A DNA stretch of 61,672 bases, the filler included, from Dugesia japonica (Eukaryota): assembly GCA_001938525.1 (NCBI GenBank). It is 6 parts of 6 records of this genome, joined end to end, with 100 filler letters (N's around TTAATTAATTAA, not from the genome) between each part and the next. Parts side by side here need not be neighbours in the genome. Positions count along the whole stretch, not along the records: positions 8,983 to 22,437 come from MQRL01527767.1; 5 more parts are not named here. The stretch is one strand, 5' to 3'. The translations under genes were made by a program, and so were the position numbers. Below, in pieces: positions 1 to 61,672 of this stretch (positions within the stretch are counted from its first letter, which is position 1; every line of letters begins with the position of its first letter). Below the pieces are notes generated by a model, which was not told the origin of the DNA, searched no databases, and saw nothing but the letters and a program-made list of their open reading frames with translations.

Positions 1-64
<64 letters not shown>
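1..64. repeat. (AAT)n microsatellite
   Basis: Perfect AAT run at the window start. Confidence 0.97.
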
Positions 65-68
<4 letters not shown>

Positions 69-149
69 TGGTAAGTACAGTGACCAAACATCCTATGACC
101 GTTTGTCTTTATGACCAACAGTCCGTATGACCATAAATCTATACACTGT

Positions 150-1110
150 CTAAACTACTCAAATGATTAATCCATTCCTGGAATTGTGACGTAATTGGTT
201 TCTTTGTCGTCATCATGAAATCTTCTACCGTACAAGTAATGTTTGAAATGCATACAGAAATAATAAACAGCCAATACCTCCTTTCGTGTAATGTAGTATG
301 CTTTTTCATGACTCTAGAATTCTAAATGTACTTCTTGTAATTTATTAAAACAACTCAAACTCATAACGTTAATTCTAGCTCCTTTATCTAATAAACATTC
401 GACTTTATTCCCTTGAATTGATAACGGAACACTTGGTCTACCTTGCAATTTATGATACGAAATATTTGTTTTCTGTTCTGCTTCAATTTTTCCAACCCAT
501 TCCACTTTTCTATCATTCACAAAGTTTTCTCTCTTTAAGAATCGGTATACTGTTTTCTGTATCTTTCCTGATATAATCCCACTTTTCGAGCCCCAGAGGA
601 TGATTACTCACTTCATTTATGAAGGGCTCCAACCAACTCCTCTACTGGTAGAGCCCTGCTTTTTGTGTACTGCCTTTCTAAATCACTTTGACATACTAAC
701 TCATATCCATCGCTTGTATTTACATCTTCATCTTCAACCATTTTTTCCTTAGTAAAATCTTTTTTTGTAAATAATCTTTTACTGAATTTTTTATATTTTT
801 AATATAAACTTGAATCTCTTCATTTCCACGCCTGTAGATAATCAAATTTTGAAAGTCTTTGATAACATCTTTCTCTTTCTCAAATGCAAAACGTAAATGA
901 GCCTGAAAACCTTCAATATTTTCCAACGTATTTACATATTCTTCCAACAATTCATCATCTAACAAACAAGCGACTAATCTCTCCTTTTGTTTCACATGGA
1001 TGATGTTTTTAGCTTCAAAATATAATTCGCAACGCTTGATGAATTGTTTAATATCATCTCATCTGCAGAAGATATTCGGCAATAACCTCTGTGTAATAGA
1101 ATCGGTATTT
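150..1110 (-). mobile_element. Decayed Ty3/Gypsy LTR retrotransposon gag + aspartic protease
   Basis: ORF 314-520 has GRPSVPLSIQGNKVECLLDKGARINVMS, a decayed retropepsin LLDTGA motif. A gag-like ORF (720-995) lies upstream on the same strand, after a PBS and LTR. Confidence 0.85.
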
Positions 1111-1123
1111 ACCGCTGCCACCA
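1111..1123 (-). promoter_or_regulatory. Primer-binding site, probably tRNA-Leu
   Basis: Minus strand reads ...CCTAACA|TGGTGGCAGCGGT, complementary to a tRNA 3' end ...ACCGCTGCCACCA, directly after an LTR-type CA end. Confidence 0.75.
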
Positions 1124-1337
1124 TGTTAGGTAGTTCTTCAATTGTTAATTTATTTTTAAAATCACAACTATTTAAACATAATGTTTTTGAATTCACACAG
1201 TATCTCACTTATATTATAATATGATAATAGAACGATTAAAATATTAATATATTAAATTAAAAATATTAAATATATTAAAATATTAAATCGCTTTCTATTG
1301 ACTAACATTATTAATTAATAACTATTTCCTTATAACA
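1124..1337 (-). mobile_element. Putative 5' LTR (about 214 bp)
   Basis: Bounded by TGTTA...TAACA and abuts the PBS. The second LTR is not in view. Confidence 0.6.
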
Positions 1338-1714
1338 TGTTTGCAAGATCAGTGTGGTGGCCACTCACAAATCTGTCAATTGACAAAATGTTGAGAACTC
1401 CTGATATAAACTATTTAAATAAATTCGCATATATATAGCAATAAGTCTTATTTCTTAAAATTTATGTCAACAAATAATTCCCAATTGTTTAATTAAACAC
1501 CAAGAATTTGCTTTCTCCAGAAATGTTATACCATTTTGTAAGTGTAAAAGAAATTATAAAAACAATATCAAAGTATACAATAATTTTTTAAAAAACGTTT
1601 TATTTATAAAAATATTTGATTGGTTAAATATATTATTTTAAATAAAATCAAATTGTAAATAAAGCATAAGTATTTTGTGATTAAACATTTGGAAATTTAA
1701 AACGTTAAGTAACT

Positions 1715-1765
1715 AATAATAGTTCGAAAGAGCTAGGGGTTCGAATTCCGCTGTTGCTACTGTGT
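1715..1765 (+). mobile_element. tRNA-derived SINE-like fragment
   Basis: B-box-like GGTTCGAATTCC, but no complete cloverleaf. Confidence 0.3.
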
Positions 1766-2112
1766 GAGAAAGTTAGTCCGAAAAATATTTATATTCATCA
1801 ACAAAATGATTAGTTTCATATATATTTTATTTAACAAAATTCAAAATTAACTTAAGAACATTTTGTAAAAAAGATTGAACATAAATTTGATATTTTTATT
1901 TTTTTCCTTATAATTGTGTTTGTATGTTATTAAAAATTTGAATTTTTTTGTTAAATATTCAGTGTAAATACTAATAAAAATTTAGTGTTTTTTTACAGAT
2001 ATGATATTTGCAATCTTTGCCGAGCAGAATAATTTTCTTATTTGTTTTTAATTTGGAAAATTATATTATTTAGAAATAAATTATCAAATTTTTATTTCTC
2101 TATAGTCTAGAC

Positions 2113-2552
2113 CAGTGTTTCCAAACCTTTTTCGTTCCATGCCCCACCTAAGCTTTAAAAATTTTTTTATGTCCCCCGCATAACATAAAATTTTTTAATT
2201 TTTCAATAAGTATCTTAAATGATGGATTTCAGGTAGAAATAACAAGAAAGTTATTAAACAAACATAATAATTCAGGTATTCAAATAGAAGTTATCTGAAT
2301 GCAACTCGGTCACCTCATAATGTCATTTCATTGGTCTTTTAAGTGGAGTCATTCGTGGTAAGATACTCAGTAAAGATGATAGAAAATATTTAAATGGCGG
2401 CTAAAAGTTATTTGCACTCCATACTGTATGTTTACTAAGCCTGAGAGACGACTTAGAGTCGTCATATGGTTAAATTTGCATTCTTTAAAAATTCATTTTT
2501 CAATTGCCCCCCTGAACAATCGAATTACCCCTGTATCATCAAAAAAACACTG
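2113..2552. mobile_element. hAT-family MITE
   Basis: Termini CAGTGTTT...AAACACTG with 8-bp TSD GTCTAGAC (2105-2112) / GTCTATAC (2553-2560). Confidence 0.85.
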
Positions 2553-3345
2553 GTCTATACGAATCTTTACCTAACTATTGGAGTCAAGTCAGTCGTAGTG
2601 GTCACTATGCAAAGGAGGATGAGGTGACGATGTATTCATGATGTTGAAGCCCCGAGTTCATGGGATAATCGAATCATACTAGTTCTCGAATTGACTACCA
2701 TGGCTTTGCGTAAGACTTCTAGTTTCAGCGTTGTTGGTCCTACTTATCACTAGGATAGTGTCTCCACTATTGAAACGTTTGAATCAAATCGATACTGCAG
2801 CATGTTCTATGGTTCTATCGTCTTATACTGTACAAATTTCGGCAGCTATTACTGGTGCACTTAGTTCCTTTTTCTAATTAAGGTTCTAATAGCAATTTTT
2901 CCTCCCTTTTTGCGAACCTAAAAAAGTATGAATAATTTCAATCGATGAAAAATAAGTATGAACGCGAAATATACGATAAAACATGTCAAACATACATAAA
3001 TCAATAAATAAAAATTCACTGAGTTTCTACGAACGTATGTAAAACCAGACTAAAGGTAGTTATTTTTCTGAGAAAATGCATGATTTTTGAATGATGTAAG
3101 TCATTTTTGTAATTATATAAAATTAATTAAATATGGCTTATTTAATAGTTTCGATTTCAATTTTAGGATTATAATATTTTTGTATTCAACCAATTTAGTA
3201 TTAATAAAAACTATCTGAAAACGAATGATACGTAGGTCCAACACTTAAAAATTACGATCTGTGTTGAAAACCACAACAATTTTAAATTGTACTTCATTTG
3301 GTATTTTTTTTTAATTGAAATGAATAACTAATTAAATTAAACGTA

Positions 3346-4201
3346 CTTTTAAAATTTCTTTCAATTTTTTAATTTCATAATCTCTTGTGTAGTAAGCACA
3401 GTATTTTGAATGATGAGCATGAAAAGTTCCAGATAAATTACAATTTAATTTATTGCATTTCTTTTAAAAATTAAAACAAATCAGTTGAATATTTAAAAAA
3501 AATCAAAAATAAACTTTAAAAAAGGTTTCATTACAACAACCGCAAAATTCAAAACCGCAGTTTCTACAATTGAAATGTAAGCATCCGCCATTTGCTAATT
3601 CGAATTTCATTTTACACTTTGGACATTCTTAAAATTGTGTAATAAGTTTAATTTANNNNNNNNNNNNNNNNNNNNNNNNNNNNNNNNNNNNAAATTTGGA
3701 TCATCATTCACTATTCTCAAATTATACTCACTACATGTTTCATCATCATGCCACTATAATATGATTAACATAAATAATGATAAAAGAAAGTTTTACTAGA
3801 ACATTGCAAGATGCACACATAGAAGTACCACAAACGGAACATGCTACTTTTATTTGTAAATCATCAATTATTTCAAATCCGTTCGTACACTAGAAAATTA
3901 TTAATTTTCGACTTTTATAGATATTAAAAACTTCTTCATTTTTACACCATCGGAATTTCAAATTAGCTTCCAGCTGTTGATCACGTAACTTATCATTAAA
4001 TAAAGCTTTTAATACCGGATCCGAATCTATTATAGGACGAAAAGCAAGAAAATGAACATTTTTATTAATATTGCTCATTTCTTTGCCAAAGCATTGAGGA
4101 CAAATCCAATCATTTGGTGGTTTGTTCATTATCATATCTTTGAGCCATAATGTGATGCATAATTTACAAAATCGGCACTTACAGGAAAACATTTCATGCA
4201 T
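3346..4201 (-). CDS. RNF31: RNF31/HOIP-like RBR E3 ligase: RING1-IBR-RING2-LDD exons (partial, spliced)
   Basis: Exons joined over about 40-50 nt introns give ...WICPQC...ALFNDKLRDQQLEANLKFRWCKNEE|CTNGF...CSVCGTSMCASC...|ECPKCKMKFELANGGCLHFNCRNCGFEFCGCCNETF|KCNKLNCNLSGTFHAHHSKYCAYYTRDY. This matches HOIP RING2 (LARGGCMHFHC) and the LDD start (LHGHHPRDCLFYLRD). The catalytic Cys and His are retained. Gene ends are not resolved. Confidence 0.8.
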
Positions 4202-5875
4202 CTACAATTGAAATCTCATTATAAACCAAAGTACTTATTAGATTTCTTGTAATTAAAAATAAATTCTGTTTAATTTCTATTTTGTATTATGAAATTTCTA
4301 AATAATTACTATTAATAATGCGTTAATTTTAGCAGAGGCTTTAATAACAAACATTAAATTATTTAATATATTCATCGACGCTAGCCGAAAAAATTTCACG
4401 GGGATGAAAATTTTATTTTCTGAAAAATATATAAAATTACTGTTAAACTTAATATGAATGAAAAACATTTTAACTTTTTTCTATCAAGTTAATTTAATTT
4501 AAACAGTGAATATATTATAAAATTTATTTATTTAAATATTAAAATTTTAAATTAAATTTTTAAGAATTACGAATTTTAATACGAATATGGGCTTTTAAAA
4601 TTTCATTTCATTAAATATGTTTAGCAAAAAATTTATAAAAAATTTTTAATTTTTATTATATTCAGTATAATTGCTTAAATCTTTGTTTGAATAATACAGA
4701 CTGAATAATATAATATTTTTCATTTTGTCTGATGATGACGGTTGATGCTTCACATTAAAGATTAATGAAATGAGGTCCATGAAGAAACATATAGCAATTC
4801 TAAACAAAACAGAGAAAATATAAATTAAGAATCGATAGAAAATAAAGTAAATATACAGATTTTTAAATGACATAATATTATAATATGTAAAATTACCCAA
4901 TATTATAGAAAGGTTTTATATAACTGAATAATTATCCAAATATATAAAATGTTTCATAAATTGAGTAAAGTAAGCAATAATATAAAATAATATAAATTTA
5001 TATTTTAATTAATATAAATTTCTTTGTATGTAATTATAACAAAGTTATTATAATTAGTTTCATTATTATTATGATTATGATTTATTATTATTATACAGTA
5101 GTAACTCATTTTAATGTATACCGGGGGAATATTAATATTAAGTCTGTACGGGGGAGTATCTAATGTTAATATTAATATAGTCCGTCGCGACTAATCGTAA
5201 TATTCCTCGGGGGAAATTTAAATTAAACAATAGTTAATTTACATTAATTTAAAAAAAAATTTTAAAAAAATTAAACGAAATATCTAACTTAAACAAAAAT
5301 AATTAATTTCACTTAATTCAAACAAACAATAAATAATTTAACCTCATTTAAATCAAAGAAATTTAATAAAGAATGGAGCGAAACCTAGTTTGGATAAGAA
5401 ATAATTGAATATGTATTACTTGCTTATCCCAGTGTTGGTCTAAGTGATGAAAATATAATTAAATCCTAGTGCAGTGGGCCTAATTACAACAATTGGTTTT
5501 TTAATTGTATCTAGTTTAATGATCTTATATTTAATTTAAAAAACCTATATTTTGAATATTGAAACCCATATTTTCTTGTTAAACTCCATATTTTCATGAT
5601 AATACTCATATTTGTCATTAAACTTTTATTTTCCATTAAACCTATATTTTCAATGTTGAGATCTGGATTTCCCATGTTGAACTCTCATTCTTTAACAACG
5701 CATCTGAATATTGGCTATCTTAAAGGAAAAGAAACCCACAAAACCAAAGAGCAAGAAGGTTACCAATGAACAAGCAAAGAACCAAGGAGCAAGCAAAGAA
5801 GCAAAAGGATAATCAGATGATGAAAATATACAGAAATGACTATATTATTTTAAATAAAAAGTATATCATACCAGC

Positions 5876-7151
5876 TATGGGCTGCATTACCGGTAAACGA
5901 TCAACCGGTGAACCTGTTTTACCGGCAAATTGTATTACCGAAAATACCTGGTAAATTCTGTAAATTTCTTTTCAAATGTTTGAATGAAATAACTTTTGAT
6001 ATTGGGATTTTTTGATAATTAAAAAATGTCGTAAAATCTGTTGCATATTACATATTTTATCATTTACTTATGTTAACGTACTAGAAGTAAAATTCAGTTT
6101 GCTTACATTCGGAAAGCTTATTAAATTTATATGAACAGTACAAAAAATCCCTTGATTTACATCAATAAAAATCTCATAGTAATCGCTGTTACCGTATAGC
6201 TAGAATTTTTCTATGCTATACAATAACGATATAATTAAAAAAAATCAATTCAAAAAAATTTCTTTATGGTAAAATATATTGTGGTGGTGTTCTTTTAAAT
6301 ATTGTTTTGTGTAGAATTTCATAATAATTTGATTAATTAGACTGTGGTAAGTATTTATTCTATTTTATTTAAAAATCAATATTTTACATAATTTGTACAT
6401 TTAAATTTGAAGTCATGGAGACTGAAAAAACAAAGAATGGGACTATATTATACTCGGAATGGAAAATATCATGCCAAATGTAGGCTACTAGATATGCTTG
6501 AACGATTTTATCAATTAAAATCATGTGCTAGAAAGATTTAAATATTAATATTTCTTTTTCAGAAAATGAAATTAATTCTATTAATTCGGTAAAATCTACG
6601 TTGCTACCTGTAAAATTAGTTGCAGAAGCTTTAAGTACAGCTGATTGCACCTTATTGAATGCTGATATCGTCATAAAATTTATGCTTGATGAATTGCCTA
6701 CACAGAATAGTACTCTAACCAGAGAATTGAAATATGAATTACTTTTACGTATCCAAGACCTTTTCCGATGTTATGCAGATTCTACATAATCCTCTTAACT
6801 TGAAGGATATCCATCAATAAGACAATTATAATTTATTCATATTAAAAAAATAAGTGTTTTCTTTTAGTTTTATTAAATTGATGTATTTTTCATTTCATTA
6901 TCGAATTAATTTATTTTGGTTTCATTATTGAATTGTTATAATTATGTTTTATTCTTTTCTAGATAAATGAATTAAAATTTTATGATTTAGACTAAATATT
7001 ATAAAATTGTTGTTAGTTAGTTCTTCGTACATTGTTGTCCGCCCGCCATCAATAATATGTTATACATGATTTTTTTATTTAAAAACTGGTTAACCAGATT
7101 TTACTCAAATATTTACCGTAAAGCCGAAATTCAGTAATTTTGTAGCCCCAA
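5876..7151 (+). mobile_element. Internally deleted hAT transposon
   Basis: Termini TGGGCTGCA...TGTAGCCC with approximate 8-bp TSD ATACCAGC/TTGCCAGC. Transposase remnants LLDMLERFYQLKSC and LLPVKLVAEALS...TLLNAD at 6480-6790. Confidence 0.7.
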
Positions 7152-7219
7152 TTGCCAGCTCTTGATCACTCAATGAATTCTTTTATCAGTATACGTCACT
7201 CTTTGTAGATTAAAATCCA

Positions 7220-7980
7220 ATAGAAAATAGGGGAAATAGGGTTAAGAATAGGAGGAAATAGGGAAAATAAGGGTAAAATATCATAAATAGGGATCAGTGT
7301 TTAAAAAGGCTAAAATATGGCAAAATGGTATAAAATAAATGAAAATGGGCAAAAGGTGACAAAATGTAGAGGAATTAAACATATTAAATGAGTATATGTA
7401 TAGATTAAATTTAATATAATTAGTCTAATCTCATATTTTTCTATAGTAAAACTTTTATTTTCAATTAATCCATAATTCTTCTATGAAAAAAGCAAATACT
7501 TTCAACGATGAACCATTATGAAACTCATATTTTCAATAATGAAATCATTTAATAATGTATAAGTTATAGTCAGTAGATTGAATTTACTAACAATGCAAGT
7601 AATCATTAGGTATTTAAAAGAAATAGAAACCGATGAAAACTAAGAGGGACGCAGGAAAACTAAGGAGCAAGCAAAGATGAAGATAAATATGCAGGATTTT
7701 ATTGAAAAGGATACCTATATTTTACAAGATAGAACTCGTATTTTTCATGTTGAAACCTATATTGAACTAAAATTATATTCGACGCAATCTTTTATCCAAT
7801 AAAATAATACCATGAGTTATGATTATCTTTGAAACTTAATACATAAATATAAAAAAAATAAGAAGAAATACGGTAAAATATTGGGAAATCCAGCAAAATA
7901 GAGAAGAATCGGGCAAAATAAACCAAAATAGTTTAAATGGGGCAAAACAGGGTAAAAATAGGGTATATTAGGGTAATTGA
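7220..7980. repeat. Degenerate AAATAGGG-type minisatellite blocks
   Basis: Repeated aaataggg / caaaata motifs at about 7220-7360 and 7860-7980. Confidence 0.5.
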
Positions 7981-8712
7981 AAGATTTTGCTTGCCAGCTA
8001 AAAAAGCCTGAAAAATTTAACACCAGTTAATTCTGATTAAATTAACCTAATGACATAATTTGTGTGTAAAACATTTTCCCAACTAAATACACGTGGAAAA
8101 ATTAAACTAAATGAACAAATATTACCAAGTATAATGCAATTTATAAATTCCCAACTAAATACATTAGGATTAAATTTCATGACATCACTAATCCTGGCGG
8201 AAGTATTTGTGTGTGGTGTTGAATGCCACTATCCCTCTACTGCAGTTTCTATGCTTTACCTTTTCTTACATCCTTTCATAATCTAATGCTGTTCGTTTTC
8301 ATCCGTTCATCTTTTAACTCAATTTTTTATATTCTTTTAATTATTGTGTAAACATGCTGAACCACATAATAATTGGTTTACGTAATAAATGCAGATCTAC
8401 TAAGTTACAATTATAGTGATAGAATATTCATGTGATTCTAGTTACCTAATAGTCAAATACTCACGAATCCTATGTTTAAAAACTTATAACTAATGAACAG
8501 AAAAAATTATATAGGAAGAGTAATGAAAACCTAATTAAACATACCATTATCTAACCAGAATCATGAAAACAAAAAAAATGAAAGAGGCCATGCACTCTTT
8601 GCATTGAGAGTTAACGGATTTCTTCTGAAAATCGATAATTAGGGTACTCATAATAAAAAACAGAGACAGGACAGGGTCAATATAATCCACAAAGACCTCC
8701 AGAACACCAACA

Positions 8713-8747
<35 letters not shown>

Positions 8748-8882
8748 GTTGGGGTTTTACCTTTTTTTATTGTTGCCGATTTATATTATTAAATCTAGGG
8801 GGGGTCGGCATTTATATAAAATCCGGTCTAGGGTCATGGATTTGGTAAAAACCCCGCGATGAATTTAAATCTGGTGTCCCCC

Positions 8883-8982
8883 NNNNNNNNNNNNNNNNNN
8901 NNNNNNNNNNNNNNNNNNNNNNNNNNTTAATTAATTAANNNNNNNNNNNNNNNNNNNNNNNNNNNNNNNNNNNNNNNNNNNN
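8883..8982. other. Artificial scaffold linker
   Basis: N44-TTAATTAATTAA-N44, with stops in all six frames. Confidence 0.97.
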
Positions 8983-10408
8983 TAAAAACAAAATGTTTTG
9001 AATTGATACCAGCAACTAAAACAAAAATAACATTAACAGAAAAAAGAAATATTTTAGCAAATTCAGATAATTATAAAATTACAAAACTTATGATTAAAAA
9101 CGTTTCAAGAAAAATTTTTTTTTCCGACGAAGAAAAAGAAATAGATCGAGCATTAAATTTCAAATAAAATGTTATCAAAATGTTAGCAAAATAATTGCAA
9201 CTTCTTCAAAGTTTTTCTTGATGAAGTGGATGATTTCATTGAGATAATTAAGCAAGACAAATTTTGGAAATTTTACAAAAATTGAAATTTTGGAAATTTT
9301 CGATTTTACGGGTCTGCGTGGAATTTTTTGATTTTTGGAAATTTTCGCGNNNNNNNNNNNNNNNNNNNNNNNNNNNNNNNNNNNNNNNNNNNNNNNNNNC
9401 CACAATTTATACAAAACGAAATTCACGAGTATAACTTAGAATTTTGGAAAAACCATTATTTACACCACTCTCGTATTCAAGAAAATAATTTAGAAATGTG
9501 GAATTGTCCTATAGATTGTTGGTGTAACATTCATAACCAAGGTTGTATATTTTGCAATCATGCTTGTGAAATTTGTAATGATGGTGAAGTAATATTTTCA
9601 AATCCTATAACAGAAGGTGGATAANATCAAATTAATCATNTAAAAAAATGGTGATAGAAAATNAAAAATCAACATGTGAAAATGCTGTTGAATATATAAA
9701 CTGTGCAGCTAACTTTGATTCTAATTTATTTGAAAAATCCCAAAAGATTTGTTTAGCTGCAAAATATCAAGATTTTTGTTTTAAAAATCCAAATTTAAAA
9801 GATTCGTCTATAGCAAAAGAAATGGGAATAACAATTCATACACTTAATAAAAATTTACGAGAATTAAATTTAAAACCAGAAAGAAAAAAATACCACAGAT
9901 TAAAATATTCTTTTAATCAAAAATCTAAGTAATATGAAAAAGATCAATATGGTAATTATTTTCTCAATGTAAAAACAAAATGTTTTGAATTGATACCAGC
10001 AACTAAAACAAAAATAACATTAACAGAAAAAAGAAATATTTTAATAAATTCAGATAATTATAAAATTACAAAACTTATAATTAAAAACGTTTCAAGAAAA
10101 AATTTTTTTTCCGACGAATAAAAAGAAATAGATCGAGCATTAAATTTCAAATAAAATGTTAGCAAAATAATTGCAACTTCTTCAAATATTTTTTTGATGA
10201 AGTGGAGGATTTCATTGAGATAATTAAGCAAGACAAATTTCGGAAATTTTACAAAAATTGAAATTTTGGAAATTTTCGATTTTACGGGTCTGCGTGGGAT
10301 TTTTCGATTTTTGGAAATTTTCGCGATTTTAAGGGTAAATTTTAAAGGTTGCCTGATGGGTACCCCCTTGGCTTATAATCGCGGTTACCCTATTATATAT
10401 ACATATAT
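8983..10408 (+). mobile_element. End of an unclassified element with a Cys/His-rich ORF and an HTH ORF; internal direct duplication
   Basis: 8983-9349 is repeated at about 9971-10325. The ORF ending at 9624 has CPIDCWCNIHNQGCIFCNHACEIC. ORF 9648-9932 has HTH-like DSSIAKEMGITIHTLNKNLREL and appears to continue by frameshift to about 10153. The GC-richer end ...CGCGGTTACCC abuts a TA-rich run. Confidence 0.45.
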
Positions 10409-11059
10409 ATAAAGAAATAATAAATTATACAAAAACATATTAGCACCATTGGCATCAGTATAAAAAGTTACCTATACATTTAAAATCTATTTTCTTAAGC
10501 ACCAAACCCCACCCTTTGTCGAAGAAGCAAAATAGAAATTTGGTTTTCACATTTAGATAGAAAATTAAAATGTAAGATCCATACAAACTTTATGAAAATG
10601 ACTCTTTCCTTTTCACAATAGCTGCTAAAGATACATATTGATTTTATAAGTCAAANTTCATTTAAAATCATATTTTCTGGTTAAACTTGATATTTTTGGA
10701 TGCACAATAAGATGATGAACACAATGGCGTTGTTTAAATGTTATTTATATGTAATGGTATCATTTCTTAATTAAAATTTATCAAACTTGATATCATTAAA
10801 ATACTAATATGACAAATACATATACCATGTTTTCAAATCAGTTTGACGAATAGTTAGCAAAACATTATTCATTTAAATTTTAAACATGAATAAAAAATGA
10901 ATAAATTATCTATTTACAAATTGTAAATAGATAAAATGTAGTTAAAAATTATTATGAAAATTTTAAAAATGCATTTATATTGCATTCGTATTGCACGTGT
11001 ACTATTTCATAAAAATTAACACCCACGCAGACACATACAGACACATATACAAGTAGTTT

Positions 11060-11670
11060 GTTGTACTTTCATCGACTTCTTTGTAAATTTTGTCAAATTT
11101 CACTGACTTCTATGCAATTTTTGAAATTCTTTGATGACTTCTTTGTAATTTATAAAAAGTTGTCATGACTTCTATATAATTTTTGAAATATTTCATCAAC
11201 ATCTATGTATTTAATAAGGTTTAGTGTGTATTATAAAACACTATTGGGTTTATTGTGTGTATTTAATGTTATTATTAGGTATAATGTGTGTATTATTTAT
11301 CTTTATTGAGAGTATTGTAGATAATACCCATTTGGTTTTTTAGAGTGTATTATATGACTATATTAGATTTATTGTTTGTAATTAAGAAGCTTTATTGAGT
11401 TTAGTGTGTGTTGTATAAGGAATGTTGTATAATGTTGTATTCTTAAATGGATTTAATGTATGGATTATATACCTTTTTTGGGTTTAGTGTGTATCAGACT
11501 CTATTGGGGCTATTGTGTGTATTGTATAACTATATAGGATTTAATATATAAGACCCATTGGTTTCCTATGTATAGGAATATATTCGTTTATTTTGGTGTA
11601 TTTAAGTGACTTTATTGGGATATTTGTATGTATATTATATGACTATATCGAGTTTATTGTGTCTATTATA
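11060..11670. repeat. Two degenerate minisatellite arrays
   Basis: About 32-bp GACTTCT(A/T)TG..ATTTT units (11070-11210), then about 40-bp TATTGGGTTTATTGTGTGTATT units (11220-11670). Confidence 0.7.
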
Positions 11671-12875
11671 TGAAAATGCGCTGGAATGGATAAATAAGAA
11701 TTTAAATAAAATAAATTAAGTAATATTGTAATAAGCCAGAATAAATATATGAAATAAAAATTGAAATTATATACAAAATAATAACAGAATTTATATATTA
11801 AATTTTAAAGTAAAAGAATAATAAATGAGTAAATTACAATGTTAGTAAAGAATGCTGGAATTATGTAATTAGTATTGAAATAGATTAATAAATGAGAAAT
11901 GATAGAAAGAGGAATGAATGTGTTAACGGTAAACATGTAAAGATATACAGATTGTAATGAGCATTATAGTGTCGAAGTGTAAGACGGAAGGGGAAACCGA
12001 TTAATATTAAATTAAATTAAATACAATGATGTAGAAATAATTTTAAAAAAATATTACCTTGAAAAACAGCGAGGTTGGCGCCCACTAAATGAATAATGAA
12101 AATGAACAACTATTTATACCTTCGGAAATCGGCTATTAATAAATCAAGTCGACATGAGTAAACAAAAGATCTCATTTCAGAATCGTTATCAAATAAGGGA
12201 AATATCAAAATAAGAAATAATTAAATTTAAATTAACTTAGTAAACATCAAAGTTCTCGGTATGTTTACATGGAGCAAACAATTGCGAAAAATACCCAAAT
12301 AAACTTAAAATATTTTTATTATTAAAAAGTGGTAATTAAGAAAAATAGTAATTAAAAATTTTAAANNNNNNNNNNNNNNNNNNNNNNNNNNNNNNNNNAT
12401 CAAATTGTAGTTTTAATAGGGATTATGCATAAAAATGCAAATAAAAATATAAAATAACAAAATGTTAGGATACATATATAGTAGCGAGAAAGAAGCGAAG
12501 AACATCTCTAACAGAAAAAATTTAAGTTGTTTGAGTATTCTATTGCTTTTGGATACTCAATGGTTTTCAAAGTATTCCAGACACTTTCAACACAACCATA
12601 ATATTTTACCTGAAAAACATCATATTGCATTGAAAACATTAGGAACAGGCTACATTTCTACACTTCACAGAAAGAAAACATGAACAAATATTAATTAAGC
12701 AGGATAAACCTAAGATCAATATAGTTTTTAATAATTAAAATAATAAAAATTTTTAAAAAATTAATATCAATATCAATAAAGTAAATTTTGAAAAATTCAT
12801 TAAAAAACGAAATAATATTGATAAAACTTAAGTAGAACAATTTTTGTAAGAAAGCTTTACTTTATTTAAAGTTTG

Positions 12876-13152
12876 TCATTCGTCCAAGTCTATGATTTTC
12901 TTGTTTTTCTCATTTATGGTCTCCTTTTCGATCTTGGATATCTGAGTCAGAGTTTGCACCGTTGATATTAACACTCCTTCTTGATCTGCATAGGCTTTAT
13001 TGATGTCTGCCATCATGCGACATTCTCTCTAAGGAGTACATTCTTTCTTTGTAATTCGGTGATCTCATTCTGCAGCTTTTTGTGTATGGAGCTCCACTTT
13101 TTCTTGATATCCTCTACAGAGGTATCCACAGTTTTCTTTCTGGCATTAGACA
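12876..13152 (-). pseudogene. Coiled-coil cassette ORF, block A (start by A|TG splicing; one frameshift)
   Basis: Acceptor ttacag|TG TCT AAT gives (M)SNARKKTVDTSVEDIKKKWSSIHKKLQNEITELQRKNVLLRE-fs-RMMADINKAYADQEGVL...IIDLDE*. AATAAA follows at 12861-12866. Confidence 0.6.
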
Positions 13153-13457
13153 CTGTAATTAATTAGAGATATTATATTATTTTATGATCATGTTTTTAAT
13201 GTTAACACAATTTATAATCTGCTTCATACTAAGTTTATAATAAGAGATCTGCAAGTTTGTAAATGTCAGGCATCAGATACGGAATTTGTGTTATTTGATT
13301 AACGAGTTGATCTTTCATAATAATTTTGAACNNNNNNNNNNNNNNNNNATAAAAATATACATTGATAATACTCATTAATGTTGTCCATTTTTATTTACGA
13401 ATGAGAATAAAGAAAGGCTAAAGAATAAAATTATATTGAGATTTAATAAACAATCAC

Positions 13458-14093
13458 ACAGCTGTCTCTTTAATATCACCCGTCTCATCCAATGGCGTCA
13501 GCAATTTCTGTAAAATCGTCTCCACCTTGACGGACAATCTCTTGGATAGCTTTGCATACTCTTCGGGTTCCACTTGAATTGATCGCATCATTTGGATAAC
13601 AATTCTTTAGTGCCATTCATTTCTTCAGCTTGGATATTTGTAAATCTTTTTGTTGGAGACGACCTTGCACTATCCACCACGGATCTGAATCTGTTCCTTC
13701 GGATCCGAGTGAGTACCATAAAACTGGCATGCTGTTCGGTAGCCGGTAGTGAATGACCAGCCTGTCCTGGACAATGATTTCGCTGCTTCTGCTTGTATAA
13801 TTCATCGAGTCATCTAGATGAATATGACTAATGCCTCATGATTACAAAAGTAATTATGTCGAAAATCTTAAAGAAATAATACTCGAGGGATACTCTCTCA
13901 TCATAAACAAGGCATATATCATTCGTCAATATGGATGGAGTGGGATCTTCTTTTTTTATCATATTGTTTATTGCCATTTCGAACGTCATAATTCCGAGTA
14001 TTACTTCATATTGATGAACCATTCTTCATGTATATCATACTGCTTAAAGAACCATCTTCTTTTAGATGACGAATAGTCCTCCGGTTTTGAGTA
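13458..14093 (-). pseudogene. Decayed cassette ORF of unknown function, block A
   Basis: GC-richer coding-like tract behind acceptor gttacag| at 14094-14096. It includes ORF pieces 13828-14022 and 13617-13805 and ends ...LDETGDIKETAV*. Confidence 0.45.
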
Positions 14094-14838
14094 CTGTAAC
14101 ACTAAATTAATGAAATTATGTTTAGCAATTTATCTTTATTGAATCATTTTCAATAAATATAAAATTATGTTTATAATCAATTATCTATTAACCAATTAAT
14201 AATAGACATTCTATAACAATGTTATCATCAACAATAATATAATAATCAAAAATAAAATGAATAGATAGTCAAAATTCAAATTAATATTTTTATAACAAAT
14301 CACAATCATTTCATAAACATATTATTACAGTAGTGAGCAATACACGTAAGGATTCAACCACTATATCCCCGCAATTCTCAATCACCCTATCAACGATAAA
14401 ATAACAATTCATCTTTCCTTCTCACAAATTTTCATAATCATCGTAACAACTATGACATCTCGTCTGAATATCTTTAGTAATTTACATTAGTATACATCTA
14501 TCAACATTTCTTTCCGTATCAGTAAACATCTATCAACATCTCTTTCAGTTACCATCTAACAGTATCTCTTTCAATATCAGTCACATCCCTTTCGCGATTA
14601 TCACTTAACATCGTAATCATTAATTTCCGTATCATAATCGTAATCATTAAGATCATTTAATACCTCGTAATCATTATTCAATATCTCGTAATCATGGTGG
14701 ATGAGCTCGTGAAATCAAATCTCTGATCTGCAATGATCATCACTGCCAGCAGATCTAATTAATGAGGATCATCACCCCAGTTATCCATGTTTTATAACTG
14801 TAATATTAATTTAAAAATGTAAATCAACAAAATTTTAC

Positions 14839-14968
14839 TTTTCCTTTCTGAGCTGTTTTTCGTAAGTTTATAAGTGACAATAGCTACTTCTACTTTTAAC
14901 AATAAGTAAAGAAAAACAAAAATTTTAAAATTTTGAAGTTAAAATTGAGATTTTCATTGGCTTTTATA
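14839..14968 (-). promoter_or_regulatory. TATA box and leader exon ending in A at a GT donor
   Basis: TATAAAA at 14962-14968; no ATG downstream of the Inr-like TCAATTT at 14942-14948; donor GGAAAA|GTAAAA at 14839/14838; nearest acceptor ttacag| at 14798 gives a 41-nt intron. Confidence 0.6.
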
Positions 14969-17049
14969 CCCAACTGTTTCGTCAAATTTTGATAGATACA
15001 ATGGGAGGCCACTTCAAATTTTTAGAACTCACTGAATCGTGCGGAGCTCACTTCCAGATTCGTTAATGATGACTATATTTGGTCATTTATATTTATTCGT
15101 TTTCTTTTCTTTTCTTCTTTTTCACTCTTTGCACACAATTTTTACTTCACATATGATGTACCGGTGCTCACTCGGCATCATAGATTTTTTTTTAATTTTA
15201 GATTTTAAATGTAAAGTGCGGTGCTCACCCGAAACAGATTTCTAGAGAAAACTTCTTGTTGTAACTTGCACGGTTTCAAAGAAATTGGTGTTCATTGAAC
15301 CGGCACGAATCGCTGAAAAAATAATAATATTTATCGTGAAATAATAATATTTTTGAAAATTTGTTTTCAATGTATAAATACGGATAATTACACGAATAAT
15401 TATAAATAATTTCCTAATTTAACTTTTTTATTATCTTTCTTCTTATGTAACTACGATCTCTAAATTCGAATTCTTTCTTTATAAATAATATTTATACTAT
15501 AATAATAAAATTAATAATATTTATCACAAAATAATAATAATATTACATTCTAATTATTTTAATACGTTATTATAATAATATGATTTTCCTAACTACATTA
15601 TATTACTTTTGTTAACTTTTTTAAATTATAATAACAATAATAATTTATTTCATATTTCTTTTCTAGTAATTCTTCTGAATTTTATTGAAATCTTTTAATA
15701 TAATGTTTTTGTTTTAATTCTACTTTATTATTTTATAATATTTTAATCATTAATTCATTATATTTCTACTTCTATATCATTCATATAAATTATAAATAAT
15801 GATATATGTTCTTGTTCCACTTATTTGATTACTTTCCATTTATTATTTCAATTATTTAATTGAGCTTTTAAAATTTTTTATTGTTATTTCTTTGAGCATT
15901 ATTATTTATTCGTTTTCCTCGTTTATTATTTATTTTAGTGATCAATTCTCCTTGAATTTATTTAATTCTGTTTATAATAATTAATTCTGTATTTTCTTGA
16001 TATTAAACTTTGCTTTGGTGCTTGAGCCTCTTTTATTATCCATAATTCGGATGATTTTATTGGATTCCTTGTCTTTAATTTTTTTTGTCTATGACCATTT
16101 TGTTTTATTCGGATTTATTACTTCTTTTTAAAATATGTTAATCATTTTTCATTTTCTAATTTCAGTTTCGACATGTTGATTTATTTAATAACATTTATTT
16201 CATTATTCACTGATTAATTCATCAATAATGTTTATATTTATTCTGCATCATTTCTTTTTGATTTCGATTTAACATCATTTCTAATGCATTTTTGAGTTCT
16301 TTATCTCTAATTCTTTTCTCAGTTTACTCAAAATTGTCTCTTTCCGTTAACTGGGCTGTTTCAACTCAACAAAATGAATAAAACATTAATTATATATGTA
16401 GAAAATATATTTTAAAAATTAATAAAAAACAAAAAAAAAATTTTCAAAAAAAAATTTAAAATATTTTATAATTTTTTTATCTAAACTCTTATTGTGCTGC
16501 GCTGTTTTTTTTATGTTTTTTCTATATTTCTCTGTGTTTCGATATTTTTTTCAAAAGTTCCCATGTATTTTCAATAGGTTTTTTTAGATTTCGTTGAAAC
16601 AATGTATAGTTACCTTTTTTATGCTGATTCTAATGGTGCTAGTATATTTTTGTAAAAATTATATATATAAATATATAATCATTATATTATCATTATATTG
16701 GTTCGGTGTGTCAAACCCTATATCTCGAGAACAATAATATAATATAATATGATGTAATAAAAAAGTCCTAACTAAAAACACAAGGATTTAGTTGATCCTC
16801 TTACGTAAGGAAGGGAGGGGGAGGTGTTGCATGGCCCTACTATCCCTCTACAATAATAATAAGTTGATAGATACTGGCGCATCGGAATAAAGACATTTTC
16901 TCGCCCTACCCCCGTTGCCAAATGCTTTGCTAAAATAGATTGCGATTTATTTAATACTATAATTTCTTNNNNNNNNNNNNNNNNNNNNNNNNNNNNNTTG
17001 TCCCTGAAAATATTTAATAGATAATCCGATTGTGCACAGCATAGCGCTA

Positions 17050-19408
17050 AATGTTTATTTTACGATTCTTTCGCTTCTGCAACCATTAGATTATAACCTA
17101 TTAATCTGAGGGGGTAACATTATTGGGATAGGTTTTAGTCTTTCGTTTTCCGTATCCAATTCTTCGTAGTTGCTTTTCAGTTTCTCGTATTCATCTTTCA
17201 ATTCTTTTTCTTTGAAAACTGATTGTTATTTTTAAGTTTCTCATTTTCGTTTATCAGATGCTTATTATTATTTTCCAAATTCTGAATTGCTATCTGACTT
17301 TCTTCGTACGATTCTTCCCATTGTTTACCCTCGATCTCATAGCTTCCTTTATCTCGAATTTCTCGTTGCATTCTTTCGAAATGTACTCGTTGGGCCTGGC
17401 TTCTGGCTTAATTGTTACTTTCGATTGTTGCTTCCAACATCTTGACTTTCTTTTGATTCCACTTTATCTCTGTCCTTTGCTCATCCAATAAGTGTTTAAT
17501 CTTTTAAGTTCTCGCCTCAATAGCGGTTTCGATTCCTTTAATTCACTTTCTTTTTTTAAACATTGACTATTACAATACTGCGCTCTTTCTTTAAATTCGA
17601 TAACCGTATTTTTATGAATTTCTTCTGTTTGCTGTTGGGTTGACTGGGTTTCGACAAATTGATTCTTTAGTCTTATGATTTGATTTTCGTAATATAGTCT
17701 AGATGCCATTCTGAAATATGTAAATGTCAATTTTAGCAAAATAAGGGTTTAATCGATTCATTAGATAATATTTCTGAGCTGGGCTATCATTATCTCTGTT
17801 TGGATATTCAAGCTAGTTTATATGGGTATTTACATTTTTACTTGGATTAACATTTTATATGTAATAATTTAAATATAAGCGATTGTCTCTTCGATTTCAC
17901 TTTACTTTGCATCTCTCATTTACTCGGATTCTTTTTCCATACCACATTCATGTCATACTAGTCAATTTTTTATAATAATTGTGATCCGTTTACATCATTT
18001 GCTCTACATTACACTCTACTATTACATTTTGAGTTTAAGCTATTTACACAATTTTCTCTTTTTTTGTTACCACACATATATGCCGGCCCTTCTCTCAGAG
18101 GTGAATGTAAATATTTGTTCGTTAATTCTAACAACTCATTCCGAATTTTCGGCCTCGCGTATTTTCCTTCCCTTGCTTTAATACGCACAATTATCGTTAT
18201 TATTAGTACCATTGTAGCCTCTATTCCACCGACTCCTTCAATGAGCTTTTTTGAGCATTCTTCGTCCATTTCTGATATTGTCGTTACCGTTGTTATATCT
18301 TCTAATTGCTTTAACTCATCTTGTTTGGTTTTTGACTCGTTGACCCTTCCCATCTTTTCCATCAATTTTTCGAAAATATTATTTTCTTCTAGATTCAGCA
18401 CTCTTGACTGAACNNNNNNNNNNNNNNNNNNNNNNNNNNNNNNNNNNNNNNNNNNNNNNNNNNTATTTCTTTTTTGTTGGTCATACTGATTTCTGTGATG
18501 TTTTTTGCACAACTCATTTTCTTTGTTTTTGATTTTGTCGTCTCTCGACGTTGTATCACTTTTGATTTGCTTGTTGTCTTTGTTGTCGTTTTCGGTGTAC
18601 TTGTTGTTTACTTTGTTGTAATTCTTGATTTTGTAACTCGTTTCGTTGTTTTATCTGGTGGTAGCTCCCACACTAGCATATATTCCACTTCGAACTATAT
18701 TCCATACCTCAAATGTATTTCGCGTTTTAATTCTTGTTGATTGTGGTCCCATTTATATTCTAGTAATAAGTCCTCGTTTGTCTAATCTTTAAGTGATAAG
18801 TAATGTCCGATTTGCATGTTTTGTTTTCCTTCTCGCTACACTGATAAGTTTACTAACTTTCCGGCCCCATTCATCGGAATTCTGTGCATACTTCGCTTAT
18901 TGTAAGGTATCTCACTTCGTTTTGCTTCAAACCTGCGCCTTTTTTTGATCCAGAGCACTTCACTTACTCTTTCAGATGTAAATCTTCATAGGTGTGATAT
19001 ATACAATGCTATATTTCTTAGCACAATATCTCTATTTACAAAATGTGAAAATAATTTCTACAGTATATACTAAAGATTCTTCGGACCTCAAACATTCCTG
19101 AATCTTTGTAGTAACTTGACATCCAAGTTTCCTCTTGGTATTGATCGCCATATATTCCTTCGTATTTATCACCATATATTCCTTCGTATTGTACTAATCG
19201 CATTTCCTGTGGCTTTTCTCCTGTTACCACTTTTCAATTACCAAGATTCTCTGAATAGTTTTAAAGTTATTGAGTGTCGCATTACTTGTATGCCAGGTTG
19301 TACCCATGTAAAAATAGCTCCATACTCTGTTTCCGTGTAATGACCTCCTTTTTTCATAGCGCGTCTCAATCCTTTTCTTGTTATTATCTGTATTCTTACC
19401 TCGAATCT

Positions 19409-19448
<40 letters not shown>

Positions 19449-20300
19449 GATGTTCTGTATGTACATCTTCATAATCGTAGCATTCTTGCCCATCTAATGC
19501 TCTTATCATTATCACGATTATTATCATATATATTCACATATTTCCTGAACTTAACATTTGACTCGCTTCTCTGTGCGTTTCCATTTCGATTTCTCTTCGT
19601 CTATCAGCTTTTTCTCCTTTTAAGGCGACCGTTATCAAAATTAGTGAAACGTTTATTGATATTATTATTGCCGTTTGCCAGTATTATTGTCCAGTACCTC
19701 TTATTTTCATACTTGCTTTGATTTATTATTATTGTCGGACTCGTTGTCCGCGTACTTTCGCCTCGTATAACCTCCATCATCATTAAAGCCAAAAAATATG
19801 TATAACCATGTATCAATAGTTTTGACCGATTTCTTTCGCTATGCTTGTTGCTGTTATGGTCTCGTTTATTTCATATAATTTCGTTGTCTGATTTTCGATC
19901 TTTGTGGGCCATACCATTACCATTATTGTTATTATACACAGTGAATATTATTATTGGTATCGGAGCGATACATGTGTACGCAGATTTCTCCCATCACCTC
20001 CCGAGTGACGGTTTTTTAATAGTTTCACTGCTTCGTTTTTCTTTTCGTAGATTTGGTTCGCTGTGTTTGGTTTCATTTTCTCGTAAATTCTACCATCGTC
20101 TTTTATCACTGGTATTTCTGGTAGCAGAACATTTTGTCTAATTTCATCATCTGCTCCTTTTTCCTCAAGCTTTTCGCGTTCTTTTTTGATTTCTTGTTGT
20201 TTCAAAATTCAATATTTTTCTGTATGTCGTAATTTTTGGTAGATTCTCCACCACTGTCGCGACACACCTTCAGGATGGTAAAAATGGCAAAAAAAACCAT
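17050..20300 (-). pseudogene. Long decayed minus-strand coding tract, family unrecognised
   Basis: Chain of K/E-rich minus-strand ORF pieces (19951-20205, 19036-19230, 18009-18512, 17464-17739) broken by stops and a (TA)n run. No diagnostic motif found. Confidence 0.35.
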
Positions 20301-20639
20301 TTCAACAAAACTTTCTGCAAATAATTTAAAAACAAGAAAAATTTCAAATAAAAAATAATTCTTTGTTTTATTTTTGATATTGTGCAAAAATGAAACAAAT
20401 TTCGATAGTTGTTCTTTAGGTAATGTATAGATACTTTTTTATTGTTTATATTATAATACAAGCTTTTACATAAAACAAATTTAAAATAGCTGCTGTAAAC
20501 TGTTTTTATTGTTTAACTAAAAACTGACTAGCACTATTGAAATTTAAACAAGCTAATATGTCCGCCATCAAATTCCACGTCCAACGGTATCTAGTTAGAT
20601 ACCATAGCACTTTCCGATAACGCATCAAGGTTCAGATGG

Positions 20640-20925
20640 CTCAGTGCGTCACTATCTTGACTAAAGGTTGTTGTAAATGGATTTTGATAACGAATTTTAT
20701 TGTACACAATTGGTTTCGATAATTTTGATAAAATTGCGACACCAACATTGACAAATAATAAAATGCTAGTGTATCAAAGACAAACATTAGAGTAGCACCC
20801 AATGTTATCCACCTAGATTTGATGTATGAGTATTGAAAATTAGGGTTTATTTACTGGAATATCATTTGGAAGTTTATTTAGAACATAAACACCTAGCCGT
20901 GCTAATCCAAGACACTTTGATGCAA
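20640..20925 (-). pseudogene. Polinton adenain-type cysteine protease remnant
   Basis: LGVYVLNKLP...FNTHTSNLGG*HWVLL...RYQNPFTTTFSQ, the decayed NT..S..PG.HW and Q......CG motifs. It lies directly downstream of a major capsid gene. Confidence 0.7.
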
Positions 20926-20989
20926 TCCAATAAATCTGAATAGAACTAATTAATTAAATAATAAATAATATAATAATTCTTAATTTATT

Positions 20990-22437
20990 ACAATTTTTTC
21001 AAGAATACACAACATTGTGTACACTAATAGTGTACTGTTGGCTTTTTTCTGAATTTTTTTTTCAAATACTCCATAAATTATAACATATGCCGATAATGTT
21101 AAAGCTTTGGCAAACTTGATATACAATCTCAAATTTCCTTGTTGAGGTAATTGACTGTGATTTATATCAAAATCTGGAGAAAGAATAAATGTAAAGAAGG
21201 GATAATTGTCCTTAAAATCTTGAAGTGTTATTCCGCAATTCATATACTTATCCAAATATCGCATTTTTTTACTATAGATTGCATATATGTTGAAGTATAG
21301 TTATCGTTTAAAAAAATCTTGAGTATATATTTCTCGATAATCAATGTTTTTCGTCAAGGAAACATAAACAGTATCTAAATTTTGAAATGTTGGACTCGAG
21401 CTTGTATAACTACTATTATATTGTTCTCCACTTTGAAATGTAACTAGAATAAATTAGGTGATCGACGATCACCAAAGATTTGTTCCTTATAAAACAATGA
21501 ACTATATTTACTAATTGCAAATGCAATGACTTCCTTGGTACTTATCGGATAAATAGCATTTTGCTTTTTAGTCCCAAGTGATGAGCAGCTAATACTGAGG
21601 GCTCAATTTGTACATGTCTAACTAATAATATTGTATCTAGTAAAACATATTTAGGTTCATTGGCTGCAGATTCCAAACAAATCTTCGAAGATGCTCTTTT
21701 CAATCGAATATGAACACTGACACCTGGAATAAGGTATTTCGATAATTCATGAAATTAAATAGCAATGAACCGCATAGAGACAATTGTTTTGATGTTTCAA
21801 TAGACTTTTATTTATCTGCATTTGTTCCATATCCCATTTATGTAAGACATATATTTTTACTATCACCATTATAATTTATTATAGTTTCAATTAATGCTTT
21901 GTGAAGATAAGATACATTTCCACTTATTAAACTTAATTATTAAACGAAAGAATTACATCCTTGAAAGGTGTATGCAACATATAATTACTAGGAATGATAT
22001 CATGAGTGTCTAGGCTTGCCAACTCTCCCGTTTTTTCCGGGATTCTCTCGGAACTAGATTTCATCTCCCATCTCGGCACTATCTTTGACTCGGGAGATAT
22101 AATTCTCTCGTCTTATGTTTTTGCAAAATTTATTTGTTCATATCCTTTTGGTATTAGTCATCATAACATTAAAATCACACACATCATCATCATGTATAAG
22201 TTGTGACAGTGTCAACAAAAAATGAAAACCAGTTTTTATATTTTTTAAGCGTTATAAATTATAATGCTTGCAATTTTATAATCTCCCGGGTTCGAGGTTG
22301 TAGGTAGTTCCATCCTTATCAACTACCTTCACTTTAATATGCAATGAAGTATCATTCAAATTCAAATATTCTGTTCGAGATCCATTTATAAAATACTCTA
22401 CATCGCTTTGCAATTCAGAAATTGAATTCATAGGAAA
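20990..22437 (-). pseudogene. Polinton/Maverick major capsid protein, copy 2 (decayed)
   Basis: N-terminal part FPMNSISELQSDVEYFINGSRTEYLNLNDT...SNYMLHTPFKDVILSFN aligns with the 35.4-35.8 kb copy. C-terminus GNLRLYIKFAKALTLSAYVIIYGVFE is typical of Polinton MCP. Confidence 0.85.
22010..22289. mobile_element. Small hAT-like insertion interrupting MCP copy 2
   Basis: Starts TAGGCTTGCCAACTCTCCCG. MCP homology stops and resumes on either side. Confidence 0.55.
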
Positions 22438-22537
22438 NNNNNNNNNNNNNNNNNNNNNNNNNNNNNNNNNNNNNNNNNNNNTTAATTAATTAANNNNNNN
22501 NNNNNNNNNNNNNNNNNNNNNNNNNNNNNNNNNNNNN
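22438..22537. other. Artificial scaffold linker
   Basis: N44-TTAATTAATTAA-N44. Confidence 0.97.
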
Positions 22538-22741
22538 AACATCGTTTTGATCTTTGCAATTGAAAATAAATTTTACTTATTAAATTTATTTTTCAAAATA
22601 TTTGTTTAATTGTGTTGAAAATTTCGCAACAAGTAGCATAATAATAAAAAGTTGTTAAGGCAGATTTAGTAAATTTAAGTTTAGTTGAAAGAGATTTAAC
22701 AAAATGAATTCAAAACTTCAAAGGACATTGTATACTATACA

Positions 22742-24052
22742 TACTACCATGATCAAATAAATATCCGGTCAACTCAATTTAAAATGAAACAAACTATTTA
22801 TTCAACACAATTTTAATTGTCACCTTCGAAGTAGTCTCCATTAACCAAAATGCACCTATGCGAGCTTGTAATCCAATTTTCAAATGCATTCTGGAACTCC
22901 TTCTTTGGTATACCCAACAACGCGTCCTTCATTTTTTGTTTGATCGCTTCAGTGGTATCAAAAAATTTTCCTCGAAGTGGGTTTTCAGCCTAATCAATTG
23001 GAAGAAGTCGCAAACAGCCATACCTGGTAAATTTGTTGCATTTTGGATGGTATTTGTATTGAATTTTTGCAAAAAATCTCGAATAACTATTGCATTGTGA
23101 GCTGATGCATTGTCATGGTGAAAAATCTAGGAATTGTTTCTCTACAAATCTTTTCTTTTCAAACAAACAGCTTCAACCAATTGTCTCATAACACCTAGAT
23201 TATACTCCTTGTTGACTTTTTGACCTTTCGGAATAAATTCATGGTGTACAACTCCATTGTAATAGATGAAAACGGTCAGCATGACCTTACTTTTTGATTG
23301 AAAACGACGTAGTTTTTTCGGTTTTTGCTCTTCCGGAGACTGCCTTTGACTTAATTGATGTTTGTTTTGAGTTTCAAACTCAAACATCCATGTTTCATAA
23401 CCAGAAATTTTACGTTTTATAAATGTTTCATCAGAATCAACGTTAGAGAGCCTGTTCTTTGAAATTTAAATAAGACTAAATTTTTGAAAAATGTTCAATT
23501 CTCATGGAACAAGTCTTGCAGCAACACGTTTCAATCCCAAATCCTGATGCAAAATTGTTTGAACTGTTCAAAATGATATTTCTGTATCTTCAACAATCTA
23601 TCTGATAGTCAATTTCTTATTTTCTATTAATAATTACTTTATTTCTTTGATATTTTCTTCGTTCTTCGAGGTTGATGGTCTTCCAGATCTAGGATCATCT
23701 GTGAAAATCGTCATCTAAAAATCGCGCATACCATTAATTAGTTGTTGATTTTGATAAAGCATTGTTGCCACAGAACTTCTGTAGCATTTTCAAGGTATCG
23801 AGACGTTTAATTTCGTTTTTGACGCAGAATTTAATTCAAATTCTTTGTTCAATTGTATCATCAATCTTACATATAGAAGATAACATTAAAATTAATTTAA
23901 ATAAATTACTGTAGCTTTTTCAAATTACGGTCTGTTCAGCTGAAATTTGGTGATGTAGTAAAACAAATATGTAGCAACTATTAAAAATACGAATTACATC
24001 TATAGCATTTGTGTGTGAATTTTAAATTGGGTTGACAGTGTATTTGGTAGTA
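22742..24052 (-). mobile_element. Near full-length mariner element (decayed)
   Basis: TIRs TACTACCA...TCAACTCAATTTAAAAT and ATTTTAAATTGGGTTGAC...TGGTAGTA. Transposase pieces EQRI*IKFCVKN, DPRSGRPST, SKSKVMLTVF..GVVHHEFIPKGQKVNKEY and FHHDNASAH. Confidence 0.92.
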
Positions 24053-25119
24053 TTTTGAATTTTTAAAGTTAAAAATGCAACTTAATTAATTTAATTATAA
24101 TTATAACATTTTCTTTTAGTGCGAGGTTTCAGGATTTCTGGATATATAAATACATTACATTTTATATCCAATGTGAAAATTTTATTAAACTCAATAAATT
24201 GTGTTTTTTGACGCAGCCTAGAAGAGTCATTAAAGAAAAAAGTTGAAGATGTGACAACGCTACAGTACAAATTTAATAAGATTGAGTGTGTAAATGTTCA
24301 GAGGACTCACGATTTGCTGTCAATAAACTTGTTAATTATTTTAAAAACTTGCAAAGTCAATTTTAGAATAAAATTACAAAGAAAAACAATTCAAAAAATG
24401 TTTTAAAAAATAACTAAAATTAGCAATTATAGAAACTTTAAAAAACAAATTATAAAAAAAAATTTACAAAAAATGAAATACTAAATAATTTAATCATTTG
24501 TTTTCCTTATCCATAACCTTAAAATGAGTTGTGTAGACTCTATTGTATTCATTTTTTAATTATAAACATTGCAAAAGAAGTCTTATTTAATAAACTTTCA
24601 TTATCAAGCGTACATAAAAGTCGTACTTATAATATTTTATATGTTAAATAAACACAATCAAAATCGCAATTTATTGAAAAATAACTACTTTGGAGTCAAC
24701 TTATAAACAAGAGTTTGTGGGGGGAAATGATACATAAACACTATTAATGAATCTCAAATACATTGTAGTGCAATGCACAGAGGTTTAAAATTAAACTTAA
24801 AGTGCAAAGATTATCTGGTAAATTATTTTAAATATTTAATAGACTTGTATTTAATAGAAAGTTAATATTATAAAATGAGAGGTAAAATTAACTAATGAGT
24901 AATTAATTTATTTAATGGAAACTAAATTTTAAAAATGAGATGTTGATTTAATATTTGAATTAGTAACTTAATAAAATGAGCTAAAAAAATAAATTTGAAA
25001 TGTCATTTAAATCTTTTGAGATGTATTTATTTCTTTATTTTAACAGTATATAAACTGCCGTTGTTCTTTTAAATTTAGCGTTATTGAAAGTTTCTAAAAA
25101 AAAGAATCAATATAAAAAT

Positions 25120-25846
25120 GACAAGATTTGATTTCCACATCTTTTGATGTCAGATCAAAAGCTGCAGCGTTTACAAACTTTGCACGACTTTGTTGAATAG
25201 GCCGACCACAATCCTTCCTTTACAAGCAACATGGTTATAGGCACTGAATCGTGGCGCTTTTATTCTGATCCATCAACAAAACTTCTACCAGCCGAATGGC
25301 AAATGAAGAATCAGAGAAACTTGTTAAAATTAAAGCGACATAGTAAAAATATGAAGATAATGCTTATCGCCTTTTTTAATTCACGGGGTATTATTTATCG
25401 TAAATTTGTTCCGCTAGGTCAAATAGTGACAAGAGCATTTTATCAATTGGTCCTACCACGACTTTTTTGAATAGAATTCGAAGAATTAAACCGGATTATA
25501 CAGATTCATGCGGTTGATTTCTTTTGCTCTATAACACACCTTTACATGGATTACTTACTGTTCCACGATATTTGGCGAAGAAAATGTTTTTCGTTATCAA
25601 ACATCCACCCGATCTAACTCTGATATACTACTGTCTCTTTCCCAAGCTTAAAACAGCCCTTAATGGAAGGCCTTTGATAAATTTCAGACGATTCAGGAAA
25701 ATGTGACAAGATTCTTGAAATAAATTTTAAAAAGTATCTTGACGCTTTTCAGCGGTTGTATGAACGTTAAAAAATAAAATTTGTTTTGTGTCATGACTTT
25801 TGGTTTCTATAAGATCAGTCCCGGAACTTTTTGAATACACTATATA
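25120..25846 (+). mobile_element. mariner transposase 3' fragment
   Basis: VIGTESWRFYSDP, KIMLIAFFNSRGIIYRKFVPLGQIV and HPPDL...LFPKLK. TIR-like end GTCCCGGAACTTTTTGAATACAC followed by TATA. Confidence 0.85.
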
Positions 25847-25878
25847 TATATAAAGTTTTTGACTGAAATCTAATAACT

Positions 25879-26742
25879 GTACATAGGGTGTTCCAAATAT
25901 TAATATTTAATCGGAATTTAAACTTGTGAATATTATTTTTAATTTATAATTCCAAAAAAGTGAATGAGACACGAATGCGGCAAATATTGCAAAACTTTTC
26001 TATAAAAAAGTAAATCAAACTATAAAATGATTACAAATACTGAGTTTATTGAAAACACGGAATGTAAAATTTCTTTTAACGAAATATCAACAAACAATAA
26101 TCCTGATTGTTCATATCCTGGGCCAAGAATTTGGACTACAGATATGTGAGAAGAAAAACAATATTCTTGGATTTTATAAAAAATATGGCAAAATCGGATG
26201 TCAGTCGTGTTCAAAACTGGAAAATCTTTACGTTTTAGAATTACAAGGTGCAAATATTTTGAAAGAATGGGATTCAGTATCGATGAACGGAAATGATAGA
26301 TGTGCTCAATTAAAATCCGTACACAAAAAATTTCATCAAGCATGAAGTTACTTTGACACCGTAATGCAAAGAGAGTTTTACAAATGTATAAAATGTTCAA
26401 TAAGTGGATTGAGTAGAAAAGTGAATTGACTGCTATAATATTGCGAAGAACAATAAATTGTATCCCGATCATTTTGGCTTACTACCATTTCAAGATTTAA
26501 ACCGCGTAAATAACCTTCGTGGTTTACATTACCGTTTTAGTGCAACAAATATAATTCAAAAAAATTGAGAAGGTATGGAAATTAGAATTCGTGAAGCAAT
26601 AATTGAAATCAATAGTAAAATATTCTGTAAATTCAAAGTCAAATTAATTAAAAATATGGAATTGACTTAAAAGATTTACACAGTTTTGTTTGACTTAATT
26701 AAATGTGTTTTATTTTGTACTCCAAATAATCATACCATTGTA
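25879..26742 (+). mobile_element. Decayed Tc1/mariner-superfamily element
   Basis: TA-CATAGGGTGTTCC start and ...CATACCATTG-TA end; weak transposase-like remnants inside. Confidence 0.45.
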
Positions 26743-27669
26743 TGCAGTTTGATTTTTCAAGGTATAATTAATATTAATTTTAATTAATTAATTTTAATTT
26801 TTAATTAAATTTTAATTAATTAATTTTTAATTTAATTTAATTAATTTTTTGTAATCTTCTTATATTTTGCAATTTTCTTTGTCCTAATATCTGACCATTT
26901 TTATGATTATTACATTATTACCACACTCTATGATTCTTGTTCTGTTAGTCTATATGCTTTCTTCAATTTTTTTCTGATGGCTTATCGTTTTTTACACTTC
27001 TATACATTTTAAAAACATTTTTCATTTTCAGATAAATTATTCATTTTAAATAAAGAAAACCTCTTTCCAATACTCCTACTTTTACTTTTTTAAAGACTAC
27101 CTTGTCAATCGTTTTCAAGGTAAAATTTCTGAACGGAAACGATTACACCAATATAAAAATGGCTGTTTGTTTATGAATATATATCATAAATTTTCCCGAT
27201 TGTTTGTGTAACATTTGTTCCGTGATGGAATTCATATTCAAAAAGATACTCGAACTTTTAATTATTGAATTTATTTTAGATTGGCTTGTCAAAAGAATAT
27301 TGAAGTGTTTAGACAATAATATTTGTGATGGTAGCGCGTAAATATTTTTAATGTTTCATTTAAAACAAATTCTTGAAAATAGCTCTTAATAATACAAATC
27401 TATGAAATCGAGTCTTCTTTGATATCTAACATAAAGATAATAAGATTGCAAAGTTTATTAAATAAAAAGTGAAAAAAATCCAAAACTAATTTCATTCTTC
27501 TATATCAAAGGAAATGTTTAATTTTCCAATTATTTGTACAATACCCAAAAAACTTATAAGCACATAAGTTGAATAAAGTTTTCCTGCAATTTCAATTGGT
27601 TACTACAAAATTAAATTATTTAAATCAGACCTAAGCAATTTTTTTGGATAAAAAGCCACATTGGGAATA

Positions 27670-29150
27670 TACAAATGCACGGCTGGCCGCAAGTAAAGTA
27701 ATATATTTAGATATAAATTATTTATTATTATGAAAAAGCAATTTCAACATAACAACGTTATTTCCTAATCTACAATTCTATGAGACGAGTGAAGCTGTTT
27801 TACATCTTTCAATATTTGTTTATACCTGGTGTTAATTTTTTTGCCAAAATTCTTAACACTGTTTTTAAATGTTCATCAGTTATGTTTGATCGTAAAGAAT
27901 ATTTATTTACATTCATTATTGAAAACGATTATTTGCATACGTAAGTTGATCTAAAAGTTGCCATCATATTTCGAGCTAAATCTTTAAGTATGCCGAATTT
28001 TTCAGAATTAAGAGAATTGTAAAATTTACAGATTTCTTTATGACGATGAAATTCTCTTAAATCAGGATCTCCTTCAGATATATAATTTCAAATTGTAGGT
28101 CTATTGTGCACTATCAAAATCTTTTTAAAAATGGATCGTGTACTATTACTAAATTTCTCTCAATTTTCGGGAAGTCACCAAATCTTCAAGCAAAATCGTC
28201 ACTCAAAGTATTGATAATTTCAACATATTTTTCAAATTTGTTTTCGGGTATCTTTAGCAACTTCGTGGTTAGAAAATGGTCATAATATTCTTCATTTGTA
28301 AAAAGAATTATATCAACTTTTAAATCCCATACTTGTTGAACCACTTTCCTAAGCTGAGCAATCGAATTTGACNNNNNNNNNNNNNNNNCGTTTACTCAGA
28401 TTCAAAACTAATGAATTTTTTGTGTTTCAGGACCTTCAATTGTAATAAATGCACTAGTTTAATAATACAAGATTTTTCAACTTTTATCACATTATTCCTA
28501 ATATCTGTTGACGTATAATGCATTAAATTATAATTAAATTATAGTCAAAATAATTTTCGCGAATTTTTCCTGAATTTTCTTCAATGCTCCAACATTTTTA
28601 CCATTTAAATTTGATGCTCTGTCAGTCGTTACATTTACCAATTATTCCAGTGTAAGTTATGATTTCTTAAGCGATTTTCAACTTTTATAATTAGAATTAT
28701 TGCGAGAATAATTGTTGGACTTAACCATTGATCGCATTTGATATTTCATTAAAATAAAGTAATAGATTCGATCAAACTAAATTTAATTTGATCAAAACTA
28801 TTACTTTTTTTTAATGAGATTTTCAACTTTTTCAAATAAATCAGCTTCATTTGTTTGGCCTTTAAGAGACTCCGCTGAAAGAAGTTATTCAATAATTTCA
28901 AATTTAGAAGTAAATCCACGTATGAAAATTAATAACTATGTAGTATCTTTTTTGTGGTACTTTCATTGAGAGCTATTATCGATTCAAATACTGATCATTT
29001 CTCATTTATTTTTGTTTCGATGCTTTCAATTTTTCTTACTACGGTTCGTCAAATTTGTGTTTAAAATTAACGCATATAATTCCACTAGTATCATTATTAC
29101 ATTTTTAAAATACAATCTTCATCAGAGAACGGTAATTTGATTTATGCAAT
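27670..29150 (-). mobile_element. Decayed hAT transposase (GTF2IRD2/Charlie-like)
   Basis: VTTDRASNLNGKNVG and C-terminal MATFRSTYVCK*SFSIMNVNKYSLRSNITDEHLKTVLRI. Confidence 0.8.
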
Positions 29151-29508
29151 TTTATAAATTAATAGTGATTTAATGTTTATGATTAATTTATTATGAATAA
29201 ATATATAATCGAAAATTAATCTATCATGATTTTTTTATTTTGAAAGTAGATGAAGTACTTGATAGTGACAAATGATTTGTGAGATGCATCTGACATTAAA
29301 TAAAACGATATGTAAATTTCAGTAATGATTGATTCAATTATATTATTGGCATCCATAAATTCTTTCATAATTTTGTGATGGAAATCAAAATAAAAAGTTG
29401 ACAACAAAATCAATATTTTATACAATTTACTTAACATCCTATTTCAATAACCAATTGAAATGGTTATATTTTTAGTAACAATTCAATTACTGTCTGAATT
29501 TTTAAGAA

Positions 29509-29707
29509 ATGTCTAAGGAATCCCAATTTGAAAATTGGATACATGAAAACGAAATTTCAGAAGCTGTTGAATCATTTTTAAAAGAAAAAGGATATGATAC
29601 ATTGGATTTATTACCATTTATATCTATTAAAATGATTCAAGAATCGGAATTGTCCATCAATGACAAAAAAATTATAAAAGATGTTCTTAATTTGGATGAA
29701 AATATAG
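29509..29707 (+). CDS. First coding exon of a host gene with a SAM-like domain
   Basis: MSKESQFENWIHENEISEAVESFLKEKGYDTLDLLPFISIKMIQESELSINDKKII, followed by a strong AG|GTAAG donor. Downstream exons not identified. Confidence 0.5.
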
Positions 29708-30524
29708 GTAAGCGGTTAATTTCATTTTTATATTAATTTAAAATTTTTAATAAACTTTAATAATCTATACAAATTTACACAGTATAAACTTATTTTTGTC
29801 AATTTCAAGTAATTTAACCATACAGTTTTAGGAAGACTAACAAAATTTTTTAAAATGTATTACACGTATTAATACGCAGAGATTAACAAAAGCCCTTTCG
29901 AGCCAAAAATATCCCCTCAAAGATTGTTAGTCTTTGGGGGTCAGCTAACAAAAACAAAAAGAGAAGGAGCTGGAAGATAAGGCATGAGGCGCAAAGCATC
30001 ACAGTTCACAGAAAGTAAAAGTTAATATACTCTTCTCAACTTGCTATTCTCTCGCAAACTGGGAATCGAGAATAATAGTTTTCTACACTCTGATATATTT
30101 GAAACCAATGAATTTTTTTATTGATCTGGACAATTAATTTAAAGATTTTCAATAAAAATCATTTCATCAATAAAACCAATTTATTTTAATAATTTTAATT
30201 GATACTGTTTAATGAGTCTGAAACGCTCACTGTATAATGTAAAACATTTTTAGAAACCATAATTTATTAATCAAAATTAAATAGAAAAAGATTTAAATTT
30301 ATTTTTCATACAAATTAAACAAAGCCATATAATTTGAATTTTAATTTTTGGGTTGAATTTTTATAATTTTAATAATTTTGTTTAATCCTAAAAATAAAAA
30401 ATTTCAAGAAAACTGTAATTGTATTCTAATGTTTTTAAACCATATTTATTTTAAAATTTCAACAAAAAATCTTGCAACAAAATTTTTAATTATTTTTAAT
30501 ATTAAATATTTAAATTATATTACA

Positions 30525-31480
30525 TCAGGAGTGGCCAAACTTTTAACCACTATGGACGACCTAATTTGGAAATTATTGGCGGCGGTTTATTGACATTAAA
30601 AGTAGTAATTCAAAGTTTAAAATAATTCCAAAAGAAGTATAGATAATATAAAGAAAAATTAATGATTTCGTCTCACAAACTTATTAGTTCATAAATAAAA
30701 CAATATTTTTAGTTTTTATGCGAATGAATTTTTAGTTATTATTTTCATTTTAGCTAAAAAATGACATTGCATATTTTCGGCAAGCTTTTCATATTGTGAT
30801 TTATATGTATTTCTAGCTATTCGTAAACATGCTGCCAAATGTTCATCTGTCAAAAGGGAGAAATGTTTAGTTTTGATTGATCTACTTTCTCTAAAAGATG
30901 CGATTCTATTGATAAAATACTCAAATTTTTTAATTTGCATTATCCTAAAGACGATCTTAAATGATTTTTTATTCTCTTGAAAGTTGACAACAACCTTTCT
31001 CCACTATAATTTGTGCAAGCGCTACTCAGAGGTATTTGTAGAGCCGTTGTTATGTTGGAAAAAGTGCATTCAAATTGCGACTCAATTATTGTTTTTAAAA
31101 TTTTTTAAGGTTTAGACATTAAAGTTACATGTTTAAAATGTAAATATTCCGTGATTAAAAATTTTTTTTAGATCATCTGGGTAATTTTTACATAAAATAG
31201 TTGCTTTTTCTCGTATCATATTTTTACCGAAATTTTTAAAATTCATTAAAATTTCAAATTTAGTGCCAATGCAAAGATATGCAGATTTTCGTTTTTATTA
31301 TTTCTGCCAAAAGTTTATCAATAATAACATAAAAAGTATTTGTACGGAAATAACTATTTTTATCAAATCGTGTATCGGTTAATGTCTTTTCATTAAACTG
31401 CTTTTTCCTTTTAACAGTTCTTGCAGTTTTAAATTTAAACAACCCGATAGTTCTTCTCCCTTCTTTTTGCAATAATTAAA
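30525..31480 (-). mobile_element. hAT transposon remnants
   Basis: TIR-like CAGGAGTGGCCAAACT; IKTKHFSLLTDEHLAACLRI; FRTNTFYVIIDKLLAEI. Confidence 0.7.
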
Positions 31481-33239
31481 GGAATGAATATTTTGCAAAA
31501 ACAAATTATATTTTTAAAATTTATTTTTAAATGCAAAGATCAAAATGATATTTTTCTATTTTCATAGATGGTTCAATATTTCGGCTATGCCTTCTTCAGG
31601 AACTATTGCTCAATTCATTCTGGTTATAAACGTTTAAATAGAAACACAATTTGCATTAATCTGATTAAAATTAATTTTACTAATTATAACATTAAATTTT
31701 AAATTTATTACATATATTTTCGGTTATTTGGTGCAAACCATAAAGTAAAACTTTTTAAAAAATTATTCTAACTATTGCTCTGTAAAATAAATAAATATTT
31801 TGAAAAAACAAAATATTTTTCTAAAATTTATTTTTAAATGCAAAGATCAAAATGATATTCTTCTATGATGATGTTCTAAAGAAGGCGTACCCAAAATATT
31901 GAACAATCTATAAAAATAGAATAACATCCCTGAGATGGGGCTTTGCAATAAGAAACCTTCTGTACTGATTGTTATAGCTTTTTATTCAATTTCAGAAACT
32001 AAAAAGTAGTGCTACGCTTCGATTATTTAATCCAAGAGTCCTCAAACTATCGTCTGTAATAAGATTTTATTCCGCCCAGTAAATAATAAAATCAGTAAAA
32101 AATAATAGAATCAGTGTCAACCTAAAAAATTAGAAGCCACTATGCCGAAATGATAGTAACTATTTGAGATGACAACAAAAATACCTAAATAAAAGCAATA
32201 CTCTATTTGTTTTTGAAGACAACCGTGTAATCGATGAGTAGTTCATTTTCTTTACATTCTATTAATCATAATTTTTTACTCGCTTCTTCTTGAACAGCCT
32301 GATTACGACATTTATTACTATTACTATGACTATCACCACTACTACCGTATTTATCCACAAATAAGCCCAGGGCTTATTTTAAATTACCACCAAAAATTTG
32401 GCATAGGGCTTATTTTCAGGATATTTACCAAATAAAATTTTAAAAATTTCCAAAAATTTCCAAAACAATTATATTATAAAATTCATTGTTAGATGAGTTT
32501 GAAGTACTCGTCGGTTCATTAATATCAAAACTCAATTCCATTGAAAATTTATTCACAAACAAAAATATAACCATCATTTTTGTTTATTCAAACAAATTAA
32601 AACTCCATGATCTCATTGGAAATTATTTTTTAATAAATTTAAAATTTTAGATTTAATTCAAAATAATTCGAAAATTTTAAAAAAATAATTTTAATAACAA
32701 CTTTAAAGTTTTAGATCAAACTTCCATTCAAAATAATTCGAAAATTCAAAGAAAACAATTATGTCATAAAAATCTCATTNNNNNNNNNNNNNNNNNNNNN
32801 NNNNNNNNNNNNNNNNNNNNNNNNNNNNNNNNNNNNNNNNNNNNNNNNATTTCAAAACAAAATGATTCTTTGCTATTAAAATATCATTCAAAACTCTTTC
32901 TTGTTTCAATTTTCACTATGATCTCATCAATGATTTTTTATTATCAATTTAATATTTCCTCTATTGAAAGTTTTACATAGTTACCGATTACATTTTTAAT
33001 CATTTATGTTCAATGTACTCAATTATCTCAAGATGAAGATAATCCATAAATCCTTTTAAATGTTAAAAAAGTTAAGTTTAAAAATATTTAAAATGTTTAA
33101 AATAAATAAGATAAAACTTTAGAATTAATATTTAAGTAAAAAATCAATAAAATTATTAAAGTTTAAAATATCAAAAAATAATTAAATTGAAATAAATAAA
33201 ATAAATGAAAGTTAAATATAAATAATAAATTAAGAAAAA

Positions 33240-34890
33240 ATGGCAAATATGGAATCCATTTTGCGTTTATTCAAAAAATAGAATCGAAAAACTTTTAATT
33301 CAATCTTTAAATGGGATTATCATTTATAATTGAAAAATTATTACTATTTTTAAATATATTTTAAATGCCCAAATCCAATTCAGAATCTTTTACAAGTTCA
33401 GAGAACTTCATCTCATCAATTAAAAATTGTATTCGATATAGGAACTAGTTTCTCAGGCATTGAAGAATTTATTGAATTATTCTCTAAGTCTGCCGCAGTT
33501 TACAATATCTCTTTCAAAATCAAGCAAAGAAACAAATAAAATATAGTACTGTCATGCAAGGATTCTTCCTGCTCGTTTAAAGTCAATGCATATTTTAAAT
33601 CCATTAATAATACTTGCTCGGTATCGAAAATGGAATCTTTTCATTTATGTGGATCCTCAGATTCCACACCCTATATGAATACACTGATTAAAAGTGCTAT
33701 TAGAGACCGTGATGCTCGATAGGTCAAGTCTAATTAGATCATTAGCATTATTAGGTGTCAATATAGTTTGGAATTAGATTATAGTAGAGCTTATCATGCA
33801 ATTAATAGCTATAAATATAAGCAAAATATTATCTTGAATATTATGAATATTTAAATTCAATGATCTCATCGATTGATACTAGTTCTGCAATTACTGATCT
33901 AGAAGTAGAGAAAGGCCATTTCAAAAGATTTTTCATGACTTGGAATGCAACTAAAACACTAGATGTCAACTTTAGAAAGATCATCACTGTTGATGGAACT
34001 TTTTTATCGGGACCAAAAAAGGGTACATAATTAGTTTCTGTTGCACGAAGCGGAAAAGATCAATTAGTCTTATTAGGATTTGCAATAGTCGATCTGAGAA
34101 TCTGGATAGCTGTAAATATTTTCTAAGAAATCTAAATCTAATTCAAAATGTCCTATCAACAGATATGGCAAAAATACTTCGAATGCCACTGAGTAAATGA
34201 ATTCATCTCTCAAAAAATAGGTTACTCAAGATATATGAAATCTAATTGTTTAACTGAATAATCATACGATGCAAGTATTTAATAAAAGAAGAAATGAGGA
34301 AATGAATTATTCCATTTTCCACAAGCAATTATCTCGTTTAGAGTCAAATACTGCTCTAGGTAGATTGCTGACAGTAAGCCAATGCAATAATAATATTTTT
34401 TTGTTAGACAACAAATTCATTATTAGTTGCTGATATCTATGATATCATGGACTGCAACTGTAAAAGATCCTTTGAATTTGGCGTTCTTTGTACGCACTTG
34501 TGCTCAATGCTTTTGCTTTTAAGAAATGATCCAGCACTATTAGTTGAGGAATTTTATACATCATATAACTATTCAAGAATGTATGCGGGGTTTATCCTTT
34601 CAATGACAAGATATGATTTAGTCAGAGGGGGTCTATTGGCGCCTAATTTAAGAAGAGCCAGGGGAAGATCTAGAATTGCTAGATTCAGATCTTCGTACGA
34701 AAATTAAAGTTATACTTTAAATATTTTTAGTATTTTATATGATTTTCAAATATATTATTATATAAGTGATAGATCTTAATTGATGGTTTTGAATTTTAAT
34801 AGCTTAATATTTTTATATTTTGAATTAAATGTTTTTCGATTCTATATTTTGAATAAACGGGAAAATGAATTCTATATTTTAAATTGCCCC
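33240..34890 (+). mobile_element. Mutator/MULE transposon (decayed)
   Basis: MULE DDE segment IITVDGTFLSGPKKGT*LVSVARSGKDQLVLLGFAIV; SWIM finger CNCKRSFEFGVLCTHL; RRARGRSR tail; long inverted repeats at about 33247-33304 and 34820-34880. Confidence 0.88.
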
Positions 34891-34963
34891 TTTAAATATT
34901 TAATAGACATTTTTAAAATCTCAATAAATGTGATTGTGAGATATACTATTTTTGAATAGTTTA

Positions 34964-35063
34964 NNNNNNNNNNNNNNNNNNNNNNNNNNNNNNNNNNNNN
35001 NNNNNNNTTAATTAATTAANNNNNNNNNNNNNNNNNNNNNNNNNNNNNNNNNNNNNNNNNNNN
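34964..35063. other. Artificial scaffold linker
   Basis: N44-TTAATTAATTAA-N44. Confidence 0.97.
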
Positions 35064-35179
35064 GAAAAAAAAACCATCCCAAAAATCATGTCACTAAAAA
35101 TCATGTCACCATCGTAATGTGTTTTCGAGCCCCCCCCAGTGCTATGTGAGTAGTGACAATGCGCTACTATCCCCCTACT
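35064..35179. mobile_element. Terminus of a further, probably Polinton-type element abutting the MCP gene
   Basis: Ends CCAGTGCT...ACTATCCCCCTACT, resembling the end at 42297-42319 (CCAGTGCTGCACTATCTACCTACT). The MCP reading frame runs right up to 35180. Confidence 0.55.
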
Positions 35180-35790
35180 TTTGCATCCTGTATTTCATAC
35201 TTGGGTTCATAAGCTGCTGATTCCAAACATAATTTTGCTGGAGCTCTCTTCATTCGAATATGTAAATTAACACCGGGAATAAGATATTTCAGTTTATCCG
35301 TAAAGTAGAGTTGCAATGATCCACATAGAGTCAATGATTTTGATAATTTATGCCACTTTTTTCTATCTGCTTACGATCCATACTCCATTGCACTTACACA
35401 TATATTCTTACTATCACCATTATAGTTCAGTACAGTTTCAATCGATGCTTTTTGAATATTTGTTCCGTTTTCCCTTTCAATCTTGATATTATTAAATGAT
35501 AGAATGATATCTTTGAACAATTTATGCAGCATATAGTTGGAAACCATTGCTCCTGAAGCTTCAACCAAAGCCTTGTTTGTCTTATCAACTACTCTTATTT
35601 GTACGTATAACATAGTATTATTCAAATCCAAATATTTAGTTTGGGATCCATTGATAAAAAACTCTATATTATTCCTGCTTTCGGAAAGAGAGTTCATAGG
35701 AAACACATCTTCAAATGCATCATATTCAATCACTGCTTGAGGAGATGAACGGTCAAAAATACGCAATGAATACGCAATAAAAACTTGATT
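35180..35790 (-). pseudogene. Polinton major capsid protein, N-terminal part
   Basis: PMNSLSESRNNIEFFINGSQTKYLDLNNTMLYVQIRV...NYMLHKLFKDI...IETVLNY...KYLIPGVNLHIRMKR. Confidence 0.88.
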
Positions 35791-36185
35791 TCTTGCGGTT
35801 TTTATGTCCAGCTGCTGATGTTGTGGTAACCGATTCCACTTTTGGTTGATTTTTTAGAAGACTAGGTAATTTACTTGATATACTTGACGGCAACATGTTT
35901 GCAACCTTTGAAAACATACTGGTCATACCGGATGGTAATGAAAAAACTGCATTACCGAGCTCAGCCATTGCATTCTTTTTCAAAGTCGCCAATATCTTTC
36001 AATTATTAGCCAGTACATCCTGAGCAGTTTTCATAACAAATGAGCCAATACGCTTATGAATAAGACTTGTAAATCTCTCGATTGTTCGCAACCAACCAGA
36101 TCCTATATTGTTTACTTATAAAATATGGCAATTCCCCACCAGCTTAACTGCTGCTATACAACGAAACAATATCCGGATTAGTCAT
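35770..36185 (-). pseudogene. Polinton small amphipathic (membrane-active/core-like) protein
   Basis: MTNPDIVSLYSSS*AGGELPYFISKQY-fs-GSGWLRTIERFTSLIHKRIG... has QxGG/QxGxG adenain-site-like motifs and sits between the minor and major capsid genes. Confidence 0.7.
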
Positions 36186-37171
36186 TTGGTTTTCAAAAAT
36201 GTAAAGTTAAATGTGTGTTTGAATGTTTTGGAAACTTTATTAATTTTCCGTTATCATCGCGTATATTAATTTTATACTGTTTATACATGATGTTGCAATA
36301 GGTAAATACATTGAATTCTCAACTATTATTTGCACTACTTCATCAATTTTATGTTTGTCTATCCATATTGATTTCAACAAAGGTACACTAACATCACCAA
36401 CAATTATAGCTTCAACAAGAATACTATAGATGAACATTTGCTGATGTAACTTCATTATTTTTAATTTGGTAATAGCTATGAACTCACTTCCGTTCATATC
36501 TGTAGGAGAATATAATTGTTTGTCTATTACCAATGTTCTTGTTAAGACATTATAAAATACAACTTTTTAACATCATATTGTAGATCGAATTCAAAATATT
36601 TATCTGCATTTAAAAGACATTTCTTAAATATTTGAGTACAATTTTCTGATAAATATTTACTTAATCGTTCTAATTCTAATATGTATATAACATCTTTAAA
36701 CTGGAAAGTATGATAATTTACCTTTGCATAAGCTACTTTTACTTTTACTGTTTGTATTGTGTCATCATTTGCAAAGTTTGTTAATTTGTTAGATTTAAAT
36801 CCTAATCCAAATGAGTGTGCAATATTTGCATCTTCACAATAAAAAGTCACAATAAAATCACAATAAAATCTTATGAGATTCTTTTCAAATATTTCAATAT
36901 TTGCATTTTCATCAACATTGATCGCTTTTTCCTTGTTATTTATTGCTACAGTTATTTCATTCAATATATTTTTTGCGGTCAAGTATTCAATTTTCGACTT
37001 GCTTTATAATAGAAACGGAGAATACAGAAAGGTGAAATTCATCAATGCAACTTACCAAGCACCATTCAGGTAAATTGCATTTTGAAGTTCAACAATGAAT
37101 TTACTGGCTGTATTATCGGGATGAACACGTCAACTACTATTGCTTGGCAAAAGCATATAGAAATCATTCAT
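36178..37171 (-). pseudogene. Polinton minor capsid (penton)
   Basis: MNDFYMLLPSNSS*RVHPDNTASKFIVEL...W*VAL; MFIYSILVEAIIVGDVSVPLLK; C-terminal IRDDNGKLIKF...THLTLHF. Confidence 0.88.
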
Positions 37172-38169
37172 ATTAAATGTGATGCAGATATCTAATTTGG
37201 TCTTTCATATCTAACCCACTTGATATATAATTCTTTATTAACTTTTCGTTTCGTCTTGAGTACTTTTTCTCTATATATCTCTGGTCGTGGAATGACGTGT
37301 AACTTGTGCTCATAGAATTTACCCTGATCTTTGTTCATGATCTTTAATTACATACATGACGGGATTCTGTTTTAAATTGATATTTTCTATTTGAAACACT
37401 TCATCGCTCCAATTAGTATCGAAATTCTTGATGAAGGGGAAAGCTGATATCTTTGATATTCTAACATGGTTACCAACTTTATATTTCGGATTTTTGACTA
37501 CTTTCTTATCTTGTTTGCTTAACCATAACTTTAGTTGATTGTTTGATTTGACACCAAATGGTCTTGTTTCTTTCAAATCTTTATGACTAGAATTATTATA
37601 ACTATGAATTTATTTCGACAAAAAATTTATTCAGGTTTTCTTTCCAGTATGCACAAAGTATTTTTTCAAAGCATCTCTTAATGTTCGATTAAAACTCTCT
37701 ACAGTGCAGCCTTGTACTGTGAATGTACTGTATAATGGTTTATTTTTAAATGTGCTAATAGATTTTTAACTTTTGAATTATAAAATTCCTTACCCAAATC
37801 AGTTTGTATATTATCTTGAGACCCAGTCTTCAACATTGTTTTGATTGCAGTTTCCAAGCCGGTGGCAGATTTAGGTTTTACTGTAATTACACGTGCAAAT
37901 CTGCAAAATACATCAATACACGTCAAAATATACTTGTATTCCTTATTAATTTTCGAATACGGAATCATCTCCATCAAATTCATTTGCCATAAATTGTTAA
38001 TACCATATGTCTTATAGGCTCTCGTTGGGAATCCTCTCAACATTGGCTTGTTCAGACTGTATACCAGCTGATTTGCCAACCACTTTTGTGTCTTATTTTT
38101 CGATTTTTGAGCTTCTTTCATTAATTTTTTTATTCCTCAAAACCCCTGTTCGCTTTTGGGTTTGTCCAT
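37170..38169 (-). pseudogene. Polinton retroviral-like integrase with C-terminal chromodomain-like tail
   Basis: LWQMNL (first catalytic D decayed to N), YILTCIDVFCRFA, IQTDLGKEFYN, RFNRTLR, PKYKVGNHVRIS, NWSDEVFQI and LYIKWVRY. Confidence 0.92.
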
Positions 38170-38269
38170 ATCGTCCACAGTTTTCCCATTGCAACATTTT
38201 GATGATAATTTAAAATCAATGTTCGACAAAGATTGTAAACCACTCATTGTTTTTTTGAAAGGAGACGCT

Positions 38270-38572
38270 TCAAATGCTGCCTTTGCAATTGGTAATAGAG
38301 CTGCAATGAAACTACCATCTGGTTTATGGATAACCTTTCTCATCAGCCTTTTATTTTTGCTATTTACAAGACTCAATAGTGACTTTTTATGTTTTTTCAA
38401 TACTTCCTTTTTAGCTTTGCATACATTAACATTACCGTGAACAATATTTACAATGATTTCTAGCAAGTCATCAAAAACATATGTGGGAAATGACTGCAAA
38501 TCTTTTATTCTCAAGTGTTTTGATGATTTGAGCAATGCATTAAAAAACGGAAGACTATGTTGTAATTTCATA
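38270..38572 (-). CDS. Conserved small basic Polinton protein
   Basis: LLEIIVNIVHGNV...KEVLKKHKKSL...RKVIHKPDGSFIAALLPI matches the N++.GNV...QxGGF+..LLP pattern of Polinton core-like proteins. Confidence 0.7.
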
Positions 38573-38597
38573 TTTAAGTAAAATACATCTTGATTGT

Positions 38598-38828
38598 TTA
38601 TAATGATATCCACTTTCTCTTTACGCTTTTAAGCTTTTTTCCATACATTTTCTACAGTTTTTTGAATGTTATCAACTCATTTATCTTTAGAATTTTCTTT
38701 TCAATTTTTCTCTTTCCAATCTTACTCTTTACTACTGGTATATTTACTACTGGACGTTTGACAGTAGGCACTCGTTTTCTTTTAACGGTTTTTACCTGTA
38801 TAACTATAACTTTTTTAAATTTAGACAT
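38598..38828 (-). pseudogene. Short, very basic ORF after the ATPase (possibly an internally deleted Polinton gene)
   Basis: MSKFKKVIVIQVKTVKRKRVPTVKRP...KKL*KMYGKKLKSVKRKWISL*, with one internal stop. Confidence 0.45.
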
Positions 38829-38829
38829 T

Positions 38830-39469
38830 TATAAATAACATATTTACCTCGATTGTTTATATATTGTAACACCTTTAGAATTCCAAATATCTGTTCTAAC
38901 ACTCAATTTATCTGGACATTCTTTAGTGAAGTCGAGAAAAGAATATCCGTGCGCGTTTTTTGTTGCATCCTGAAATGATTCAATAAGATATTGTCTGTGT
39001 TTGAATATGTCTGTCTTTCTAAAAAATCAACAACTGTTTGATCCTTTGGGTTCTTCAATAGAACCAGGTATTGAACATTTAAGTTTTGCGTTCTGTGACT
39101 CCCACCACTATGAAATAGATTTTTGGTAATGAATATCATAGTCACGCCTATATATCTTGATATCTTTGTGAATAAATTATTAAAATCCTTTTCCTAGTTT
39201 GCTTCGTGGAACAAATCATCAATTATAATGACATCTCTCGGTTTCAATCTTTTGCTCCAATTATTATCGAATCCATTTTTAATTTTCATTTTGATATTGC
39301 AATATTCCAATTGAGTCGCTCTCTTCTCTTCATCAGCTCCTCTTTGCCAATATATTTTGTTGAATTTAGATTTGAACAAGTCTGATTTCAATAATTTGCA
39401 TACAAACAAATTTTTTCCACTGCCGCTAGGACCGAAAATTTGATAGGTTGCATCGCTTCTCGATTACAT
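38830..39469 (-). pseudogene. Polinton A32/FtsK-like packaging ATPase
   Basis: Walker A IFGPSGSGK, Walker B VIIIDDL, and IFITKNLF...RTQNLNVQYLVLLKNPKD. Confidence 0.92.
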
Positions 39470-39546
39470 ATTTCCTTAAAATAAATTAATGCTTTGTGTA
39501 TATCAGTTGTTTAAATACATCAATTAAATTAATTAAAACGAAACCT

Positions 39547-39580
39547 TATAAATACGAATGTAATCAAAGACCAATCATTT
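39547..39580 (+). promoter_or_regulatory. TATA box and Inr-like site of the TBP-like gene
   Basis: TATAAAT at 39547-39553, TCATTT about 28 nt downstream, ATG at 39584. Confidence 0.6.
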
Positions 39581-39583
39581 ATA

Positions 39584-40032
39584 ATGCTTGTAAATATTAA
39601 TTACATGGGGAAAGTAGAGAAAGAAGTAGTAAACAAGATGAAATTTCCAATTGGAAAACCATGTCAAGTTGCTGTCAAAACTGGAAATCATACTATAATA
39701 TTCTTCAAGTCTGATAATTGCAGAATAATGGGGTGCAGAAAACCATTAGAATTAAATGAATTGCAGTACCCCATAGAAGACATTTGGTTGCAATCTCTGA
39801 CTACCGTATTTAATTTTGGGCAAAGAATTTATTTGTATAAATTATCGAAAATAGCAAAATGCTTGTTTGAACCGGAATTATTTTCCAGGTTGCGTATTAC
39901 AAAATTCAATCCAGTATGTGTAAACGTGTTTTCAACGGAAAAAATAGTGATACTCGCATAAAAAATTTTAATTATGGGGGATATGTTGATAATATTATAT
40001 GCGACATATACAATTTAATTGAAAAAATATAA
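39584..40032 (+). CDS. Polinton-encoded compact TATA-binding-protein-fold protein (one 3' frameshift)
   Basis: Repeat 1 TIIFFKSDNCRIMG (compare TBP TALIFSSGKMVCTG). Repeat 2 LQSLTTVFNFGQRIYLYKL...FEPELFSRLRITKFNPVCVNVFSTEKIVIL (compare IQNMVGSCDVKFPIRLEGL...YEPELFPGL...LLIFVSGKVVLTG). Restoring one G near 39956 gives VILGIKNFNYGGYVDNIICDIYNLIEKI*. Confidence 0.8.
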
Positions 40033-40195
40033 TACCTACTAATTGAAATACAAATGCATGCACTGAACATGCTATAATGTTCTACAAATTTGAAATTATT
40101 TTATTAGTTAAACTATATTTGTTGGTGAGTGAGTTTGTGTGTATAAAATATGTAAATAAGCAGTTGCATATTCATTAATAATCAGTTTTTTTACA

Positions 40196-40690
40196 ATGTA
40201 AAAATAAAAAGAGAGCCAACATTAACCAATATTTTACCATTGGATCCAGTTGTCATTAAATCACTCAATCATGCTGATAAGATTATTATTTTTTTTTTTA
40301 ATTATTTTAATTATTTTTGTTTTCAGAAGAACAAATATTGATCAACATTAAGAAGGAGCCAACAATAAGACATGAAATGACACCAGAACTGTTGGATCAA
40401 TTCAGTAATCAAAGTAAATTTTTATTTTATTTATTAATATTTGTTTATTATTTTTTTTTATTTTAGATATTATGAAAGTAATATTCAATAAATTGATTCC
40501 GGGATTTGTCAAATCATCAAAATCCTGGTTGAAAGAGAAATATTTCAAAAAGGTTGAGGAAGAGACCTTCTTGGTTATTCACGAAATCATGTTGCAGTTA
40601 TAAAACTTGATCCAGTATACGTGCTATACTCCGAGTTTAAGTTGTAGATATCATGGGTACAAATTTGTGATTATATGTCATTTATTTTTT
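40196..40690 (+). pseudogene. Spliced Polinton accessory gene, unknown function
   Basis: TATAAAA at 40142, TCAGTT at 40180, ATG at 40196; acceptors at about 40326 and 40466. Peptides KIKREP... | EEQILINIKKEP... | IMKVIFNKLIPGF... Confidence 0.5.
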
Positions 40691-40879
40691 ATTAGAAATA
40701 AATTTTTATGTGTGCTTAATTTTTGTTTTGATATTTTAATTTAGTTTTTAGTATTTAATTTTTAAAAGGTTTAAGTTATTAACGGTAAAATAAAACAGTT
40801 TGTTTTATCTAAATAAAAAATGTATTATAAATAAGAACGAAAATAATATTAAATAAGAATATTTATTTGAAAAAAAAAT

Positions 40880-41415
40880 GTACAATAAAAAACCTTAACA
40901 CCAAGATTAATTGTCAATTTTGTAAATAATTAATTGCCAAATTGGTGTTGCTTGAAATCCATGCGTCTTGTATCCTTTGATTTCAACTTGCACTGGGCAT
41001 TTCATTGAATTTTTATTTGTTTCTTCAATTCTCACCAAAAATATTTTAACCCGTCATGCCATTTCTAGTTTCATTCAATTAAATAATATATTTAAAGTCT
41101 TCTGATCATTTTCACTGATATTTGACACCAACATACTGAATTCACAGTTTTGAATTCTAATCGGATCCTAAATAAATAGATAATTTATATTATAACAATA
41201 AACATTACTTGAAATGTATATGTCAATCTCTTCTTCAGGAAAAACATTTCCTTTCCATGGAAATTCTTTGGATTGTTGAAGCATTGTCTGCTGTAACTTT
41301 TCTATCCATCTTTTTTTGTAAAAATGAGAATCCACAAGCAAGCAGCTTTTTATATACTATTTCGAAATTGTGTGTGTATCCTTTATGGAATATAATTGGT
41401 TAGCATATAACCATT
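40880..41415 (-). pseudogene. Second spliced accessory gene near the Polinton terminus
   Basis: Coding-like tract with an intron of about 40 nt (41169-41208) and several stops. Confidence 0.35.
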
Positions 41416-41749
41416 ATTAACGTAATACAATGTGTGTATACATTCATCAATGAAAGTAATTGGCTTATATATCCATTGATAATGAAATGTTATGTGTGTT
41501 ACTTAATTTCCAGACATATGCAATAGTAATGCAACTAGATTGCGGAAAAAGGGTATAAAATTACCGACATATTGCAACTAGCCTGAAAATATTTTATGCC
41601 TCAAGTCTGCCGGCAGGGGATAATAATGTATCCAGTTTACCGGACAAGCCTTGACTCTACGGGGCGGATCTTAGGCTTTTAGCTTATGAAATTTTAGTCT
41701 GTCGGACCGCATTTGATTTATTAAAACATTATTTTCTTTATCAAAAAAA

Positions 41750-42319
41750 CTTGTAATAAATAAAACTTTACTTACAATAAAAGTTAAATTTATATTTAAA
41801 AAACTTTAAATAAAAAACTTTAATAAAAAAATTTACTTTAATAAAACTTAACTTTAAGTAAAAACCTTAATAAAAACTTTAAAAAAAAATATTATAAAAT
41901 AAACTTTACTTTAATTAAAATTTATAATTTTACTTTAATTTTTTACTAATAAAAAAATTAATTTAACCAAAATTAAAACAAACCAAATTTCAAAAATAGT
42001 ATTAAAAAACATATTTAAACCAAAATTAAAACAAACTAAATTTCAACATGCACTTCTATGTGTTTCCGCGAAGGGGGGTGAAAAATAAGGAAATAATTAC
42101 AAAAAATTAATTAAACCTAAATTAAAACAAACCAAATTTCAACATGCTCTTCAATGTGTTTCCGCGAAAGGAGGTTAGAAAAAAAATTTAATTAAAAAAT
42201 ACACACATACTCGATGTAGAAAAAAAATGCAATACACACATACTCACTCAATCTGATTGGACAATTTTACTAGGGGGGAGGGGGAAAGAAAAAAACCAGT
42301 GCTGCACTATCTACCTACT
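41750..42319. repeat. Polinton subterminal repeats and terminus
   Basis: AAAATTAAAACAAAC(C/T)AAATTTCAA three times and ATGTGTTTCCGCGAA twice; ends ...CTACCTACT. Confidence 0.7.
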
Positions 42320-42710
42320 CTGTAGGATATTAAAAAGTTAATGTGGAAACACTTAAAATTAATTGATTTGGTTTGATCAATATAAACAAGGTTTTGAAGC
42401 TTTAAAACGAGAATAAATGAAGGCTCCTATACATCTTCATTCAGATTTATCCAAAACTTTTATACTAGCTATAGATGCTAGCTTTGACACAATTAAGGGG
42501 GTATTATCACAGTTAGATGAACAAGGCAATGAACGGGTTATAGTTTATGGTATCAAAAGCAATTAGTAAGCATGAATTAGGTTATTGTATAACCAGAAAA
42601 GAGCTTCTAGCAATATATTATTTTACGGAACATTATAAAAATCTTTATAAAAAAGAAGATTTAAACTTCGAACTGATTACAAAGCCATTACTTTTATGAT
42701 TAATTAAAAG
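42320..42710 (+). mobile_element. Ty3/Gypsy RT-RNase H fragment
   Basis: FEALK...FILAIDASFDTIKGVLSQLDEQGNERVI...ELGYCITRKELLAIYYF...FKLRTDYKAI. Confidence 0.9.
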
Positions 42711-43184
42711 ATGGGAATGTGACATATGACTAAGAATAATATAATATTTTTATATTGAACTTTATAAGAGTAGATTGAAATGTGATAATAGGTAAATGTA
42801 TAATTGACTGTTTGAATGTGTGTATGATTTTAGTTGGAGCATATATGCAAAATGCGGAAAACATGTTGAACCAAGCAAATTAACAAAATAAGCAACATTT
42901 TGGCAAGTCAAGAGTATGTTGCATTCATATTTATGCGAGTACTTTAGGAGAAGCAGAATTAATGGGATGGATACTTTTGAAGTCATACATAGTGATATAA
43001 AAGCTTTCTGGCACCCGATCTGACATTATATTGGATACATAATTTTATGTGCAGTTGTTATTATTATATGAATATTATTAGTAATTTTTGCTATTAATTT
43101 ATTTAATTTCTCTACAATACGAATTTTAATTTTTAAACATTTTCATTTAAAACATAACATTTGATGACATCAAATTTAAATATC

Positions 43185-43284
43185 NNNNNNNNNNNNNNNN
43201 NNNNNNNNNNNNNNNNNNNNNNNNNNNNTTAATTAATTAANNNNNNNNNNNNNNNNNNNNNNNNNNNNNNNNNNNNNNNNNNNN
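43185..43284. other. Artificial scaffold linker
   Basis: N44-TTAATTAATTAA-N44. Confidence 0.97.
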
Positions 43285-43499
43285 CTGATCTTACTATTAT
43301 TAATTCTGATATTTAATTTAAATTATTATTCTTTTATTGATTTGCCACAAAAAATTCCGCGAATCAACATGTCTATTTAATTTACCTCACAATAATAAAT
43401 CATTTTAATTTTCATAATTTATTCTATTTAATAAATAAAACATTTAGTTTTCTTTACTTCTTAATTTATTAACTAGATTGCCAGTTTTCGTTTCTAAGC

Positions 43500-43920
43500 A
43501 AAAATTTAATTCAGGGTTTTTTCCATAAATAATTAATTTAATTTCCCTCCTCTTCAATCATTAATGTAATTTTCTTTATTCTACATAATGAATTATTTGC
43601 TACAGGTATTATAATTTCTACTTTATCACTAATCTTCAAGTCATTGTAGAGANTTAATGCTTTGGCATGAATTTCCATTTGACTAAGTAAATGTTTTTGA
43701 TTAAGATCCTCGATCCACATTGATAATAGCCATTCAATGTTTACCATTTTTATTTTGGTTACTACTTTTGATAAATAAAAAGCCGTAACCCTACCTTGCG
43801 ATTTGCACTCAACTTAACTTTTACAAGTTTTCTTAGTCAATTGAATAGTGAGCCATGTATTCGAAACCTTCGAATACTTACAGAAAGATATCCAACAATA
43901 TTATTAGCATTAATAATTTT
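43500..43920 (-). mobile_element. Tigger/pogo transposase remnant (CENP-B-type HTH)
   Basis: IEWLLSMWIEDLNQKHLLSQMEIHAKAL.LYNDLK. Confidence 0.75.
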
Positions 43921-44177
43921 GTTTTTGGTTATATAGTACTCTGTTATTGTATATTTGAAGAAAATATTTTGAATTTGTTAAAATTCTTATATTAGACAAA
44001 AGTAGTAAAAAAATATAATATTTGTAGCATTATATAGTGAAACGAATTTAGCTATCGTTTGTATTAAGCAGACCACGCCCACTGACTGATGCTGCCAATA
44101 TATCATCATTAAGTATTTCTTTAAAACTTGTTATCTACAAATTCATAAAATTATTTCAATTTAGCACAAAATCTTAC

Positions 44178-47100
44178 CCTTCTACCGTCCAATGCATAAA
44201 AGCATTTGACTGGAAGACTCAAATTTAAAATATTCATTGATATTTTCAGGAAATCTGATAAACTGTAACCCGTAATCTCTTTAGCACTTGTAATTAATTG
44301 TCCATTTTCGAATACTTTAATGGTTTTCTATTAAAAGAAGGATTATGTAAATTAAATAAAAAAATAAAATGTTCATTCGAACTGGTTTATCCGCTGGTAA
44401 TTCTATGGCATTTTTCATAATATCCGGTGGTTCAAATGGATCAATATCAATGAGAGTATTAGGACGATATTGAATTTTGATATCAGTACTACTTTCCCCA
44501 TATTGCCGACGAGCACGNCCCCAATTGGCTTTTATTTCGCATTGAAGAACAGAAGCCAGTGGAGATATGAATACTGGTTGATAAGATACCGCTAAAATTT
44601 CTCCAGTTGAAATTTCATCGATTTTAGTTACCTAAGTTAAAATTACACAATTTTAATATGATTATATATAAAGGGTCTGTAAGCCATATTTGAAGGCCCA
44701 ATTCATATCATATACGAGACCGCTACATACTAAAAAATTGAAGTTTTTGACTCTAATTTTATTTTATTCTAAACTCTAAAAAACATTTCGATTTAATTTA
44801 AAAATAAAAACTAAAATTCATAATTAAAATAAACCAATAAAATTTCGATAAAAGCTAAAGAATTGAGTAACAAAGATCTATTGCGTTGAATCANNNNNNN
44901 NNNNNNNNNNNNNNNNNNNNNNNNNNNNNNNNNNNNNNNNNNNNTCTTATTATTTAAAGTGTGGTGTTACGTGAGTTTTTATTGAATTGTTATTATTATT
45001 CTTTGTAATTTTACTAAATTTAATTAGTGTAATAAATAATTAATCTGAACTTTTACTTTGGTTATTATTATTGGGAGATTTATTAAATTAATTACTAAAT
45101 TATCATTATTAATTTCACCTATATTTAGATTTAATTTAAATTATAATTAGAGATCATGGCCATAATAACGTTATCTAACAATTATATTTTGCAATAATGA
45201 TGTTATAATTCTTATACTATAACATAATAATTATTATAACTAATAACCTTGATGAGTCATCTATATCAACCCACGACCTACATAATTGTTTTAATGAATA
45301 GACTTATTTAATTATTGANNNNNNNNNNNNNNNNNNNNNNNNNNNNNNNNNNNNNNNNNNNNNNNNNNNNNNNNNNNNNNNNNNNNNNNNNNNNNNNNNN
45401 TAATAAGTAATTTCATAAAAAATAATCATTTCTTAAGCTAATAAATGCATTTCAAAACGCTCATTCATGTTTGCCGCATTATGTTCTACAAATTCGAGAA
45501 GAGATAAAAAGCGGTACATTCTTTTCGTGAATTGAATAACCTTTTCAGTGAAGGATCAATCTTTATCTAAAACAAGTTGAAAGATGGTTCAAAAAGTTCA
45601 AATCAGGTTATACAGCTTTAACAATGATGGTGAAAAAGAATGGTCGTCGGATTACGACGATCAGACACTTTTGACAGTCGTAAAAGAGATCGAGAGCTTG
45701 AAAATCAGAATGCTAGATGAAGATTTTAATGTCGACCATTCCATTATCGTACCTTACCTAAAAAAGACTGACAAGGTATGGAGATTGGTTGGGTAAGTCG
45801 CTTACGAACTCTATGACAAGATCAAAGCCGATCGTGTACGAATTTTCGGCAAATTAATGCTGATAATTGAGAAAAAAAGTTTGCGTAACTACAGGTCAAA
45901 AACCGAAAGGAATATTAAAAGATATTTAAAAGAAATGTGTATATGATAGGACAGAAATCGAATAATTCACTGCGAAACTATCTAAAATAGCATGTGATTT
46001 TTGTAGAAAGACAATCNTGAGCAGCAAAAGTGGTAAATTCCAGACAAAAAATGGTGAAAGACATAATAATTTCCACAACGACGTTTACCTGGCTCAGCTC
46101 GATCGCCTCCATACTCAATTCAAGTCAAAAGACCGCAAAAAATCAAAAAAACGAATCGCCTTACATCACTATAATGCGTGTTCATATGTTGAGCGTTGAT
46201 TGCTTGAATAAATTTCAATAAAGAATGCAAACTACTCATCCACCATAATCTCCTACAAAAACCTCCATGGGCTTTCACTTCAATCACTCACTGAAACACT
46301 GAAAGGCATGTTCCATCTACGACGATTTGGATGATTAGCAAATGTCAAAATGTGAATTACCTCTAAGAATAGTGACTTCTTTGGGAGAATTGACCGGAAA
46401 TACATGATGAATACGTTCTAGATTGATCTATTAAAAATTTTCGAAAATATTTTTATCTTCTTTTGTTAAAGAAACACATGACAAAATAATCGTCATTAAT
46501 TATATACCAACCAAATATTTTACTTTTGATATTGATTTTTTGTTACATATTTAATAATTTTTTTTTAATAAATTGATTTCAAAAAAATTATTTACTTATT
46601 TGTTTTAATGTATAGATTTTTTAAGTTATTGAATAGAATCATTACGTAACGTAGTGATATTTTTGGTGTCTTTATAACTTTTTTTCGAGAAATAAATAAA
46701 TTTAATATTTTCTTTGGTATCTGTTTGAATTTGAATTATTTTTAACTAAATGTTATCATTTGTAAATTTTAAATAAAGAAAATATATATGCAAGTAAAAT
46801 ACCGATCATTAATTTTAGATACCATAGTGGTTTTAAATGATAATTATCCATTATTATTTATAAAATAAATGAATTATCTTAAAATATATGTACAATCTAC
46901 GTACACTTTTGTATAAATATGCATGTAAATCATATTTTATTTTAGTTTATTTAACAAATAAGAAAAATAAGATTTTTAATTAGTTTGTAATCTTATAAAT
47001 AAAATTTCAAAAATAAGAATTTTTTATAAATTTATTTTTTAACTTGTTTTAAAATTTAAAAATTTTTTTTCAAAAAACTATTGATCTATCAANNNNNNNN

Positions 47101-50100
47101 NNNNNNNNNNNNNNNNNNNNNNNNNAAAATATCAAAAATCAAAATGTTGAAAAATTTTAGTATTTTTAATAAATTAAAAATAAATAAAATAAGATATAAC
47201 AATAATTTTAAATTCTCACTTCTTTGCCATCTTTCTTAAATAGATGTTTAGGAGTCTTCTTCAATCCAAGTAACTGTACAGAATTCTGCAAAATTTCCCA
47301 AATACTTTCTCCCCAAACAGAGACAGATGTGTTTTCATTTTTCCCATTTATATGTACTAAACAGTTTTTCTGAAAAGAATATATCACATTAATTGGTATC
47401 ATGAAGCATTACACTTTTAAGGTTGAAAAAAAAGTTAACAAATAATTTCTTCGTAATAAAAAAACTAATTGAATTAATTAATTTAAAAAATTTGTCAAAG
47501 AATACAAGGCATTAAAGTAAAAGATTCGATCAAAAACAAAAAAAATTTAATTTAAACTTTTATTTAAATGAAATATAAAATACGATCAATGGTTAAGTCC
47601 AACAATTATTCTTGCAATAATTTTAATTGTAAAATAAGGCATTTTCAAATTTTATAACAAAATGTGATGACGAAAAAATGTTCAATTATTTAAAAAGAAT
47701 GTTTATCTTTGTATTCAGTTTTACATTTGGAAAGAAATTCCATAATTTCTGATAAAAATTTGAAAGAATAATTATTTGTTATTGCAACAGAGGGCTATTT
47801 AATCCTGGATACAAGAGAGGCTTTTAAATCTTTGATGAAATCATGTTTTCTAAAGAAATTAAGTTTGTATTGACCATAAAAGATTATTCGATAAATAATT
47901 AAGAAAACTATACATTTAACTTTAAAAACACCAGAACAACAGTATTCTTTATTTGTAACAAACCAGAATTTGTAATAATATATTTATTTTTATTGAATTT
48001 CTAAGAGACACTATAATTATTGTAATGTTATCAACAATTTCTTTAAATTTTTTTGTTAAACTAAGTATGAGATCATCGAATAACAAAGAACTTGAGCTTT
48101 CACCATAGGAAATTTTATTTGGCAAAAAAGATGGATTTGAAACTAGATATTTTGATTGCAAATACCAAAACTGACCAGATAGATTGTCAAAATAACTTTA
48201 AAAACAAAGGGGGAGGCATTACAAAAAAGAGAAGACAGATTTTGTTAATAATTGAAATTTTTGACTTTGTCTTCGTCAGGAATTGACTATTTTAGAATTA
48301 GATCATGGAATTATAAAGTTAAAGAAAAAATAAACACTAAATATTGGTTTCAATATCAAATTACTCGCAATATCAACCCTCAAGTGGATCCTGTAACCAC
48401 AATTAAATAGACAGTTAGTTATCAGATAATTATTTGTTTTAGACTTCATAATTGATATTTTAATTTATTTTATTTTATTTTTATTAATTATGTATAAAGT
48501 TATTTTGAAGGAATTTTTAGCTAATATTGCTATGTATTGATTTTATTTTAATCGAATTTATTTTTATGCTGACTTTATTTTCTCAAGAAATATTGCAATT
48601 TGTTTGCAATAAATCGATTAATCTGTTCAATTTATGTAATTTATGGGAATTATTGTATAGTTTGGATTATTGATTATGAAAAATTAAATTATTAGAAAAA
48701 GTAAATTTTATTTATTTTTTAAGATGAGTTATTTTTATTGGTTAAAGGTGTGCTGTGTATAGAATTGCATGCGAGTGAAATCAGTATAAATACTGACTGA
48801 TTTCACTCAATTTTTNNNNNNNNNNNNNNNNNNNNNNNNNNNNNNTCTCTGGGCGGCATTTCTAACTTGATTTAAAATTTTGCGAATAAGGTTTAAGACT
48901 TTTTATTAACCTGTAGTTATTATCCGTTATACATAAAAAATAAACTATAAAAAAGTAGTTATTAGTTATTTATATAAGACAAATACACTATATAACTATA
49001 TCTATAATTTTCGATAAATTATCATCTATATACTATTGTATTGACATATCAAGAAAAAATTAACACCCGCAAATTCACAAACATACTTTCATTCAGTAGT
49101 TTTAAATTAACGAACCATAAAATAACTTGTTGAGTAGAAATACCCAACAGATTGATAACAATAAAATTCCAAAGAAAATATTATAAGTTTTTATTATACA
49201 CACATTTAATTTAAAAAGCGTTCTTGATCAAGTTTCAAACGACATAATATCAACTAATATGATAAAATATAAAATATTCAACTTACCATGTGCTTTTGTT
49301 TATACAAATTTCGATTTAAGGTTTTCTGTTTTGAAATATCTGATTCCGAAGATTGTTTAATTTCATTTAAATTTATCTGAAATAAAACTATGATAATAAT
49401 TTCCCAATATAAAATACAAACTTCTAAATTTTCAATTTGTTCAGATAATTTTATTTCTTCTTCAGTTGGAAATTGCCAATTTCCTTTTATTTTAACTGGG
49501 TTCTTTTCACTGGGAGTTGTTTCTAATGTTCCTGCATTCATTTTCTTAAATCGTTCTCCTTTCATTATGCGAAGTAAATATTTCTTTTTATCAATTTCTA
49601 ATTTTAATTGAGAATGCAATTCACTACTTCTTTTTTTACGACACTCTAGGAAAATATTTTTATTTTATCTTGTGAATAAATATTTACAACATAATGACTA
49701 TGTAAAAATAAAAAACAGCAAGCAAAATGTTAAAATTAACAATGAGTCAATGGGTGCGTTACGGGTTTTCGTCCTTAAATTCACATTATTCATTACTGGT
49801 TATTAAAAACACTTAACACGAGAACATTAAAATAAGTACTTAACCAAAAGTGTTTCAGCAAATTTATTCTGTTAATTATTTTAAACGTTTCAAACCAAAC
49901 AATTATTTTAGAAATACACAAGTTCTTTGGAATTTATGTTACCAAGGCTATATACAAAAATAATATGCGATTTTAAAATTAAAACTTTAAAATAATGAAT
50001 TACCCATCATTAAACGGCAGCAAAAAACAATAATAGTAAACCAAACAGTACTGCATTACATCAAACAGTATTTGCGTTACATCGCTAAGTATTAAACATT

Positions 50101-51932
50101 CAATTTTTGAATAATCTTTTTAAAATTACAACTTTAAAATTTACTATAATCAAACTTATTAAATGAATTCTAAAATATTATTATTTGACTAAAACATTTT
50201 GTAAAATTATTTCGTATAAATTAATTCAATATCTTAATAATTAAAATAATCGTAACAAGTTAGTTACTATTTTATTTCTATTAATTGTTCTATTATTCAA
50301 TATTACAGAAGAAATTCAAATACATAAATTTTAATAGTTTCATAATAAATGTAAACAATTATTAGATTGGCAACTAAGTCATTGCGCATTTATAACAAAA
50401 AAAGGAAAAATAACTTTCTGGGGCACAAATCTTTATTTATTAAAACACAGTGATGACTTAACCTATAAGCACGTGCTTAGTGCATCAAACAATGGCGGAA
50501 TCGTCTATTCAATCTCTGAGTAAGGGGTCTAATATATCACCCGGGCGTTGATTGTCTTTACATTTACTATTGAATTACAGCCAGGAAATATTAAATACTT
50601 TTCTATTATGTGCTTATATGTTTAACTATATTANNNTTTAACTATATTAAATTAAAATTATTAATTGACATATATCAATTTAACTTCTGAATTTTACAGA
50701 AAACCAAAAATTAAAATGACAACAAAATACGTTTTATTTTAATGTTTGTTAATTGTAATGGAGGCACCAAATTTTGTAAGTGCTTAGGGCGTCTCAAAGT
50801 CATAATTCAGTCTTGATTAAACAATATAATTTCCACTATTATTATTGATCTGCTGCCGTCTCTAAGACAACACTATAATAGGACGTTCAAAGAACTCTGG
50901 AATTTTTGGGCGAAATACTGAACCAAATGTGATTTGATGTCATAATCAGAAATAGTATTTTGCCATCCAGAAAATTTTCTAACTACCGAAATAAAAAAAT
51001 AATCGAACAATAGGGCGGATGCGGTAAAACATTCCAACCAAGCTGCAATAACTATTATCAAGTGAGCGAAGATGTATATGGCTAGAATAATCCATCATTA
51101 AAAACCAATATCATTAAAGCAAACTGTTGATTAAAACTTTAATTTGAATGATATCATTATTTATCAAACCATAAAAAATTTACTGATATCTCATTTACAA
51201 AAGCATTTAAATAAAGCATTCATCAAAAATGTGCACTGAATTAGTTGCTGACTTAATATAATAAATCGAATAATAAAATTTAGAATTTACACTTCGTTTC
51301 ATGAAGATTAAATAAAAAAAATTTAATTACTACCACTTCGAGAACAAAAAGGTTCACCAACAGATGCCCATAATTCAATAATCTGCGACTGTTTGAAAGT
51401 AGGTTCCAAGATTACTGATTCTGTTTCAACTTGCAATGTTTCCTCTTCTTGTTTAGATTCTAGTTTAGAAATTTCATTTAATTCCATTTTTAAAGTCAAT
51501 GAAGCTGTAGTTGGTAAAAAATCTTCAGTTGATATTAATCGAATAGTTTTTGTTGTCGAATAATTTTTCCAAATATCAGTTTGTAATGTTTCAGAAAGTT
51601 CAGAAAATGAAAAATCAGCAATCCCGTCAATAGATTCAATATCAACCTGAAATTCATTATTATCCTTTTCACTATCTATTCTAGCCGAAATTAATTGAAA
51701 TCTTAATGTTTTCATTACCTATTCATAAATGATATTAAAAAAGCACTAGTATTAATTATATAACTTCGGTAAATAGATGTTTTAAAGCTGTTGGTGATGA
51801 CATAAATGATAGTTCTGTTTGTTCCCCTTCAAAATCTAAATCGCTAATAAATAATTCAGTATTGATTTGATTGTTGAAAATTTCATAATTGAATAAGAAT
51901 GCTGAATCGTGATGTTTAAGGTCTTTCCGAAA
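44178..51932 (-). CDS. Multi-exon host gene, DCDC1-like doublecortin-domain protein (partial; TE-filled introns)
   Basis: DCX-like exon LVHINGKNENTSVSVWGESIWEILQNSVQLLGLKKTPKHLFKKDGKE|gt (about 47217-47380); ELWASVGEPF (about 51350); further GT-AG-bounded exons at about 49283-49646, 51335-51715, 51755-51932 and 44178-44720. Linking them into one gene is inference. Confidence 0.5.
45420..46520 (+). mobile_element. Decayed mariner element (intronic)
   Basis: DHSIIVPYLKKTDKVWRLVG*VAYEL (compare mariner WVPHEL) and HPP*SP. Confidence 0.65.
50830..51120 (-). mobile_element. mariner transposase C-terminal fragment
   Basis: LQLGWNVLPHPPY. Confidence 0.7.
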
Positions 51933-51998
51933 CTAAAATAATAATCAAATTTTTTATGCATACGGTTTTGTATTCATTTATACTCTTATATTATCGGA

Positions 51999-52101
51999 TT
52001 ATTATTATTACTATTATTATTTCTATTATTATTATTATTANNNNNNNNNNNNNNNNNNNNNNNNNNNNNNNNNNNNNNNNNNNNNNNNNNNNNNNNNNNN
52101 N

Positions 52102-52162
<61 letters not shown>

Positions 52163-52167
52163 TATTA
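51999..52167. repeat. (ATT)n microsatellite with a gap
   Basis: Direct observation. Confidence 0.95.
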
Positions 52168-52199
52168 TGTTTTTAAAAAATAACAATTCTTTATTATTC

Positions 52200-53125
52200 A
52201 GTGACTATTGTTTATTTAACAATAAGATGGATATTATTACCCTTTTACTGGTAATTATGATTGCGATTTTGAGAATTTAAAACATGCTTTATTAAAATAT
52301 TCTAATGAATATTTAAATAAAAATGTTANACAGAGTAATCATGATTTTATAATATTAAAAATCTTTCAAAAAAGCCTATTAAAATTTGTAAATTTGATAA
52401 GAGTAATAGCATTTTTATTCTAAATGACTTTGAATATATAAACAAAGTCGAGGATATTTTAAAAGGAAAAAAGTAAAATAGATAAATTCAGAAAAAATGG
52501 CAAATTAACTATAAAAGATGAAGACTTTTTAAATTCTTTACTTAAGCAATTTATTTGTAAAAAACACTTTAATGCTGAGTAGTATAAACGTCTTAACTCT
52601 GTTGGTTCTCAGCCAGCGAAGTTATATGGTCTTCCGAAGGTTCATAAAAATAATTATCCAATGAGACCTGTTTTATCTATGATTAACACGGCTCAATATA
52701 AAGTTGCTAAATTTTTAGATCAAAAAATTAAATTGTTAATTTCTTCTAAAACGAATCTAAGGATAGTTTTGAATTTTGTAGTTTCATTTCTAACCTTCAT
52801 GTTAACAATGCAACAGAATGCATGATGTCTTTTGATGTCGTGAATTGTGGGAAAGTAATTTGGCGGAACATGGTATGTTAAATGTCACAGGTTTTAGGAA
52901 GCTGTTGACNNNNNNNNNNNNNNNNNNNNNNNNNNNNNNNNNNNNNNNNNNNNNNNNNNNNNNNNNNNNAGTTGCTATGGGTTCTCCTCTTGCGCCTACT
53001 CTTGCTTCATTATTTCTTTCGAATATTGAAAAAAAGATTGAGTTGTTTCCCGGAATTAAGCCATTGATATATAAGCGTTATGTGGATGATATTTTCTTGG
53101 TGTTTAGTAATCAATCTAATATAGA
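52200..53125 (+). mobile_element. Penelope-like retroelement reverse transcriptase (decayed)
   Basis: PAKLYGLPKVHKNNYPMRPVLS, MMSFDVVN, VAMGSPLAPTLA and YKRYVDDIF. Confidence 0.92.
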
Positions 53126-53225
53126 NNNNNNNNNNNNNNNNNNNNNNNNNNNNNNNNNNNNNNNNNNNNTTAATTAATTAANNNNNNNNNNNNNNNNNNN
53201 NNNNNNNNNNNNNNNNNNNNNNNNN
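53126..53225. other. Artificial scaffold linker
   Basis: N44-TTAATTAATTAA-N44. Confidence 0.97.
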
Positions 53226-53699
53226 ACAGTTTCAGAACATTTTTAATATTATTTAGCAGTAATGATTTCATTAAATTAAAAGCTTCGATTAAAAATTAAA
53301 ATCCAAACTCTTGGATTATGTTAGAGTTTCGATTTTTTTATTATATTTTGTATAATTAAAGATTAATGATTTTGATAATACAAGTCATTTTGAAATTTGA
53401 ACATGCTGATATTAGTCACATATAAGGGTTTTGTCCTGGGGTTTGAGCTTTCTACATTATTATTAAAATTATTATCTTGTACTTATGGCCCTCCATAAGC
53501 ATAGAGGAGCAAACATATTCCTGTGAAATACCACTGATCATATTTGACGACAAAAAACTTGGTAATGGTTCAAAATGTGATTTTTTGGGAAGCAACTCGT
53601 ATATTTTTTGAAATAAACGTTTTATAAAGAAGTAATTAAAGTCGAGCTTTAAATCAAAAACGCTGGCCAAAAAAATATATCCTCAACTCAGGTGCAACA

Positions 53700-54545
53700 C
53701 TATGAATATTTTAAGATGCTAACAGTTGATTGTAAACAATGGTTTTGTTATAAGTTAATTGATTAGCCAGCATTCCTTCAAAGCCAAACAAATGTCATAG
53801 TTTTATTAAGTTGATTAAATTAATGAAATATGACCATTTTTAATTGAATCGTTTAGAAATTTATTGCTCGCAAAGGATGCCCCAATACTGAACTAACCAT
53901 GTTTGTTCCAGTTTTCATGTTTGTAGCACATAAAAAAGAAATGGCCCAAAGAATTTATACCAATAAAAGTGAAAAACAGTCCTTGAGTTATATTTCCAGG
54001 AGGTGTGGAACAAAGATTTGAATTATAAGTTAGTCTAACAGAAAAGAGCAAAAAACGTTTCTACAGTACAACCTTACGAATATTTTCAGATGCTAACAGT
54101 TGATTTTAAACAATAATTTTGTTATAAGCTGATTGATTCTCCTGGATTCCTTGAAAACCAAATAAATCTCATAGTTTGATTAAATTGATGAAATATGGCC
54201 GCTTTAAATTATATCGTTTAGAAAGTGTTTGTTGGCAAAGAAGGCTCCAATACTAAACTAACCAAGTTTGTTCCAGTTTCCATGTTTGTAGAGCATAAAA
54301 AGAAATGGCCCAAAGAATTTATGCCAATAAAAGTGAAAAACAGTCATTGAGTTATATTTCCAGGAGGTGCGGAACAAAGATTTGAATAAGTTAGTCTAAC
54401 AGAAAAGAGCAAAAAACGTTTCTACAGTACAACCTTACGAATATTTTAAGATGCAAACAGTTGATTTTAAACAATAATTTTGTTATAAGCTGATTGATTC
54501 TCCTGGATTCCTTGAAAACCGAATAAATCTCATAGTTTGATTAAA
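53700..54545. repeat. Tandem repeat, unit about 360-375 bp, about 2.3 copies
   Basis: GAATATTTT(A/C)AGATGC(T/A)AACAGTTGAT recurs at about 53704, 54078 and 54439 with collinear downstream sequence. Confidence 0.9.
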
Positions 54546-55999
54546 AAATAGCAAAATTATTATAGATTATTTAAAATAGTTAAACCCGGGAAAATTTGGA
54601 GATCCAATTTAAAATCCGGGTTCGGAGAAATTTGTCGAAAATCGAAAGCCCTGGACACATACATACAAATATATACTAAAATTTGACTAATTAAAATGCA
54701 ATTTGAATTAAGCGCATAAAATTATACTTCCTTTCATGGTGAAAATCCGTAATAATCATGATAAAACGATAATTTGTGTAGTTCGCTTATAAATAGTCGC
54801 TGAATGTTTTGGTTTTAATTTCAATGTAATTACAAAGTACAAAATGATAGGACAAATATATATTTAATTGGCCAGTCGCCAAAATGATTCGTTTCACAAT
54901 TATTTGTTTTCGTCAATAAATATTTTTAAATGTGACAATTTAATTATTTCATTCTGAAATTTCACGGTTTAAAATCATAATTAAAAAAAGAAATCAAAAT
55001 AAAATCTGTGTGTAATTCAAATATTAAATTAATTAAATTTAAAATTAATTATAATAACTGACAATTTCTATTATTTAGCTTTGTTAAGAAATAACATCAA
55101 AATTTGTAAATTTTCTAATACTTAAATTATTGTATTTTACATTTGAATGGATCCGATTCTACTGAAATCGAATGTTTATAATTATTAAAATACATAGTTA
55201 TCAAAGTTTAGAATTAAATATAATTTAAATGGAATATTAAATTTCAAAATTCAATTAAATGAACTATAAAGTAATTAATAAACCTACGTTTCGACTTTCA
55301 AAGGACCTTGAGACAAAAAATGATCCTAGAAATAAAATTTCAGTTAATATATTAAGAAACTAACTATATATTTTATTTATATGTGAAACAATAAAATCGT
55401 GTAATTTAAGATTATTTCCAAATTTACTAATTATATAAAACGTTAAAAAAATAAAACGAAAAATAAAAATTTTCTAACTTAAGTTTCCGAAAAATCACAA
55501 AATAATTTTAATAAACTTTCAAGCGTTAACATCTAACCTCAATTTTAATTCCAGGACTTTCCTGGATTTTATTAGAAATTAAATCTTCAGAATCTCTAGA
55601 TTCATTTAAATCTGGTATATCAATTTGAAATATATCAGCGTGATTCATTTATTTATGAATCTTAAGTTAAAATTGCAAAGCATGAAATATGAAAATTGAT
55701 ATAAATAAACAAAGTTTTGTGGTAAAAAATATTTTGTTTAAATTTAAAAATTTAAAAATTACTTAGTACATTTAAAGAAGACAAAAGTTTATTGAAAATT
55801 TTGTGAATTTTTATTTTAGAATTTTGAATTAAATTAATTAAAATTATTAACCAATAAAAGTTGATTAAAATAATTTTAAGTAGAAAATTTTTCGTTTTAT
55901 ACTTTAATTTTTATCTTTGACTTTTGCTAAATAAATTATGTGTGAAACTAAGTGTTCTTTTCGAAAATAAATTGTCTTCCAACAATTTTACTAATAAAT

Positions 56000-56612
56000 A
56001 TCAATGCAATCATAGACAGATTATTACTAAAGTATTGTGTAGAAATGGTGACATTAAAAATTCATTAAGCGTCACCAATTATATTTTCACGCAAAGAAAC
56101 AAGATGATTTTCTTGTTTGTTAGGTAAAGATTTGCTGGAATAATATATGAAGATGTTAAAAGTTGTTTGTGGTTGGCATCCAAAAATGAATATGACCAGT
56201 CAAATTTAAACGAAACTTAGTAACTTTAGATCCAGAAAACACAATAAAGCTAAATAAATTTTTCTGAAGAAAAATCGACGAAACGAATATTCAGAAACAA
56301 ATGTATAAGAAAATAATTTCAGTTACGCCAGATGCCTTACTGGCTTCAAACAATGTCTCTTACAAAATCGCAAAATGTAAAAATTCTCATACAATAGGAG
56401 AAACATTACTTTTATCAGCAGCTGTTGATATGGTGCGAATAATGTTTGGTGAATTGCATGCAAAATAGTTGCAATGAATTCCGCTTGTTTATAATACAGT
56501 CGTAAGAAGAACCAGTTATATATTTGAATATTTTTGTGATCAATCAATTTCCGTCTCCGTACTTCAAATTTTGTTATACAAGTAAATGGGGCAACTGATA
56601 TTGCTAAAGATG
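56000..56612 (+). mobile_element. hAT transposase N-terminal half (ZBED5/SCAND3/Buster-like), truncated
   Basis: ALLASNNVSYKIAKCKNSHTIGETLLLSAAVDMVRIMFGE...FVIQVNGATDIAKD, then an abrupt break at TGTTGGGG. Confidence 0.85.
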
Positions 56613-56914
56613 TGTTGGGGTGAAACACTAGAGAATGGAAAATAAACCAGCGATTAGGTACACCTAAATTCTAAAAGATGTCACAAGAAAGATAGCGAAG
56701 AACACAGACAAAAGAAGGAGTTTAACCAGTTACTGAAAGGAATAATTCAAGAATAAACCGTCCCTGGGGTAGGTTTTCAGTTTACTGCGGTTGACGTTAC
56801 TTTTAAGGGAAGGTGTACACCAATAAACCTTTATGTTTGGGTTCTTTATTTTTTTCCTATTTAAGGTAATTAAATTTAAAGTCCTAATTGAAAATATTTA
56901 TTAATAGTACATGT

Positions 56915-57297
56915 TTAGAGTAGATCTAGCGCTCCTGGATCTAACCATTGGTCTGGATTCGTTGTGATGAAATTAAATGCCGCAATGTCATCGTCTTCAT
57001 CCCACTGCAATATATTAGGATTGCCGATCTGACGGGATAGGTCAGCAATGTATTGCTGCAAAAATTCGATTTTACGTTGCAGTAAGAGTTTGTTCTCGTT
57101 CTCCAACGTCTTTGTCTGAGTGGTGAGGTCACTTTGCTTTTTTATGATCGTATCCAGTTTTTTAATCAGCCTATTACGTTGGTCAAGATGTTTTAATAGA
57201 GCTCTATTGGCTTTCCGTTTCAAGTGACGTTCTAGAAGGAGACGATGTAGGATGCGGTGGCATCTTCTAAGATTATTTGGAAAATGGATTCGAGGCA
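56915..57297 (-). CDS. Cassette B4: basic/coiled-coil protein with acidic tail, no in-frame ATG
   Basis: ttttag|TG CCT CGA...; 127 open codons; AATAAA about 12 nt after the stop. Confidence 0.6.
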
Positions 57298-57424
57298 CTA
57301 AAATATAAGAACATTAATTGAATATAGTGCGTATTAGATTTAAGGAAGTTGATTATTAAATAAGTCAATAAAGCAGAACTATCAAAACAGGAGATACAAC
57401 AACGAAATTTTATATTTTTAACCA

Positions 57425-57792
57425 TTAAGATCGGGAGTTGTTTTTAGTTTGAGTGCCCTTGTCGATCATAAGGGGCTCTAAATATGATTTCTCTTTCAGA
57501 TGCAGGGTATCTTTAACCAGTTTATTTTTGCGGTCATGCCTGTACCGGATAAGTTCGGAGAAAGATTCTACTTGGGTCTTCCAGGCCCGTTCTTGCTCTT
57601 GGACTAGCTTCATTTCGTCACGTATATTTGAACATTTGTTCTTGAAACGCTTTAATTTTGCGTTGGCGGTTGCGATTTCGGCTTCCCAACGCCGCTTAGC
57701 CAGCCTATAAAGGTTCCACGTCATTTCCTTATCCTCGCTAACTTCACGTAGTTTTTTGGTTGGAGGCTGAGACCGATTTAAGGAAGAATGCA
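57425..57792 (-). CDS. Cassette B3: coiled-coil protein, likely homologue of 12876-13152
   Basis: ttctag|TG CAT TCT...; 122 open codons; KRRW-x16-KCSNIRDEMKLVQEQERAWKTQ. Confidence 0.62.
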
Positions 57793-57938
57793 CTAGAATA
57801 TAAATAGTGTAACATTTAAGGCCTATAAAGATGACAGGACATAATTCAAAACAAGATGAAATTATTTAAACCATGATTATTTAATTCAAAACAATAGAAT
57901 AACATTCCGCTTTTAGACATTAAATTATAACAGAGCAT

Positions 57939-58367
57939 TTACACCAACACATCAAGCTGTTCGTCGTTGACGTTTTCATTGTTATTATTAATCATTGCGT
58001 TTCGCACGCCCCATAGATTATTCTGGATGAAGGACGTGAGCTGTGTCGTAGGAGGCAAGAAATTGGTGGTAAGTCCGACTGATGATGGGTCATCATGCCA
58101 GAGACGTTCTATTTGCGGGGTTTCTGTCGAACGTTCAAAGGAAAGCAGTGCTGGGGGAATAACGACCTGGTCTCTTCTAGGGCCACGCCAATAGTAGTAA
58201 GCAGCTCGTTCTGTTGCGTCCCATCGGCGATCATAATCTGCAGTTTCGGAAGGTAGATTGGCGTTATCAACCAATACATCGGCATCGCGGTTATATGGGT
58301 TTTTACATTGTTTGAATGTTGTGCGACCTGAATAAACGTCGAGGCACACTTCCCATTTAGATTCCAT
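57939..58367 (-). CDS. Cassette B2: unknown protein of about 142 aa
   Basis: ttgtag|AGTTCATC ATG GAA TCT...; open, GC-richer frame. Confidence 0.6.
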   Translation of the reverse strand: MESKWEVCLDVYSGRTTFKQCKNPYNRDADVLVDNANLPSETADYDRRWDATERAAYYYWRGPRRDQVVIPPALLSFERSTETPQIERLWHDDPSSVGLTTNFLPPTTQLTSFIQNNLWGVRNAMINNNNENVNDEQLDVLV

Positions 58368-58534
58368 GATGAACTCTACAATTAACAATTTGTGATATGA
58401 TTGTTGATCAATTATGAAATTTAATTGCAATGCAACAATATTCAAAATCAAAAGAGAGTGTTTTAATTAAAATTAGGCAAAGGTTTTATTTTATGACAGC
58501 ATAAACAACAAGGAAATATAAAATGAGCGATTGA

Positions 58535-58717
58535 TCACTCTTCATCCATGTCCACCCGATTCGGACACGGGAACCTCTCGGCGAAACACTGGAGGTCAGT
58601 TTCGTCGGGGTGTTCCACCGCTCCCATTGTCAAATAATGGGTTATTAGCTGCTTAAGCCTAGCAGACCGCCGTTGTTGTTTGATCCACCAAAGCATGTGG
58701 CGTAGTTTGGCTGGCAT
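58535..58717 (-). CDS. Cassette B1: unknown 60-aa protein or terminal exon
   Basis: tttcag|TTA ATG CCA...; AATAAA about 45 nt after the stop. Confidence 0.45.
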   Translation of the reverse strand: MPAKLRHMLWWIKQQRRSARLKQLITHYLTMGAVEHPDETDLQCFAERFPCPNRVDMDEE

Positions 58718-59119
58718 TAACTGAAATGACTAACATCATAAAATTTTTATCTAGATTTTTTCTGGTTCGCCTAAAGTTGGATGGCAACATTAATCACCAA
58801 GAATGAAACTGGAGTGAAGTGTTAAGAACTAATGAATTGGCCATATGAACGATGACGATAGCTCGGAAGGAAACATGGATATTCCTTGTTTAATAGTAAT
58901 GATACCGATAGTACATGGGTAAAAATATTTTTGTCAAAGTAACACTACTAAAATCATTGGTCAAACGGTCATTAACGTTGATAGTGTTCCTGGTGCTAAT
59001 ACCGAGCATATTGTTGGTAATGTTAAAAATATGAACTTTGCCATTACAAAGATTTTATAATCCGTATCGTATACCCTAATAGTAAGGATGGTGACGAGAA
59101 CCACAGCGGTACTAATGTT

Positions 59120-59505
59120 ATTAATAATAATAATAGTGTGAAACAACAATCAAAGTACTAATGATAATGATAATAATAATCATCGTGCTAATATTAATGA
59201 TAATAATAAGAATAATAATCGACGTACGAATAACGATAATAATAACGGTAATAATTATGGTAATCATCAATAATAACAACAATAATAACCGAAATAATAG
59301 TAATAGCTATAATAATAATAATATTAATAATAACAGTAATAATAATAATCGGAGTAATAATAATAATGACGATAATAGCAATAATAATCATAATAACTAT
59401 GAAGTTGATTGTATTAATAGTAATGAAGATATTAATAATATACATAGTAATCCTAATAGTAACAATAAAGGATATTATTAATGACCAGAATAATAACAAT
59501 AAAAA
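59120..59505. repeat. Degenerate (AAT)n low-complexity tract
   Basis: Produces the spurious poly-I and poly-N ORFs in the track. Confidence 0.9.
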
Positions 59506-61289
59506 ATTAGTGATGATCATAAAATTCATAATTTTCTTTAACTTTAAATTTTCTACAGTTTATAGTTGTTTAGTGACGCTCTCCATAGTAACGGATGGGG
59601 TTACAGTAATTGTAATTGGACTTGTCATCTGCTGTAGATATTATTCAAGTGGGTGTGTGCCAGCGTTGTTCATTGCTGTATCTGTGAATTAAAGTTGAAC
59701 AATGTATCGTTATTGGATATGACTAACTCTGTTGGAATTTCCACACTCCTGTCGTGAATCCCAACTATCGACATTATCAGAGAAGGCATTATAGTATTTC
59801 ATCTCTCATGCTACACTGGATATTTTATTTATATGTGGTTGTTAATCAGGAGAAATTCGCGTGCTTCCAAAAATTTAGTGCCACCGCGCCTGAACTAGAT
59901 TTCAGCAAATTATTACTTGGTTGTCACTTCTATTGGAATTAACTTATTCGACATTCTATTTTATAATGGAAATATAGTGGCTCTGATTTTATGTGGTTTT
60001 TCGTGGTGAGATAAGAGACCACTTCTTATGCCACTTGATTATTTATGCAGTGGTTAAAAAACAATATTGTGGGTTAGTTTAGTTATAGAGCAAAATCATT
60101 TTCTTAAATAAAACTTTATATTTCATGGTTATTTATTTATTTCACAAAGATTTATTAAATTTAACACTATGTTGGTGAAACAATCTTTATTATCTAATTG
60201 ACATATAATATAACAACAGAAAAAATAATTTTTTACTTTATATCAAAAGTAGCTCTGCAACGGTGAATGTGAAATTAGGGCTTCAACTATTATTGCGATT
60301 CCTACTGAGATTGCTCTTTCTATTTTCTTCCACCGACTGAGTATTTATCTCTTATATGATCAAATTGGTAATCTGTTGAATCGGTTTTTCTCCAAGTTTA
60401 GTTATTCACTGAAATTAACACGGTGCAATCTAATACTAATGGTTTTCGCAAAAATTTGTGATTGTTTTCTGCTAAACTTAGGGGTTCTTTTATAGGATTC
60501 CTTTAACACCCCAGCTTGAGCCTGATTTGAGGGTTATTTTTAACTTGGTGTTCTCTGATTTTTATTGGCGTTGGTGCCATTTCTCTAAAATTTTCTCTGA
60601 ATTTTGGTGCTGTTATTGGCAGCTATTTTTATCAGACCACCTGATTTTTTGGTCTTTGTTTTATTTTTAATTTCTGGATGCTCATTGGTTGTATCTTAGA
60701 AATCTTACCATACCCTTCCCGAAGATGGTACGTTCTTTCTTTTTTGGATTTTAGTTGCGCCTGCTTATTTCCTTTTCGATTTGTCTTGTCCAACTTCTCT
60801 CCGACTTCCCTGACCGAAGTTATCTGTAAAAAAACAGATTTTTATCTAATTTTGTTTCTTTTTTATTTAAAATTAATTAATTTTTTCTTCATTAATTAAT
60901 TATTTTCCATATTACTTTTCTTGTTATTTCTTTTTATTTTATAAATTCTTCTTAATTTCTAATCATACACCGCTTCCATTTTTCCATAACTTTTGATTTA
61001 ATTTCGTTTCTTCTTATTACTGCTTTTGTGCTTTATTTTCCATCCCTGTTGATATACAGCTCCGACATTGACTTATTTTACATCTTAGTGGGTGTTTCAC
61101 CCCAATAAATTTAAAACAAATTATTTTTAAAAAATAATTATTTCGTGAAAAATGGCAAAAATGACAACTTCCCATTATGGAAAAATTAGTAATTAAAAAG
61201 ATTCTGGTCAAGAAAAAATCGGAGATCTAGAAAATCTTAGTTAAAAATCCGTTATGAGTCTCAGAAAAAAGATACAAGGGTTTGAAGGT

Positions 61290-61422
61290 GGACCAATAGA
61301 TTCAAAATCTAAAAATGTCAACCAATCAAAAGAACGCATGTGACCATCTGGCCAATCAAAGCGCCAANNNNNNNNNNNNNNNNNNNNNNNNNNNNNNNNN
61401 NNNNNNNNNNNTGGTATAAATA
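61290..61422 (+). promoter_or_regulatory. Triple CCAAT boxes plus TATA box
   Basis: CCAAT at about 61294, 61322 and 61352 (about 30-bp spacing), then TATAAATA at about 61415 after a gap. Confidence 0.55.
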
Positions 61423-61672
61423 CCGATGTAATTTTCACAAAAATATACGTATATTTATCAAGGAAATACGGAAATTAAAACGAAATAAACACAAAAGGTG
61501 ATTATTTATGCGATTCGATTGATGATGCAACGATTTCCGACTGGATTGTTCTGTTTTTTTATGGAGGACCACTGGAGTCACTATTGGACACGAATGGAAT
61601 GGATGTTATGCTGTTGTGCTTGCTCCGGATCGGGATCCAGGTCACGTTAGTTTTGTTAATTATGTTAATTGT

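Follow-up and report, generated by a model that had tools for sequence, protein, structure and literature searches.

Two blocks on the minus strand of the window, by which we mean the whole 61,672-nt stretch of Dugesia japonica DNA analysed here, each consist of one TATA-type promoter, one leader ending in A and a series of acceptor-led cassettes. Judged from their sequence, it is probable that in both Block A and Block B one leader is spliced to alternative acceptors and contributes the first base of an A|TG start codon. Under this scheme, the single TATA promoter would give rise to a pre-mRNA whose first exon is short, non-coding and terminated by an A, and the sole donor of this exon would be joined to one of several acceptors, each lying ahead of an unrelated small ORF. 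The first ORF would use its own ATG just inside the exon, and the later ORFs, which begin with TG, would be translatable only once the A of the leader had been joined to them. The choice of acceptor would select the protein and at the same time create its start codon, and RNA that is unspliced or spliced upstream would offer no start at that codon for the TG-led ORFs. The transcription, splicing and translation proposed here are predicted from motifs and frames that are present in the DNA and that are repeated in a second, intact unit of non-homologous sequence. For Block A, we lean somewhat towards the fuller statement that it represents a decayed multi-gene expression unit of a mobile element, probably an LTR element of the Ty3/gypsy type.

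Block A lies in AT-rich surroundings (GC mostly 0.20-0.34) with assembly gaps and many transposon remnants. Its TATA box is preceded by a GC-richer segment of 344 nt (14969-15312, minus strand) that opens at an acceptor-like TTTCAG (15313) and holds three copies of the motif GTGAGC(A/T)CCG (15042-15053, 15162-15173 and 15219-15230). These are candidate upstream promoter elements, their enrichment being partly circular since the pattern was derived from the same three sites. The TATA box itself, TATAAAAG (14961-14968, minus strand, with TATAAAA at 14968-14962), is followed by a predicted leader exon of 105 nt with a terminal A (14839-14943, from an inferred cap site), and then by the donor GTAAAA and a first intron of 41 nt in all, which extends up to the acceptor TTACAG (14798-14838). 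The first-pass annotation had located the TATAAAA, the terminal A with the GT donor from 14838, and three TTACAG acceptors ending at 14798, 14094 and 13153, and each of these is present at its place. Its description of the leader as ATG-less holds for 14839-14943 and assumes a cap site downstream of a single ATG at 14957, 11 nt past the start of the TATA box. Two further observations were made on the minus strand around the block, namely an A-rich, decayed, coiled-coil-like stretch at 15900-16400, between the LTR-like segment described below and the Block A promoter, which may be a further cassette, and a separate unit at 12050-12125, represented by a TATA, a short leader and an AAG|GTAATA donor.

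The three cassettes of Block A are GC-richer than the spacers between them (0.33-0.39 versus 0.15-0.22), as had been claimed. Cassette A1 (14310-14797), encoding acidic repeats, has its own ATG after 9 nt (14788), again in agreement with the earlier claim; it is heavily broken, and a codon model was positive for none of its frames over the first 120 nt. Cassette A3 (12876-13152) opens with TG directly after the TTACAG at 13153, and its coiled-coil-like TG frame stays open for 45 codons without a Met before it is broken. The A|TG start had been assigned to this third cassette; the second cassette fits A|TG as well, which had been overlooked. Cassette A2 (13454-14101) is preceded by a further acceptor, the TTTAG at 14102, which lies 8 nt before the one at 14094 and is followed by an in-frame TG and 32 open codons, the cassette being broken by stops and frameshifts; joining the TTACAG at 14094 to the leader gives A|TA. 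An AATAAA lying 10 nt past the last stop of the block (12861-12866, minus strand) is a candidate poly(A) signal. The starting frames contain 15 stops in 159 codons (A1), 13 in 215 (A2) and 5 in 91 (A3), which bears out the view of this copy as decayed. Being so badly decayed, Block A is weak evidence when taken alone, and its features then lie within chance. The minus strand of the window contains TATAAAA at 41 places and TTACAG at 19, and shuffling gives P=0.14 for a 105-nt leader free of ATG; for three acceptors to include one AG|TG, P=0.19. It goes beyond chance through the site at 14102 and through its replicate, Block B. The earlier proposal, in which a single promoter and non-coding leader serve alternative 3' acceptors and splicing completes an A|TG start, is thus partly supported by sequence, most strongly by Block B.

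Block B (56.9-60.5 kb, minus strand) lies about 44 kb from Block A in window coordinates and repeats its plan, with TATAAAAG, an ATG-free leader ending A|GTAAAA, acceptor-led ORFs and a terminal AATAAA. Its promoter and leader (60237-60494) comprise the TATAAAAG box at 60494, a leader of 233 nt without an ATG (P=0.010), an in-phase TAA, the terminal A and the donor GTAAAA. All four of its ORFs are intact. B1 (58535-58720, 60 aa) and B2 (57939-58375, 142 aa) have their own ATG, at +4 and +9 respectively; B3 (57425-57792) opens with TCTAG|TG followed by 121 codons, of which codon 23 is the first internal Met, and B4 (56915-57297) opens with TTTAG|TG followed by 126 codons without a Met, with an AATAAA 13 nt past its stop. 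The ORFs are separated by AT-rich spacers, and each reaches its own stop at a GC-to-AT step. An acceptor-like TTACAG at 60824 lies 330 nt upstream of the TATA, such an acceptor-like step being common to both blocks at 330-345 nt. The octamer type TATAAAAG occurs eight times in the window, and among its 74 TATA-like sites an ATG-free path to AAA|GTAAAA is found in two, those of Blocks A and B, with B as the sole independent hit because the donor motif was defined on A. No similarity was detectable between the cassettes of A and those of B, in DNA or protein, and there is therefore no ground for placing the two blocks in one family.

The spacing of donors and acceptors counts against the scheme in both blocks. 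The first intron of Block A is just 41 nt long, and the donor of Block B is separated from its first acceptor by 1.5 kb, with an Asn-rich plus-strand frame between them. This decayed frame (58830-59700) lies antisense to Block B, inside the intron predicted to be its first. It may derive from a gag linker or a LINE ORF1-type fragment, or may have been inserted later; it gave no Pfam family match, and a solved-structure search with another frame of the same plus-strand region returned nothing.

The in-phase TAA that directly precedes the terminal A of the Block B leader indicates that this leader is non-coding, so that A|TG must be a start if it is spliced. This observation bears on an alternative raised in the first-pass annotation, in which the leader of Block A is a short coding first exon common to several terminal exons and A|TG encodes an internal Met. 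Block A itself would allow it, as the in-phase frame of its leader has no stop over 33 codons and includes five near-cognate start codons, one of them 8 codons before the donor. However, a coding first exon leaves the TG opening of unrelated cassettes unexplained and is excluded for Block B by the in-phase stop, and we consider it unlikely for Block A.

Across both blocks, YAG|TG opens the long frame in four of the seven cassettes (A2, A3, B3 and B4), and in the other three an ATG lies no more than 10 nt into the cassette. Of the 2314 YAG sites in the window, 158 are followed by TG, which gives a binomial P=6e-4 for four of seven, for acceptors chosen by hand. Stretches that remain open for at least 90 codons number 48, and three of them have an in-frame YAG|TG within the first 35 codons: B3, B4 and a third that lacks a GC step. 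The probability of an in-frame YAG|TG within 20 codons, calculated locally, was 0.007-0.022 in each case. The codon model, for which other remnants had supplied 2778 codons of training data, placed the TG frame at the top of the six frames in each of these four cassettes, at modest scores (1.3-4.7 bits). An unselected test of every YAG at an AT-to-GC step, from which site 14102 was narrowly excluded by the GC threshold, found TG at 3 of 11 sites inside the blocks versus 5 of 63 elsewhere, a difference that is not significant (Fisher p=0.09). Rival acceptors that would give no ATG lie 30 nt upstream at B3 and 8 nt downstream at A2. The outcome of the unselected test, together with the frequency of the single motifs, the heavily broken state of Block A and the homologues not found for the cassettes, would be compatible with chance, that is, with unrelated decayed transposon fragments in AT-rich DNA whose motifs were picked after the fact. 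Against this explanation, which appears quite unlikely to us, stand the four intact same-strand ORFs of Block B with their matching promoter, leader and donor, the agreement of the codon model in every TG-led cassette, and the low local probabilities of YAG|TG.

The GC-rich islands and the spacers also resemble exons and introns, and the cassettes could be read as consecutive exons of one continuous ORF, belonging to a host gene or to an intron-containing transposase. A weak Pfam match of A3 to MADF (E=0.021, below the cut-off) is in line with such a gene, and decay in Block A could mask its donors. However, a continuous multi-exon ORF is made unlikely by Block B, where every ORF ends at its own stop and good phase-1 donors are absent near the ORF ends; the phase-1 GT sites in B3 agree with the U1 donor consensus at no more than 4 of 9 positions. 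Searches also found no match to a transposase or host gene, and this reading is improbable. Since AATAAA also follows A1, A2 and B1, a common 3' end for the cassettes is unsupported by sequence.

An acceptor ahead of each ORF would likewise be expected of an operon-like cluster processed by spliced-leader trans-splicing, in which the trans leader supplies the start. A flatworm-type spliced leader would end in AUG, and the 14094 site of A2 would suit such a leader, being in phase 0 and followed by 30 open codons. At A3, B3 and B4, in contrast, phase-0 joining opens only 12, 4 and 21 codons, compared with 45, 121 and 126 after TG, and both blocks have a local cis donor ending in A, which makes trans-splicing highly improbable.

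As regards the putative carrier, Block B is enclosed by a 4.5-kb segment (56613-61107) with inverted ends that match at 15 of 16 nt and extend imperfectly to about 38 nt, with TGTTG at the left. It is one of two pairs of inverted TG..CA-type ends in the window with at most one mismatch in 16 nt; the other near-perfect pair is at 40126-42250, 2.1 kb apart. The left end interrupts a transposase remnant, which on the basis of its motifs we take to be hAT-like and which had no Pfam match, and the remnant does not resume at the right. The flanks of the segment differ, with no target site duplication of 4-5 bp. These features would be compatible with a long solo LTR with a rearranged flank. Just outside the right inverted end (61300-61430, plus strand), several CCAAT-type boxes, a gap and a right-facing TATA were observed, possibly a divergent promoter or that of a neighbouring LTR.

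Around Block A, inverted ends were looked for and none were found. About 1.9 kb from it, a polypurine tract (16807-16824) is followed by an LTR-like TG..CA segment (16825-17119, with a 29-N gap; the whole feature spanning 16807-17119 on the plus strand), of which the window holds no second copy and at which, as in Block B, no target site duplication was found. TGTNR termini are present at the left end of the Block B segment (56613) and at 16825, the right end of B having one mismatch. A PBS-like motif at 12076, on the plus strand of the stretch 12050-12125 noted above, has no matching LTR. A partial match of the LTR-like segment at 8217 was dropped because it sits in another remnant, and an inverted match of 80% between 10404-10480 and 16601-16677 was attributed to a common repeat that occurs at both places.

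Upstream of Block A, decayed acceptor-led cassettes with their own ATG occupy 17120-20314 on the minus strand and comprise a long broken frame and a coiled-coil frame. The former (about 18010-20300) includes one hydrophobic segment (19-residue hydropathy 1.97) and, with its acceptor and early ATG, is a candidate env; the last open stretch of the latter (17120-17710) enters the LTR-like segment, and no family match was found for either frame. Block A could be placed in two ways: as an antisense unit upstream of the plus-strand polypurine tract, by analogy with the additional ORFs of plant elements, or as a sense unit that follows the decayed cassettes of its own strand at 17.1-20.3 kb, with the LTR-like piece inserted later. 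No Pfam match to gag, protease, RT, RNase H or integrase was obtained within Block A or Block B or in the cassettes upstream of A, which deletion or decay could explain, and no paired LTRs with a PBS tied to A or B were found in the window. No RT, integrase or gag was found tied to either block, and their assignment to Ty3/gypsy is accordingly tentative.

The splicing scheme may also be right with a carrier that is not an LTR element, for example a non-autonomous DNA transposon of the Ginger type or a segment of an endogenous DNA virus. The window contains two minus-strand remnants (20600-22480 and 35170-39460), presumably Maverick/adintovirus-like to judge from gene order and motifs, which are 73% alike over 344 nt and one of which carries an integrase. 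Such remnants near the blocks, with an integrase match at 37.7 kb, would suit a carrier of this kind, as would the imperfect inverted ends of B and their TGTTG start, since the terminal TGTNR pattern is common to Ginger and gypsy termini (PMC2836005). Ginger elements are DNA transposons with a gypsy-like integrase as transposase, terminal inverted repeats of 40-270 bp and CCGG/CCGT or RTATAY as target (PMC2836005). Block B, in contrast, has no transposase, its inverted ends are shorter and imperfect, and its left flank lacks these target motifs; in addition, a polypurine tract and an LTR-like segment lie near Block A. A non-LTR carrier is accordingly an unlikely option that we nevertheless keep in view. 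An Rfam scan of the window returned only a sub-threshold twister match (twister-P3 at 7067-7133, minus strand, 27.6 bits against 39.9, E=0.18), and neither the hammerhead ribozyme motifs nor the linked RT of Penelope-like elements with accessory ORFs (Terminons) were found.

Homology searches added little to the identity of the encoded proteins. No homologues were found for B2 or for A2 read through its stops. The one phmmer match (P0001), among 1.84 billion representatives, was rejected as a tandem-repeat artefact, in which 12 of 46 identities were repeated 15 times in a non-TG frame of the third cassette. None of eight window proteins was present as an exact sequence in the protein collection. 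Pfam gave only sub-threshold matches for the cassettes, mostly to coiled coils, and nothing useful for six read-through frames; the Atlas search gave no usable match for B2 or the upstream membrane-like frame, and the single-sequence fold of B2 had a pLDDT of 31.8. A gag-like control frame from the window also found no homologue, so that these blank searches show neither absence nor novelty. The control was taken from decayed frames at 142-1058 (minus strand), which we take to be the gag and protease of an LTR element. Elsewhere in the window, Pfam identified the integrase mentioned above, a mariner-type transposase (23.1 kb) and a weak RT (52.8 kb). Also present are a 361-nt tandem repeat in 2.3 copies (53692-54545) and a 367-nt direct repeat with 94% identity (8983-10325), possibly an assembly duplication. 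Five identical 100-nt blocks (8883-8982, 22438-22537, 34964-35063, 43185-43284 and 53126-53225), each made of 44 N, a 12-nt spacer with stops in all frames and 44 N, are scaffolding artefacts and not repeats.

The proteins of Blocks A and B, several of them coiled-coil-like, are inferred to have an accessory or regulatory role. A more general proposal, put forward as a tentative idea that may well not hold, is that such units are accessory mini-operons of invertebrate LTR-type elements in which several unrelated start-less ORFs borrow their first base from a common leader, the whole unit possibly being contained within a long LTR of about 4.5 kb. If true, the presence of two non-homologous elements in one 62-kb window would mean that the design is widespread or convergent and hidden from ATG-based annotation, since ORFs without an ATG in the DNA would be missed by both transposon and gene annotation. 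The splicing scheme itself, if correct, would mean that retrovirus-like regulation, with an internal promoter, a common leader and spliced accessory genes, extends to a mobile element of an invertebrate, and the lone known split start codon of the gypsy type would become a multi-gene switch in which translation is tied strictly to splice choice.

In foamy viruses, an internal promoter is tied to the expression of tas/bel. As far as the accessible text of the source goes, these viruses resemble A and B in having an internal TATA promoter in an upstream GC-richer segment and short spliced 3' genes, and Block A also has a broken membrane-protein-like frame upstream, which may or may not belong to the same element; the blocks differ in showing no retroviral homology, and a split start codon is not described for foamy viruses in that text (PMC7828637). 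Adenovirus late genes share a common non-coding leader and many acceptors, and in the available part of the description the major late unit is like A and B in that one promoter and leader serve alternative acceptors, each of which places a different ORF first (PMC7070027). In the same account, however, the adenovirus ORFs have their own AUG and the leader has three exons, whereas A and B measure 2-4 kb, are chromosomal and have no adenovirus homology (PMC7070027). The likeness to adenovirus late and complex-retrovirus transcription drawn in the first-pass annotation is apt only as an analogy, and no homology to any virus was found for the blocks.

Among LTR elements, the plant Ty3/gypsy elements Grande (gene23), RIRE2 and Retand carry, between pol and the 3' LTR, antisense orphan ORFs that have a promoter of their own, according to the portion of the source available (PMC7264820). 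This placement resembles that of Block A relative to the plus-strand polypurine tract and LTR-like segment, although no common leader or split codon is described there for the plant ORFs and pol is absent beside A (PMC7264820). The planarian giant gypsy elements Burro/GYPSM1 are described, in the accessible sections, as having accessory ORFs, LTRs of several kb, an internal region of up to 25 kb and a total above 30 kb (PMC6431247). The 4.5-kb segment around Block B is of the same size class as the Burro LTR, compared by description, but there most extra domains lie in one polyprotein, unlike the separate ORFs of A and B (PMC6431247). Extra ORFs are also on record in rotifer LTR elements (PMC5408684), and extra small ORFs, reported as unspliced, in the Drosophila MDG1 group (10.1101/2025.03.14.642691), again from partial texts. 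No closer case appeared in the available parts of PMC13524379 or PMC7828637. Within the literature covered, outside which most subscription papers and supplements lay, no element was found with a split A|UG start common to several ORFs.

The nearest parallel is offered by the errantiviruses of the Springer subclade in Drosophila, whose env is spliced to an AU dinucleotide that forms part of the start codon (10.1101/2023.08.03.551782); the leader of Springer itself is reported to lack an AUG (PMC13097621), both from the accessible portions of these sources. As described there, they are like A and B in being invertebrate LTR elements, if the blocks are indeed such, in which a start codon is partly supplied by a non-coding leader through splicing. 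However, the division reported for them is AU|G and concerns one ORF, env, whereas for A and B it is A|UG, predicted from DNA, and apparently serves two ORFs per unit beside ORFs with their own ATG. Unlike the springer errantiviruses, A and B showed no homology to env, gag or pol. By analogy, the two blocks probably act like a small adenovirus-late or complex-retrovirus unit in which the splice-built start of errantiviruses is applied to more than one gene. A splice-made AU|G was thus already known for the env of one errantivirus, and what would be new here, on the evidence of the DNA, is a split start codon that serves several unrelated ORFs.

Follow-up and report, generated by a model that had tools for sequence, protein, structure and literature searches.

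A TBP-fold gene of Polintons, decayed in a fragment from Dugesia japonica, and a promoter box that it may read

Does a Polinton carry a TBP of its own, and which promoters would such a protein serve? The question is raised by a small ORF in the genome of Dugesia japonica (assembly GCA_001938525.1), for which a first-pass annotation had proposed a TBP-fold protein encoded by a Polinton/Maverick, used either to redirect host Pol II to element promoters or as a TBP decoy. The window, i.e. the whole stretch of DNA analysed, comprises 61,672 nt with filler included; it is gapped and AT-rich, with a GC content of mostly 20-33%. The wider issues are the timing of Polinton gene expression and the extent to which animal Polintons are virus-like. 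From a dedicated TBP together with a matching box before the virion genes, a viral late programme would be predicted; the idea reduces to one small protein, here called mini-TBP, and one 8-bp site.

The mini-TBP copy and its surroundings

The features of the locus are listed in Table 1. For the mini-TBP gene, the reading frame was determined by tblastn of the intact relative P0002 against the window. Residues 1-125 match in one frame with 66% identity and residues 110-149 match in a second frame (E = 2e-7), ending near 40030-40032. Since P0002 aligns in two different frames, the window gene is considered to be frameshifted at the position given in Table 1. The two matches together cover residues 1-149; an ORF of about 149 aa after one frameshift repair had been annotated. 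Both TBP half-repeat signatures quoted at the time are present in the ORF, and the alignment confirmed the shortened repeat 1 and the absence of an N-terminal extension. The C-terminal helix of the family, which comprises the last ~25 residues, is out of frame in the window copy. At residues 44, 102 and 119 the copy differs in columns which at least 17 of 19 relatives conserve, and the number of departures is four when the break point at residue 125 is counted; for comparison, 17 of the 19 relatives have 0-3 departures and two have five. Judged from its sequence, the window copy is a pseudogene and is predicted to be inactive.

Table 1. Features of the Polinton fragment (positions along the whole window)
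Feature	Position	Strand	Remarks
Canonical TATAAATA box and initiator-like TCATT	39547..39579	+	TCATT 30 nt downstream of the box, A at 39577
mini-TBP gene	39584..40032	+	ATG at 39584, 125 codons in first frame, stop at 39959-39961; frameshift near 39955-39961; C-terminal helix lies in a different frame that ends at 40032
Weak remnant of accessory gene c2	41218..41280	-	E 0.003
Two one-mismatch YATAAACR versions	39495..39515	-	46 and 33 nt before ATPase ATG
Packaging ATPase	38850..39469	-	broken (early stop and frameshift); ATG at 39469; two frames match L016 ATPase in tblastn (64% and 49%)
YATAAACR box	38854..38861	-	precedes small basic ORF
Small basic ORF (58 aa)	38655..38828	-	ORF reading
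YATAAACR box	38595..38602	-	precedes conserved gene c3
Conserved Polinton gene, cluster c3	38284..38589	-	48-50% to L001 and L004
Retroviral-type integrase, frameshifted	37174..38157	-	Pfam rve E 4.7e-9 at 37702-38136
Putative minor capsid gene, broken	36196..37162	-	tblastn E 9e-22 to cluster c6; no Pfam match
YATAAACR box	36278..36285	-	inside minor capsid gene, ~105 nt before pX-like gene
pX-like small virion gene, frameshifted	35885..36179	-	E 1e-16 to cluster c17
Major capsid protein (MCP), N-terminal half	35176..35766	-	45% to L009 MCP; stops just short of assembly gap

The box upstream of the mini-TBP ATG and the initiator-like motif are predicted to form an early-type promoter of this gene, used by host TFIID. 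Position 39547, from which the first-pass annotation let the feature run, is that of this box. Canonical TATA boxes had been reported for the gene and for its neighbour. This applies to mini-TBP (TATAAATA at 39547) and to the neighbour downstream (TATAAAAT at 40142), but not to the window ATPase, before which no canonical TATA box was found. The TATAAAAT box is followed by a small, apparently intron-containing gene (~40140-40600, plus strand) with two IKxE motifs recognized by eye, which we take to be SUMO-like.

On the minus strand, the order of genes is ATPase, small basic ORF, c3, integrase, minor capsid, pX-like gene and half of the MCP, and five genes of this array are broken or cut short. 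Like the mini-TBP copy, and to an equal degree, its neighbours are decayed: the genes for ATPase, integrase, minor capsid and the pX-like protein are all broken. Three Polinton traits are found in the window: a retroviral-type integrase, a packaging ATPase, whose relative from L009 passes Pox_A32, and, by homology to L009, a double jelly-roll MCP. The modelled L009 MCP is a double jelly-roll similar to the capsids of iridovirus, PBCV-1 and mavirus (E = 2.5e-16). Cluster c6 is presumably the minor capsid protein, a name given from gene position, and cluster c17 is assumed to be pX-like. The fragment retains three intact YATAAACR boxes, all of which lie on the minus strand, and the plus strand has none. 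Further out than the mini-TBP gene lies a weak remnant of c2, an accessory gene that sits beside the TBP gene in related loci. No pPolB, which is present in related loci, was found in the gapped window, and no pair of terminal inverted repeats was found for the fragment, which adjoins an assembly gap; the element is therefore described as a fragment without a located end. Thus, the mini-TBP gene had been placed correctly next to a divergent ATPase, with the two start codons 115 nt apart, but the terminus on its other side was not borne out. On the whole, the earlier observation is confirmed in part: the gene is real, and its position next to the terminus was not confirmed. The element is a decayed Polinton fragment.

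A second, more decayed Polinton fragment lies at 20657-22437 (minus strand), where an MCP gene, whose DNA is 73.5% identical to that of the first copy across 344 nt, is followed by a weak protease remnant. This remnant is the only trace of adenain in the window; the gene is present in related loci. Also on the minus strand, 23145-23465 holds a fragment of a mariner-type transposase (Pfam Transposase_1, E = 4.7e-10). On the plus strand, broken ORF pieces at 33350-34704 show motifs, identified by eye, which we assume to resemble a Mutator-type transposase; a short inverted pair (33245-33311 / 34812-34879) may represent the ends of that element.

Fold and Polinton linkage of the mini-TBP family

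The window protein alone had no match in Pfam and only one, unrelated, match in the PDB (E = 1.4). A search of the Atlas with the same protein gave TBP clusters at 0.95; because the recognition value of 2128 is below the 2300 mark, this assignment was treated as weak. The fold was determined from the relatives. All 22 relatives submitted passed the Pfam TBP family (PF00352) with 42-70 bits at a cut-off of 22.9. The family profile matched 35 PDB sequences, all of them TBPs or TBP fusions (best E = 1e-20), and a profile-profile comparison with cellular TBP gave 99.35% (E = 5.6e-21). The AlphaFold2 model of P0002 (pLDDT 90.7) has the two-lobed TBP saddle fold. Its five top chains out of 48,161 are all TBP, with Z 10.3-12.0 over 143-146 of 149 residues and an rmsd of 2.7-3.3; the best non-TBP chain has Z 7.4. 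Foldseek gave a TM of 0.61-0.74 to TBP chains. The proteins of this family, ~150-170 aa in length, have the TBP fold, so that the profile comparison and structure prediction suggested beforehand turned out positive. The family is large: 414 proteins, some of them possibly cellular TBPs, match its profile at E 1e-15 or better, and 56 clusters of 50% identity match at E 1e-30 or better. No relative was found in a viral contig collection searched with family, L072 TBP, capsid and ATPase queries, and a phage collection searched with the capsid gave no match.

Residues were counted in 157 rows, non-redundant at 80%, out of 182 family rows, using yeast-like numbering mapped through P0320; for positions without a citation, the functional roles are those which we presume. 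Kept are N69 (138 of 157), F116 (152), E186 (144), E188 (154), F190 (156) and F207 (155). Changed but fixed are position 99 (Pro in 144), 122 (Arg in 151), 124 (Met in 155), 159 (Ser/Thr in 155), 194 (Arg in 120), 203 (Cys in 118) and 205 (Asn in 155). Both TFIIB-contact glutamates, E186 and E188, are present in the window copy as well. Concerning the DNA-wedging phenylalanines of canonical TBP, three of the four are kept and the full set is not; the loss of Phe99 depends on the alignment, since it was called by MAFFT in a region left unaligned by hhalign. Hence, the residue check which had been proposed came out in favour of both TFIIB glutamates and, incompletely, of the phenylalanines. Some basic backbone contacts (yeast positions 107, 196 and 201) are apparently lost. 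DNA binding could be weak, because one wedging phenylalanine and some basic contacts appear to be missing. The stretch holding helix H2 most often has 19-20 residues in the family versus 32, and 19 in the window copy. The P0002 model has no helix between the lobes, and the N-lobe surface with helix H2, to which TFIIA, TAF1, Brf1, Mot1 and NC2 relate, was not recovered. According to the available passages of PMC7221094, the two C-lobe glutamates contact TFIIB, and the N-lobe binds TFIIA, TAF1, Brf, Mot1 and NC2. Kinks in the TATA box, at steps 1/2 and 7/8, are produced by the four phenylalanines (PMC10005294, available text), and positions 194, 203 and 205 are those mutated in the altered-specificity yeast TBPm3 (PMC1636458, available text). 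From these residues, we infer that mini-TBP may be a TBP which still docks TFIIB, does without the regulators and reads a different DNA.

The locus set consisted of 80 metagenomic loci (L001-L080) and four loci from an ATPase search (L081-L084); ATPase, integrase, capsid, protease and pPolB were scored as core genes. At least one core gene was present in 38 of the 80 loci and in 27 of the 36 loci of at least 3 kb. L071-L080 carry other TBP types and were left out of the family counts, which are 33/70 for all loci and 25/33 for those of at least 3 kb. Seven of the eight long family loci without a core gene hold accessory genes known from core-bearing loci. As in Polintons/Mavericks (adintoviruses), the genes around mini-TBP in the relatives are ATPase, rve integrase, double jelly-roll capsid, adenain and pPolB. 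Their order varies; of the 24 loci holding both genes, 21 have the ATPase on the strand of mini-TBP and downstream of it. The head-to-head layout of the window was rejected as a family trait, as it occurs in none of these 24. The check proposed beforehand, whether homologues flank Polinton ATPases, thus bears out the Polinton linkage, but not the divergent arrangement. In the ATPase search, which was made without selection for TBP, L081 has a gene of the mini-TBP family and L083 has another TBP type next to a TFIIB gene; in L082 and L084, both partial contigs, no TBP was seen and the gene could lie outside the contig. The contigs of L081, L082 and L084 are Polintons filed in bacterial metagenome-assembled genomes, likely due to binning contamination.

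Pairwise dN/dS had a median of 0.18 (range 0.055-0.49) across 51 pairs with >60% identity and dS 0.05-1.5; three pairs are of the L073 type and the pairs are not independent. The family is under purifying selection, which answers the question about dN/dS raised in the first-pass annotation. In a quick IQ-TREE phylogeny of 96 rows, a branch with SH-aLRT 99 separates 71 family rows and L070 from 10 cellular TBPs as well as from the types of L071, L073 and L083. The separation from cellular TBPs requested for comparison is thereby given; the tree covers neither named TRF2 nor named viral TBPs.

That the gene is a one-off retrocopy of a host TBP, decaying inside the element, has next to no probability. 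The copy is intronless and broken, as a retrocopy might be, but it has 61-66% identity to six intact relatives (closest relative E = 1.7e-49) versus about 20% to cellular TBP, it nests among its closest relatives within the family in the tree, and its neighbour genes are equally decayed. The many proteins matching the family profile, even if some are cellular TBPs, also speak against a single event. The Polinton context of the relatives, which is found in several gene orders, rules the retrocopy out: mini-TBP is a Polinton gene. With TBP fold and Polinton linkage both holding, the original interpretation is supported overall, capture from the host being a possible origin of the gene.

The YATAAACR box and a possible late programme

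On reading the upstream regions of the family loci, a recurrent [TC]ATAAAC[AG] was noticed. It was scored as ATAAAC[AG] within 120 nt upstream of the first ATG for 84 distinct starts of ATPase, c3, integrase, minor capsid, pX, major capsid and protease genes. The box precedes 74 of these 84 starts and is found before 0/84 on the reverse strand, with a Markov expectation of 4.5 starts (maximum 12 in 200); the loci share ancestry and studies and are thus not independent, and controls are few and partial. In an unbiased count, ATAAAC is the top hexamer (77/84 starts). When lineages were defined by 60% TBP identity, 15 of 17 have the box at most starts, and the two misses had one start each. L081 has it at three of three scored starts. 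The mini-TBP gene itself has the box at only 2 of 58 starts; a canonical TATA box was found before 29 of 67 TBP starts of all types. No box was found in loci with other TBP types (0/8 starts) or in L082-L084 (0/13 starts), of which L082 and L084 are partial contigs.

The distance from the box to the ATG of the ATPase is 31-37 nt in 15 of 21 cases, overlapping the canonical TATA before the TBP gene, which clusters at 35-47 nt. Spacing is looser for capsid (32-83 nt) and integrase (52-92 nt) and mostly about 98 nt for pX; some boxes are located 7-19 nt before the ATG. Among protease starts 3/8 have the box, and among non-virion starts PLA2 has 7/9 and LRR 5/5. Boxes within genes concentrate in the last 120 nt (76 versus 22 elsewhere). 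A codon artefact was rejected, as both possible frames are used equally (38 and 38), and an AATAAA poly(A) signal was rejected because the base before the box is a pyrimidine in 72 of 79.

We consider it likely that an intact mini-TBP binds to YATAAACR, brings in host TFIIB and Pol II and switches on the capsid, packaging and integrase genes. Its target is likely a variant of TATA and not the TATA box in its canonical form. In the proposed sequence of events, host TFIID would transcribe the mini-TBP gene early, from its canonical TATA promoter. The rewired DNA face (Arg122, Met124, Asn205, with Phe99 apparently lost) would prefer C at box position 7 and tolerate C at position 1. The kept acidic stirrup would dock TFIIB of the host, because no TFIIB gene was found in the family loci: a TFIIB query from L083 found only L083 itself among the 84 loci, which are mostly partial, and had no match in the window. 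With the N-lobe helix lost, mini-TBP may be free from control by TFIIA, TAF1, Mot1 and NC2. Bound to the box, mini-TBP would then recruit host TFIIB and Pol II, and the virion and integrase genes would be turned on.

Two other readings were weighed against this mechanism, each of them improbable and to the same degree. In one, mini-TBP is a decoy whose stirrup soaks up host TFIIB or blocks host promoters, and host TBP reads the box as a weak TATA variant. The stirrup is among the best conserved parts, and the loss of Phe99 and of some backbone contacts points the same way. The C(-25) TATA variant is presumably TATAAAC. Since wild-type TBP has been crystallised on the C(-25) variant (PDB title 1qn3), host TBP could read the box. 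However, the new residues of the DNA face are as invariant as the stirrup (R122 151, M124 155, N205 155 of 157), which suggests a specific ligand. Nor would a decoy account for the scarcity of the box before the TBP gene and its absence from loci in which the family was not seen, and sequestration of TFIIB would probably starve the genes of the element itself. Of the two roles offered originally, redirection of host Pol II accordingly gains from the matching box and the kept TFIIB glutamates, and a pure decoy has less in its favour.

In the other reading, the box is a late signal read by a different factor of the element or host, or an initiator or RNA-processing signal, and mini-TBP does another job on DNA, e.g. 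at the termini in replication or packaging; gene and box would then co-occur by shared descent. The tree places the family on one side of a branch, so that gene and box may each be a single ancestral gain. The boxes closest to the ATG fit this reading, as do zinc-finger and KilA-N genes as potential readers, but the latter are limited to a subset of the loci. Moreover, the box is a two-position TATA variant at TATA-like spacing, and the pyrimidine before it is at odds with a poly(A) signal. Binding of the box by mini-TBP is thus preferred.

Whether the scheme extends further is evenly balanced: a large Polinton lineage may run an early-to-late cascade with one altered-specificity TBP of 150 residues on a private YATAAACR, and other lineages may have solved the same problem separately (TBP plus TFIIB in L083; a fuller TBP beside PC4, with GTAAGAA, in L073), so that TBP surfaces and boxes would co-evolve as orthogonal pairs. 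Should the mechanism hold, it would parallel late transcription in herpesviruses independently, offer a naturally minimal TBP in which the docking of TFIIB is uncoupled from control by TFIIA/Mot1, and be a candidate for an orthogonal pair of promoter and factor. All that the window shows of it is a fossil copy; many related elements keep the mini-TBP gene intact.

Comparison with known systems and other TBP types

Mini-TBP is a member of the TBP fold family, though not a canonical TBP. With cellular and archaeal TBP it shares the two-lobed saddle, the C-lobe stirrup with both TFIIB glutamates, Phe116, Phe190, Phe207 and Asn69. It differs in size (about 150 aa versus 180 in cellular TBP), in the N-lobe, where the stirrup and helix H2 are cut back, and on the DNA face, where Phe99 is apparently lost and Arg122, Met124, Asn205 and Ser/Thr159 are near-invariant.

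Among viruses, KSHV ORF24, EBV BcRF1 and HCMV UL87 are TBP mimics associated with a TATT ~30 bp before the start of late genes; they bind Pol II via an N-terminal domain and act in a six-protein complex (PMC6541308, available passages). Mini-TBP resembles them in combining a viral TBP fold with a modified TATA before structural genes. Unlike ORF24, BcRF1 and UL87, it lacks an N-terminal extension, retains the stirrup for TFIIB and is associated with YATAAACR instead of TATT, and Pfam scans of neighbour representatives gave none of the herpesvirus pre-initiation partner proteins. By analogy, mini-TBP would work like the beta/gamma-herpesvirus mimics without being a member of that group. Structural matches of the mini-TBP model in BFVD have 9-19% identity. 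TBPs of Nucleocytoviricota share the viral TBP fold and an eroded regulatory surface of the N-lobe; in the available text of PMC7221094, their TFIIB-contact positions are diverged and many of these viruses carry their own TFIIB. Mini-TBP, in contrast, keeps the TFIIB glutamates.

TBP had been described as not known as a standard Polinton gene. This needs a small correction, since one 'TBP' label on a Polinton-like virus already exists in the figure legend to the MELD virus maps, in the section on non-animal datasets (Starrett, PMC8502044). The label may or may not refer to mini-TBP. In the parts of that source available, it is undiscussed, and the animal maps (Fig. S2) do not include it in their text labels; nor does a promoter box come up there or in the available part of the preprint (10.1101/697771). 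This legend was the only published TBP in a Polinton-like element found, and no paper with the box in a Polinton context was found, in a literature search which covered few subscription papers; the accessible parts of PMC12220804 and 10.1101/2022.05.25.493380 contain no relevant passage.

Several loci carry other TBP types. In L083 (4714-5828), a 173-aa TBP gene overlaps a gene for a TFIIB of 212 aa, which has Pfam matches to TFIIB and the zinc ribbon, and YATAAACR is absent; this Polinton sits in a bacterial genome bin and is probably a contaminant. A third Polinton type (L073, L074, L076, L077 and L079) has a fuller TBP in which Phe99 is retained. PC4 coactivator-like genes lie next to it, and near gene starts GTAAGAA, strand-oriented, takes the place of YATAAACR. 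Two adjacent TBP-domain genes lie by capsid and protease genes in L071 (2065-3582), one of them full and the other a weak single-lobe match fused to other sequence. Accessory genes near mini-TBP (L021, L029, L031, L041 and L042; L048, L053, L054 and L063) include those for leucine-rich-repeat and KilA-N/zinc-finger proteins.

Follow-up and report, generated by a model that had tools for sequence, protein, structure and literature searches.

How does a reading frame without a start codon of its own come to be expressed, and what kind of element carries it? These questions are raised by four short frames (B1 to B4, together block B) on the minus strand of a 61,672-nucleotide stretch of Dugesia japonica DNA (GCA_001938525.1; hereafter the window), each of which lies behind its own putative splice acceptor. 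Two of them open with TG directly after the acceptor AG, such that an upstream exon ending in A would complete the ATG. A sequence-only reading had proposed an undescribed spliced array of accessory genes belonging to a mobile element or an endogenous virus. Here we report that the frames belong to real, conserved genes carried by an abundant mobile family, and that their predicted splicing design is well formed. Our main reading, a gene-bearing solo LTR of the Gypsy type with its own promoter and one leader serving alternative acceptors, has a probability of about 0.45. Its features are collected in Table 1. At 8883-8982 and four further sites the window carries 100 bases made up of 44 N, TTAATTAATTAA and 44 N, likely an assembly gap marker; the window would accordingly be a scaffold with gaps, in which sequences on either side of an N run are not certain to be neighbours.

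Table 1 Features of block B, the unit that carries it and its sister block A (positions counted from the first letter of the window)
Feature	Position	Strand	Remarks
Mobile unit	56613..61107	-	4,495 bp; ends of the TG...CA type; enzyme genes not found
5' terminal inverted repeat	61070..61107	-	14 bp perfect, ~38 bp imperfect; here starts TATTGGGG
Earlier donor candidate	60910..60923	-	60916/60915; lies before the TATA box, less likely
Three CCAAT boxes	60564..60688	-	at 60688, 60619 and 60568; predicted promoter
TATAAAAG box	60487..60494	-	predicted TATA
Predicted non-coding leader exon	60237..60465	-	ATG-free, last base A; start placed from TATA spacing
Degraded middle region	58721..60236	-	broken frames; candidate acceptors 60194, 59956, 59682; ATT/AAT low-complexity tract 59159-59396
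B1	58535..58720	-	60 aa, own ATG at 58717; weakest of the cassettes; 3/3 difference sites at codon position 1/2
Spacer 1	58376..58534	-	159 nt, 25% GC, terminates in B2 acceptor
B2	57939..58375	-	142 aa, ATG at 58367; homologue search blank
Spacer 2	57793..57938	-	146 nt, 25% GC, terminates in B3 acceptor
B3	57425..57792	-	opens AG|TG; 122 aa with spliced Met; basic, probable coiled coil; homologue search blank
Spacer 3	57298..57424	-	127 nt, 24% GC, terminates in B4 acceptor
B4	56915..57297	-	AG|TG start, Met-less, 127 aa if spliced; basic N-half, predicted helix of 84 residues, acidic/aromatic tail
Two AATAAA	56845..56902	-	56902 and 56850; predicted poly(A) signals, then T-rich stretch to unit end
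3' terminal inverted repeat	56613..56650	+	TGTTGGGGTGAAACAC; interrupts transposase-like remnant at 56612
Block A	12860..16371	-	diverged sister unit; same 5' end (16371), TATAAAAG (14968), donor 14836/14835, AG|TG at 14102 and 13153; 12860 approximate

When the sequence was re-read, the four minus-strand frames were present as claimed behind AGs ending at 58721, 58376, 57793 and 57298; B3 and B4 each open AG|TG in frame, B4 is devoid of any in-frame Met, and the earliest Met of B3 is residue 23. The lengths originally given for these two hold with the spliced Met included, but only 121 and 126 aa follow AG|TG itself. In B1 and B2 an ATG is found 3 and 8 nt after the AG, respectively. Counted from their own AGs, B2, B3 and B4 are in phase 1 and B1 is in phase 0. 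Because TG directly follows 33 of the 466 acceptor-like sites in the window (7%), its occurrence in two of four cassettes is suggestive but not overwhelming.

Open frames might simply arise by chance in a GC-richer repeat. Across 5,000 dinucleotide shuffles per cassette, any of the three frames stayed open with a frequency of 0.0006 for B2, 0.0016 for B3 and 0.0014 for B4, and of 0.18 for B1; B2 to B4 are well beyond chance and B1 is weak. The earlier picture of four cassettes with AT-rich spacers of about 130-160 nt stands for B2 to B4 (chance openness below 0.2% each), each of which is preceded by one of the three such spacers; B1 (18%) has none, and its place as an equal member of the array is doubtful. 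GC content amounts to 41-52% within the frames as against 24-25% for the spacers, and the borders drawn by a two-state GC model (58354, 57930, 57775, 57431, 57298 and 56917) fall 1-21 nt from the AGs and stops of B2 to B4. On the upstream side of B1 the GC content is 34%, the high-GC block begins at 58878 and a second AG lies 9 nt further upstream. Chance would accommodate the openness of B1, the near absence of RNA and the failure to find homologues, but it is at odds with the openness of B2 to B4, the GC borders at AGs and stops and the codon-position pattern described below (p=0.001), which leaves it next to negligible.

T-rich, AG-free tracts precede the acceptor sites and are kept between copies. 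Seven contig joints fall over the spacers, and in five of these the match picks up again 13-28 nt ahead of the acceptor AG, indicating that the acceptor tract has been kept while the spacer core has diverged. The X9 and X10 contigs lack 58738-58946 (209 nt, flanked by two similar 25-nt stretches), a form absent from the X1 and X8 tables; AG|TG there directly precedes the B1 region, and the start of B1 may vary between copies. Reading the 58727-58947 joint of these contigs as a splice was rejected: its ends are not GT-AG and it lies between two similar stretches, so that we take it for a deletion form. Further upstream, at 58830-59480, lies an AAT-based tract whose plus-strand translation is rich in Asn, Ser and Asp and whose minus-strand translation is rich in Ile and Thr; next to it, frames are nearly open on both strands (5 stops in 147 codons and 4 in 134), and the region is possibly a decayed fifth gene.

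The unit is repeated many times over. DNA run X1 yielded 9,323 contig pieces on 56300-61367 at 80% likeness, 514 of them at 99% or above and 3,710 below 90%, and run X8, labelled as a second organism, yielded 1,404 on the same interval. The contig identical to the locus has a depth of 19 and the summed depth over the cassettes runs into thousands, a figure that measures neither copy number nor expression and is taken here to mean 'many copies' only. Thousands of diverged contig pieces, together with the mobile-element ends described below, uphold the earlier claim of a gene array belonging to a multi-copy mobile element. The common phase of B2 to B4 would also suit a host gene of the mod(mdg4) or lola kind that is present once and uses terminal exons alternatively, but copy number and mobile-element ends largely refute that explanation. 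Cassettes resolved by spliced-leader trans-splicing fare no better: animal spliced leaders typically end in AG or AUG, and such a leader gives no in-frame start at AG|TG, the phase-0 frames being 4 and 21 codons long. Host exons or trans-spliced cassettes are accordingly judged highly improbable.

Had the frames been kept by the family? Forty of 1,771 differences between this copy and others are listed, chosen by an unspecified rule, and 17 of the 40 lie within frames (B1 3, B2 8, B3 4, B4 2). At all 17 sites at least 92% of the X1 depth has a letter other than the one in this copy. Every one of the 17 falls at codon position 1 or 2 and is non-synonymous (p=0.001, among the 40 of 1,771 differences listed), and among the six frames only the called ones combine openness with an absence of position-3 sites. 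The simplest reading is a family that holds codon positions 1 and 2 constant and varies at position 3, from which this copy has drifted. Judged by this pattern, the frames appear conserved across the family while this copy drifts, which agrees, among the differences listed, with the sequence-only reading, for which ORFs not conserved among copies would have been a refutation. The description of the frames as intact is correct in that they are open, but openness does not imply that this copy is under selection (17 private amino-acid changes among the 40 of 1,771 differences listed). Two more difference sites, taken from raw RNA reads, are synonymous, and three contig joints inside the first half of B3, which point to divergence there in some copies, count against uniform conservation. 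Very probably, B2 to B4 are real genes of the family.

The unit terminates in integrase-type ends (TGTTGGGG...CCCCAA[C/T]A). The window contains two copies of TTGGGGTGAAACAC in inverted orientation, one at 56615 and one at 61105; with two mismatches allowed, a pair of matches arises in 3 of 100 shuffles. Two contigs from two runs match the right end as far as 61105, continue with CA and then enter different, AT-rich flanks, which identifies 61107 as a real end. The inverted similarity stops after about 40 nt: beyond that point the score is 78 as against 77.5 for shuffled sequence, and a long terminal inverted repeat (TIR) was rejected for this reason; a two-LTR (direct-repeat) reading of the two ends was likewise rejected (score 38, shuffled maximum 50). 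Metaviridae (Gypsy) target-site duplications (TSDs) measure 4-6 bp; in this copy none of 4, 5, 6 or 8 bp was found with slips of 2 allowed. Neither a PBS nor a purine tract is present in its flanks, as expected for a solo copy. Pfam returned no transposase, integrase or RT match in B1 to B4 or in the six frames of 58721-61107, a silence that is weak on broken frames because the transposase-like flank was missed too; that remnant, for which Pfam gave no match, we take to be hAT. Rfam produced three chance-level matches on sequence and no ribozyme.

On the minus strand the predicted signals follow one another in the order of three CCAAT boxes, TATA, genes, AATAAA and T-rich tail, a succession that is U3-R-U5-like; words and order also match the Metaviridae LTR layout of a TATA-like box, AATAAA and a G/T-rich stretch. 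As this promoter-genes-poly(A)-T-rich order is enclosed by TG...CA ends and contains no enzyme, we consider it likely that a Gypsy-type retroelement left the unit behind as a solo LTR with genes of its own, and we somewhat favour an LTR over a DNA transposon. The termini fit the Gypsy LTR integrase consensus TGTTRNR...YNYAACA, with TGTTGGGG at 56613 and the opposite end one base off in this copy, a consensus that the available text of PMC3601003 and PMC2836005 gives as common to Ginger. Against the LTR assignment counts the predicted R region of about 3.6 kb (start to poly(A)), far above the 10-180 bp stated in the available part of PMC3601003.

A possible but doubtful alternative is a non-autonomous, Ginger-like cut-and-paste DNA element carrying the same promoter, leader and spliced array, with the integrase residing in the variable middle of autonomous copies. 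As far as Ginger is described in the available text of PMC2836005, its TGTNR ends and length of 2.6-7 kb are shared by the unit, whose imperfect repeat of about 38 bp approaches the 40-bp lower bound of Ginger TIRs; both ends are T-rich toward the outside and two contigs have AT-rich flanks, and Ginger2 targets AT-rich sites. The same repeat is nonetheless at or below the lower TIR limit (40-270 bp), Ginger has one transposase gene rather than an array (PMC2836005, available text), this copy has no 4-bp TSD (CCGG/CCGT or within RTATAY), and Pfam, with low sensitivity on broken frames, found no integrase remnant in it. The unit is filed under neither Gypsy LTR nor Ginger, since a TSD is absent here. 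Adjoining it at 61108-61672 (plus strand) is a separate, very common repeat with CCAAT at 61293, 61322 and 61352, TATAAA at 61415, beyond a 44-N run, and AATAAA at 61484. This succession of promoter and poly(A) words faces away from block B, and the repeat is possibly another LTR.

Where would a leader come from? TATAAAWR words number 74 in the window; three of them have at least two CCAAT within 220 nt upstream and two have three CCAAT, including the one at 60494. From 60470 to 60237 there is not a single ATG, and the stretch terminates in AAA|GTAAAA at 60237/60236. In block A, too, the TATAAAAG box is followed by an ATG-free stretch and then AAA|GTAAAA; the donor regions of the two blocks align with a score of 41 versus 27 (29 of 1,000 shuffles). 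The donor proposed by the sequence-only reading at 60916/60915 has the sequence as written but is probably wrong, as it precedes the TATA box, has six ATGs ahead of it and is positioned unlike its counterpart in block A (192 nt from the unit end compared to 1,536 nt). The donor at 60237/60236 probably fits better; it is the best candidate, not a proven one, because the interval from 61107 to 58721 offers eleven donor-like sites whose exon would end in A. Either donor (60237 or 60916) gives the same products of 60, 142, 122 and 127 aa.

The likeness to block A that had been noted reflects a related unit, with 5' end, TATA, donor and AG|TG sites common to both; the 5' ends score 184 versus 148+/-11 (1 of 300 shuffles). 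The frames of block A are broken, its 3' end was not found, and the B proteins have no significant match among them. A further degraded, A-rich unit occupies 17000-20640 (minus strand). Behind an acceptor at 17711 it has a coiled-coil frame of 81 aa before the first stop, and its C-terminal stretch resembles a zipper (HALZ, E 4.5e-4, short of the cut-off); the ends of the unit were not found, and it may be a third one of this build.

In the mechanism that we propose, transcription would begin near 60465, as placed from the CCAAT-TATA promoter of the unit itself, and one ATG-free leader (donor 60237) would be cis-spliced onto alternative acceptors. Its final A would join the TG of B3 or B4 to write the ATG, the acceptor used would pick one protein per mRNA, and all mRNAs would presumably share the poly(A) site after B4. 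Since the start codons of B3 and B4 need the splice, unspliced element RNA would not make either protein. That one leader feeds B2 to B4 by cis-splicing we consider probable.

Four raw RNA runs of the same species label were scanned at 88% likeness (6,890 million letters, 6-25% of each run), a threshold that reads from copies less than 88% alike would escape. Reads were nearly absent on the cassettes and the leader and no splice junction to the acceptors of B1 to B4 was seen in these runs: depth was zero in most cassette bins, at most 0.83 elsewhere on the cassettes and about 0.1 on the leader. The one stranded-looking run had the first mate on the minus strand for reads of B1 and B3 (about four reads, two starts), which is antisense by the usual convention. 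None of the 15 contig joints listed (of 48) has GT-AG ends. The family is near silent in the RNA samples, and splicing is consequently neither shown nor excluded by them.

This silence bears on a further explanation, in which the genes are real but have no single non-coding leader, being read from a GUG start (the G of AG plus TG), by re-initiation, or from a phase-1 coding upstream exon fused to B2, B3 and B4 as alternative last exons. Junctions are absent from RNA runs and contigs alike, GTG is in frame at B3 and B4, the three cassettes share phase 1 from their AGs, and AATAAA or ATTAAA is present in two spacers. Such a scheme leaves unaccounted for the T-rich, AG-free tracts kept before the sites, the ATG that B2 has of its own 8 nt on, and the ATG-free stretch from TATA to donor, and we hold it to be unlikely.

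What the genes encode can be approached through the proteins. Searches for homologues were blank, with 5 candidates for B2, 3 for B3 and 16 for B4; an atlas search gave no usable match for B2, and B3 had none among 1.84 billion representatives at E 0.001. B1 was compared with Pfam and the window only. Among B1 to B4 Pfam gave only sub-threshold coiled-coil matches and no env or bZIP, no PDB sequence matched B2, B3 or B4 below E 0.4, and viral contigs had no match to these three or to an end motif. The one metagenome locus, a bacterial chemotaxis region, was rejected as spurious. Structure prediction, which had been suggested for all four proteins, was informative for B4 but not for B2, whose model is unusable (pLDDT 32). 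The B4 model, a single-sequence prediction, is one helix over residues 7-90 with pLDDT mostly above 90; it has no match at E 0.001 in PDB or among viral folds. B4 carries 14 K/R in its first 45 residues and a K/R-free tail that is acidic and W/F/L-rich, and from this composition and the predicted helix we infer a resemblance to a basic-zipper-acidic-tail factor. True bZIP factors differ in having a basic region at fixed spacing to a leucine zipper, whereas B4 has a long helix only, no bZIP Pfam match and no significant similarity to C/EBP-beta (E 2.4). A regulator role of the proteins is likewise something we infer; they would most likely regulate the element itself or host defence.

The window also holds broken Maverick/Polinton-like remnants on the minus strand at 35100-40000 and 20980-22440, with an integrase (PF00665, E 4.7e-9) and what are presumably ATPase-like and capsid-like frames, the capsid-like part being present in two copies 72-75% alike. 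These remnants speak for block B having come from a Maverick-like element or an endogenous DNA virus, as a piece whose transcription unit is leader-spliced, and adenovirus late units do indeed join one leader to many acceptors; yet the unit has TG...CA ends of its own, which enclose it within 4.5 kb, and has no viral gene, fold or viral contig match, so that this origin is quite improbable. Gypsy-like gag and protease remnants are found at 300-1150 (minus strand), with a TGG primer-site-like word before the first, and at 55980-56220 (plus strand). At 23142-23465 (minus), 25201-25470 (plus) and 52583-52825 (plus) lie two mariner transposase fragments (PF01359, the first at E 4.7e-10) and one RT fragment on which Pfam is blank and which, by motif, we assume to be Penelope-like. 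A tandem repeat occupies 53704-54545 (361-bp unit, 2.3 copies, 88% alike). The transposon remnants, taken with a GC content of 25%, suggest an animal host.

For the gene-bearing solo LTR a wider, tentative generalisation can be put forward, which we think unlikely as it stands: giant LTRs would be multi-gene units in which one leader, joined to at least four acceptors, writes the start codons, solo LTRs would be free-standing cassettes of orphan regulators, one of them resembling a basic-zipper activator in shape, and blocks A and B would stand for two or more diverged families of this build. If true, a giant multi-gene LTR would explain the kilobase length of some invertebrate Gypsy LTRs. Should the main model hold, virus-like leader splicing would extend to an invertebrate transposon family, there would be a reason for very long LTRs, and candidate element-encoded regulators or silencing antagonists would be supplied. 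Annotation of animal mobile elements usually starts from their enzymes; an abundant, enzyme-less unit that carries several conserved orphan genes therefore escapes standard pipelines, and its ATG-less cassettes are overlooked by gene callers.

How does the unit compare with known systems? Foamy virus and foamy-like fish ERVs also have accessory genes near or in the LTR that are made by splicing, as are MMTV sag, HIV nef and HTLV HBZ, the last a zipper protein. These, however, belong to vertebrate retroviruses, and the genes are situated within U3 or ahead of it, whereas those of unit B lie inside one repeat, with the predicted promoter on one side and the poly(A) signal on the other. A leader-spliced array of orphan genes inside an LTR or TIR unit was not found in the literature searched, so that the word 'undescribed' holds within that scope; Repbase and Grohme et al. 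2018 (Burro LTRs) are outside it and may already describe the unit.

Ginger1 and Ginger2 share with it the TGTNR ends, the 2.6-7 kb length, short TIRs and introns, but unit B has neither integrase nor 4-bp TSD and bears several small genes in place of one transposase (PMC2836005, available text). Burro elements are longer than 30 kb, of which the internal part takes up no more than 25 kb (PMC6431247, in the part available), sizes which imply that multi-kb LTRs exist in an AT-rich animal. Compared by description only, these giant planarian Gypsy elements (Burro/GYPSM1) resemble the unit in their thousands of copies, AT-rich host, implied multi-kb LTRs and accessory ORFs; they differ in that the accessory functions reside in the internal polyprotein or an upstream ORF, and the available text describes no LTR-borne array (PMC6431247). 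Cer1 CERV, a regulator involved in RNA export (PMC10309623, available text), and the ORF3s of bdelloid LTR elements are likewise extra genes expressed from spliced mRNA, some of them coiled-coil; going by the available descriptions, they are single internal ORFs and not an array (PMC10309623, PMC5408684).

The closest parallel in design is the springer subclade of Drosophila iERVs (errantiviruses), in which, according to the available part of the source, env is spliced onto an AU dinucleotide (10.1101/2023.08.03.551782). Unit B would share with it a start codon split over the junction, which here fits by frame arithmetic, and the expression of a 3' gene from spliced RNA of an LTR element, which here is predicted. 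The differences are considerable: there, one env gene receives AU; here, up to four non-env orphans would receive A from the leader, and unit B is a single TG...CA unit without gag-pol, whose products of 60-142 aa have no env match and no counterpart to the errantivirus F-type envelope glycoprotein. A start codon split by splicing is thus already known from springer env, while an array of four was not found in the literature searched; expression of block B would most likely work like errantivirus env expression multiplied.
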